Source of the DNA: Nitrosomonas europaea
Lineage (GTDB): Bacteria > Pseudomonadota > Gammaproteobacteria > Burkholderiales > Nitrosomonadaceae
Direction of reading: 5' to 3'
Assembly: GCF_900167395.1 (NCBI RefSeq)
Contig: NZ_FUWK01000040.1
Span: 1-24,675 of the forward strand
Length of the DNA: 24,675 nucleotides
Part shown: positions 1 through 24,675 of the stretch, in pieces
Numbering within the stretch: position 1 is the stretch's first letter
Layout: every line of letters starts with the position of its first letter
The notes under the pieces: generated by a model
Database searches by the model: none
What the model saw: only the letters and a program-made list of their open reading frames with translations
Told to the model about the DNA's origin: nothing
Program-made: the position numbers and the translations under genes

Positions 1-568
1 ACAGCTTCCATTCCCTGTTTTTCCGCCTGTTCAACAATGGCATTACTGTCATAGCCACGATCTGCCAGCAGATGATCTGCATCAATCCCTTCGATCAGGC
101 GGCCAGCCTGCGTGCAATCAGCAGTGGTACCTTGTGTAACAAGGATTCTGACCGGCATACCATGCGCATCCACGGCCAGATGTATCTTGGTGTTGAGCCC
201 CCTTTTGTCCGATTCATATCCTGATTACCTCCTCTGGCTCCACTGGCGTGTGGATGAACTTTACAGTGACTGGCATCCATTATCAGCCATTCATAATCTG
301 GATCATCAATCAGGATTTCCAGCAATTTTTCCCAGATACCTTTGTCACGCCAGCGAATGAAACGGCGATGAGTATTGCTCCAACCCCCGTAGTCCGGCGG
401 TAAATCCCTCCATGGGGCTCCTGTCCGTATAATCCAGAAAACAGCATTGATAAACTGACGATTATCTGTGGCCACCCCTCCCCATGCCCCTTCTCGGCCT
501 GGTAAATGCCCCTCAAGTAGCGACCATATCCTATCTGAAATATCATGCCTGCGATGTGAATGTGTCAT
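1..568 (-). CDS. IS5-family DDE transposase, OrfA/OrfB in two frames, C-terminus outside the window
   Basis: ORF 95-568 (MTHSHRRHDISDRIW...GAPWRDLP...) is the N-terminal DNA-binding part. The reverse complement of 1-203 in the -1 frame reads KRGLNTKIHLAVDAHGMPVRILVTQGTTADCTQAGRLIEGIDADHLLADRGYDSNAIVEQAEKQGMEAV, a DDE region. The frames meet at an A4G5 run (198-208), as in frameshift-dependent IS427-group elements. Confidence 0.8.
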
Positions 569-630
569 GCGAGTCCCTTTAATTTCTTAAAAGGATCTCA
601 TATTTCTTATCTCATGACTACACTATCTAG
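1..630 (-). mobile_element. IS5-family (IS427/IS1031-like) insertion sequence, partial; continues past the window start; inner end approximate
   Basis: Transposase frames run on the minus strand from 568 down to 1, with about 60 bp of non-coding IS end after the ATG. The adjacent + strand ORF (618-956) lacks a start codon, consistent with insertional truncation. CTAG at 627-630 is a plausible IS5-type target, but the exact terminus cannot be determined. Confidence 0.75.
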
Positions 631-956
631 AAACGAGTGATTTAATTGGGTGTTTGGGCTGGGGGCAACCCGAAATAGAAAAACACACTATTGCGCAACT
701 ATTAGCGAAAGAATTGCCCGAACCTGAAAGTGGACGGGTACCTATTTATATTTGTCCTGAGTGTGGTGATCTTGGGTGTGGCGCTGTAACTGCAAGAATA
801 GATGAAGAAGCAGACAGTTATATATGGTCAAATTTTGCATTCGAAAACAATTACGAAGGTACTATTGAACTATATAGTGAAGTTGGCCCATTTTCCTTTA
901 ACAAAGTTGCATATAGCAAAATCTTGAAAAAGAGGAGAACAGAAATTGCAGCATGA
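618..956 (+). pseudogene. 5'-truncated cassette ORF, hypothetical protein with CPECGDLGCG motif
   Basis: The frame is open from 618 right at the IS boundary with no ATG; the ORF track starts at a TTG at 654. The stop TGA (954-956) lies inside the first box of the following attC-like site. Confidence 0.5.
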
Positions 957-1028
957 CATGGCGCTAAACCTCGCTCCCTTCGGTCGATGGACGGCACTAA
1001 AGCACCGCCGGTTAGCTCTACGTTAGAA
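951..1028 (+). other. attC-like recombination site 1 (78 bp)
   Basis: GCATGAC (951-957, contains the upstream TGA stop) ... GCGCTAAACC pairs with GGTTAGC, leaving one extra A on the 5' arm ... GTTAGAA (1022-1028) sits 6 nt before ATG 1035. Both ends are homologous to the site at 3400-3483 (GCGCTAAACCTCGCTC vs GCGCTCAACACCGCTC; CCGCCGGTTAGCTCTACGTTAG vs CCGCCGTTAACTAATCGTTAAG). Confidence 0.6.
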
Positions 1029-1034
1029 GGCATT

Positions 1035-1517
1035 ATGAATACAGCACCCGAGTTGATCATTGCACGCAAGGCCATTGCCAAAATAGCTATTCGCTTTCCT
1101 TCTCTCACAATGATAGAAGAACCCACCGTACCAGTCGAACTAAGTATTCGTTTACCCGTGCAACCCGGACTAAATTACGAAGTTTGGCTTGCACTTCAAA
1201 ACAACGATGAACTTCATTTCTCAGTCGGAAATTTCTGGCTGGAGTGGTTTCCGTGTACAGAATCATCGCGCGTAAAGGAATATATTTCAGCTGTCACTGG
1301 CTTTTTATCCAGCCAATATCGTGTCTTGGAGCACTATCGTGGCAAACACTGCGTGAAAGCAGAGCTTCAAGCCCCAAGTGGCGGTGACTGGAAGACCGTT
1401 GGCACGTGGAGCAATCTTCTCAGTTTCCTGCCGCTACGCAGCTCTCTACGCGAGGTAAGCAATACCCAACCTATCATTCCACCGGACCTGCCGCAGCAAG
1501 CCGCACCCGATCGGTAA
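1035..1517 (+). CDS. hypothetical protein (cassette ORF)
   Basis: In-frame ATG at 1035 (MNTAPELIIARK...) within ORF 987-1517, starting 6 nt after the GTTAGAA core. No recognisable motif. Confidence 0.55.
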   Translation: MNTAPELIIARKAIAKIAIRFPSLTMIEEPTVPVELSIRLPVQPGLNYEVWLALQNNDELHFSVGNFWLEWFPCTESSRVKEYISAVTGFLSSQYRVLEHYRGKHCVKAELQAPSGGDWKTVGTWSNLLSFLPLRSSLREVSNTQPIIPPDLPQQAAPDR

Positions 1518-1532
1518 ATTCAGACATTAGTG
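1464..1532 (+). other. attC-like site 2 (69 bp), core G mutated
   Basis: ACCCAAC (1464-1470, perfect RYYYAAC) ... ATTCCACCGG pairs with CGGTAAAT, with an extra base on the 5' arm ... ATTAGTG (1526-1532), where the usual G is an A. The 3' arm CACCCGATCGGTAAATTCAGACATTAG aligns with the 3' arm of site 1. ATG 1540 follows after 7 nt. Confidence 0.45.
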
Positions 1533-1539
1533 CTCCCAA

Positions 1540-2064
1540 ATGGACTTCGATACATTCCGTCCGATTCTCAGTGGCCTGGTTGGCGGCTTGGTGGTTTATT
1601 TGCTTACTTATTCTGGCCGCAAGCCTGCAGCAACTGAAGGAGGAAGAAGGCTGTTGATTTATGGCCTCGGGATTAGAATCTTTACAGCCATTTTGATACC
1701 AAGCTCTCTATTCATTGCTTATGCCGCAGCTCATGCTCATCCAGACCAAGCAATTCTTGCGGTATGCATCGCCGCTGCATTCTTCTCTTATCAGGTATTT
1801 TTTGTCTCTCTGGCTTACGACAACGACAACATTTACTACCGAAGCCCAATTGGAGGAAACCATGTCATACCATGGCCGGATGTAGTCGAAGTTGGTTATT
1901 CGTGGCTTATGCAGAGCTACTATCTCCGGACGAAGCAAGTCCGGCGTATCTGGTGCTCAAATATGCTGCGTGGCTACAATGAGCTGGAGGAATTCATTCC
2001 GAAAAAAGCGGACAAGCTGTTTCATCCAGAGCTGAAGAGCTATAGCGAAGCTCATATAAATTGA
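1540..2064 (+). CDS. hypothetical integral membrane protein (cassette ORF); C-terminal tail altered by IS630 insertion
   Basis: There are several hydrophobic stretches (LSGLVGGLVVYLLTY, IRIFTAILIPSSLFIAYAAA, AILAVCIAAAFFSYQVFFV). Removing the IS and one TA copy restores ...CCA GAG CTG AAG AGC TAA, so the last 7 codons (YSEAHIN) are IS-derived. Confidence 0.65.
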   Translation: MDFDTFRPILSGLVGGLVVYLLTYSGRKPAATEGGRRLLIYGLGIRIFTAILIPSSLFIAYAAAHAHPDQAILAVCIAAAFFSYQVFFVSLAYDNDNIYYRSPIGGNHVIPWPDVVEVGYSWLMQSYYLRTKQVRRIWCSNMLRGYNELEEFIPKKADKLFHPELKSYSEAHIN

Positions 2065-2916
2065 TTATAATTTATAGATGACTTATCCCATTTCATTTCG
2101 CCGCAAAGTTTTATCTGTTCGAGAGAAGGAAGGACTCACCATAGCGCAAACGGCGGCTCGTTTTTGTGTGGGGATTGCCAGCGTAACACGCTGGATAAAA
2201 AATCCCGTTCCTAAAGAGAGCCGTAACAAACCGGCAACGAAGATCGACATGGCTGCGCTGGCCCATGATGTACGGGAATTTCCAGACGCCTATCAGGCCG
2301 AACGAGCTCGTCGACTGGGTGTAAGCGAAAAAGGTATCGGTCACGCACTGCGGCGTATGCACATCAGCTATAAAAAAAACACTGCAGCACCCCAAAGCGG
2401 ACGAAGACAAACGGCACACCTTCCAGGAGACGATTAAGGCGTATCAAGCTCAAAACCGCGTTATCGTCTATATTGACGAAAGTGGTTTTGCTCACGATAT
2501 GCCACGAACACATGGGTATGCACCCATTGGTAAACGGTGTCACGGCAAGTGTAATTGGCACGCGAGAGGCCGTATCAATGTCATCGGTGCATTGATAGGC
2601 AAATGTCTTCTGACGGTGGGATTATTCAAAAATAATATCGATGCAGATACTTTTTTAGGCTGGACGATACACGATCTGTTGCCAAAACTCCCACCTGCAT
2701 CGATTGTGGTCATGGATAACGCAACTTTCCGTAAAAGACAGGATATTCAAAATGTAATCACACGAGGCGGGCACACGCTTGAATATCTGCCAGCGTATTC
2801 ACCTGACCTTAATCCCATTGAGCACAAATGGGCACAAACCAAAGCAGTCAGAAAACAACAAAACCAAACCGTTGAGCAACTCTTTAAGATCGAATCATTT
2901 TATGTGACGTAGGCTA
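2043..2916 (+). mobile_element. IS630-family insertion sequence (874 bp) flanked by a TA duplication
   Basis: Terminal inverted repeats TAGCGAAGCTCATATAAATTGATT (2043-) and the reverse complement of 2916 backwards, TAGCCTACGTCACATAAAATGATT, match at about 24/33 positions counting the TA. TA is at 2041-2042 and 2917-2918, and the transposase lies inside. Confidence 0.8.
2078..2912 (+). CDS. IS630-family transposase, two frames joined at an A8 run
   Basis: ORF 2078-2437 is the HTH part; ORF 2499-2912 holds the DDE part (VYIDESGF...VVMDNATFRK...LPAYSPDLNPIEHKW). The second frame is already open from the A8 run at 2372-2379 (KKKTLQHPKADEDKRHTFQETIKAYQAQNRVIVYIDESGF). A +1/-2 shift, transcriptional slippage, or a 1-nt mutation is needed to join them. 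Confidence 0.8.
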
Positions 2917-2976
2917 TAACATCTCAGTCAACCCAAACACGCGAAAGTGCGCTGGTGACTTCAACCGTTATGCAAC
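2917..2976 (+). other. attC-like site 3, 3' portion (5' end AGCTA at 2038-2042 separated by the IS630 element)
   Basis: The reconstructed 60-bp site is AGCTAAC ATCTC AGTCAACC ... GGTGACT TCAACC GTTATGC. AGTCAACC pairs with GGTGACT, leaving one extra A on the 5' arm. GTTATGC (2970-2976) lies 12 nt before ATG 2989. Confidence 0.6.
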
Positions 2977-2988
2977 AGGAATCAGCCA

Positions 2989-3405
2989 ATGTTCAAACCA
3001 GTAGTACAAGAAGAAGTCACCGGATGCGGAATCGCATCGGTTGCCAATATTCTGGGTAAAACGTATTCAGAGATGAAGACCATAGCCAACGCCATGGGCA
3101 TCCATGCCTCGGATCAATCGCTGTGGTCGGATACCCAATACGTCCGACGTATGCTGTCTGGTGCTGGTGTTGAAACTTCCGAAGATGAAGTTCCGTTCGA
3201 ATCCTGGGATGCATTACCCGATCTGGCGTTGTTATCCATCAAGCATCATCAGGAAGAAGGCAAAGCTTTCTGGCACTGGGTTGTGTTCAAGCGTATGGAT
3301 GGTCAATCGTTCGTGCTGGATTCAGCCAGCTACCTGCCTTCCAATATCCGCCAGGATTTCGACGCTATGCAGCCTAAATGGTTTATCGAGGTCAAAAATG
3401 CGTAA
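2989..3405 (+). CDS. peptidase C39-like (papain-fold cysteine peptidase) domain protein
   Basis: N-terminal VTGCGIASVANIL (candidate catalytic Cys) and downstream FWHWVVF (candidate His), in a 138-aa protein. This is the same layout as bacteriocin-processing C39 domains. Assigned by eye only. Confidence 0.55.
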   Translation: MFKPVVQEEVTGCGIASVANILGKTYSEMKTIANAMGIHASDQSLWSDTQYVRRMLSGAGVETSEDEVPFESWDALPDLALLSIKHHQEEGKAFWHWVVFKRMDGQSFVLDSASYLPSNIRQDFDAMQPKWFIEVKNA

Positions 3406-3483
3406 CAATGCGCTCAACACCGCTCTTTTCGTTCGCTGGACAGCAAAAATACGCCTTTATCCGCCGTTAACTAATCGTTAAGC
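3400..3483 (+). other. attC-like site 4 (84 bp)
   Basis: GCGTAAC (3400-3406, contains the TAA stop of the peptidase gene) and GTTAAGC (3477-3483) are complementary at 6/7 positions. The arms GCTCAAC / GTTAAC are imperfect, with a central GCTG-GA-CAGC stem. ATG 3493 follows after 9 nt. Confidence 0.7.
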
Positions 3484-3492
3484 GCCGCAACG

Positions 3493-3996
3493 ATGCATTG
3501 CCGTAGTTTTCCTCCGATTGCAAGCCCAGGCTCATGGGTATTGATTCTTGGCACGATGCCCGGGAAAGTTTCACTTCGTGAGCAGCAGTATTATGCTCAC
3601 CCGCAAAACCTCTTCTGGAGAATCACTGCGGAGATTCTCGGTTTCGATGCCACAAGCGCATATCCTCTACGCGTATCTTCGCTAAAGGATCATGGCGTTG
3701 CGCTCTGGGATGTGCTGCAGTCATGTACGCGCGAAAGCAGTCTGGATGCTGATATCGTAGCGCATACGATCGTGCCAAACGATTTCGGTCGCTTTTTCAC
3801 GGCCTGTCCTGACATCCGACGGGTGTGTTTTAACGGTGCGAAGGCAGCAGCACTGTATGCCCGACATGTCAAACCGTTCTTACAAGACGCTCCCACAGTC
3901 GAGTATGTGCAGCTTCCCTCCACAAGTCCGGCGAATGCTGCTATTCCGCGAGCCGATAAGCTCCGCGCGTGGAGTGTCATTAAGCATAACGCCTAA
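3493..3996 (+). CDS. DNA-deoxyinosine (hypoxanthine) glycosylase, UDG superfamily family-6-like
   Basis: LILGTMPGKVSLREQQYYAHPQNLFWRI near the N-terminus and ~165 aa in size match my recollection of this family's signature (GxMPG..SL...QYYAHP.N.FW). Confidence 0.7.
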   Translation: MHCRSFPPIASPGSWVLILGTMPGKVSLREQQYYAHPQNLFWRITAEILGFDATSAYPLRVSSLKDHGVALWDVLQSCTRESSLDADIVAHTIVPNDFGRFFTACPDIRRVCFNGAKAAALYARHVKPFLQDAPTVEYVQLPSTSPANAAIPRADKLRAWSVIKHNA

Positions 3997-4040
3997 TCCG
4001 CGACTGGAGTCGGCGTGCTCCAGCGAATTTCAGCAGGACA
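3991..4040 (+). other. possible decayed attC or simple hairpin
   Basis: GCCTAAT (3991-3997) contains the TAA stop but has AAT instead of AAC. It is followed by a CGACTGGAG-N8-CTCCAGCG stem (4001-4025). No GTT core exists anywhere between 3996 and 4095. Confidence 0.25.
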
Positions 4041-4094
4041 CTTCACCATAAAGCAGCGCCTTTTCAACTTTTTACGATAAACCGGAGAAAAGAT

Positions 4095-4412
4095 ATGCGC
4101 CTCTTGATCGTTTTTTTACTGTTGTTGCCACTGCCTTCGCTGGCATTGCCACAGTGCGGATCAGAAGCCATTTTGCAGGCCCAAAAGCTCCTTTCCTTTC
4201 ATGTCGATGGTGATGACCGTGCACACGTCGATCCGAAAGCAATTGCTCTGCCATCTATCCGCAACCCGGCCAACAGGAAACAGAAGTTCCTGGTGCTTGA
4301 AGTTGACGGTACAGTTTACAAAAGTAAATACCGTATGCGGCTGATCTACTACCCGCTCGGTAGCGAATGCGTGCTCATGGGCCAGGAGATCCTGGAGCTC
4401 GCATCCCTGTAA
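4095..4412 (+). CDS. small secreted protein, hypothetical
   Basis: Signal-peptide-like N-terminus MRLLIVFLLLLPLPSLALPQ; GGAG sits 8 nt upstream of the ATG. Confidence 0.6.
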   Translation: MRLLIVFLLLLPLPSLALPQCGSEAILQAQKLLSFHVDGDDRAHVDPKAIALPSIRNPANRKQKFLVLEVDGTVYKSKYRMRLIYYPLGSECVLMGQEILELASL

Positions 4413-4422
4413 TGAAGCTGCG

Positions 4423-4482
4423 GCCTGACAATTCGTCCAGGCTGATGCCGCCTCGCAAAGTGACTTAATTCGAGTGTTATCT
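4423..4482 (+). other. attC-like site 6 (60 bp), probably decayed
   Basis: GCCTGAC AATTC GTCCAGGC ... GACTTAATTC GAGT GTTATCT. From memory it aligns without gaps at roughly 70% identity to the classic 60-bp aadA1 attC; this is unverified. The internal L-box complementarity is poor. Confidence 0.5.
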
Positions 4483-4508
4483 GGTATCTGGTTACCGCAC
4501 ACACAGTC

Positions 4509-4552
4509 TTGCATACTCCAAATAAGATGCTAATATAAGCGCTTTATTTGGA
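4509..4552 (+). promoter_or_regulatory. sigma-70-type promoter with flanking inverted repeat (putative antitoxin operator) for stbDE copy 1
   Basis: TTGCAT (4509-4514), 16 nt, TAATAT (4531-4536). TCCAAATAA (4517-4525) and TTATTTGGA (4544-4552) form a 9-bp inverted repeat bracketing the -10. Confidence 0.5.
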
Positions 4553-4568
4553 CCTCATTGGAGTATTT

Positions 4569-4820
4569 ATGCACCAAATACTGGCTTCATTTAGCGCAAG
4601 CATCTCTGAATTAAAGAAAAATCCAACAGCTTTGTTAAGAAAAGCCGAAGGGGAAACTATCGCTATTCTCAACCATAACCTGCCAACCGCTTACCTTGTT
4701 CCAGCCGAGGTATACGAGTTGTTGATGGAGAAATTGGAAGATTATGAATTAGGCGAAATTGTTAAGGCCAGGCAAGCGGAAAAACATTTGGCAATTGAAG
4801 TATCGCTTGATGACTTATAA
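4569..4820 (+). CDS. stbD: type II antitoxin, Phd/YefM-StbD family
   Basis: MHQILASFSASISELKKNPTALL...AILNHNLPTAYLVPAEVYE; GGAG lies 6 nt upstream of ATG 4569; it overlaps the toxin start by 11 nt. Confidence 0.85.
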   Translation: MHQILASFSASISELKKNPTALLRKAEGETIAILNHNLPTAYLVPAEVYELLMEKLEDYELGEIVKARQAEKHLAIEVSLDDL

Positions 4821-5100
4821 ATTAAAATTTTTGCCAAGTGCAAAAAAAGAGTGGGATAAACTGGACAGCAGCATCAAAACCCAATTTAAAAACAAATTAA
4901 AAAAATGCCTGGAAAATCCTCATATTCAGCCTAATAAACTACGTGGTTTTGATAACGCTTATAAAATCAAACTCCGCTCTGCAGGTTATCGGCTTGTTTA
5001 TGAAATCAATAATCAGGAAGTCGTTGTTTTCGTTATCGCTGTAGGCAAAAGGGAAAATAATAAGATTTACGATAAAGCAATCAACAGAACCAAAACTTAA
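4810..5100 (+). CDS. stbE: type II toxin, RelE/StbE (ParE/RelE superfamily)
   Basis: MTYKLKFLPSAKKEWDKLD...YKIKLRSAGYRLVYEINNQEVVVFVIAVGKRENNKIY. ATG 4810 is in the frame of ORF 4759-5100. Confidence 0.85.
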   Translation: MTYKLKFLPSAKKEWDKLDSSIKTQFKNKLKKCLENPHIQPNKLRGFDNAYKIKLRSAGYRLVYEINNQEVVVFVIAVGKRENNKIYDKAINRTKT

Positions 5101-5165
5101 CGCTTGCCCCGCTCACTATCCGGCTCCTGTCAGCCAGATTTCCAATATCAATAGGTATGTTGCGC
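5095..5165 (+). other. attC-like site 7 (71 bp), weak structure
   Basis: ACTTAAC (5095-5101, perfect RYYYAAC, contains the stbE TAA stop) ... central CCGGCT-N6-AGCCAG ... ATCAATAGG TAT GTTGCGC (5159-5165). The 3' end resembles the ATCAATAAC ACTT GTTATCT repeats at 21388-21409 and 22161-22182. The arms pair poorly. Confidence 0.4.
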
Positions 5166-5849
5166 AGAAGAACTTTTCTTTCCTGGAGTAGTGGCAAAGA
5201 CAGTGCATGGGCGCTTCATGTGCTGCGGCAAGATCCGCATGTCGATGTGATCGGGTTATTTTGCACAGTCAACAAAGTGTTTGATCGTGTTGTCATGCAT
5301 GGCGTAAGGGTGGCACTGCTACAGCAACAAGCGGAAAGTGCCGGTCTGCCGCTACACATCATCGAGATTCCCTATCCTTGCAGCAATGACGAATATGCAT
5401 CCGCCATGTCTGCGTTTGTTGATTCCGCCAGAAAGGAAAACATTGAGTGCTTTGCATTTGGCGATCTCCTGCTCGAAGATGTGCGTCAGTATCGGGAAGA
5501 TCGTCTGAATGGAACCGGGATAACACCCATTTTTCCGCTTTGGGGCATTCCAACAAAAACCCTCTCCCGGGAGATGGTGGCCGGTGGATTAAAGGCTGTG
5601 ATCACCTGCATTGATCCGAAACGTATTCCGGAGAGTTTCGCGGGCAGGGAGTACAACGAATCTTTTTTAGATGATATTCCGGGTAGCGTTGATCCTTGCG
5701 GTGAATATGGTGAGTTCCATACCTTCTCATTCGATGGGCCCATGTTTCAGAATCCGATAGACGTAGTGTTGGGAGAAACTGTCCATCGAGATGGTTTTGT
5801 ATTCACCGATCTGCTGTCACTCACATCCAGCACCGAGCCGACCCATTAG
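5157..5849 (+). CDS. PP-loop ATP pyrophosphatase, Dph6/MJ0570-like (adenine nucleotide alpha-hydrolase superfamily)
   Basis: N-terminal SWSSGKDS PP-loop, and a C-terminal CGEYGEFHTF motif typical of the DUF71/diphthine-ammonia-ligase-like family. Confidence 0.75.
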   Translation: MLRRRTFLSWSSGKDSAWALHVLRQDPHVDVIGLFCTVNKVFDRVVMHGVRVALLQQQAESAGLPLHIIEIPYPCSNDEYASAMSAFVDSARKENIECFAFGDLLLEDVRQYREDRLNGTGITPIFPLWGIPTKTLSREMVAGGLKAVITCIDPKRIPESFAGREYNESFLDDIPGSVDPCGEYGEFHTFSFDGPMFQNPIDVVLGETVHRDGFVFTDLLSLTSSTEPTH

Positions 5850-6143
5850 TTTTTGCTCACCCTCCTCTATTACCACAAATGAATTTCTCAATGTTTTCGA
5901 TACCTTTTCAAGATTCAGGATACTCTCCGATCATCGCCTGAGAATTGGCAATACCGTCATAAGCTGGCAAAATCTGCAATTTTCCGGATCTGGCTTCATT
6001 GTATGCTTACGCCATATCAGGTCTGGCTAAGGCATGATCCCATTTCCAGCCTCTATTTACTTGTCAAATAATCCGGTGGTAATCCCGCCTGCCGGCCAAG
6101 GAACTGAACCACGCCAGCGCCAACAGCCACAATCATTCTTACT

Positions 6144-7457
6144 ATGAAAGCTTTATTTTTTCTGCGCCATTACAACGATATCGATCACATCACGCCGGTA
6201 ATTTCAAAATGGTCAGAATCTGGTCATGAAAGTCTCGTAGTTCTGCTGGGCCGTCCCAAATTTCTCAAGGATTATCGCATCAAGTTCCTGAGCACGCTCG
6301 ACCGCGTTCGAGTCGCCCCTATCCGGCGTTTGCTATCCCCGCTGAAGTTTATGCAATGGCGCCTGCAGACACTTCTCCTGAACAGAAGCGTGAAGCGCCT
6401 TTTTCTGATTGGCAAACTTATCGAGAAGTTGGCCCGAAAATATGATGCTCAAAAACGTACAGCAGTCTGGCAAAGCACTGCCGGACGGTTGCTGGAGCAT
6501 GGCTTCAGCGATGGGAATGAAGGTGGAGTAGTTGTGTTCGACTGGATCACCAGCGATTCGCCTGTCCCGATCGAGTGGGTTGAAATCATCGTAACGATGG
6601 CAAGAACCATGGGCCTCGGCGCGGTATCTCTGCCGCATGGTGACAGCCCTCACGCCAGTCAGCTGATACGCCATCATGAATGGGTTCTGAAGCCGGATGC
6701 CTTGTACTCGGCTGCAAGAATATTCGACAAACTCGTAGTTCCCAACGAATTGTGTGCAACCCGTTTCCGGCCATTTCTGAGCAACGAGGCGATTGCCGTT
6801 CTGGGTTCACCACGCTACTGCGACGAATGGCTGGATAAACTTGCCACACTGTCACCAGCCCCCCGGTTAAAAACCAACCAGGACACCCGCCTCAGAATCG
6901 TCATGTTCCTGAGAAAAAGCGAATTCACCACATTCTGGGAAGAAGTCGGTGAAATCATTGGCATGATCGCCACATTTCCGGGAGTGGAACTGGTGATCAA
7001 GCCCCATACACGGGGAGGCTGGAGACAACCGCTGACTGGCAGCGCCTCTCTGCGCCAGCTTGCAAACGTACGTGTGGCAGAAGACAGCGAGCATTCGATT
7101 TCTCTGATGAATTGGGCCGATATCATCATCGATCTGGCTACTTCAGTGGTGTTTGAGGCTGTCAAGGCAAAAAAACCGGTGATGGCAGCCGATTATCTCC
7201 ACGCCGGCCGGTCTGCTCTGGCTCACTTCATGCCGGAAACAGAACTGAAATGCCGGGATGATGTGTACACAATGATCGACAGATTTTTAACCGCGGGATA
7301 CGATTCCTATTATGTGGAGGCGCATCGTCAGCGCTTCATCGAAGAAATGCTGCATGTCGGCGGCGCTGATGTCCTCCCGCGTTATGTCGCTCTCCTGGAA
7401 GAGCAGACAATGCGCAAGAAACCGGATCAGGCCAATAACACGAATACTCCTGAATAA
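6144..7457 (+). CDS. hypothetical glycan-biosynthesis protein, possible GT-B / capsule-synthesis (KpsS/TagF-like) transferase
   Basis: 437-aa ORF. FPGVELVIKPHTRGG and ADIIIDLATSVVFEAVKAKKPVM resemble, by eye, the C-terminal half of 14098-15513. Its stop lies 1 nt from the next ATG. Confidence 0.55.
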   Translation: MKALFFLRHYNDIDHITPVISKWSESGHESLVVLLGRPKFLKDYRIKFLSTLDRVRVAPIRRLLSPLKFMQWRLQTLLLNRSVKRLFLIGKLIEKLARKYDAQKRTAVWQSTAGRLLEHGFSDGNEGGVVVFDWITSDSPVPIEWVEIIVTMARTMGLGAVSLPHGDSPHASQLIRHHEWVLKPDALYSAARIFDKLVVPNELCATRFRPFLSNEAIAVLGSPRYCDEWLDKLATLSPAPRLKTNQDTRLRIVMFLRKSEFTTFWEEVGEIIGMIATFPGVELVIKPHTRGGWRQPLTGSASLRQLANVRVAEDSEHSISLMNWADIIIDLATSVVFEAVKAKKPVMAADYLHAGRSALAHFMPETELKCRDDVYTMIDRFLTAGYDSYYVEAHRQRFIEEMLHVGGADVLPRYVALLEEQTMRKKPDQANNTNTPE

Positions 7458-7458
7458 T

Positions 7459-8631
7459 ATGGCCTCCGACAAAGCAAATGCCTGTCTGATTTGCACCGGC
7501 CGGCAACCGATCCACCCCATTACGCGCTTGTACCGTTATGCAGGTTTCATTGAATGGGATACCGGTTTTTCACAAATGAGGAAGACTCCACCTCCGGAAG
7601 TTCATTTTGGCAGCCCCGGTCAGACACCCGGTCACCTGCGCAATACCTTGGCAGAACGGATCGCAGCCGTACCTGCTGGAGGCACTATCGACTGGGTAAC
7701 CTATTATTTCCGCGACCTCTGTCTTGCCAAAGCACTCGTCCAGGCGCACAAACGAGGTGTGCGCATTACGCTGACCCTCGAAGGCAGACCGCGTATTCCA
7801 TACGCCAATGATGCGGTGATCGCTTTGCTCTCAGGGCCTGACGGGCTGGGTGATGCATTGCGCATCGTTACCCTCCCCGGTGTACCGTCACCCGCAACAA
7901 AATCATGGAAACCCCAGCTACACGAAAAACTCTACTGTTTCTCGCACCCCGAACCTGTTGCCTTCATCGGCTCCTTCAATCCATCAGGCAACGGCCCGGA
8001 AGATGATCCCGAGATCATCCGGGAGATTGGTGACCAGGATCGCGGCTACAACGCCCTGATCGGTCTCAAGGATCCGGTACTGGTCGAGAAACTGGCAGAA
8101 CATGCAAGACAGCTGCACCAGTCACCCCCCGGGCTTTTCTACCGGTTCACCACCGATACGAACAATGCTATCCATGGTACAGATACCGATATCTATTTCT
8201 GGCCACGGACAGATACACATCCTATCGTACAATTTTTGCGCAAAACCGGCAGCAGCGCACGTGTCCGCATCGCGGCCTCGCACATCCGGATGGAAAGTGC
8301 AGTCGACATCATGATCAGTCTTGCAAGACGCGGGGTCGATCTGGAAATACTGGCCGAATCCACCCTCAGGCGTGTCACACCCAGGGTGGAACAGCGTCTG
8401 GCCAACGCCGGAATCCGGTTCAGGCGCATCCGGCCTTCCGGCTCTCTACCCATGCATCTCAAATTTGTACTGATCGAAGAGGACAATCGTGCCTGGTCGA
8501 TCTTCGGAAGCTTCAACTGGACCAAACCCTCATTCTGGCTGAATCATGAAATCGCGGCAATTTCCAGTAACCCTGTCATTTTCGAGTCCCTTGCACGCTG
8601 TTGGGATATGCTGAAGAACGAAAGCAACTGA
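7459..8631 (+). CDS. phospholipase D (HKD) superfamily protein with two HxK...GSxN motifs
   Basis: ATG 7459 (MASDKANACLICTG...). Motif 1 is LHEKLYCFSHPEPVAFIGSFNPSG and motif 2 is MHLKFVLIEEDNRAWSIFGSFNW. The canonical Asp is replaced by Ser in motif 1 and Glu in motif 2. Confidence 0.75.
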   Translation: MASDKANACLICTGRQPIHPITRLYRYAGFIEWDTGFSQMRKTPPPEVHFGSPGQTPGHLRNTLAERIAAVPAGGTIDWVTYYFRDLCLAKALVQAHKRGVRITLTLEGRPRIPYANDAVIALLSGPDGLGDALRIVTLPGVPSPATKSWKPQLHEKLYCFSHPEPVAFIGSFNPSGNGPEDDPEIIREIGDQDRGYNALIGLKDPVLVEKLAEHARQLHQSPPGLFYRFTTDTNNAIHGTDTDIYFWPRTDTHPIVQFLRKTGSSARVRIAASHIRMESAVDIMISLARRGVDLEILAESTLRRVTPRVEQRLANAGIRFRRIRPSGSLPMHLKFVLIEEDNRAWSIFGSFNWTKPSFWLNHEIAAISSNPVIFESLARCWDMLKNESN

Positions 8632-8723
8632 TCAGGGAAATCTTTACCGGCTCTGGTACCAGAATTCCTGCAGATAATAAAATAAAATCTTCTTTTGACT
8701 GAAATGGACACGCAGAAGAACAC

Positions 8724-9560
8724 CTACAACGCTGTCCATCCCCCATCGATGACCAGATTTGCACCTGTCATATAACTGGATGCATCCGAAAGCAGAAAGA
8801 GGATGGCTCCCCGGTACTCCTCTTTTTCTGACATACGCCCCAGAATAGTTCGTGACGAATAGTGACCGGTAAACTCGGAATCGTGTTTATTCCAGACACC
8901 GCTGGGCGTGAGCAGATTGGTACGAATGGATGTATTCATGTAATAGGCGGCCAGAAATTTGGTGAGTCCCAGCAACCCTGCCTTACACACCGAATACACC
9001 GCTGGTTTATAGGTCTGCGCTTCCTGCCCGGCTTTTTTGTAGATACGTTGATCCGGCCCCACGAGGCCGTAATTGGATCCAAGGAAAACGACGGATCCCC
9101 TGCCGGATTTCTCCATTATTCTGCAGGTGGCCTGTGCGAGCTGGAATGCACCCGTCAGATTGACATCCAGAGAAGTCTGCCAAAGCGCCAGGGGAAATTC
9201 AGTAAATTTTGAAAAGCGGGAAGTATCAGAGCCTTGCTCAAATTTCGGATCGATCGCGGCACTGTGAACGACCCCATCGATCCGGCCAAACCGATCTTCA
9301 CATAATTGTGCGATGGATTGGCATGAATCCGCACGAGTCACATCCAGCACCTGAATCAGGACGTGTACATCCGGATGGGAAGCAATTATTTCATTTTTCA
9401 ATAGCTCCAGCCGGTTACCATCCAGATCACCCAGTATCAGGTCCGCACCGGCTGAAGCAGCTGCAAGAGCGAATTCCGTACCGAGAAGGCCCGTTGCACC
9501 GCTGATGAGAACGGCCCGCCCGCTGAGATCAAAGGGCGTTCCTTTATAGGGTTGGTTCAT
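8724..9560 (-). CDS. short-chain dehydrogenase/reductase (SDR), PtmA-like
   Basis: ISGATGLLGTEFA (TGxxxGxG) and YSVCKAG (YxxxK). Overlaps the upstream gene by 4 nt. Confidence 0.85.
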   Translation of the reverse strand: MNQPYKGTPFDLSGRAVLISGATGLLGTEFALAAASAGADLILGDLDGNRLELLKNEIIASHPDVHVLIQVLDVTRADSCQSIAQLCEDRFGRIDGVVHSAAIDPKFEQGSDTSRFSKFTEFPLALWQTSLDVNLTGAFQLAQATCRIMEKSGRGSVVFLGSNYGLVGPDQRIYKKAGQEAQTYKPAVYSVCKAGLLGLTKFLAAYYMNTSIRTNLLTPSGVWNKHDSEFTGHYSSRTILGRMSEKEEYRGAILFLLSDASSYMTGANLVIDGGWTAL

Positions 9561-10558
9561 AATCTGACCTGCCGTCCGGTTTGAAGAGATTGTTTGGCTG
9601 CAAGCGCCGTATTCAGCACATCGATACCCTCCTGCAAAGTGACTCGCGGAATCGATCCGCCGGGAATACCTTCGATGAACTCCTTCATCATGGACAGAAA
9701 AAGTTCATTCCGATCCCAGGAAGGTGCCAGGATGACTTCCTCCAGGAGATGCCCATTCTGCTGCAGTGTAGTGAGGCGCGCAGGATAATCCCAATCGACG
9801 ATAGCCTTTTCAGCAACGATATTCATATGCCGAACCGGTGGTTTGCGCCAGTAATCCATACGGAGCTGAACACAGATCCCCTGCTCCGTTTCGAATGAAA
9901 TGAGCGCTGTATCTTCTGCCGTGACTTCCAATGAGGTTCGATGCCCCCCGATGGCAAAGACACTCCTGGGTTTGCCGAAAAGCCAGTGCAGATAATCCAG
10001 TTCATGGATCAGTGTGAGTATGACACCGCCTCCCTGATCAGCCCGTGCCGCATAACTCTGCCGATAATCCTCCCACGGATGCCAGTCAGGCAGATACTCG
10101 CCCAGATCGACCTGTACGGAATAGATTTTTCCCAGTCTGCCCTGCTGTATCCATTCTTCTATTTTCCGTAATCCCGGATGCATTCTGAGCTGACAACCAA
10201 CCAGCACGCGAGGCCCGTGCGGATCCACACAGCGCATCAACTCGGACAAATGCCGTTTTTCATGTGCGACAGGTTTTTCCACATAGACATGACACCCTGC
10301 CTTGAGCGCTTCGATAAGCGTTTTCAGGTGTAATGAAGTCGGATTGGCCACCACCACCAGATCAAAGTTTTGTTTGAGTGCCTGATCGAGGCTCTGAAAC
10401 AGCTGTACATCTTTCGGGATGATCTGTGCGGGAGGCGGCAGATTGCGGGTACGCACTGCGCCCAATTCCCGAATCCCGAGTGCATGCAAATTATTGAGAT
10501 GCCTGACTCCGATGGAGCCCAGTCCAACTACCACAGCCTTCAAAGCTGAAATCTTCAA
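9557..10558 (-). CDS. Gfo/Idh/MocA-family NAD(P)-dependent oxidoreductase
   Basis: N-terminal VVVGLGSIGVRHL Rossmann motif and HVYVEKPVAH (EKP motif). Overlaps both neighbours by 4 nt. Confidence 0.85.
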   Translation of the reverse strand: MKISALKAVVVGLGSIGVRHLNNLHALGIRELGAVRTRNLPPPAQIIPKDVQLFQSLDQALKQNFDLVVVANPTSLHLKTLIEALKAGCHVYVEKPVAHEKRHLSELMRCVDPHGPRVLVGCQLRMHPGLRKIEEWIQQGRLGKIYSVQVDLGEYLPDWHPWEDYRQSYAARADQGGGVILTLIHELDYLHWLFGKPRSVFAIGGHRTSLEVTAEDTALISFETEQGICVQLRMDYWRKPPVRHMNIVAEKAIVDWDYPARLTTLQQNGHLLEEVILAPSWDRNELFLSMMKEFIEGIPGGSIPRVTLQEGIDVLNTALAAKQSLQTGRQVRL

Positions 10559-11271
10559 AGGGTGACTCCCCGTTTTTCCATCAGAAACTCAGCCAGTTGA
10601 AACGAAAATTCATCATCGATATCGATCGAATCTCTACCCTCGATCTTCAGGGGCAGTATGCGAATACCCGTGAGGGATTTTTTTTCCAGAATCGTCCGGG
10701 TACGTATCAGATCCAGATAACCGACCTGCCAGTAGACCGCAGGCAAACTTTGTCTGGGCTCATTAAAAGGTTCCGGAACACCGGGAATATTCAGCAGAGC
10801 CCGCAGGAAACCATTGTCATCGATGGTCCACATCTTGTAAGGGTTCTGCGCCGGCTCGGTCACTCCACGCACGGAATCGGCATCCGGATGCTTTTTCAGA
10901 AGTTCGACCGCTTCCTCTATTTTTTCAACCCTGCGCGCAGGAGAGGTAGGACGGAACTGAAAAATGGCATCAGGAAGAGGCACATGGTTTTGTTCCAGCC
11001 AGCCCAGAAAATGCAGGAACACCGGCAGATCGCGCGTATCGTCCTGTGCCAGATCAGCCGGCCTCAGAAAAGGCACTTCTGCACCGGCATTTCTCGCTAC
11101 CTCTGCAATTTTCTCCGAATCGGTGCTGACAAACGTTTTCTGAATGGAAGGCGATTTGAGCGAAATTTCAATTGAATGGGTAATCAGCGGCTTGCCACAT
11201 AACAACCGGATATTTTTATGCGGCACGCCTTTTGACCCTCCCCGCGCGGGGATGAGAGAATAAATCAACAT
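10555..11271 (-). CDS. acylneuraminate (nonulosonate) cytidylyltransferase, CMP-NeuAc-synthetase family
   Basis: LIPARGGSKGVPHKNIRLLCGKPLI is the family signature. 238 aa, first gene of a three-gene minus-strand operon. Confidence 0.85.
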   Translation of the reverse strand: MLIYSLIPARGGSKGVPHKNIRLLCGKPLITHSIEISLKSPSIQKTFVSTDSEKIAEVARNAGAEVPFLRPADLAQDDTRDLPVFLHFLGWLEQNHVPLPDAIFQFRPTSPARRVEKIEEAVELLKKHPDADSVRGVTEPAQNPYKMWTIDDNGFLRALLNIPGVPEPFNEPRQSLPAVYWQVGYLDLIRTRTILEKKSLTGIRILPLKIEGRDSIDIDDEFSFQLAEFLMEKRGVTL

Positions 11272-11592
11272 TGGCCGGGGTTTATCTAATCAGATTCCAA
11301 ACAAACAATATGCGAGTAAAGTCAAATTCTGGCGATTCTGCAAATCAGCATTTTGCAAACCGGTCACCAGCTCTTCCGGCCGGCACATGGTAAAAATGAC
11401 AGACAATTCTACTGTTTAAGCACGCCGGATGCACATAAACCCTGCAAACTGTTTACAGTTCAGCACGCTTATTCAAACCAGGATTACCGCAATCAGGACA
11501 TGAGCAAAACATCCGCCGAGGCAACGAAACAATGGTATAAGGCATGGGCACATTCATAAGCGATAAGCGCGCCACACCGACCCTAGACAACA

Positions 11593-11621
11593 TTGACACA
11601 TTCCAGGGTATGAATTTTTAT
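11593..11621 (+). promoter_or_regulatory. candidate sigma-70 promoter for the NeuB-fusion operon
   Basis: TTGACA (11593-11598), 17 nt, TTTTAT (11616-11621), about 55 nt upstream of ATG 11675. The -10 is weak. Confidence 0.3.
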
Positions 11622-11674
11622 ATTCCTGTCATACACACCCGGCAATAATTACCTCCATCAAACAGGATTGCAGC

Positions 11675-13924
11675 ATGCGCATTGAAAAAAAGATCAAGGA
11701 TCATCTGGTTTTTTCCGGAGACAGTATCCTCGATGCTCTGAAACGCATCAATGACAACCAGTCCCGCATCGTTTTCGTCGTACAGGATAACGGGGTATTG
11801 ATCGGAGCGGTCAGTGATGGCGATGTACGGCGCTGGATGACTCAGGCAACCGAATTCAATCTGAATCTGCCGGTCGATCACGTGATGAACCGTAATTTCA
11901 TTGCGCGGCCGGTTACCGAATCTCAACATCAGATTGCCGATTATTTTGATCACAAACGCGACATCATTCCACTGATCGACGAACAGGGACGTTTTGTCGC
12001 CCTGGCGCGAAAATCAGCCACAGGACTTCAGATCGGAGATTTCCTGATTGCCGACCAGAATCCCGCATTCATCATCGCCGAGGTCGGTAACAACCACAAC
12101 GGCGATATCGGCCTTGCGAAAGAACTGGTGAATCTGGCAGTGGAAGCTGGAGCGGATTGTGTCAAATTCCAGATGCGGGATCTCTCCTCCCTGTATTCAA
12201 ATCAAGGCAGGAATGCGGAAGCGGGTTATGACCTCGGATCACAATACACGCTGGATCTGCTCAATAAATTCCAGCTGAACCATGACGAACTTTGTCAGGT
12301 ATTCGATTACTGCAGGCAGCAGGATATTTTGCCCCTATGCACGCCTTGGGATCTGGTAAGTGCCCATGTACTGGATGAATACGGACTGGAAGCCTTTAAA
12401 GTGGCTTCGGCTGATTTCACCAACTACGAAATGCTGGAGACTCTGGCGAAAACGGGCAAACCATTGCTCTGCTCCACCGGAATGAGTTCAGAAGCAGAAA
12501 TCAAAGGTTCAGTAGATTTATTGCGCCGGCTGGGCGCTCCTTTTGCCTTGCTGCACTGTAACTCGACCTACCCTGCTCCCTTCAAGGATGTAAACCTCAA
12601 TTACCTGCCGCACTTGAAACAACTGGGAGGTACCGTAGTAGGATATTCCGGTCACGAACGTGGATTCTCAGTACCTTTGGCTGCCGTTGCCCTTGGAGCC
12701 CGCATCGTGGAAAAACATTTCACTGTCGATCGCAGTATGGAAGGCAACGACCACAAAGTCAGCCTGCTGCCGGAAGAATTTGCAGAAATGGTGCGGCAGA
12801 TTCGTAACATCGAGGAAGCCCTGGGACAAGGCGGTGAGCGCTCACTCACACAAGGGGAAATGATCAATCGTGAAAATCTGGCCAAAAGCCTGGTAATCAA
12901 TTGCGATCTTTCGCAAGGGCAGCTTATCAGGCGCAGTATGATCACAGTGAAAAGCCCCGGGCAGGGTCTGCAACCCAATCGTATCGATGAGCTGGCAGGT
13001 AAGGTAGCACAGCGCGATTTCAAGGCCGGAGATTTCTTCTTTGAAACGGATATCACCCCGAAATCAGTCAAAAAACAGCACTATGTCTTTTCACGCCCTT
13101 ACGGGATCCCGGCACGCTATCACGATTATCGCGCGCTGATCGAGGGAATGAAAATCGACTTTGTCGAGTTTCATCTGAGCTACCACGATCTGGACGTAAA
13201 GCTGTCTGACTATTTCTCTGATCCGCTGTCGATCGGTTATGCCGTGCACAGCCCGGAGCTGTTCGCTGGTGACCATATTCTCGATCTGGCAAGCCATGAT
13301 GCGGATTATCAGGCGCATTCCATTGCCGAATTGAAACGCACGGTGGCTGTAGCCGCCGAGTTGCGCCAGTATTTCCCGGCGACACCGAAACCGGTACTGG
13401 TACTCAATGCCGGAGGCTGGACGCCACAGAATTTCCTGCCGGTTGAAGCACGTACGAAACTTTATGACAAAGTAGCCAAAGCACTGGATGAAATCGACTT
13501 GAGTACTGTTCAACTGGCTATTCAGACCATGCCCCCTTTTCCCTGGCACTTTGGGGGGCAGAGCCACCATAACCTGTTTGTCGACCCGGATGAAATCGCG
13601 GCATTCTGCGATAAAACCGGCCATCGTATCTGCCTTGATATTTCACATTCCATGATGGCCTGCAACTATTACCAGTGGGATTTCAATACATTTCTCCAAA
13701 AGGTGCTGCCTTATACCATCCATCTGCATATAGTCGATGCCAAGGGAGTAGATGGTGAAGGAGTTCAGATCGGCCATGGTGACGTGGATTTCACCTTGCT
13801 GCGTGATCAGTTGAACCAATTTGCTCGCGGAGTACAGTTCATACCTGAAATCTGGCAGGGTCACAAAAACAAGGGAGAAGGATTCTGGTCGGCATTGGCA
13901 TTTCTGGAGAAAACGAGCCTCTAG
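11675..13924 (+). CDS. three-part fusion: CBS pair + NeuB-type nonulosonate synthase with SAF domain + xylose-isomerase-like TIM-barrel domain
   Basis: aa 1-115 is CBS-like (VFVVQDNGVLIGAVSDGDVRRW; IIPLIDEQGRFVAL). aa ~125-400 is NeuB-like (FIIAEVGNNHNGD..., CVKFQ, FKVASADFTN, LHCNSTYP, GYSGHE, EKHFT). aa ~405-460 is SAF-like (ITVKSPGQGL). aa ~470-749 is TIM-barrel-like (FVEFHLSYHD, YAVHSPE, LNAGGW, LDISHS, HLHIVDA). Confidence 0.85.
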   Translation: MRIEKKIKDHLVFSGDSILDALKRINDNQSRIVFVVQDNGVLIGAVSDGDVRRWMTQATEFNLNLPVDHVMNRNFIARPVTESQHQIADYFDHKRDIIPLIDEQGRFVALARKSATGLQIGDFLIADQNPAFIIAEVGNNHNGDIGLAKELVNLAVEAGADCVKFQMRDLSSLYSNQGRNAEAGYDLGSQYTLDLLNKFQLNHDELCQVFDYCRQQDILPLCTPWDLVSAHVLDEYGLEAFKVASADFTNYEMLETLAKTGKPLLCSTGMSSEAEIKGSVDLLRRLGAPFALLHCNSTYPAPFKDVNLNYLPHLKQLGGTVVGYSGHERGFSVPLAAVALGARIVEKHFTVDRSMEGNDHKVSLLPEEFAEMVRQIRNIEEALGQGGERSLTQGEMINRENLAKSLVINCDLSQGQLIRRSMITVKSPGQGLQPNRIDELAGKVAQRDFKAGDFFFETDITPKSVKKQHYVFSRPYGIPARYHDYRALIEGMKIDFVEFHLSYHDLDVKLSDYFSDPLSIGYAVHSPELFAGDHILDLASHDADYQAHSIAELKRTVAVAAELRQYFPATPKPVLVLNAGGWTPQNFLPVEARTKLYDKVAKALDEIDLSTVQLAIQTMPPFPWHFGGQSHHNLFVDPDEIAAFCDKTGHRICLDISHSMMACNYYQWDFNTFLQKVLPYTIHLHIVDAKGVDGEGVQIGHGDVDFTLLRDQLNQFARGVQFIPEIWQGHKNKGEGFWSALAFLEKTSL

Positions 13925-14097
13925 GAAACCTCTGAAAAACGTCGACGAGGCAGCCAGTTCAATTCAACGCGGGTTCAGGACTGGCAATAATTGTTCCCTT
14001 TGACTCTCGAATATTTAATAATGACGCAATTCCCCGAGTAAATCGCCTGCTGGTTTCCCGCGCTTCTTACTGCCAACCTATTCCGATCTGACCGAAC

Positions 14098-15513
14098 ATG
14101 GCTGCTACTGCTACTTCTGCTTCAACCCTGATCATTCCTGTCGAGAACCAGGTACGTGAGCTGGATGCAAAGCTCCTGCTGGCTTGCGTAGCGGCTGAGC
14201 GCGGGTTTCCGGTGATCATCGGCTCACGTGCCTTCGTTCATTTTGAAATCGCATCACTACCACGCGGCATCTATCTGGCAAAAAGCATGCGCAGCCTGAG
14301 TAATTCCATGTTCAGGATCATTCGGATGCTCGGGCACGAAATCGTTGCCTGGGAAGAGGAAGCGCTGGTTCACCCGCCGGCTGATACCTATTACACATTG
14401 CGACTCTCTCCCACTACGATCAGGAATGTTTCCCATATTTTTGCCTGGGGTCAGGAAAACGTCGATCTGCTTCAGCACTATCCGCAGTTTCCGGAGAATT
14501 TACCTGTTCACCTGACCGGAAATCCACGTGGAGATATCCTGCGACCGGAAATGCGCGCCTATTTTGCAGCAGAAGTAGAACGTCTACGCAATCTTTACGG
14601 TGATTTCATTCTGATCAATACCAATTTCACCGACGTCAATCCTTTCATCCCCAATATCGGCCTGTTCATTCCGGCAAAGGATGGAGATAAAAAATCCCGG
14701 CGCGGACAGGCCGGGATCGGTATGAGCGAAGAATTTGCCGAAGGCCTGTGGCACCACAAGAAAGCCATACTGGAAGATTTCAGGCAGCTCATCCCGGCGC
14801 TGGAGCAGGTATTCCCGGATGTCACGATCGTGGTACGGCCTCATCCAAGTGAAAATTTTCAGGTTTATCACGATATCGCTGCTCGATGCCAGCGCGTAAA
14901 AGTCACGAATGAAGGCAACGTCATCCCCTGGCTTCTGGCTTCGAAAACCATGGTGCACAACGGCTGCACCACTGGCCTGGAAGCCTATGCCCTGGGAGTT
15001 CCGGCCATTTCCTATCTTGCAACCTTCAATGAATATTACGACTACGATTTCCAAGGCCTGCCTACCCGGCTGAGTTATCAGTCATTCAATTTCAGTGAGC
15101 TCCAGGATACCCTGTCCCGAATTCTGAACGGTGATCTGGGCGCTCCGGGAGGTGAAGAACGCAAGACACTCATCGATTACTATCTGGCGGCACAGAACGA
15201 TCGCCTCGCATGTGAACGTATCGTCGATGTTCTGGAAGAAAGTGGCTACAGCCAGTCCCAACCACCGGCAAGGGCTACCCCGGTGTATCTGGCGGGATGG
15301 GCGCTTGCAAACCTCAAAGCCACGCTGACCCAGCTAAATATGCGCCGCCCCGGACCGAATCGGTTGTCTTACCACGATCACCGTTTTCCTGAAATCCCGG
15401 TTGAACAGATCGAACAGAAAATTGCACGATTTGGCAACCTGCTGAATCGCTTCGATTCCATCAAAGTAAAACAGCATTCACGCCATCTGTTCAGAATAAA
15501 CAGTTCACTCTGA
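14098..15513 (+). CDS. surface-carbohydrate biosynthesis protein, possible GT-B / KpsS-like transferase
   Basis: 471 aa. IPVENQVRELDAKLLLA at the N-terminus, then FPDVTIVVRPHPSEN and NGCTTGLEAYALGVPAI in the C-terminal half. I recall such proteins next to neuB/neuA-type genes, but this is unverified. Confidence 0.55.
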   Translation: MAATATSASTLIIPVENQVRELDAKLLLACVAAERGFPVIIGSRAFVHFEIASLPRGIYLAKSMRSLSNSMFRIIRMLGHEIVAWEEEALVHPPADTYYTLRLSPTTIRNVSHIFAWGQENVDLLQHYPQFPENLPVHLTGNPRGDILRPEMRAYFAAEVERLRNLYGDFILINTNFTDVNPFIPNIGLFIPAKDGDKKSRRGQAGIGMSEEFAEGLWHHKKAILEDFRQLIPALEQVFPDVTIVVRPHPSENFQVYHDIAARCQRVKVTNEGNVIPWLLASKTMVHNGCTTGLEAYALGVPAISYLATFNEYYDYDFQGLPTRLSYQSFNFSELQDTLSRILNGDLGAPGGEERKTLIDYYLAAQNDRLACERIVDVLEESGYSQSQPPARATPVYLAGWALANLKATLTQLNMRRPGPNRLSYHDHRFPEIPVEQIEQKIARFGNLLNRFDSIKVKQHSRHLFRINSSL

Positions 15514-15646
15514 ATAACCCGTGGCAAAGCAGTTGAGTGCAGGGTTTCTGGATCGCCGCGTCACTGCGTGACTCGCGATGATGAAGTGAGCATGGCGCAA
15601 CTGCGCAATAATCGAAACGAAAGCATAGCTCGCACCGGCTTCTGGC

Positions 15647-16393
15647 TCAAAATTTTCTCGATTGCTTCTGTCCGTGCAGCAGAAAGACGGTCGGCTTTTT
15701 TTGCAGATCAGGCCAGTTGCCTGCACGCCACTCGCCAATCGATTTTGTTGATACGTATTCATCTGCCTGGGTCAGGTTGCAGGCTACACATAAATCTGTT
15801 TCCGTATGGCATTGCTGTACCAGCGCTTCCAGCAGTTTCTGGTTGCGGTAGGGGGTTTCGATGAAGATCTGGGTTTCATCTGCTGTGATGGATGTTTGTT
15901 CCAATCGGGCAATCTCTTTATTTCGTATGTCCGATGCAACCGGCAGATAGCCATGGAAATGGAAACGCTGACCATTCAGCCCGGAAGCCATCAATGCCAG
16001 CAAAATCGAAGAAGGGCCGACGAATGGCACCACCCGGATTTTCTTTTGATGTGCCATCCGGACGAGTGCGCCTCCGGGGTCGGCAATTGCCGGACAACCC
16101 GCTTCGGAAAGCAAGCCGACATCCTCTCCGGCGAGCAGTGGCGCCAACAGTGCCTCAACTTCACCTGCAGGGGTATGTTCATCCAGCACTTCCAACTTGA
16201 GAGTTTGTATCGCCCGCAGCGGATTTATCTGCTTGAGGAAATGGCGAGCTGTTTTGGGATGTTCGACGATAAAACGCTCCAGCAGGCTGACTTGCTGCCG
16301 GACTTCAGCCGGCAGTATCCGGGCGAGATCGCCTTCACCCAGGGGAGTCGGGATCAGGTACAGGGTGCCGTGGAGCGTGGCATCTGGAGGCAT
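15647..16393 (-). CDS. RsmI-like SAM-dependent methyltransferase (tetrapyrrole-methylase fold)
   Basis: LYLIPTPLGEGDL..., GLLSEAGCPAIADPG, VVPFVGPSSILLALMASGL, IFIETPYR. Collinear with E. coli RsmI motifs but shorter (248 aa). Confidence 0.8.
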   Translation of the reverse strand: MPPDATLHGTLYLIPTPLGEGDLARILPAEVRQQVSLLERFIVEHPKTARHFLKQINPLRAIQTLKLEVLDEHTPAGEVEALLAPLLAGEDVGLLSEAGCPAIADPGGALVRMAHQKKIRVVPFVGPSSILLALMASGLNGQRFHFHGYLPVASDIRNKEIARLEQTSITADETQIFIETPYRNQKLLEALVQQCHTETDLCVACNLTQADEYVSTKSIGEWRAGNWPDLQKKPTVFLLHGQKQSRKF

Positions 16394-16403
16394 GTTCTGC
16401 AGA

Positions 16404-16787
16404 TCAGTGCAGCACGCGCGGCACGCTCAGGATGAATTCAGGAATTTCCACCGAAAAATGAAAACCGTCTTCAGCCACCATCTGATAGGAGCCCTTCATC
16501 GAACCGGCAATCGATGAAATCGCGGTTCCGCTGGTATATTCAAAGGTTTCACCGGGTTTGAGCAAGGGTTGCTCGCCGACTACGCCCAGCCCGCGCACTT
16601 CACGCGTAACGCCATCCCCGCTGGTGATGATCCAGTGGCGGCTCACCAGTTGTGAAGCCACACTGCCGGTATTGTTGATCGTAATGGTATAAGCAAACAC
16701 GTACCGCTCCGCCTCGGGATCAGACTGATCTGGTAAATAAATTGTGCGTACTTCCACCTTGATGCTATATTTTCGTTCGTTTTCCAT
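16404..16787 (-). CDS. apaG: ApaG (DUF525) protein
   Basis: 127 aa, YVFAYTITINNTG...RHWIIT...VRGLGVVGEQPLLKPGETFEYTSG. Lies 10 nt upstream of the rsmI-like gene. Confidence 0.9.
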   Translation of the reverse strand: MENERKYSIKVEVRTIYLPDQSDPEAERYVFAYTITINNTGSVASQLVSRHWIITSGDGVTREVRGLGVVGEQPLLKPGETFEYTSGTAISSIAGSMKGSYQMVAEDGFHFSVEIPEFILSVPRVLH

Positions 16788-17019
16788 ATGCCATATTCCA
16801 CACTATTTTAAGAGTGACAGCAAGCAGCCGTCATATCAGAGCTGCGCTGTATCAGCCAAAGGGGAAACCTGTACCAGAATTTTCTGAGATCTCGAATCAC
16901 GTGAGTTACTCGAAACCAGTGCCGTAAAGATTCAGAACAATCCTGCCGTATCCATACCAGCATCATGCTGTAACCGACAAAGGCTAATCTGTCGTAAGGC
17001 AGGGGCGCAAAGTTTCCGG

Positions 17020-17038
17020 TCCTGATCCATGATCAGGA
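17020..17038. promoter_or_regulatory. perfect 8-bp inverted repeat in the apaG/protease intergenic region
   Basis: TCCTGATC cat GATCAGGA, about 95 nt upstream of the protease ATG. Function unknown. Confidence 0.25.
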
Positions 17039-17132
17039 AAGCGGGACTGCCGAAGTTCGCATCCGATTTTCCATTCGGGCATGCGTGCTGATGAGTCGGC
17101 TTTCTATAACCCATCTTCTCAAGGAGCCGTGC

Positions 17133-19262
17133 ATGGCAAATGCAAAACCAGTTTGCTCACTCTTTCACTCTACTTTTCATGATGGTATTGCCAGTGTTTT
17201 TCACCGTTCTTTCAGCTTTCCACTTCTCCTGATTCTGCTGATCGCCTTTTCCGGCAGCGGCTACGCCAATTCGAGCAAAGAAACCCGGGCAGCTGCCAGA
17301 TCGGAATCTGCTGGTAAAACTGTTTCATCCCGCTGGGCGAAAGGCCGCTTGCTGGTCATTCCCCGTGCCGGTTTGACTGCGATGGAATTCGATAAAGCCA
17401 CCAAACCATATGGCGTGAAATCCAGACGCAGGCTCAACGGACTGAATGCTCACGTCTACGAACTGCCCGATGGCGTGGATGAAGTCAAAGTATTGGACAA
17501 ACTCAAGAAAGACCGGCGCTTCAAGGCGGTAGAGCTGGACAGGCTGGTTGAACCTGCTCAAGTCGTCACTGACCCCGCTTTTGGCAACAGTTGGGCACTG
17601 CCTAAAATTCAGGCGCCTGCCGCCTGGGATATTGCGACCGGTGACGGTATCACCATCGCGATTCTGGATACCGGTGTGGATGGCACTCACCCTGATCTGG
17701 CCGCCAACATGCTTCCCGGCTGGAATGCGTATGACAATAATACCGATACCAGTGATATCTACGGCCACGGTACCAAAGTGGCCGGCACGGCAGCCGCAGT
17801 CGCCAATAACGGTGCCGGCAGTTCCGGATTGGCCTGGAATGCACGCATTCTGCCGGTGCGTATTTCCATGCCGGATGGCCGTGCATACTTGAGCGACATG
17901 GCCAAAGGTATCCGCTGGGCGGCAGACAACGGCGCCAGAATAGCCAATATCAGCTACGGCGGTGCAGAAAGCCTGACTGTCCAGTCAGCTGCCAATTACA
18001 TGCGCAGCAAGGGTGGAGTGGTAGTCATGTCCGCAGGTAATTCCGGTGGATTGAACAATTTTCCCGCCAGTAACGCCATCATCGTTGCTTCAGCTACGGA
18101 CAGCAAAGATGCCCGTGCCAGCTGGTCCAGCTACGGGCCTTATGTCGATGTGGCAGCCCCCGGTGTGAGCATCTATACCACGATACGCGGTGGTGGTTAC
18201 GGCTATGTCTCCGGCACATCCTTCTCCAGCCCGATCGTAGCGGCAGCTGCTGCATTGCTGTTTTCCATCAACCCGGATCTTGCTCCGACGGATATCGACC
18301 AGATGCTGACCGCTACTGCGCAAGACCTTGGCAACGCCGGATATGACCAATATTACGGCCATGGCCGTATCAATGCCGCCAGTGCGGTCAATGCTGCCCA
18401 CGCACGCATCAGCGTAGACAGAACGGCACCGCTGATCAGCATTGCTTCCCCCACTGGTGGAACAGTCTCTGGCAGCGTTCCGGTAGATGTCAATTATTCC
18501 GACAACAAGGGCGTGGTGCGGGTGGATCTGTACGTCAACGGCCGCAAAACAATCGAAGATACTCAACCACCTTTCGCCTTCGCCTGGGATACCACGACAC
18601 TGGCTAACGGCAGCTATACGCTGGTCGCATATGCCTTCGATGCCGCCGGCAACCAGGGCACTTCTTCCACTGTGAATGTCACGGTAAAAAATACTGTGGC
18701 CGATACCACCCCGCCGACGATCAGCATTACCTCCCCTGCCGGTGGAGCCGTCGTCTTAGGCAGTGTGCCAGTCAATGTCAATTCTTCCGACAACATTGGA
18801 GTGGTACGCACGGAGCTACACGTCAATGGTAAAAAAGTGATGGAAGGTACCGGCTCCAGTTTTGTCTGGGATACCAAATCACTGGCAGATGGCAACTATA
18901 CGCTGGTAGCGTATGCCTTTGATGCTGCCGGCAACCAAGGTGCTTCCTCTCCGGTAGCTGTCAGTGTAAAAAATACCGGCACTACTACAAATACCGAACC
19001 ACTGCCGCAAATCAACTCATTCAACCTCAGGGATGGGCAGAACGTCAGCCGTAACCAGAATATCAGGGTAACTGCCGACAGGAACACCCGCAAAATCAAC
19101 CTGAAAATCAATGGCGGCATTATCGCCGCTGCTAACGGTAACTCGTTGAGTTATCGCTGGAATACCAGTGCGATCCCCAAAAATAGTAATATCACCGTCA
19201 CGGCAGAAGCATTCAATGCCAAAGGGGATGCCACCAGCAGAACAGTCACGGTAAGAAATTAG
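17133..19262 (+). CDS. secreted subtilisin-like serine protease (peptidase S8) with C-terminal tandem Ig-like domains
   Basis: AAGGAG lies 6 nt upstream of ATG 17133, and there is a hydrophobic signal region FPLLLILLIAFSGSGYA. Catalytic triad motifs are AILDTGVD, HGTKVAGTAAA and SGTSFSSPIVAAAAA. Three ~95-aa repeats follow. Confidence 0.85.
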   Translation: MANAKPVCSLFHSTFHDGIASVFHRSFSFPLLLILLIAFSGSGYANSSKETRAAARSESAGKTVSSRWAKGRLLVIPRAGLTAMEFDKATKPYGVKSRRRLNGLNAHVYELPDGVDEVKVLDKLKKDRRFKAVELDRLVEPAQVVTDPAFGNSWALPKIQAPAAWDIATGDGITIAILDTGVDGTHPDLAANMLPGWNAYDNNTDTSDIYGHGTKVAGTAAAVANNGAGSSGLAWNARILPVRISMPDGRAYLSDMAKGIRWAADNGARIANISYGGAESLTVQSAANYMRSKGGVVVMSAGNSGGLNNFPASNAIIVASATDSKDARASWSSYGPYVDVAAPGVSIYTTIRGGGYGYVSGTSFSSPIVAAAAALLFSINPDLAPTDIDQMLTATAQDLGNAGYDQYYGHGRINAASAVNAAHARISVDRTAPLISIASPTGGTVSGSVPVDVNYSDNKGVVRVDLYVNGRKTIEDTQPPFAFAWDTTTLANGSYTLVAYAFDAAGNQGTSSTVNVTVKNTVADTTPPTISITSPAGGAVVLGSVPVNVNSSDNIGVVRTELHVNGKKVMEGTGSSFVWDTKSLADGNYTLVAYAFDAAGNQGASSPVAVSVKNTGTTTNTEPLPQINSFNLRDGQNVSRNQNIRVTADRNTRKINLKINGGIIAAANGNSLSYRWNTSAIPKNSNITVTAEAFNAKGDATSRTVTVRN
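18414..18983 (+). repeat. tandem coding repeat, two units of ~285/282 bp (plus a third divergent unit to ~19259)
   Basis: ...SPTGGTVSGSVPVDVNYSDNKGVVRVDLYVNG...GSYTLVAYAFDAAGNQG... vs ...SPAGGAVVLGSVPVNVNSSDNIGVVRTELHVNG...GNYTLVAYAFDAAGNQG.... The same repeat produces the two minus-strand shadow ORFs ending in PWLPAASKAYATSV. Confidence 0.85.
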
Positions 19263-19285
19263 TAAACTTCTTCATCTCCATTCTC

Positions 19286-19316
19286 AAACGCCCTGTTTCC
19301 ACAGGGCGTTTTTTTG
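19286..19316 (+). terminator. rho-independent terminator of the protease gene
   Basis: AAACGCCCTG tttcca CAGGGCGTTT followed by a T run. Confidence 0.8.
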
Positions 19317-19393
19317 TCGGGAAAATTGACAGTGTTATATTGAAGCCAGGCTTATAGCGTATAAAGATGTTTATAAACAACAATATAATATAT

Positions 19394-19409
19394 TGGCACG
19401 TTTTGTGCT
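19394..19409 (+). promoter_or_regulatory. sigma-54 (-24/-12) promoter candidate
   Basis: TGGCACGTTTTGTGCT against the consensus TGGCACG-N4-TTGCW. The GG-N10-GC spacing is correct with a single mismatch. It lies 50 nt upstream of ATG 19459 and is preceded by an AT-rich tract. Confidence 0.55.
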
Positions 19410-19458
19410 TCCTATCAATAGGTATAGTTATTATTATAATAAGCCAGCGAAGGAAAAT

Positions 19459-20046
19459 ATGAAAAAACAAGTAATCAAGGGAATGTTGGCGGCATCTGCT
19501 GCAGCTTTGATGTTGGGCGTATCTGCGGCTCACGCCAATGTGATTGATGAGTTAGTGGGCTCTGCCAAATTGGGTAACTCTGGTGATGGTACAGAGCTTG
19601 CATTTATCAGAAGTATAACAGGCGATAATACCCTGACACTGGATTTCAAAATCAACGATAATGATTCGAGCTTCAATGTAATGTCCAATGGACTTGATTC
19701 CTGGTTCATTGATGTTGCTCCAGACACACCGGGATATTTTATGTTGAAATTGGGCGTCCCCGGGAACTCAACCTTACATAGTCATTATGTTTTCAAAAAC
19801 ATAGGTGAGTTGGATAAACTTGTATGGTCAAATGATCAGGTAAATTACCTGACAGGAGGCAATTGTGGTCTTAATGGAAGCCCCAATAGCTGTAATATCG
19901 GGCGTTTGAGCCACTATGTTGGTACACAGGGTATTGGTGGTGAAGATCCTGAAGTACCGGGAGAGATTCCTGAACCGGCCAGCATGTTGCTGTTTGGGGC
20001 CGGGTTACTGGGACTGGGGTTGAGCCGCCGCCGTAAACTGGTCTAA
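19459..20046 (+). CDS. PEP-CTERM sorting-domain secreted protein
   Basis: Signal peptide MKKQVIKGMLAASAAALMLGVSAAHA; C-terminus IPEPASMLLFGAGLLGLGLSRRRK (PEP motif, TM helix, basic tail); AAGGAA RBS. Confidence 0.85.
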   Translation: MKKQVIKGMLAASAAALMLGVSAAHANVIDELVGSAKLGNSGDGTELAFIRSITGDNTLTLDFKINDNDSSFNVMSNGLDSWFIDVAPDTPGYFMLKLGVPGNSTLHSHYVFKNIGELDKLVWSNDQVNYLTGGNCGLNGSPNSCNIGRLSHYVGTQGIGGEDPEVPGEIPEPASMLLFGAGLLGLGLSRRRKLV

Positions 20047-20091
20047 TCAGAAACAGATAACAAAATAACCATAAGTGAAACAAAGACTCAG

Positions 20092-20118
20092 GCGCCGGGA
20101 AACCGGCGCTTTTCTTTT
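20092..20118 (+). terminator. rho-independent terminator
   Basis: GCGCCGG gaaa CCGGCGC followed by TTTTCTTTT. Confidence 0.8.
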
Positions 20119-20335
20119 ATACTTTTAGTTTTATTCAGCCTTTCATCCCGTTTTATAAAGACATCCGCATACCCATCTATTATTGCGGGAAGGCTCCAGA
20201 CCGACACGGCAACCCGGTATTTTTACCAATGCTTCATGCCCGCAGCGTTCGTAAAGACATCCAACCCGTCATCGCGAGACATATTGGCGATCCAGAATGG
20301 ATTACAGGCCAAATCGAGGTCAAAGAGTCAGTCAG

Positions 20336-20504
20336 AATCAACGCTTGTTACACTCGGTACCGGCACCAGCGCTTTCCGAACCTTCAGCTCAACTTCAGCA
20401 CAGATCACAAAACGCTGCTTCCAGAGAACCCCGAGCCGAGCCGGTTCAACAAACGGGCCATACCGTGGTTCACTTCGCGAACGACATAACCTTAATTGTT
20501 ATGT
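20336..20504 (-). other. long attC-like element / repeat A1 downstream of parE
   Basis: On the minus strand, ACATAAC (contains the parE TAA stop) AATTA AGG... ends in ...GTGTAACAAGC GTTGATT (rc of 20336-20342). Parts are repeated at 23339-23424. At 169 bp it is long for an attC, and the structure has not been checked. Confidence 0.4.
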
Positions 20505-20795
20505 TTCAGTTGGTAAAACAAGCGGTCGCTCACTGCGCCAAACACGAATTACTTTTATCGCGCCTTTTTCCCTCAGATAAACCACCCTGAAAGGAGCAAA
20601 GATAATTTCCCGGATATGGGGGAGTTGGAATTCAGGCACTATTCTGCCCATATCCGGATGGTCGGCCAAAATCTGAATATGCTCGATTATTTCTTGGGCA
20701 AATTTGAAACCAACATCAGGAACACCTTCTGCAGTGTAATAACTGATCATGGTTTCCAGGTCATTAAAAGCAGAATTGGAAATGCTGACTTTCAT
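20499..20795 (-). CDS. parE: type II toxin, ParE/RelE family
   Basis: MKVSISNSAFNDLETMISYY...PFRVVYLREKGAIKVIRVWRSER. Overlaps the antitoxin by 4 nt. Confidence 0.85.
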   Translation of the reverse strand: MKVSISNSAFNDLETMISYYTAEGVPDVGFKFAQEIIEHIQILADHPDMGRIVPEFQLPHIREIIFAPFRVVYLREKGAIKVIRVWRSERPLVLPTET

Positions 20796-21061
20796 TCGAT
20801 GCCTAAACGCTTTTTCGCCTCAGACAATGACATGGTATTGCCCTCTTTGATGTCCATAAGACCTTGGGCAACCGCTTTGACAAAAGCCAGCTCTTCCTGG
20901 CTCTTTTCATATTCATCGAGGTCTTGCACTACAGCCACACCTCGGCCACGACTGGTTAAAAGAACAGGTCTGCGAGTTTCTTTAACTCGGCTTACAACGC
21001 GACCAGGATTGACTTTTAAATCTGCAAGGGGAATTACATCTTCAGAGAATTTGATTGTCAT
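20792..21061 (-). CDS. type II antitoxin, Phd/YefM family
   Basis: MTIKFSEDVIPLADLKVNPGRVVSRVKETRRPVLLTSRGRGVAVVQDLDEYE. GGAGG lies 5 nt upstream of ATG 21061; the track start at 21073 is a TTG. Confidence 0.85.
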   Translation of the reverse strand: MTIKFSEDVIPLADLKVNPGRVVSRVKETRRPVLLTSRGRGVAVVQDLDEYEKSQEELAFVKAVAQGLMDIKEGNTMSLSEAKKRLGIE

Positions 21062-21088
21062 GACTGCCTCCAAAATGATTTAGACCAG

Positions 21089-21118
21089 TTTATAGCACCT
21101 ATTAACATAACTTGTAAA
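21089..21118 (-). promoter_or_regulatory. candidate sigma-70 promoter of phd-parE
   Basis: On the minus strand, TTTACA, 18 nt, TATAAA, about 25 nt upstream of the RBS. Confidence 0.4.
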
Positions 21119-21180
21119 AAGACATAATTGAGGGTATGCAGCCCGCGTCATCGGTTCGGAATGATGTGGTTCAATAGATC

Positions 21181-21378
21181 TGTACACTGCAGTCAAGAGA
21201 TAATATTTTTAACTGGAGGTCAGGAGATGATCACAAGGAAGCAGTATTCAAAAGAGTTCAAACTGGACGCTGTCAGTCTGGCACTGGATCAGGGAGTATC
21301 GGGAGGATAGCAACGGACAGGCATTCAGGGGTAACGGCAAGCTGACCCCGGAGCAGGAGGAAATCAGAAATCAAAGGA
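21181..21378 (+). pseudogene. IS3-family relic: left end plus internally deleted, 3'-truncated orfA
   Basis: TGTACACTGCAG... is an IS150/IS3-like terminus. ATG 21227 gives MITRKQYSKEFKLDAVSLALDQG, then a frame break. A second frame reads AFRGNGKLTPEQEEIRNQ, and the similarity ends near 21375. No orfB is present. Confidence 0.65.
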
Positions 21379-21387
21379 TCAGGTCCA

Positions 21388-21437
21388 GAATCAATAACAC
21401 TTGTTATCTTATTTTCTTCATTCTCGGCCTGGCCCCT
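21388..21437. repeat. repeat C1 (GAATCAATAACACTTGTTATCT) fused to repeat B3
   Basis: The 17-bp GAATCAATAACACTTGT is identical at 22161-22177. CTTATTTTCTTCATTCTCGGCCTGGCCC matches B1 (23013-) at about 24/28. It contains an AAC/GTT heptamer (21403-21409) 35 nt downstream of the mazF stop. Confidence 0.55.
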
Positions 21438-21444
21438 ATTATTT

Positions 21445-21783
21445 CTAGCTGCCGATAATTTCATTTAAACCTTCAACAATCTGCGCAAGCTCTTCAGGAG
21501 CAATCGCCCCGATCTTCTTACCAATGCGTTCAGTGGAAAGTGTACGGATTTGACTTATCTTTACCCAGGAGCGTTTAGGCAAGCTGGATTTCAGAATTTC
21601 GTATGTCAACGGAAATCCGGCGCGCTGTTCCTGACTGGTGAGCGCCATAGCAATGACTGTTCCGGACCGCTCATTGAATATATCCTGACTCAGGACAAGA
21701 ATCGGCCGCTCACCTGATTGCTCTCGACCAACAGTTGGATTGAGATTAGCCCACCGGATCTCGCCCCTCAATATTTTGGCCAC
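21445..21783 (-). CDS. mazF: type II toxin, MazF/PemK-family endoribonuclease
   Basis: [37 protein letters not shown]...[14 protein letters not shown]. Confidence 0.85.
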
Positions 21784-22010
21784 GCAACCAGCTCCTCAGA
21801 CAAACCTTCGTCTGCCATTGCCTTTTCAAAGGCAGGATCAAGTTTTGCGCATTCCTCGGCCAGACGGCTACGATCCATGCGCTCCAGCTTTTCCTGCACA
21901 GCCTCCTGGATCGCACGGCTGCGGTTAGCAAATACACGCTGCCTCACCAGCGCATCCACTCTGGCAAGCACCTCTTCTTCGATTGTGATAGCTACTTTGG
22001 TCTGACTCAT
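21768..22010 (-). CDS. type II antitoxin, ribbon-helix-helix (CopG-like)
   Basis: [38 protein letters not shown]. Overlaps mazF by 16 nt. Confidence 0.8.
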
Positions 22011-22028
22011 AACGACACCTTACTCTAG

Positions 22029-22068
22029 TATGACAATTGATCATACCTTCTAAATTTTGTCAGTACAA
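22029..22068 (-). promoter_or_regulatory. sigma-70 promoter and near-palindromic operator of the RHH-mazF operon
   Basis: On the minus strand, TTGTAC (rc of 22063-22068), 17 nt, TATGAT (rc of 22040-22045). TATGA-N7-TCATA (22029-22045) overlaps the -10. Confidence 0.5.
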
Positions 22069-22182
22069 CCTGAAGTAGCTAACGGTTTAGCCCTCTATTA
22101 CAACCTTGCGAAAAACAGCGGTGATTAGCGCTCAGGTAGAGATAAATTCCACGAAACCCGGAATCAATAACACTTGTCAACT
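22063..22182. other. attC-like element between the vapBC and mazEF modules (orientation ambiguous)
   Basis: AAC/GTT heptamers occur at both ends: GTACAAC / AGCTAAC (22063-22083) and GTCAACT (22176-22182). AGCTAAC and the rc of GTCAACT match at 5/7. Internal stem ATTCC-N9-GGAAT. Read on the minus strand, it starts 34 nt after the vapC stop and ends 66 nt before the RHH ATG. Confidence 0.4.
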
Positions 22183-22216
22183 TAAAAACAGCTTGATCAG
22201 GTATAAAAAAGGGTAT

Positions 22217-22645
22217 TTATGCTTCGGTTTCCCAGGGATTAATTACATTCAAACCTGCAATGTCCTCAAAATCAACGGTATTACGCGTAGATAAGAACAT
22301 TCGATATGCCAGCGCAATCGCAGCGATCTGAGCATCCTCCACGCTGATGGGCCGACCCATTCGGGTCCGTGTAGAAACGATACGCCCATAGTAACTGGCC
22401 GCGATTTCATCAAATGGCAGGCAGCGCCCGGCAAAATCCTCATCGAACATTGTCCGGGCGGCCTGGCTTAAACTTTTCTGTCGCTTACTCTCCGGCATCA
22501 GTGCCAGGCCTAATTCGATTTCGGCACGGCTAACAGCGTTTGTCCAGATCTCATTGGGCGCCTGCCTGTCCAGCCAAACAACCACTTGAGTAGCGGGTTG
22601 CAGACGCATAAATTCAGAAAGCACATTGGTATCGAGCAAAATCAT
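22217..22645 (-). CDS. vapC: type II toxin VapC (PIN-domain ribonuclease)
   Basis: MILLDTNVLSEFMR... with the conserved acidic residues of PIN domains. Overlaps the antitoxin by 4 nt. Confidence 0.85.
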   Translation of the reverse strand: MILLDTNVLSEFMRLQPATQVVVWLDRQAPNEIWTNAVSRAEIELGLALMPESKRQKSLSQAARTMFDEDFAGRCLPFDEIAASYYGRIVSTRTRMGRPISVEDAQIAAIALAYRMFLSTRNTVDFEDIAGLNVINPWETEA

Positions 22646-22896
22646 ATTGGCTCATCCCAACTCGGCGGAGTGCGCGGCACCTGACGTGCGGGCAAAGCAA
22701 ACTCTTTGCTTGTTGACTCAGCAAAGCGACTCAGCAAATGCTGGCCAAATGGGAATTGACTACTACCAGCACGAGAAAGCTCCTGCCGAAGGATTCGCCG
22801 CACCTCCTCTTCCATTGACACCCCATGCTGCGCCGCACGAATACGCAGCAACCGTTTGGTTACATCGTCCACATTGCGAATGGTCAACGTTGCCAT
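22642..22896 (-). CDS. vapB: type II antitoxin VapB, FitA/Arc-type RHH
   Basis: MATLTIRNVDDVTKRLLRIRAAQHGVSMEEEVRRILRQ. Confidence 0.8.
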   Translation of the reverse strand: MATLTIRNVDDVTKRLLRIRAAQHGVSMEEEVRRILRQELSRAGSSQFPFGQHLLSRFAESTSKEFALPARQVPRTPPSWDEPI

Positions 22897-22913
22897 AAGA
22901 AATCTCCCAGATT

Positions 22914-22957
22914 GACATCAATGCTATCATTATCGGCATTGATGTCTTAGCTGTCAA
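22914..22957 (-). promoter_or_regulatory. sigma-70 promoter of vapBC with a perfect 11-bp inverted-repeat operator
   Basis: On the minus strand, TTGACA (rc of 22952-22957), 17 nt, GATAAT (rc of 22929-22934). GACATCAATGC (22914-22924) and GCATTGATGTC (22936-22946) flank the -10. Confidence 0.6.
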
Positions 22958-23012
22958 ACAAGAAAAATGACGGGGAAAACGGAGACAAACCATGGTTATC
23001 ATTAACGCTAGG

Positions 23013-23048
23013 CTTATTTTCTTGATTCGCAACCTGACCCTCATCACG
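23013..23048. repeat. repeat B1
   Basis: CTTATTTTCTTGATTCGCAACCTGACCCTCATCACG. Near-identical copy at 24173-24207 and a diverged copy at 21408-21437. A GTT heptamer (GTTATCA, 22995-23001) starts 18 nt before it. Confidence 0.6.
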
Positions 23049-23338
23049 CTTTGGTGATCAGAACGGCAACGGCCGGATCAGCTTCCATTACCGCGACAAC
23101 CGTCCGCCACTACCAGGCCGACGTTCCTATGCCCACACTGCGGCGAACCGATGCAGATGATTTGACAGCGTATTTCACCAACAGCAATCAGACAACAAAT
23201 GACGAAACTGGCAACAGAGATGACTGTGCACACCTGTCCACTGACAAAAGACGCGCTGACCAGCGCCACGGCCACATTCGGCCGAGAAACGGGAGAAACA
23301 TGGCGTAACCGCAGAAATTACCCAGTTATTCAGATCTG

Positions 23339-23424
23339 AGTACCGACACCAGTGCTTCCCCGCGAAAACACCGGACCTTCAGCTCAACTTCAGGGCGACC
23401 ACGACATAACCTTAATTGTTATGG
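23339..23424. repeat. repeat A2 (shortened copy of 20357-20504)
   Basis: GTACCGACACCAGTGCTTCCC..., CCTTCAGCTCAACTTCAG and ACGACATAACCTTAATTGTTATG are shared with A1. About 75 bp present in A1 between the last two blocks is missing here. Confidence 0.6.
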
Positions 23425-23489
23425 CTTTATGAGACCATTTTAAAGTACCATAATTAGTCTTTACTATTCCTGTTCTTTGGATCAAAGCC

Positions 23490-23738
23490 ATGCCAAATAA
23501 AATACTTACTGAAATTGCAGCCAGCATATCCGAGCTCAAAGCCAACCCGATGAAGGTAGTAGCCAGCGGTAAAGGCATGCCAATCGCCGTGCTAAACCAC
23601 AACGAACCCGCCTTTTATTGCGTACCCGCCGCCGCCTATGAAGCAATGATGGAATTGCTCGATGATATCGAGCTGCTAAAAATCGTGAAAGAACGAATGG
23701 ACGAACCCAGCGTCAAGGTCTCGCTCGATGACCTATAA
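23490..23738 (+). CDS. stbD: type II antitoxin, Phd/YefM-StbD family (copy 2)
   Basis: MPNKILTEIAASISELKANPMKVV...AVLNHNEPAFYCVPAAAYE. Paralog of 4569-4820. Confidence 0.85.
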   Translation: MPNKILTEIAASISELKANPMKVVASGKGMPIAVLNHNEPAFYCVPAAAYEAMMELLDDIELLKIVKERMDEPSVKVSLDDL

Positions 23739-24024
23739 ACTGGAATTCAAAAAATCTGCACTCAAAGAATGGGAAAAACTCGGCCATACCATCAAAGAGC
23801 AATTCAAGAAAAAACTCAAAGAACGACTGGAAAATCCTCATGTACATTCAGCAGCTTTGCCTGGGGCCAAAAACATATACAAAATCAAATTGCGCCAACC
23901 TGGATACCGCCTCGTATACTCCGTTGAAGATCAAACTATTACGGTAACTGTCATCGCTATCGGCAAACGCGACCGCAATGAAATTTACGATATAGCTTTA
24001 TCACGATTGCATGACAAATCCTAA
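23728..24024 (+). CDS. stbE: type II toxin, RelE/StbE (copy 2)
   Basis: MTYKLEFKKSALKEWEKL...YKIKLRQPGYRLVYSVEDQTITVTVIAIGKRDRNEIY. Has the same 11-nt overlap with its antitoxin as copy 1. Confidence 0.85.
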   Translation: MTYKLEFKKSALKEWEKLGHTIKEQFKKKLKERLENPHVHSAALPGAKNIYKIKLRQPGYRLVYSVEDQTITVTVIAIGKRDRNEIYDIALSRLHDKS

Positions 24025-24161
24025 GCTATAACGCTGGAATCAAGCCATACAGCGAAGTGAGGTGTGATGCAATAGCGGTTATTTATCAACTATCAACCGC
24101 TGTTCATTGCGAAATCCTGCAAGGATGAAGCAATCCAGTGCCTTCGCTACTCTTGTTGCCG
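24025..24161. other. possible long attC-like element after stbE copy 2
   Basis: GCTATAAC directly follows the TAA stop, and GTTGCCG lies at 24155-24161. Internal complementary blocks are AGCGAAG / CTTCGCT and GCAAT..CGGTT / AACCG..ATTGC. The arms are very asymmetric. Confidence 0.3.
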
Positions 24162-24172
24162 ATCTGTTTAGA

Positions 24173-24207
24173 CTATTTTCTTGATTCGCGACCTGACCCT
24201 GATCACG
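24173..24207. repeat. repeat B2
   Basis: CTATTTTCTTGATTCGCGACCTGACCCTGATCACG, a copy of B1. GTTGCCG starts 18 nt before it, the same spacing as at B1. Confidence 0.6.
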
Positions 24208-24221
24208 TTGAAAATATTGGC

Positions 24222-24259
24222 ATGATAATTAATCATACTTTTCAAATTTCACCGGTCAA
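24222..24259 (-). promoter_or_regulatory. orphan promoter-operator copy homologous to the RHH-mazF promoter
   Basis: On the minus strand, TTGACC (rc of 24254-24259), 16 nt, TATGAT (rc of 24232-24237), overlapped by ATGAT-N5-ATCAT (24222-24236). The flanking CAACCTGAAGCAGCCAACG matches CAACCTGAAGTAGCTAACG at 22066-22084. No TA genes follow. Confidence 0.35.
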
Positions 24260-24265
24260 CCTGAA

Positions 24266-24341
24266 GCAGCCAACGCTGTGCTCTGCGGAAATTTGGGAGC
24301 GGCAGCGAGTAAATTTTCCGTAGCAGCGCCTTGCTAGCTGC
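24266..24341. repeat. 76-nt extended imperfect hairpin, attC-like
   Basis: GCAGC CAA CGCTG .. CT .. CGGAAATTT (16-nt loop) AAATTTTCCG . AG CAGCG .. TTG ... GCTGC. On the minus strand it ends in GTTGGCT, with extra bases on the 5' arm. Confidence 0.45.
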
Positions 24342-24349
24342 TGACACTT

Positions 24350-24675
24350 TCCTATCTGTCCGGTCCCTAGGTCGAATCGACATTTAAAGCCATAAAGTTG
24401 CTGCAGCCAGATGTATGAAGGCGGAGAAGTAAATAGCTTTACGGTCATATCTGGTTGAGAGTCTGCGCCAATGCTTGAGTTTGTTGAATGTGCGCTCAAT
24501 GATATTTCTACATTTATAGATTTCGCGATCATACGTTCTTCGTATTTTGCGGTTTGATCGCGGTGGAATGACAGGCACGGCCTTCATGGAGGCAATGGCG
24601 TCGAGAATATTATCGCTGTCGTAGCCTTTATCCGCCAGAACATGCGAGGGCCTGAACCCGCTGATCAGATCAAGA
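24350..24675 (-). mobile_element. second IS5-family (IS427-group-like) element, partial; continues past the window end; inner end approximate
   Basis: The transposase C-terminus is on the minus strand, with a CTAG at 24367-24370 near the probable terminus. The protein differs from the left-hand IS in the shared region (LADKGYDSDNILDAI vs LADRGYDSNAIVEQA). Confidence 0.7.
24384..24675 (-). CDS. IS5-family transposase, C-terminal part (N-terminus outside the window)
   Basis: The reverse complement reads LDLISGFRPSHVLADKGYDSDNILDAIASMKAVPVIPPRSNRKIRRTYDREIYKCRNIIERTFNKLKHWRRLSTRYDRKAIYFSAFIHLAAATLWL. Confidence 0.8.
   Translation of the reverse strand, partial: LDLISGFRPSHVLADKGYDSDNILDAIASMKAVPVIPPRSNRKIRRTYDREIYKCRNIIERTFNKLKHWRRLSTRYDRKAIYFSAFIHLAAATLWL

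Follow-up and report, generated by a model that had tools for sequence, protein, structure and literature searches.

The left part of a 24,675-nucleotide stretch of the Nitrosomonas europaea ATCC 19718 chromosome (AL954747 ~1,690,569–1,715,243, hereafter the window) probably carries a fossil integron cassette array, in which most cassettes would now be frozen in place. Such an array belongs to the CALINs (clusters of attC sites without an integron integrase), a class whose definition accompanies IntegronFinder (Cury et al. 2016, PMC4889954). The reading as a cassette array without an integrase, already proposed in a first-pass annotation made from the sequence alone, is supported by attC models, by orthologous cassettes in foreign bacteria, by differences from a metagenome-assembled relative, and by the absence of an integrase. 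The kind of element is already known and the present array is an ordinary fossil of it; no description of this array was found in the literature consulted.

The array is ~7 kb long, from ~4640 of contig L002, which covers the sequence to the left, to ~5130 of the window. Its left end lies directly 3' of a conserved acyl-CoA dehydrogenase/AMP-binding gene pair on the same strand, and in other Nitrosomonadaceae synteny is lost immediately past the AMP-binding gene. The first-pass annotation had let the array begin at the left insertion sequence (IS), but cassettes continue ~1.7 kb further left than this IS5-family element. An extra attC was detected there (L002 5565–5623, 14.7 bits with the model R1 described below; 5565–5618, 18.3 bits with the model R2), and a second site (L002 6088–6172) was read mainly by eye; R2 matched its 3' part with just 9.9 bits on one strand and 9.4 bits on the opposite one.

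Two small attC covariance models were built for this analysis from training sets that hold no N. europaea sequence: R1 from 14 plasmid-borne class 1 integron attC sites, and R2 from 34 foreign attC sites. R1 is fully independent; the R2 training set includes orthologues of sites 2 and 4, so the R2 scores of these two sites are inflated. R1 matched four sites, all on the + strand (4423–4482, 27.1 bits, E 1e-4; 1464–1533, 15.7 bits; 3400–3483, 13.0 bits; 2914–2973, 11.3 bits), and gave no match for site 1 (951–1028). On the same strand, R2 matched 3400–3483 (24.9 bits), 4423–4482 (21.4 bits), 1464–1532 (20.3 bits), 2914–2973 (14.7 bits) and 951–1028 (10.2 bits); these sites, 4, 5, 2, 3 and 1, were its top five matches in 600–5300 with both strands considered. 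The attC-model check suggested in the first pass was thus borne out for 3400–3483 and site 3, and weakly for 951–1028. As a control, ~190 kb of other Nitrosomonas loci gave just five R2 matches at E < 0.1, all in or beside arrays; in an intI-linked array, the positive control, R1 and R2 detected a site 3' of most cassettes.

All five sites were present where predicted or no more than 3 nt off, with the layout R''-spacer-L''...L'-spacer-R'. The extra base noted in the 5' arm is indeed unpaired at the bulge position of the model, and is a C in sites 2, 4 and 5. Homology between sites was also seen, sites 1 and 4 being ~69% identical. A stop codon inside the first heptamer holds for sites 1, 3 (IS removed) and 4 and for the sequence proposed as site 6, and the next ATG, expected 6–12 nt past GTT, falls 6, 7, 15 and 9 nt after the last heptamer in sites 1–4, a slightly wider range.

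Going through the array from the left, the window opens with the right-hand 626 bp (1–626, − strand) of an 832-bp IS5-family element (L002 6303–7134) with a Pfam DUF4096 domain, terminal inverted repeats and a duplicated 3-bp target (CTA, repeated at 627–629). It interrupts cassette ORF 1, whose initial 114 nt precede the IS (L002 6189–6302) and whose 3' part occupies 630–956 (+). Removal of the IS restores in frame a 146-aa hypothetical ORF with a CxxC...CG motif, and full-length 146-aa homologues span the insertion junction. In attC relic 1 (951–1028, +; R'' GCATGAC, with AAC changed to GAC; R' GTTAGAA), the central stem has a deletion and the fold has a z score of ~0. Cassette ORF 2 (1035–1517, +; 160 aa, hypothetical) has a reading frame that runs on into its own attC, relic 2 (1464–1532, +; R'' ACCCAAC; R' ATTAGTG, with the core GTT changed to ATT; dG −6.4, z +0.3).

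Cassette ORF 3 (1540–2042, +) encodes a membrane protein of 167 aa without the IS, its stop codon TAA being split by the insertion of an 874-bp IS630-family element (2043–2916, +; Pfam HTH_Tnp_IS630 and DDE_3, inverted repeats). This element lies inside R'' of attC 3 and is flanked by a TA target duplication at 2041–2042 and 2917–2918. The site had been given as 2038–2042 plus 2917–2976; it is real, but ends at 2973, and because the TA duplication has to be removed, it consists of 2038–2042 (AGCTA) and 2919–2973 (+). Reconstructed in this way it measures 60 nt (AGCTAAC...GTTATGC); the scores above are those of the IS-cut copy. Cassette ORF 4 (2989–3405, +; 138 aa) shows weak similarity to C39 peptidases and is followed by attC relic 4 (3400–3483, +; R'' GCGTAAC, R' GTTAAGC), in which both cores are intact and the central stem is eroded, with an insertion (z 0).

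Next comes a two-gene unit (3493–4412, +) of a UDG-superfamily glycosylase (3493–3996, Pfam UDG) and a 105-aa signal-peptide protein (4095–4412), with no attC-model match between the two genes. Relic 5 (4423–4482, +; 60 nt, z −0.8) follows; comparison with the relative PRO5 (see below) indicates that its first 5 nt are resident sequence, so its apparent R'' (GCCTGAC) is a junction. The toxin–antitoxin (TA) module (4483–5131, +) consists of Phd/YefM (4569–4820) and ParE/RelE (4810–5100), both assigned by Pfam, and has a 9-bp inverted repeat upstream; a consensus scan did not flag the promoter that the first pass had attributed to it.

A further site proposed at 5095–5165 (+) was rejected as an attC. 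It has no + strand R1 or R2 match, its fold has a z score of ~0, and its 3' part (5132–5165) aligns in PRO5 with the conserved leader and start of a Dph6-like gene. Its first ~37 nt could at most be the 5' stump of an attC.

Cassettes 1, 2 and 4 were found in unrelated bacteria as an ORF with a homologous, intact attC, to which the local sites are 79% (site 1), 72% (site 2) and 67% (site 4) identical; two of the three sit downstream of a divergently oriented integrase-family gene. The cassette 1 orthologue (86% identical) is flanked by two strong attC sites (contigs L126/L127), its own attC scoring 35.1 bits (L127 1164–1250), and the 5' boundary of this cassette is sharp in three different arrays, with sequence kept from the GTTATGC core onward and differing upstream. 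ORF 2 has 215 homologues with a scattered distribution across phyla. In the L123 array it is carried as a cassette whose intact attC (8435–8505) reaches 46.5 bits (dG −20.6, z −4.7), and it is likewise a cassette at a Halopseudomonas oceani locus (L124), where the neighbouring integrase-family gene is truncated. ORF 4 has 2132 homologues; the 120 matches listed, all from beta- and gammaproteobacteria, show 80–92% identity. It occurs in S. stutzeri CP003677 and in the L117 cassette array, there downstream of an integrase-family gene of 321 aa, and the attC 3' of its Stutzerimonas orthologue (L115 10412–10487) folds with a z score of −3.3.

The chromosomal arrays of Stutzerimonas (Pseudomonas) stutzeri and Halopseudomonas have cassettes 2 and 4 in common with N. 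europaea (57–87% amino-acid identity), and the Stutzerimonas attC belongs to the same sequence family as local sites 1 and 4 (67% identity over the whole site). The hosts differ, N. europaea being a betaproteobacterial ammonia oxidiser and the others Pseudomonadales. So does the setting: the L117 and L124 arrays lie beside an integrase-family gene and their matching attCs fold well, whereas the N. europaea array has no adjacent integrase.

The local sites are decayed remnants that have probably stopped working as attCs. On the bottom strand their DNA folds have z scores of −0.8 to +0.8, no better than shuffled sequence, compared with −1.3 to −8.1 for the 14 plasmid attCs and 20 of the 23 model-detected sites of the comparison arrays; the earlier description of the sites as imperfect palindromes is therefore weak. 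The canonical R/L hairpin is the minimum-energy fold in site 3 only, where it is itself weak (−6.9 kcal/mol, z −0.5). Model scores are below those of the orthologous attCs, and sites 1, 2 and 5 have mutations in their core triplets. Some residual recombination is possible, site 4 having both core triplets and site 3 folding canonically.

Neither intI nor a remnant of it was found by tblastn in the window, as the first pass had stated, nor in 6.5 kb to the left or ~10 kb to the right. The loci NE0450, NE2189 and NP_842195 presumably lie hundreds of kb from the window, as estimated from locus-tag and accession numbering. The first two are the genome's intI genes in published supplementary tables, one predicted to be functional and one inactivated (PMC2426708 supplement; PMC3108266 supplement). 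The third is the intron protein of N.e.I1, a group IIC-attC intron in a cassette array of N. europaea AL954747 (PMC3001079). That array, in the same genome, shows integron activity, present or past, in N. europaea; since it is tied to NP_842195, it is by the same numbering estimate a different locus from ours.

The closest relative having the locus, the metagenome-assembled genome PRO5, differs in its array by whole cassettes. A different gene precedes the 138-aa gene, two extra genes, each followed by an attC-like site, lie between it and the UDG gene, and the TA pair is absent (missing segment 4428 to ~5131). The block 3487–4427 is 96.7% identical, homology starting, by eye, at the R' core of site 4. 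Conserved ORF order, named in the first-pass annotation as evidence against cassettes, was therefore not observed. The insertion or deletion of the TA module lacks G|TT boundaries, which means that this difference, if no other, is not a clean integrase event.

How the array arose is a separate matter. It is possible, if doubtful, that it is what remains of a complete integron whose intI/attI end was lost by IS-mediated rearrangement or deletion, a route proposed for CALINs (PMC4889954), rather than the product of assembly in trans at a secondary site. Two IS elements lie within the array and a third 19 kb to the right, and the PRO5 array contig ends at an element that, on visual inspection, looks like a further IS. 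Against this, no remnant of intI lies where the array adjoins the conserved housekeeping gene, and the GTT at the stop codon of the AMP-binding gene, in both N. europaea and its closest relative, also fits secondary-site insertion. Since it bears on the origin alone, this alternative does not conflict with a fossil CALIN.

An unlikely alternative is that the array still works, its attCs being divergent yet functional and its cassettes reshuffled in trans by an integrase encoded elsewhere in the genome. An active integron integrase of N. europaea has reportedly been described (going by the title of Leon and Roy 2003), in keeping with the intI tables; the cores of site 4 (AAC and GTT), the GTT and canonical fold of site 3, and the whole-cassette differences from PRO5 also fit. 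However, the bottom strands fold like shuffles where real attCs, direct orthologues included, do clearly better; R' of site 2 is ATT, R'' of site 1 ends in GAC, the apparent R'' of site 5 merely arises at a junction and site 3 holds an IS; and the cassette order is identical on all N. europaea-like contigs recovered. Finally, that the spacers are terminators or REP-like repeats with an attC layout by chance is very improbable: the hairpins are weak, the independent R1 scores are modest for four of the five sites and a heptamer ending in AAC with a GTT partner is easily found by eye, but five matches in 4.7 kb fall at the exact predicted places and strand with almost none in control DNA, there is site-by-site homology to intact attCs that accompany orthologous genes in the arrays of other bacteria, none of the proposed attCs overlaps a terminator-like site, and relatives lack a conserved gene order.

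The fossil array resembles described CALINs in having several attC-type sites on one strand and <4 kb apart, each 3' of a short promoterless ORF, mostly hypothetical, with no intI within 10 kb, intI elsewhere in the genome and associated IS elements. It differs in adjoining a housekeeping operon and in the decay of its attCs, with hairpins no stabler than shuffled sequence and core triplets mutated in three sites; owing to this decay, IntegronFinder might call only some of them. Site 5 recalls class 1 cassettes with 60-bp aadA/aadB/qacF-type attCs: it has the same length (60 nt), shares 73% identity with the aadB/aadA1-type attC and has kept both the AATTC spacer and the bulged C. Unlike these, it accompanies no resistance gene, its stem has been destroyed by substitutions, nearly all of them transitions, its 5' end is truncated, and it lies upstream of the TA module rather than downstream of its own gene.

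We infer that an integron integrase joined promoterless one- or two-gene cassettes, each with a terminal attC, into a head-to-tail series, beginning before the N. europaea and PRO5 lineages split, with cassettes gained or lost later. The attC sites have drifted, with eroded stems and mutated triplets; the IS5-family element has split cassette 1 and the IS630-family element site 3. Most cassettes would now be frozen in place; their expression, if any, may come from read-through from the upstream operon, and the TA module would probably have its own promoter and operator.

Five attC relics on one strand, three of them in cassettes that recur in the arrays of other bacteria, make this locus a decayed CALIN, that is, an attC cluster lacking an integron integrase. 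By exact protein matches, the window falls in N. europaea ATCC 19718 (AL954747.1), with its base 1 at about 1,690,569. Detection rests on two covariance models, R1 and R2, and not on IntegronFinder's own attC model. R1 was trained on 14 attC sites from plasmid class 1 integrons, aligned with their R and L boxes paired, and was run with filters off on the window and on L002, a locus adding 6.5 kb to its left. It matched, all on the plus strand, 4423-4482 (27.1 bits, E 1e-4), 1464-1533 (15.7 bits), 3400-3483 (13.0 bits), 2914-2973 (11.3 bits) and, left of the IS, L002 5565-5623 (14.7 bits); a further match at L002 4558-4639 (11.3 bits), inside the AMP-binding gene, was taken as chance. In the positive control L117, an array that follows an integrase-family gene, an R1 site of 13-65 bits stood behind most cassettes.

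R2 was trained on 34 R1 matches from plasmids and four foreign arrays, with zero N. europaea sequence; it includes orthologues of sites 2 and 4, so homology raises those two scores, whereas R1 had no such help. Its five top matches in 600-5300, on either strand, are site 4 (3400-3483, plus strand, 24.9 bits, E 0.0012), site 5 (4423-4482, plus, 21.4 bits, E 0.008), site 2 (1464-1532, plus, 20.3 bits, E 0.015; E values for 65 kb searched), site 3 (14.7 bits, in its IS-cut form) and site 1 (951-1028, 10.2 bits). Sites 1, 3 and 4, for which the first-pass annotation had staked its reading on a model match, are thus all matched, site 1 weakly. In ~190 kb of other Nitrosomonas loci, R2 gave 5 matches at E<0.1, all in or beside arrays. 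By R1 and R2, at least two model-detected attC sites therefore lie on one strand within 4 kb, as in the operational definition of a CALIN (PMC4889954). Rfam returned no attC-type match in the whole window; its sole match, elsewhere, is a c-di-GMP-I-GGC riboswitch (RF03167, 16973-17055, plus strand, 59.4 bits) directly upstream of a secreted subtilase with Big_7 repeats (17085-19262). The palindromes are neither intrinsic terminators, as no terminator-like site coincides with any proposed attC, nor REP elements, as a repeat search found no repeat family among them.

All six stretches proposed by the first-pass annotation are present in the sequence, and sites 1-5 have the layout it described: a heptamer, 5 nt, a short arm, a centre, an arm, 5-6 nt and GTTRRRY. 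The sixth, 5095-5165, does not. Its sole R2 match is to an R box, at 8.4 bits and on the wrong strand, an alignment with PRO5 (a related MAG labelled Betaproteobacteria bacterium PRO5) identifies 5132-5165 as the conserved leader and start of a Dph6-like gene, and its 'GTTGCGC' reflects an in-frame difference of 21 nt within the same gene.

The cassette ORFs are short, all on the plus strand and mostly promoterless, and lie near GTT cores. They start 6-15 nt past the R' heptamers, a somewhat wider range than the 6-12 nt noted at first, and in three cassettes the stop codon falls, as proposed, within R''. A possible read-through of ORF 2 from a TAA-to-CAA change in R'' was rejected, since the intact orthologue also runs into its attC. 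Two IS elements interrupt the array. An IS630-family element of 874 bp (2043-2916, TA target duplication) splits site 3; taking it out together with one TA copy brings back AGC TAA C and gives the membrane-protein ORF its stop codon again, and corrects the site from 2038-2042+2917-2976 to 2038-2042+2919-2973. The contig L007, considered as an IS630-free allele, merely begins inside the IS. An IS5-family element of 832 bp (L002 6303-7134, to window base 626, CTA duplication) interrupts cassette 1, which without it becomes a 146-aa ORF with full-length homologues.

The array does not begin at this left IS, as had been supposed. Two more units extend leftward, an ORF at L002 4757-5534 with an attC-like site at L002 5565-5623, and an ORF at L002 5641-6093 with a site at L002 6088-6172 that was recognized mainly by eye (by R2, its 3' part scores only 9.9 bits and the other strand 9.4). 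Leftward, the array reaches as far as the stop codon of a conserved AMP-binding (acyl-CoA ligase-like) gene.

Neither intI nor an intI remnant appears in the gene tables of the window, of the 6.5 kb to its left, beyond the IS5-family element, or of the ~10 kb to its right; the first-pass annotation had noted the same for the window. A tblastn search of the window and flanks, for which IntI1 and two proteins of the integrase family encoded in the comparison arrays served as queries, gave nothing below E 0.4, so no integrase was found within 4-10 kb. The locus is not a complete integron with intI, attI and Pc at the first cassette, as its left edge adjoins the AMP-binding gene. NE0450, NE2189 and an intron-bearing array of the same genome are presumably hundreds of kb from the window, as estimated from locus-tag numbering. 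The first two are the intI genes of the genome, one predicted functional and one inactivated according to the supplements of two studies (PMC2426708, PMC3108266), and the third is another cassette array, reported with a group IIC-attC intron (PMC3001079).

Cassettes 1, 2 and 4 recur, each as an ORF with its attC, in the arrays of other bacteria, and the local sites were compared with the orthologous attCs by pairwise alignment. Cassette 4 (2989-3405), encoding 138 aa with weak similarity to C39 peptidases, has 2132 homologues, of which the 120 listed show 80-92% identity and come from beta- and gammaproteobacteria, among them Nitrosomonas, Stutzerimonas, Halopseudomonas, Aquabacterium, Sulfuriferula and Marinobacterium. 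This conservation is unusually strong for an orphan cassette gene. In L117, cassette 4 lies within the cassette array downstream of a divergent 321-aa integrase-family gene, and it is also found in S. stutzeri CP003677. The attC after the Stutzerimonas orthologue shares 67% identity with site 4 along its full length (fold z -3.3 vs 0 for site 4).

Cassette 2 has 215 scattered homologues. In the comparison contig L123, a gene 79% identical to it precedes an attC that scores 46.5 bits (dG -20.6) and shares 72% identity with site 2, and in Halopseudomonas oceani it occupies the fourth position behind a truncated integrase-family gene. A gene 86% identical to cassette 1 is flanked by two strong attCs in L126/L127, the downstream one (35.1 bits) being 79% identical to site 1. 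At the 5' end of cassette 1, three different arrays agree from the GTTATGC core onward but diverge upstream of it, as is expected of recombination at G|TT. Elsewhere in the genus, Nitrosomonas oligotropha Nm75 has two attC-model matches ~800 bp apart on one strand (L049 5034-5113 and 5842-5901, 24.6 and 30.3 bits), probably a small cassette cluster.

PRO5 has the same locus, with common blocks at 2987-3407 (92%), 3487-4427 (97%) and 5160 onward (93%). A gene other than that of the window precedes its 138-aa gene, GNAT and GFA genes, each with its own attC-like site (36.3 bits for that behind the GNAT gene), stand between its 138-aa and UDG genes, and the Phd/ParE pair is missing. The first-pass annotation had proposed to look in related strains for single-ORF differences bounded at G|TT. 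As judged by eye, PRO5 and the window become homologous again at the R' core ahead of the UDG gene. The toxin-antitoxin segment (4428 to ~5131) is an insertion/deletion not bounded at G|TT, and the first 5 nt of site 5 are resident sequence. All N. europaea-like contigs have one cassette order; the informative comparison was that with the more distant PRO5. In other Nitrosomonadaceae, the acyl-CoA dehydrogenase/AMP-binding gene pair is conserved, and downstream of it we found nothing in common with the window and no attC matches. Synteny thus ends after the AMP-binding gene, and the gene order conserved across distant relatives that would have spoken against an array is not found.

The sites are themselves degraded. 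Site 4 and the reconstructed site 3 retain both the AAC and the GTT core; the R'' core is GAC in sites 1 and 5, and the R' core is ATT in site 2. Folded as bottom-strand DNA, the local sites reach dG -6.4 to -10.2 kcal/mol, with z of -0.8 to +0.3 against dinucleotide shuffles, and thus form no stable hairpin. The same method gave dG -14 to -39 kcal/mol and z -1.3 to -8.1 for the 14 plasmid attCs, and z -1.1 to -5.4 for 20 of the 23 model-detected sites in foreign arrays and the PRO5 locus. Of the orienting asymmetry proposed at first, the bulged base at the expected L'' position is still kept in the model alignments; the folds are no better than those of shuffles, and the canonical R/L hairpin is the minimum-energy structure, weakly folded, in reconstructed site 3 only. 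The attC layout and sequence remain, and the defining hairpin is largely gone.

Relative to its L126/L127 orthologue, site 1 has TAAC changed to TGAC in R'' and a stem deletion. By eye, this AAC-to-GAC change (TAA to TGA) falls where R'' overlaps the stop codon, and TGAC also occurs in R'' of the site left of the IS; TAA to TGA is the sole transition that preserves a stop codon there. Along all of its 60 nt, site 5 shares 73% identity with the aadB/aadA1/qacF-type attC found in clinical class 1 integron cassettes, the differences being almost all transitions, several at stem CpG positions. In PRO5, the 138-aa gene is followed by a 33-nt 'mini attC' (L119 2701-2733, GCATAAC...GTTATGT) and the gene before it by an R''-L''-R' stump, which points to attC erosion by internal deletion in the sister lineage too.

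The best attC-model match of the whole window lies elsewhere, at 24268-24339 on the minus strand (R2, 31 bits), and genome CP054389 has kept it too. It lies in an island of ~9 toxin-antitoxin modules (ParE/Phd, PemK/RHH, VapBC, HigBA and others), mostly on the minus strand, at 20400-24400 and, in the locus extending to the right, L016 6772-15417, which ends at a flagellin gene. A relic like sites 1 and 4 was seen by eye behind vapC (~22078-22140, minus strand), and the island is possibly another cassette cluster, oriented the other way. Two identical 23-nt stretches (20481-20503 and 23401-23423) carry the palindrome ACATAAC-CTTAAT-TGTTATG, in which R'' and R' nearly adjoin; the attC models score the minus strand at 12-14 bits and the plus strand at 8-10. 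ATAACAAGTGTTAT motifs of a similar kind occur between toxin-antitoxin modules, also at about 21392-21409. The 23-nt palindromes could be collapsed attC sites or operators. A second IS5-family element (24370 to the window end, L016 10643-11485), ~30 nt from the site at 24268-24339, is missing from CP054389; a composite structure formed with the first was rejected, the two being unrelated in DNA sequence. In the sugar-nucleotide cluster adjoining the array, near flagellin genes, a 749-aa protein (11675-13924) combines CBS, NeuB, SAF and xylose-isomerase-like TIM-barrel domains, a context that suggests flagellin glycosylation.

The locus thus consists of integron cassettes with degraded sites, two interrupting IS and no adjacent integrase. 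It fits the operational definition of a CALIN in site number, integrase absence, cassette organisation and cassette mobility, but differs in lacking the hairpins and, in part, the core triplets. The array would have been built by integrase-mediated insertion before N. europaea and PRO5 split, would have been reshuffled later and is probably now largely immobile. Expression, if any, would come by read-through from the upstream operon, and the toxin-antitoxin pair would be driven from a promoter and operator of its own; ahead of the pair is a 9-bp inverted repeat, and a consensus scan flagged no promoter where the first-pass annotation had placed one. The array may have started as an insertion at a secondary site, a GTT at the stop codon of the AMP-binding gene, or be the remnant of a complete integron; in the synteny scan with the AMP-binding protein, the left junction is not fixed to the base.

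We consider it unlikely that the array records cassette domestication, with old captures fixed behind a fatty-acid operon and their attC hairpins lost. Hairpin loss through selection against recombinogenic or structured single strands, and not through drift, would be a new finding if true. At least three sites have intact orthologous attCs, which allow the path of decay to be followed base by base. No description of the array was found in the literature, the 2003 N. europaea integrase paper being outside the search, and an earlier description is possible. CALINs and their likely origins have already been described, and no concept is changed here; the locus offers a clean, well-anchored case of attC decay and of cassette sharing between gamma- and betaproteobacteria, with cassettes common to Pseudomonadales-type arrays and a chemolithoautotrophic ammonia oxidiser. 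It is a worked example of a decaying CALIN, in which the reading frames survive as the attC sites decay and IS elements build up. As attC-based tools can under-call such arrays, the cassette origin of 'orphan' chromosomal genes may be missed.

Follow-up and report, generated by a model that had tools for sequence, protein, structure and literature searches.

A multidomain enzyme encoded in the window analyzed here (the whole 24,675-nucleotide stretch of Nitrosomonas europaea contig NZ_FUWK01000040.1) appears to head a compact pathway to a CMP-nonulosonic acid for use in a surface glycan, a reading to which we assign a probability of roughly 0.55. The protein is most likely a self-contained synthase for a Kdn- or Neu-type nonulosonic acid, an acidic nine-carbon surface sugar. 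By alignment, the NeuB-SAF part of the protein has every catalytic residue of the PEP-condensing nonulosonate synthases. Members of the subfamily to which the C-terminal barrel belongs were found essentially only together with NeuB synthases, either fused to them or encoded directly downstream, and a NeuA-like cytidylyltransferase is the only conserved neighbor of the fusion. The features of the locus are collected in Table 1.

Table 1. Features of the fusion gene and its surroundings in the window
Feature	Coordinates	Strand	Remarks
Second glycosyltransferase candidate (possible)	6144..7457	+	BFO_1060 family model, 23.5 bits, E = 2.6e-5; weak
Short-chain dehydrogenase/reductase (SDR), weakly PtmA-like	8724..9560	-	PRK09186, 165.6 bits
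Gfo/Idh/MocA NAD(P) oxidoreductase	9557..10558	-	ORF overlaps its neighbors
NeuA-like CMP-nonulosonate cytidylyltransferase	10555..11271	-	PF02348; closest PDB entries are CMP-NeuAc synthetases
Divergent intergenic region, 403 bp	11272..11674		Separates the cytidylyltransferase operon (-) from the synthase operon (+); presumed site of promoters
Synthase-barrel fusion ORF	11675..13924	+	CBS pair, NeuB, SAF, AP_endonuc_2 TIM barrel; same-length homologues
CBS pair (Bateman module), aa 1-117	11675..12025	+	Putative nucleotide/CMP-sugar sensor; G44..S47-D48-G49-D50 in CBS1
NeuB catalytic (beta/alpha)8 domain, aa 131-386	12065..12832	+	PEP-condensing synthase, NANS-like type; Pfam NeuB
SAF (antifreeze-like) domain, aa 395-460	12857..13054	+	Pfam SAF; alignment to 1xuu, 4ipi, 4ipj
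AP_endonuc_2/xylose isomerase-like TIM barrel, aa 476-747	13100..13915	+	Pfam, AlphaFold2, Foldseek, PDB profile, hhalign, covariation
Putative metal site of the barrel			H525, N578, Q617, D655, H658, H685, D688, E695, E725
TIGR04396 "surface carbohydrate biosynthesis protein"	14098..15513	+	Candidate nonulosonate transferase

Integrity, architecture, and distribution of the fusion

The frame opens with an ATG that is preceded, 8 to 11 nt upstream, by AGGA, and it encodes 749 aa with no internal stops. Four Pfam matches were obtained with the full-length protein, each above its gathering score: NeuB (residues 151 to 386; E = 2.9e-85; 286 bits against a gathering cutoff of 22.1), the xylose isomerase-like TIM barrel AP_endonuc_2 (PF01261; residues 493 to 745; E = 7.3e-27; 95 to 97 bits against 31.1), SAF (residues 405 to 456; E = 1.2e-7; 32.6 bits against 21), and CBS (residues 12 to 55; E = 4.6e-7). 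The fusion of a CBS pair, NeuB/SAF, and a TIM barrel in a single frame, as proposed in the sequence-only reading, is therefore real, given the uninterrupted frame, a domain scan that supported both the C-terminal barrel and the CBS pair, and the existence of same-length homologues. A 749-aa protein of 99% identity is recorded from 14 contigs, and more than 120 homologues of 71 to 99% identity, nearly all of exactly 749 aa and with the same domains, come from organisms that include Nitrosomonas, "Candidatus Methylopumilus," Bacteroidota, and Rhabdochromatium; because of these copies, the frame does not represent an assembly artifact. Homologues of identical length in hundreds of genomes likewise ruled out a gene-fusion artifact or a frameshift. 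The whole fusion was modeled by AlphaFold2 with a mean pLDDT of 91.9.

When the N-terminal 125 residues were scanned separately with Pfam, two CBS stretches were recovered (E = 3.1e-9). Residues 13 to 108 aligned with the CBS pair of KpsF/GutQ, and AlphaFold2 predicted two beta-alpha-beta-beta-alpha units in this region, so that the CBS pair is supported by three kinds of evidence. CBS1 carries a conserved G-x-x-S-D-G-D motif, and its residues G44, G49, and D50 are each at least 90% conserved. Since CBS-less forms of the fusion exist (about 600 to 660 aa, compared with about 730 to 777 aa for the forms with CBS), the pair is, judging from these homologues, an optional accessory, and it carries a conserved motif of the ligand type. 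It would probably sense a nucleotide or the CMP-sugar end product, and such sensing would parallel that of the CBS pair in the KpsF/KdsD-type isomerases that stand at the start of the CMP-Kdo pathway.

The architecture had been implied to be rare, an impression that its distribution contradicts. Full-length homologues were found in at least 589 species genomes from many phyla, among them Cyanobacteria, Actinomycetota, Spirochaetes, Bacillota, and Planctomycetes, with many in Micrococcales and Nocardioides. The barrel subfamily comprises 793 clusters at 50% identity, most of which are fused to NeuB; stand-alone barrels are encoded directly downstream of 344- to 349-aa NeuB-SAF genes or of a CBS-NeuB-SAF gene. 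The proposed coupling of the barrel to the synthase thus proved to be tight and specific, by fusion or by gene adjacency. The architecture already bears the database name "N-acetylneuraminate synthase family protein." The literature searched yielded no description of a NeuB-CBS-barrel fusion and no characterized family member, and a large phylogeny paper on NulO synthases does not mention the fusion.

A recent compositional island was considered and ruled out, the GC content of the cassette (about 0.50 to 0.52) lying inside the range of its flanks. An older horizontal transfer of the fusion gene seems likely, because the protein is nearer to cyanobacterial, spirochaetal, and Bacteroidota versions (71 to 75%) than to the Zoogloea protein (61%).

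The NeuB-SAF part resembles NANS

For N. meningitidis NeuB (1xuz), we take the metal ligands to be H215 and H236 and the PEP- and sugar-binding residues to be E25, K53, Q55, T110, K129, S132, S154, S213, E234, and D247. These metal-ligand and PEP/sugar-binding positions are all kept in the window NeuB domain. Catalytic residues were counted over 49 diverse family members, and E136, K164, Q166, T223, K242, S245, S267, S325, H327, E346, H348, and D359 were invariant in 49 of 49; S297 and Y299 of the NeuB domain and K404 of the SAF domain were invariant as well. PF03102 and PF08666 both scored above their gathering thresholds, which places the protein among the NeuB-family nonulosonate synthases, and Foldseek comparison of the NeuB domain with NeuB and PseI structures gave TM-scores, normalized to the target, of 0.83 to 0.90. 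The scores on the NeuB_NnaB equivalog model (TIGR03569; 319.6 against a cutoff of 399.65) and on the PseI equivalog model (TIGR03586; 234.7 against 340.25) stayed below the cutoffs. The NeuB/PseI/LegI synthases (1xuu, 8h2c, 1vli) share the fold, and their PEP-binding, metal-binding, and catalytic residues are kept in the fusion; unlike the fusion, they are single-function proteins of about 350 aa.

One SAF position departs from this pattern. Arg314 of the SAF domain is essential in N. meningitidis NeuB, whereas the fusion has Ser427 at that site (WVKRPG aligns with TVKSPG), and among the 49 members the position was Ser in 43, Thr in 3, Ala in 1, and Pro in 1 and never Arg. The window NeuB domain is 36% identical to human NANS and matched it with 209 bits, versus 173 bits for N. 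meningitidis NeuB, and 14 of 14 barrel-associated NeuB domains scored higher on NANS than on N. meningitidis NeuB in a test that used three reference sequences only. The human NANS reference (NP_061819.2) was confirmed as exact. Common to the window NeuB-SAF part and NANS are GYSGHE, G-x-DH (H360), L-x-KS (K404), and the lack of Arg at the Arg314 position. From this we infer a synthase of the NANS type, dependent on a sugar-6-phosphate, the resemblance to NANS being the sole ground for the presumed use of a phosphorylated sugar. NANS has the NeuB and SAF architecture in common with the fusion, but at 359 aa it is without the CBS pair and without the C-terminal barrel; the animal pathway has its phosphatase in a distinct HAD enzyme, NANP.

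Fold and putative active site of the C-terminal barrel

Modeled alone with AlphaFold2, the C-terminal domain formed a TIM barrel (pLDDT, 96.9; pTM, 0.94), and Foldseek gave a probability of 1.00 to many members of the xylose isomerase-like superfamily. The predicted C-terminal TIM barrel was thus upheld by the model together with the Pfam match. The top Foldseek matches included UlaE, the L-ribulose, D-psicose, and D-tagatose 3-epimerases, the Art22 isomerase, and YcjR, with TM-scores to the ketose 3-epimerases and UlaE of 0.6 to 0.72 at 12 to 18% identity. A profile search of the PDB placed MJ1311 of M. jannaschii (3wqo) closest (E = 1.7e-14; Foldseek E = 8e-12) and endonuclease IV second (E = 1.9e-5). 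MJ1311 is labeled "D-tagatose 3-epimerase-like protein" in the PDB and has been listed as a predicted endonuclease IV homologue (PMC2770678). It shares with the "HEN" subtype of the barrel the motifs VHaP, vHPG, lEN, D-x-x-H, and H-x-H-x-D...E; MJ1311 is a stand-alone protein, however, and where it has His and Glu-Asn, the fused window barrel has Asn578 and Gln617-Thr618.

The domain has in common with the ketose 3-epimerases and UlaE a TIM-barrel fold whose metal ligands, putative in the window protein, sit where the strands end on the C-terminal side. The Glu-Asp-His-Glu tetrad of the ketose 3-epimerases nevertheless corresponds here to Gln617-Asp655-His685-Glu725, with Gln in place of the first Glu of the catalytic pair. 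Gln617 was present in 43 of 61 family members and covaried perfectly with Asn578, whereas His and Glu occupied positions 578 and 617 in the remaining 18 relatives; about 30% of the family is thus of the "H...EN" type that keeps the classical Glu. Compared with endonuclease IV (Nfo; 1qtw, 5zhz) by hhalign in local mode, the barrel gave a probability of 48%, and seven of the nine zinc-ligand positions aligned (H525/H69, N578/H109, Q617/E145, D655/D179, H658/H182, H685/H216, and E725/E261), the equivalents of D229 and H231 being ambiguous. The window protein has Asn and Gln at two of the aligned positions, which would argue against a classical tri-zinc site. Unlike endonuclease IV, the barrel shows no sign of DNA-binding loops, and its context is carbohydrate synthesis.

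The sequence-only reading had taken the TIM-barrel family to imply isomerization or epimerization, and this was not borne out. The superfamily is mixed, including also endonuclease IV, a dehydratase, and the phosphodiesterase CbiR (PMC7733943), and an NCBIfam scan of the barrel gave no significant match to an isomerase or epimerase family model: the L-ribulose-5-phosphate 3-epimerase models reached 13.6 bits (cutoff, 317) and 11.5 bits (cutoff, 200), with E = 0.025, and CbiR matched at noise level (E = 0.018). Because the first catalytic or metal-binding Glu is replaced by Gln617 and the nearest solved relatives are MJ1311 and then endonuclease IV, the label of isomerase or epimerase is not justified for the barrel.

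Gene context of the fusion

The product of the cytidylyltransferase gene matched PF02348 (CTP_transf_3) with 77.5 bits. It scored 136.5 bits on the PseF model, below the equivalog cutoff of 205.7, and its PDB matches were led by CMP-NeuAc synthetase (6ifd; 98 bits) as against KdsB (31 bits). Over 75 non-redundant loci, a cytidylyltransferase gene directly preceded the fusion in the same orientation in 37; it was a direct neighbor in 46 and no more than three genes away in 50. The assignment of the locus as a CMP-ulosonic-acid cassette is supported. The other neighbors are variable and include glycosyltransferases, O-methyl-, acetyl-, pyruvyl-, and sulfotransferases, and export genes; among the annotated recurrent neighbors, no NeuC, PseB, PseC, or LegB-type gene and no HAD phosphatase was noted. 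In the Methylopumilus locus, a gene of the GDP-mannose pathway is found upstream.

In this window, the cassette is extended by the SDR, the Gfo/Idh/MocA oxidoreductase, and the TIGR04396 protein. The overlap of the Gfo/Idh/MocA frame with its neighbors suggests translational coupling; this gene occurs in only about 9 of about 75 loci, and the PDB matches of its product included DgpA2 and glycoside 3-dehydrogenase-type proteins. The SDR scored 107 bits on FlagModPtmA, below the cutoff of 350, and neither for the SDR nor for the Gfo/Idh/MocA protein did a PDB search return an entry recognizable as ElaA or ElaC. The gene downstream of the fusion scored 456.5 bits on TIGR04396 (cutoff, 125) and 53 bits on the BFO_1060 family glycosyltransferase model. 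It has the same position in Nitrosomonas genomes, no terminator was predicted in the interval from 13925 to 14097, and it is probably cotranscribed with the synthase. No Pfam match was obtained for the second glycosyltransferase candidate. The 403-bp intergenic region showed no significant promoter or terminator enrichment and no RNA element in Rfam.

The ElaA/ElaB/ElaC trio of A. baumannii KL49 has been proposed to make a CMP-sugar and to epimerize one of its carbons by oxidation and reduction (PMC13656337). The trio consists of an SDR, a CTP-transferase, and an NAD(P)H oxidoreductase beside a nonulosonate synthase, and the window is likened to it by gene content and adjacency alone; the same holds for the PtmA/PtmB-type genes of Campylobacter, the window SDR scoring below the PtmA equivalog cutoff. 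The Ela system acts on legionaminic acid from a six-enzyme pathway, which is absent at the fusion locus. Given the pair of SDR and Gfo/Idh/MocA enzymes, an epimerized product is plausible in this particular window.

Proposed pathway and the role of the barrel

In the proposed pathway, the NANS-type synthase would condense PEP and a hexose-6-phosphate (in the simplest case, mannose-6-phosphate) into a Kdn-type (or Neu-type) 9-phosphate, and the metal-dependent barrel would supply the one accessory step that other pathways take from separate enzymes. The free sugar would then be CMP-activated by the product of the neighboring cytidylyltransferase gene. In this Nitrosomonas-type window, the Gfo/Idh/MocA and SDR pair may oxidize and re-reduce a single carbinol of the (CMP-)sugar and so epimerize it, in line with the proposal for ElaA/ElaC; subsequent transfer of the sugar would fall to the TIGR04396 protein. 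Kdn/Neu-type sugars are reportedly common among environmental bacteria (PMC8157484). In the Kdn-teichulosonic-acid operon of S. coelicolor, SCO4880 (NeuA) is directly upstream of SCO4881 (NeuB) and preceded by a further gene, SCO4879 (NeuE-like) also belonging to the operon (PMC3479208); this order is that of the actinobacterial fusion loci, and we regard the possible link to Kdn through SCO4881 as a lead only, further protein searches having recovered just Micrococcales and Nocardioides members of the fusion family.

For the step catalyzed by the barrel, we tentatively place phosphate removal slightly ahead of the formation of the aldose by isomerization or 2-epimerization. Phosphoesterases occur in the superfamily (PMC7733943), endonuclease IV ranked second in the PDB profile search, and the ligand positions of the barrel map onto Nfo. 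The structural matches to the ketose 3-epimerases and UlaE were similar in score, which counts against a phosphatase. Within this TIM-barrel superfamily, we know of no phosphomonoesterase whose substrate is a free sugar phosphate. In its full form, namely that the barrel represents a novel type of sugar-phosphate phosphatase (or NDP-sugar hydrolase) in the superfamily and that the fusion, as synthase plus phosphatase, converts mannose-6-phosphate and PEP to free Kdn, the proposal is a tentative one.

On a similarly uncertain footing, the barrel could be a sugar (phosphate) isomerase or epimerase that makes the aldose for the NeuB domain and is coupled to PEP condensation, for example by converting fructose-6-phosphate to mannose-6-phosphate or by 2-epimerization of Glc(NAc)-6-phosphate to Man(NAc)-6-phosphate. 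Most characterized small-molecule members of AP_endonuc_2 are isomerases or epimerases, and the Pfam match, the top Foldseek matches (UlaE, the 3-epimerases, Art22 isomerase, and YcjR), the weak L-ribulose-5-phosphate 3-epimerase matches, and the classical Glu of the "H...EN" members fit such an activity, as does the lack of a conserved NeuC/LegG-type enzyme in the loci, which would call for a route to the aldose unless the aldose is a central metabolite. Mannose-6-phosphate is already a central metabolite, however, so that no dedicated isomerase is needed, and with a NANS-like NeuB domain the two-gene module would be left without a phosphatase. Moreover, TM-scores are only 0.6 to 0.7, no isomerase or epimerase model matched above noise, and the first member of the catalytic and metal-binding Glu pair of ketose 3-epimerases is exchanged for Gln617 both here and in most of the family, its covariation with position 578 fitting a metal or anion site rather than an acid/base residue.

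It is improbable that the barrel tailors the nonulosonate after condensation, epimerizing or dehydrating beside the keto group to give a nonstandard stereoisomer or a deoxy sugar. Gfo/Idh/MocA dehydrogenases do partner xylose isomerase-like barrels (YcjS/YcjR, IolG/IolE, and DgpA/DgpBC), and such an enzyme is encoded with an SDR beside the fusion, its PDB matches including DgpA2 and glycoside 3-dehydrogenase-type proteins and those of the barrel in Foldseek including YcjR. However, the Gfo/Idh/MocA and SDR genes occur in only about 9 to 12 of about 75 loci and the barrel in all, so that the core role of the barrel would be independent of them; in addition, C3 of a 3-deoxy-2-ulosonate is not a stereocenter, which precludes epimerization alpha to the native keto group.

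The classical bacterial nonulosonate routes all release the aldose from an NDP-sugar, and the NeuB/PseI/LegI synthases take the free aldoses released by NeuC, PseG, or LegG, unlike the fusion, among whose recurrent neighbors these hydrolases were not found. Also improbable is that the barrel itself hydrolyzes a nucleotide sugar or sugar-1-phosphate (e.g., GDP-mannose) to a free aldose in the manner of these enzymes: the lack of a conserved NeuC/PseG/LegG-like hydrolase, the endonuclease IV-like metal-ligand pattern, the superfamily precedent of CbiR, and the GDP-mannose pathway gene of Methylopumilus would accord with it, but the NANS-like features of the NeuB domain indicate a 6-phosphorylated acceptor rather than a free aldose, and the CbiR match was not significant.

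Implications

Nonulosonic acids shape how hosts, phages, and neighboring cells perceive bacterial surfaces, and in environmental microbes Kdn/Neu-type sugars have been detected about as often as the "bacterial" types (PMC8157484). The fusion loci do not encode the classical NeuC-NeuB route. A two-gene module of fusion and cytidylyltransferase, present in at least 589 species genomes and in hosts that include nitrifiers, cyanobacteria, oral Rothia and Actinomyces, and rhizobia, could explain much of the environmental Kdn/Neu-type chemistry. A function would thereby be assigned to a large orphan branch of the xylose isomerase-like barrel superfamily, and the module would be a compact cassette with which CMP-sugar production could be engineered. 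Should the barrel prove to be an ordinary isomerase, the result would be a useful correction of annotation and not a surprise. If it does remove phosphate, the module would represent a long-missing general bacterial route to environmental Kdn/Neu-type sugars, and the bacterial fusion enzymes would be the nearest prokaryotic kin of animal NANS.

Integrity and distribution of the fusion

The fusion is a 749-aa protein in which a CBS pair, a NeuB domain and a SAF domain precede a C-terminal xylose-isomerase-like TIM barrel (the barrel, residues 476 to 747). Its ORF begins with ATG, runs through 749 codons with no stop inside and is preceded by AGGA 8 to 11 nt 5' of the start codon. A Pfam scan returned four domains, each above its curated threshold (see the table). 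The full-length scan returned one CBS motif, and two CBS stretches were recovered when the first 125 residues were scanned separately; the CBS pair found in arabinose-5-phosphate isomerases of the KpsF/GutQ type aligned with residues 13 to 108, and the N terminus of the AlphaFold2 model (mean pLDDT of 91.9 for the whole fusion) formed two beta-alpha-beta-beta-alpha units. The C-terminal 288 residues, modelled separately, gave a pLDDT of 96.9 and a pTM of 0.94. An artefactual frame was ruled out, because a 749-aa protein with 99% identity to the fusion was present on 14 contigs and because more than 120 homologues (71 to 99% identity, same Pfam domains) were nearly all exactly 749 aa long. Pfam, AlphaFold2 and the homologues thus agreed with the suggestion, made from the sequence alone, that CBS, NeuB/SAF and TIM barrel segments share one uninterrupted frame.

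The architecture is not rare: a scan for the pattern, with one genome per species, confirmed at least 589 relatives. The nearest named relatives were from Nitrosomonas (91% identity; 96% for the homologous locus L006), which places the window in a Nitrosomonas-like betaproteobacterium. The best 80 of the at least 589 relatives included Cyanobacteria, Rothia, Actinomyces, Sinomonas, Microbacterium, Rhizobium, Mesorhizobium, Pseudomonas, Leptonemataceae, Thalassobacillus, Mariniblastus and Bdellovibrionales, and further searches found relatives in Arthrobacter, Micrococcus, Rathayibacter, Kocuria and Nocardioides. Identity to the fusion was 75% for Bacteroidota, 72% for Cyanobacteria, 71% for Spirochaetales and 61% for Zoogloea; this closer match to the first three than to Zoogloea implies that the gene has probably spread horizontally. 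The GC content of the five-gene cassette that contains the fusion showed no departure from that of its flanks. Database entries carry the names "N-acetylneuraminate synthase family protein," "TIM barrel protein" and [quoted passage not shown] and a literature search for a description or characterisation of the fusion found no paper. As far as we found, the architecture is catalogued in databases and functionally unexplored in the literature.

Features of the window and of the fusion protein
Feature	Position	Strand	Assignment
Insertion-sequence debris	95-568	-
Insertion-sequence debris	2078-2437	+
Insertion-sequence debris	2499-2912	+
Putative ATP pyrophosphatase	5157-5849	+	Diphthami_syn_2 / PAB0415-like
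437-aa ORF	6144-7457	+
PLD-like ORF	7312-8631	+	two PLDc_2 domains
Cytidylyltransferase	10555-11271	-	CTP_transf_3; divergent from fusion
Fusion ORF	11675-13924	+
CBS motif	residues 12-55		Pfam, full-length scan
NeuB domain	residues 151-386		Pfam, E 2.9e-85
SAF domain	residues 405-456		Pfam
Xylose isomerase-like TIM barrel	residues 493-745		Pfam AP_endonuc_2, E 7.3e-27
Codon 578 (covarying)	13406-13408	+
Codons 617-618 (covarying)	13523-13528	+
TIGR04396 protein	14098-15513	+
c-di-GMP-I-GGC riboswitch aptamer	16973-17055	+	RF03167
Secreted subtilase	17085-19262		Big_7 domains
PEP-CTERM protein	19393-20046
PIN-domain protein	22217-22645	-
Small ORF	22642-22896	-

The NeuB domain resembles NANS

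The metal-, PEP- and sugar-binding residues of N. meningitidis NeuB were all invariant in 49 members, with divergence down to 30% identity, so the NeuB domain should be an active PEP-condensing synthase. Its scores fell short of the equivalog cutoffs for both NeuB_NnaB and PseI; the fusion belongs to the NeuB superfamily but is neither a NeuB nor a PseI equivalog. It differs from the free-sugar bacterial enzymes in three respects. Whereas the SAF domain of N. meningitidis NeuB carries Arg314, the fusion has Ser427 (Ser in 43 of the 49 members, Arg in none), and R168, H360 and K404 are invariant signatures of the fusion family. Human NANS, the animal N-acylneuraminate-9-phosphate synthase, shares with the fusion NeuB domain three motifs, GYSGHE, G-x-DH and L-x-KS, that N. 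meningitidis NeuB lacks. With the human NANS reference (NP_061819.2, sequence confirmed by exact match), the window NeuB domain shared 36% identity (209 bits), and 14 of 14 barrel-associated NeuB domains scored higher with NANS than with N. meningitidis NeuB. For split-gene NeuB, identity to NANS rose to 40 to 42% (257 to 261 bits, against 181 bits for N. meningitidis NeuB). The substrates of NANS are PEP and ManNAc-6-P or Man-6-P, and the resemblance suggests that the barrel-associated bacterial clade may use a hexose-6-phosphate. Among biochemically defined bacterial synthases, BT1714 of B. thetaiotaomicron is a Kdn-9-P synthase.

A barrel dedicated to NeuB

When the barrel was searched separately against 1.84 billion representatives, 793 clusters matched. 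The top 150 of these were mostly NeuB fusions, of approximately 730 to 777 aa with CBS and 600 to 660 aa without it, and a minority were stand-alone barrels of approximately 270 to 310 aa. Among the stand-alone barrels whose contigs could be inspected, those of homologous loci L087 and L088 lay directly downstream of an ordinary 344- to 349-aa NeuB-SAF gene, and the gene upstream of that in L086 encoded CBS-NeuB-SAF. That the barrel and NeuB are fused in some genomes and adjacent in others is a textbook sign of two activities in one pathway; the optional nature of the CBS pair fits a regulatory role, plausibly nucleotide or end-product control. A related 895-aa protein, P0502, joins NeuB, SAF and the barrel to an additional Glyco_transf_4 domain, and further fusions along the same pathway therefore exist.

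The barrel belongs to the PF01261 superfamily, and its chemistry is not fixed by homology. Its top Foldseek matches (TM 0.6 to 0.72, 12 to 20% identity) were MJ1311, UlaE, Art22, ketose 3-epimerases, endonuclease IV and YcjR, and the best solved relatives of the family profile were MJ1311 (E = 1.7e-14), M. tuberculosis endonuclease IV (E = 1.9e-5) and UlaE (E = 0.006). MJ1311 itself is labelled epimerase-like in the PDB, whereas PMC2770678 lists it as a predicted homologue of endonuclease IV. NCBIfam returned noise-level matches alone on the barrel, to CbiR phosphodiesterase and L-ribulose-5-P 3-epimerase. Residues E498, H525, W624, G627-G628, D655, H658, H685, D688, E695-G696, G702, E725, W727 and G729 were invariant in fused and stand-alone barrels, and H500, R481 and H730 were near-invariant. 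In an alignment with E. coli endonuclease IV (Nfo, sequence confirmed) that had a probability of just 48%, H525, N578, Q617, D655, H658, H685 and E725 corresponded to Nfo H69, H109, E145, D179, H182, H216 and E261, respectively; the endonuclease IV ligand set is matched just partly. Positions 578 and 617-618 covaried perfectly in 61 sequences: His578 accompanied Glu617-Asn618 in 18 of 18 barrels, mostly stand-alone or CBS-less, and Asn, Ser or Thr578 accompanied Gln617 followed by Thr, Ser or Asn618 in 43 of 43, the window protein included. This looks like two variants, with remodelling of one putative metal or anion site.

The sequence-only reading had hinted at a sugar isomerisation or epimerisation coupled to PEP condensation, and it was partly supported. 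The intact synthase and dedicated barrel stood, and isomerisation or epimerisation is the commonest chemistry among small-molecule members of the superfamily, but homology does not assign that step to the barrel and the Glu pair that defines ketose 3-epimerases is broken. Those enzymes use Glu at the 617-equivalent as one member of their acid/base pair; with Gln617 in its place, the two-Glu epimerase mechanism is unavailable to the fusion barrel. An isomerase or 2-epimerase that produces the aldose is only slightly less likely than the dephosphorylation favored below.

A cytidylyltransferase is the conserved genomic partner

ORFs were called and clustered in all fetched loci, and counts were made over the 75 non-redundant loci with a fusion ORF called. 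The sole consistently associated gene encoded a CTP_transf_3 cytidylyltransferase, which was immediately upstream and co-directional in 37 loci, adjacent in 46 and at most three genes away in 50. All other recurrent neighbours were polymer-assembly or tailoring genes, for GT2, GT4 and Glyco_trans_1_2 transferases, Wzz-type kinases, ABC exporters, TylF-type O-methyltransferases, hexapeptide acyltransferases, pyruvyl- and sulfotransferases and a B12-radical-SAM enzyme. No NeuC, LegG or PseG hydrolase, PseB or LegB dehydratase or HAD phosphatase was conserved among the recurrent neighbours, and DegT-type aminotransferases (PseC/LegC family) occurred near the fusion in just about 10 loci. With one consistent partner and none of these hydrolases, dehydratases or phosphatases conserved, the fusion and the cytidylyltransferase look like a self-contained precursor module. 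The survey of phyletic spread and neighbourhoods that had been proposed thus yielded many phyla, one conserved partner and polysaccharide loci. The window cytidylyltransferase scored 98 bits with CMP-NeuAc synthetases versus 31 bits with KdsB, which points to a nine-carbon sugar, and not Kdo, as its probable substrate.

In Nitrosomonas, a tidy five-gene cassette lies amid housekeeping genes, with the SDR, Gfo/Idh/MocA and cytidylyltransferase genes on one strand and those of the fusion and the TIGR04396 protein on the other; the same five are present in the window. The TIGR04396 protein (456 bits; cutoff 125) is a distant relative of the BFO_1060 glycosyltransferase family and a candidate transferase; in Tannerella, BFO_1060 adjoins the legionaminic-acid genes BFO_1063-1066. 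It has a short "RPHP-x-E ... GVP" stretch in common (E = 6e-4) with the product of L069:8191-9270, an unannotated 360-aa protein preceding the cytidylyltransferase in actinobacterial loci, and we take this stretch to resemble the HP motif of bacterial sialyltransferases. The 437-aa ORF, which has no Pfam match, is weakly similar to the BFO_1060 family and may encode a second transferase. The PLD-like ORF overlaps it by 146 nt, and the N. eutropha cassette lacks counterparts of both.

Other features of the window

The debris left of the cassette comprises one IS4/5-family transposase N-terminal fragment (DUF4096) and an IS630-type transposase whose HTH and DDE_3 parts lie in separate ORFs. The Diphthami_syn_2 / PAB0415-like family is better known in archaea and eukaryotes. 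The RF03167 aptamer (59.4 bits, barely over the threshold of 59; E = 6.6e-12) precedes the subtilase gene by 30 nt, and the PEP-CTERM gene comes next; this arrangement suggests an exosortase-linked surface protease under putative c-di-GMP control. The small ORF overlaps the PIN-domain gene from upstream, a VapBC-type toxin-antitoxin layout.

Proposed pathway

The analysis establishes an intact conserved synthase with its own barrel and, as conserved partner, a cytidylyltransferase, all within polysaccharide loci; the fusion should work like a nonulosonate synthase. In the pathway that we propose, the NANS-like domain would condense PEP with a hexose-6-phosphate, most simply Man-6-P, to a Kdn-type 9-phosphate, and the barrel would then supply the accessory step. 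We favor dephosphorylation for this step, at a probability of about one in three and by a slight margin over isomerisation or 2-epimerisation, because the two-gene pathway would then be complete without a further enzyme and because the barrel has an endonuclease-IV-like ligand pattern and phosphoesterases occur within its superfamily (PMC7733943). Tailoring of the sugar after condensation and hydrolysis of an NDP-sugar are both improbable roles for the barrel. The cytidylyltransferase would then convert the sugar to a CMP-sugar; in the window, by analogy with ElaA/ElaC (PMC13656337), a carbinol may be epimerised by the Gfo/Idh/MocA enzyme and the SDR together. The TIGR04396 protein would transfer the sugar, and the CBS pair would exert the nucleotide or end-product control.

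Environmental bacteria often carry Kdn/Neu-type sugars, and Kdn is abundant in S. coelicolor (PMC8157484). Its Kdn-polymer operon comprises SCO4879 (NeuE-like), SCO4880 (NeuA) and SCO4881 (NeuB) (PMC3479208), in the same order as the actinobacterial fusion loci: another gene, then NeuA, then NeuB immediately after it. Deletion of SCO4879-4882 is reported to abolish Kdn-teichulosonic acid, which would identify the product if SCO4881 belonged to the fusion family. By this analogy, we hypothesize that the product of the fusion pathway may be Kdn. With the fusion, a gap in how bacteria make sialic-acid-type sugars becomes well defined and open to testing.

Follow-up and report, generated by a model that had tools for sequence, protein, structure and literature searches.

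The four toxin-antitoxin (TA) modules packed into the right part of the window, i.e., the whole stretch of 24,675 nucleotides analysed here, which corresponds to about 1.69-1.72 Mb of Nitrosomonas europaea ATCC 19718 (AL954747.1), raise the question of how such an island was built, and whether its junctions are those of an integron-type cassette array. The initial annotation had proposed an attC-bounded array, partly decayed and inverted relative to the array at the left of the window, with an attC behind each minus-strand module. TA islands are already on record in the N. europaea genome, where this locus belongs to the TA groups reported as statistically clustered (PMC2701414, Table 5), and 45 TA loci are cited in another survey (PMC2374986). 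In these two surveys, the junction sequences considered here, namely an attC remnant and repeats derived from a Y1 transposase, are not described.

The four modules, three on the minus strand and the stbDE-like one as the sole plus-strand module, proved to be real, with Pfam matches for 8/8 genes (Table 1). They represent the left third of a 9.3-kb TA array, which starts at 20.1 kb in the window and ends at 29.4 kb in the sequence extended beyond it, comprises at least seven intact and three remnant TA modules, and is flanked by a PEP-CTERM gene and fliC. Its reading direction, on the minus strand, leads away from fliC, and all but one of its modules are co-oriented. The gene tables, which extend 9 kb beyond the window on the left and 8 kb on the right, list no integrase or tyrosine recombinase; PMC3053210, citing Leon and Roy 2003, credits N. 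europaea with an active IntI. Each module had been credited with its own promoter-operator. Such an arrangement was recovered for vapBC, where a palindrome visible in the sequence (GACATCAATGC...GCATTGATGTC) overlaps a near-consensus promoter detected by the promoter scan (TTGACA-17-GATAAT, 22957-22929, minus strand), and, for the promoter, in the mazEF-type leader, where the scan found a similar one.

Table 1. Features of the TA island, with positions counted from the first nucleotide of the window.
Feature	Position	Strand	Evidence and remarks
Imperfect hairpin after parE, family 2, attC-like	20447-20504		ACATAAC AATTA AGGTTATGTCGT ... ACGGTATGGCC CGTTT GTTGAAC
phd-parE module	20499-21073	-	ParE 20499-20795, PF05016; Phd 20792-21073, PF02604
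IS3-family relic, 5' part of orfA	21128-21340	+	Pfam HTH_Tnp_1, E = 0.004
REPIN/MITE-like repeat copy e (Y-H1-X)	21369-21443	-	Holds mazF motif AGATAAC AAGTG TTATTGAT; no attC hit
RHH-mazF module	21445-22010	-	MazF 21445-21783, PF02452; RHH 21768-22010, PF01402
R'-type box GTTAGCT, 5' boundary of mazEF cassette	22077-22083	-	Homology breakpoint
Partial X copy f	22158-22184	-	Holds vapC motif AGTTGAC AAGTG TTATTGAT; 89% identical to 21385-21411; X-core match; no attC hit on either strand
fitA-like/vapC (PIN) module	22217-22896	-	PIN/VapC 22217-22645, PF01850; FitA-like 22642-22896, PF22513
vapBC promoter and palindromic operator-like sequence	22917-22957	-	Promoter scan, 11/12 matches
Solo Y repeat copy d	23015-23048	-	Repeat family
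Internally deleted family-2 copy, upstream of stbD	23371-23423		Direct repeats D14 (23 nt, 100%) and D16
phd/relE-parE (stbDE-like) module	23490-24024	+	Phd 23490-23738, PF02604; ParE/RelE 23728-24024, PF05016
Solo Y repeat copy c	24174-24207	-	Repeat family
Remnant of second mazEF-type cassette: 5' end, promoter, operator only	24208-24275	-	Direct repeat D8 with 22047-22084
attC	24268-24339	-	R1 13.2 bits; R2 19.2 bits, E 0.0095; hits on minus strand only
IS5-family insertion sequence	24370-24675, on to 25211 past the window	-	Pfam DDE_Tnp_1

Genuine attCs served to build two attC covariance models, R1 and R2, the validation of which was carried out on genuine arrays. A held-out ereA attC scored 21.6 bits, genuine environmental arrays reached up to 54 bits with all hits on the ORF strand, one of their sites scored 53.3 bits on the correct strand versus 8.5 on the other, and about 55 kb of control regions returned a single spurious hit. 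Applied to the left array, the models gave 6-7 attC hits, all on the plus strand. In the island, scanned on both strands, they delivered one convincing attC on the minus strand (24268-24339), the only one with statistical support, whereas the vapC and mazF motifs remained without hits. The geometry of this site is canonical (AGCTAGC AAGGC GCT-G-CTACGGAAA ... TTTCCGCAGAGC ACAGC GTTGGCT), with a bulged G in L'' and a plus (bottom) strand that folds into a full hairpin; a homolog with an intact AGCTAAC as R'' occurs in L024, a contig from a related Nitrosomonas. The site lies downstream of higBA, from which it is split by the IS5-family element, itself absent from L007, L013 and L050. The remaining candidates are found at 20484-20504 (E about 1), 28553-28614 (E 1.8, R1 only) and 24009-24070 (E 9). 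Calling an attC cluster lacking integrase (CALIN) in the IntegronFinder style requires at least two attC; a single island site is significant, the second-best candidates having E about 1. In folding energy, none of the candidate sites, the left-array attCs included, did better than shuffles (z -1.6 to +1.3).

The AAC-ending heptamers on which the initial annotation relied had been placed correctly to within 1 nt. ACATAAC AATTA is the reverse complement of 20493-20504 and overlaps the parE stop codon, AGTTGAC AAGTG is that of 22170-22181, 35 nt past the vapC stop, AGATAAC AAGTG is that of 21397-21408, 36 nt past the mazF stop, and the GTTAGCT box (reverse complement of 22077-22083) stands exactly 66 nt ahead of the RHH start codon. 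By itself, an AAC-ending heptamer, due once in 64 positions, is within chance expectation. RACAAGYGTTATTGATTC, a motif of 18 nt, is a true repeat, because it occurs twice in the window versus 0.01 times expected; it is not common to the left array. The supposed pattern match to left-array site 7 is confined to the heptamer AGATAAC, and the search for repeats shared with the left array, a blastn comparison of the island with the rest, returned stbDE paralogy only (23764-23841 vs 4846-4923).

The vapC and mazF motifs (heptamer, AAGTG and TTATTGAT) stem from a Nitrosomonas Y1-transposase (IS200/RAYT-like) element, of which they are the two ends joined together, and the repeat is REPIN/MITE-like because it consists of the two ends of such an element without the gene. 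The Y part corresponds to the 5' flank of the Y1-transposase gene, which was assigned by Pfam PF01797 matches, and the X part, an inverted Y-like repeat at the stop codon of this gene, to its last codons and stop. Accounting for the Y part, 21 of 46 metagenome occurrences lie about 20 nt upstream of the ATG of this gene, and Y is also found upstream of the ATG in L011 and L015; for the X part, the mazF-site sequence matches the gene end (AAG AAC AAG GAT TCT TGA TTC TGG). Y/X doublets are known as copies a, b and e, in L024 and in the N. eutropha plasmid p1, and other Nitrosomonas loci hold 2-5 repeat copies per 8 kb. Within the 41.6 kb of N. europaea sequence examined, the Y/X copies are restricted to the TA island and no Y1-transposase gene occurs. 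REPINs, or MITE-like doublets, are mobilised by RAYT/IS200-like Y1 transposases (PMC3116915, PMC3337134). The present repeats resemble them in their two inverted repeats of about 23 nt with a short spacer (62-75 nt in total), in their intergenic location downstream of genes, and in the same repeats flanking a Y1-transposase gene (PF01797) in inverted orientation. Unlike REPINs, they form a weak hairpin (z = -1 to -1.6) with little covariation, and the Y1-transposase gene is multi-copy and IS-like in some contigs.

As attC candidates, both motifs were rejected. The vapC site (22077-22181) had no hit at E <= 10 on the plus or the minus strand, and its minimum-energy fold consists of three local hairpins with R/L unpaired; the X repeat makes up its left half and an R' scar its right end. 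The mazF motif (21385-21411) gave no attC model hit and matches the Y1-transposase last codons, and the full paralogs of the mazF-site repeat at 28474-28545 and 26218-26277 possess no L'/R' partner. Accordingly, the proposal of an attC after each minus-strand module fails for vapC and mazF, full copies of the repeat found there being devoid of an L'/R' partner, and survives in the weaker form of an attC-like hairpin for parE. A REP/MITE family, which the initial annotation had itself named as grounds against its reading, is what the vapC and mazF sites contain, given their homology to the flank and last codons of a Y1-transposase gene. The IS3-family relic that it had noticed is suggested by a weak HTH_Tnp_1 match.

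The mazEF module, in turn, is an integron cassette by descent. Its homologs, with 83-96% amino acid identity, belong to arrays in which attC hits are strong, and its DNA is 80-84% identical to cassettes of genuine attC arrays. The nucleotide homology (22085-21446) begins at the GTTAGCT box and stops at the mazF stop codon, and it is also at this box that homology to the mazEF cassettes of L024, L027, L030 and L031 and to the remnant 24268-24275 begins. In genuine arrays, the mazEF cassette lies in sense: R' precedes its promoter and R'' is located at the mazF stop, as illustrated by L027, where the attC at 4334-4397 begins at that stop. The second, truncated mazEF-type leader (24208-24275) is 85% identical to L024 3628-3760 and has a promoter-like site at 24259-24232 in the promoter scan. 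Thus, the upstream R' boundary (G|TT) is present for mazEF and its remnant and the downstream attC is present for higBA (24268-24339); downstream of mazEF, the repeat stands in place of the attC. At vapBC, phd-parE and stbDE, no clear boundary of either kind was recognised. Since the minus-strand attC and the cassette descent of mazEF concur, the inverted orientation and the decayed state of the array hold, but not the vapC and mazF motifs as attCs. No cassette origin is evident for vapBC and phd-parE, because their homologs elsewhere are solitary modules: phd-parE with its promoter (21107-20499) shows 81-83% DNA identity to those of L033 and L035, and vapBC (22958-22207) is 85% identical to that of L040.

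The site following parE is only attC-like, ambiguous in both geometry and orientation. It combines the boxes ACATAAC and GTTGAAC with an 11-bp L stem that is free of bulges and, on the minus strand, includes four G-T pairs (fold z = -1.5). The boxes at 20484-20504 score 11.6-13.1 bits on the minus and 8.3-8.7 bits on the plus strand, the models aligning the terminal boxes only, and in L024 the family-2 body stands after a Y repeat. The orientation of such sites bears on a very improbable reading, in which the island would be an attC-bounded array in plus orientation, like the left one, with the TA operons inverted inside their cassettes and the heptamers representing the R' boxes GTTATGT, GTCAACT and GTTATCT. 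TA cassettes are indeed often inverted in Vibrio superintegrons, the homology between repeat copies ends sharply at the heptamers as expected of a G|TT crossover, and the family-2 paralog 28553-28614, with an extra base on the plus-strand 5' arm, is weakly favoured on that strand by R1 (11.2 bits). However, R2 lacks this plus-strand hit, the sole solid attC is located on the minus strand, the sense orientation of mazEF in genuine arrays runs contrary to inverted operons, and the homology breaks at the heptamers because the repeat consists of two joined transposon ends.

The comparison of Nitrosomonas lineages bears on a broader alternative. The corresponding locus of L024, likewise flanked by fliC, contains another set of TA modules and shares junction blocks with N. 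europaea, arranged in another order; the covariance models gave no attC hit in this homologous array. The related contig L047 lacks the segment 23049-24173, including the stbDE-like module, and shows a single Y in place of the N. europaea copies c and d, with copy c directly abutting the sequence located after copy d. This variant, most simply explained by recombination between the two Y copies, together with the missing attC hit in L024, the Y1-transposase-derived repeats that fill most junctions instead of attCs, and the solitary vapBC and phd-parE homologs, conserved from promoter to stop codon with no attC nearby, would suit a locus that never was an integron array. According to this explanation, which we consider rather unlikely though of some weight, a hot spot on the fliC side gathered TA modules singly by illegitimate or homologous recombination, in the manner of defence or TA islands, with REPIN-like repeats and IS elements as substrates, the attC and R' box being passengers of one or two imported cassettes (higBA, mazEF). 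It is at odds with a near-canonical attC in the expected orientation, seconded by the L024 homolog with its intact R'', with a mazEF boundary twice observed exactly at the R' box, with the common reading direction of all but one module, and with the degenerate core-like boxes (GCTAGGC, GCTAGCT, GTTAATG) recurring at junctions.

On balance, it seems probable that the array descends, at least partly, from an integron-type cassette array that had no integrase of its own, i.e., a CALIN, and that the junctions were later taken by REPIN/MITE-like repeats and IS. What would remain of the attC backbone is the near-canonical minus-strand attC, the R' box at the 5' end of mazEF, and degenerate boxes with AGC or GAC replacing AAC and GCT replacing GTT. 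Copies of the Y1-transposase-element repeat would have colonised or replaced the module junctions, where the IS5-family element and the IS3 relic are also found, and the TA content varies among lineages with breakpoints at these junction elements. Each module may be driven and autoregulated by a promoter-operator of its own and act as an addiction module, and together the modules would render deletion of the segment difficult. Given the degenerate sites of most modules, an IntI acting in trans is now unlikely to move them, and current reshuffling may rather proceed by homologous recombination between direct Y repeats and by IS activity.

The term CALIN reportedly comes from the IntegronFinder work of Cury and colleagues in 2016. 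The locus resembles a CALIN, or a decaying sedentary chromosomal integron, in its small, mostly co-oriented modules without an integrase nearby, its at least one model-detectable attC, its one cassette common to genuine arrays, and its variable module content at a fixed place in related genomes. It differs in that one attC is significant, other repeats occupy most junctions, the core triplets are mutated, and all of the modules are TA systems, each equipped with a promoter. The TA cassettes of the Vibrio cholerae superintegron, said to have been treated by Pandey and Gerdes in 2005, Szekeres in 2007 and Iqbal in 2015, offer another parallel: type II TA operons with promoters of their own, from the same families (ParE, RelE/HigB, Phd, MazF-like), lie inside a cassette array, which they are thought to stabilise against deletion. 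In Vibrio, highly conserved VCR attCs border each TA cassette, next to a working IntIA; the N. europaea array, in contrast, contains almost purely TA modules, with decayed attCs and no adjacent integrase.

A more far-reaching idea, which we regard as doubtful, is that the REPIN-like, Y1-transposase-derived hairpin repeats preferentially enter or replace the ssDNA-folding attCs of a dying array and become the junctions for TA exchange between Nitrosomonas genomes; if so, a cassette array would switch from IntI/attC to HUH transposase and repeat-mediated recombination. TA islands, CALINs and REPINs are all known already, and with one recognisable attC and most motifs belonging to a transposon-derived repeat, the locus is a fairly ordinary, decaying mobile-DNA graveyard, which leaves the current understanding of integrons and TA systems unchanged. 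From a practical point of view, attC calls need more than AAC-ending heptamers by stop codons or short repeats among small genes, because REP/MITE families can mimic an attC. The locus shows a possible end of a chromosomal cassette array, with the integrase gone, most attCs eroded or overwritten by small mobile repeats, and self-stabilising TA modules left behind, and, for N. europaea, whose TA complement ranks among the largest known, it offers a concrete picture of how one TA island is built.

The TA island of N. europaea extends well beyond the window, as seen with a second assembly which overlaps it over 12,459 bases with 0 mismatches and adds 7,970 bases on the right. In this extended sequence, whose coordinates continue rightward past 24675, the island runs from the terminator of the PEP-CTERM gene at ~20.1 kb to the region upstream of fliC at ~29.4 kb. 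All eight genes of the four TA modules initially proposed, phd-parE, RHH-mazF, fitA-vapC (vapBC) and stbDE, are confirmed by Pfam, and to their right occur an IS, higBA, a ParE-like fragment, an orphan Phd, a second fitA-vapC pair, a 59-codon ORF and an Unstab_antitox-ParE pair, all modules except stbDE being located on the minus strand. The heptamers and distances quoted in the initial annotation were found in the sequence, off by at most 1 base. There is a near-consensus promoter overlapping a palindrome ahead of vapBC and a similar promoter within the mazEF-type leader, and the proposed IS3 relic receives weak support from Pfam. The gene tables, which cover the window plus 9 kb to its left and 8 kb to its right, list no tyrosine recombinase, and an Rfam scan of 20000-24675 gave zero matches, even at E <= 1. 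The clustering of TA genes in the N. europaea genome has been published previously (PMC2701414, Table 5; PMC2374986). Left of the island, a c-di-GMP-I-GGC riboswitch stands immediately 5' of the gene of a secreted S8 subtilisin-like protease with duplicated Big_7 domains, followed by the PEP-CTERM protein gene.

Positions of features in the window and in its rightward extension
Feature	Position	Strand	Remarks
IS5-like element in left array	95-568
attC matches of left array	1464-1532; 3400-3483; 4423-4482; 2914-2973; 951-1028; two more just left of window	+	seven, R2 13.2-21.7 bits
IS630-family element in left array	2078-2912
stbDE-like TA cassette	4548-5100
c-di-GMP-I-GGC riboswitch	16973-17055	+	Rfam RF03167, 59.4 bits, barely over gathering score
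S8 protease gene	17085-19262
PEP-CTERM protein gene	19393-20046
Conserved ORF-like stretch	20229-20489		no Pfam match
Conserved stretch, two copies	20404-20479; 29320-29395
parE site	20447-20504
parE-site terminal boxes only	20484-20504		21-nt match, R2, E ~1
mazEF cassette homology	22085-21446	minus	GTTAGCT box through stop codon
Y copy d	23015-23048
Segment containing stbDE	23049-24173
Y copy c	24174-24207
Remnant of mazEF cassette start	24208-24275
Convincing island attC	24268-24339	minus	R2 19.2 bits, E 0.0095
IS5-family element	24370-25211		842 bp
~75-nt sequence upstream of 59-codon ORF	28249-28326
parE-site paralog	28553-28614

Two covariance models of attC sites were used, R1 trained on fifteen attCs of plasmid-borne class 1 integrons, and R2 trained on 34 attCs including chromosomal sites from environmental cassette arrays. 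R1 recovered a held-out ereA attC at 21.6 bits. In environmental cassette arrays reached via mazF homologs it detected >18 attCs with scores reaching 54 bits, every one on the ORF strand. Its strand discrimination is strong, a single site giving 53.3 bits on one strand vs 8.5 on the other. The second, inverted attC-bounded array suggested for the island is supported by one convincing minus-strand match, whereas the sites proposed after vapC and mazF have no match on either strand. On the minus strand the geometry of the convincing site is canonical, with a 5-nt spacer, a bulged G at position 4 of L'' and an R' box GTTGGCT, and in its R'' box AGC replaces AAC; its + strand, the predicted bottom strand, forms a full hairpin on folding. 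Since it lies ~125 nt past the higA stop in strains devoid of the IS, it represents the attC of the higBA cassette. Folding energies cannot discriminate attCs, because no candidate site folds better than shuffles, left-array attCs included. The left array itself (650-5100 plus up to ~950 nt left of the window; 8071-13496 of contig L001) is a clearer integrase-less attC cluster, with seven matches, all on the + strand, of 13-22 bits. An IS5-like and an IS630-family element break it up, and it ends in a stbDE-like TA cassette.

The descent of the mazEF module is documented by mazF homologs, 83-96% identical, which are spread over many taxa. Several of them are sense-oriented in genuine arrays, where an R' box precedes the mazE promoter and the attC begins at the mazF stop. 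Nucleotide homology between these cassettes and the N. europaea module runs from the GTTAGCT box through the stop codon, and the remnant next to the higBA attC shares the start of the mazEF cassette, directly after the R' box of that attC. Because the homology limits match those of genuine cassettes and the remnant begins likewise, the inverted (minus) orientation proposed initially is fixed, and sequence comparison shows GTTAGCT to be a real cassette boundary. Sharp homology breaks at the heptamers had prompted the alternative of a + oriented array with inverted TA cassettes, which is rejected on the minus-strand attC and on the mazEF boundaries in genuine arrays. Elsewhere, the homologs of vapBC and phd-parE occur as solitary modules only, bounded from promoter to stop with no attC nearby; as none resides within attC arrays, these contexts are uninformative on the orientation of the parE and vapC sites. 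Three copies inside a genuine integron array of another organism (2560-2638, 3631-3704 and 5114-5182 of contig L030) match, at 75-79% identity, the ~75-nt sequence ahead of the 59-codon ORF; this sequence could be a promoter carried on cassettes or a further small repeat.

The vapC and mazF sites have in common a motif that is truly repeated (2 matches vs 0.01 expected). It belongs to a REP/MITE-like family and not to attC sites, the outcome which the initial annotation had named as contradicting its reading. The motif had also been likened to a site of the left array; no non-coding repeat is shared by the left array and the island, their sole paralogy being the stbDE genes. Read on the minus strand, the repeat consists of Y (GGGGTCAGGTCGCGAATCAAGAAAATAAG, with the core GGTCAGGTCGCGAATCAAGAA), the heptamer TATAAC and X (AAGCGTTATTGATTCTGG...). 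Three full and four partial copies occur in the extended sequence, and none of the full copies is followed by an L'/R' partner. The hairpin of the repeat is weak, with little covariation (2/10 pairs compensatory) and a consensus energy of -1 kcal/mol. Other Nitrosomonas contigs contain a Y1 (IS200/RAYT-like) transposase gene (Pfam PF01797) whose start codon follows the Y core by ~20 nt, and 21 of the 46 occurrences of the core in metagenome contigs (39 contigs) share this arrangement. The 3' end of the transposase gene, from its last codons through the stop (AAG AAC AAG GAT TCT TGA TTC TGG), is matched by X, which is itself a Y-like repeat in inverted orientation. Since Y precedes the transposase start and X matches its 3' end, the 62-75-nt Y-heptamer-X unit is, by homology, both ends of the element minus the gene, i.e., a REPIN/MITE-like doublet as understood in PMC3116915 and PMC3337134.

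Given this Y1-transposase homology, two other resemblances become needless, one to a Xer/dif-like core (ATAA-N6-TTAT) and to pdif-type modules and the other to a Tn3/Tn21-type 38-bp terminal repeat (22/38 positions). A low-copy, array-specific repeat, suggested by 6 loci retrieved with an overly strict genome-scan pattern, proved wrong. Solo Y copies occur in non-TA settings at other Nitrosomonas loci, and a blastn search of plasmids gave a single real match, a short one, on plasmid p1 of N. eutropha, where a short version of the repeat adjoins a HigA remnant. Several copies of the Y1-transposase gene are distributed in Nitrosomonas contigs (L015, 550-1445 and 2589-3380; L011, 1605 and 3917; L046, L052, L053, L065, L067, L072), each with a 23-nt Y ahead and an inverted Y-like repeat at its end. 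In L011 a PIN-toxin gene is flanked by a Y repeat on one side and a truncated transposase copy on the other, and contig L014 (3440-3800) contains a 226-nt tandem duplication, comprising the 3' end of a HAD-like gene and a ~105-nt repeat ending in Y, with several further Y copies close by, beside a PEP-CTERM gene.

The parE site consists of a 58-nt imperfect hairpin with the ends ACATAAC and GTTGAAC and an 11-bp stem including four G-T pairs, and a paralog follows the other ParE gene. The attC models recognise its end boxes only, and 5/7 bases of ACATAAC are parE codons and stop, conserved in attC-free homologs. The arm lengths of the site fit the minus strand and the bulge of the paralog fits the + strand; the site is attC-like and a tentative attC candidate. 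As the body of the site comes after a Y repeat in the related species, the hairpin may belong to the Y repeat system. The conserved stretch overlapping it (also at 1799-1876 and 2647-2722 of contig L024, from the related species) is maintained across species and copies and is readable as peptide on both strands, HK(T/K)LLPENPEP... on the + strand and ...ARLRVLWKQLFVIFPESG... on the minus strand. The one frame scanned has no Pfam match, and the stretch may represent the decayed remains of a gene joined to the parE-type hairpin.

With respect to variation between lineages, a related Nitrosomonas species with the same fliC flank harbors ParD/ParE-like, DUF4160/DUF2442, HigB-like/HI1420, MazEF and CcdAB modules, all directed away from fliC, and has several junction blocks in common with N. 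europaea in a different order. The metagenome contig L047 (JGI Ga0116143_10030145), from a close relative, shows that the island varies in structure within the population. This contig is devoid of the segment containing stbDE, a single Y stands for Y copies c and d, and directly after GTTAATG (window 22995) it diverges into a different sequence. The IS5-family element inserted between higBA and its attC is missing from three N. europaea-like contigs (L007, L013, L050) and is thus recent and strain-specific; apart from this IS, the N. europaea contigs are 99-100% identical and no cassette gain or loss was seen. The absence of the segment from L047 and of the IS from other strains indicates that module turnover is real, with breakpoints at these junction elements. 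For at least one of the events, recombination between direct Y repeats is a simpler explanation than IntI.

The TA gene content, one attC, one integron-descended cassette, junction repeats derived from a Y1 transposase and variation between lineages are established for the island. Each TA operon would be autoregulated and would act as an addiction module, guarding the segment against loss. An active IntI is known from N. europaea (PMC3053210, which cites Leon and Roy 2003); in the island, IntI-mediated mobility would be mostly extinct owing to the mutated core triplets, and present reshuffling would depend on repeats and IS elements. CALINs, TA cassettes of superintegrons and REPINs are established concepts, and their combination here represents a new example and not a new kind.
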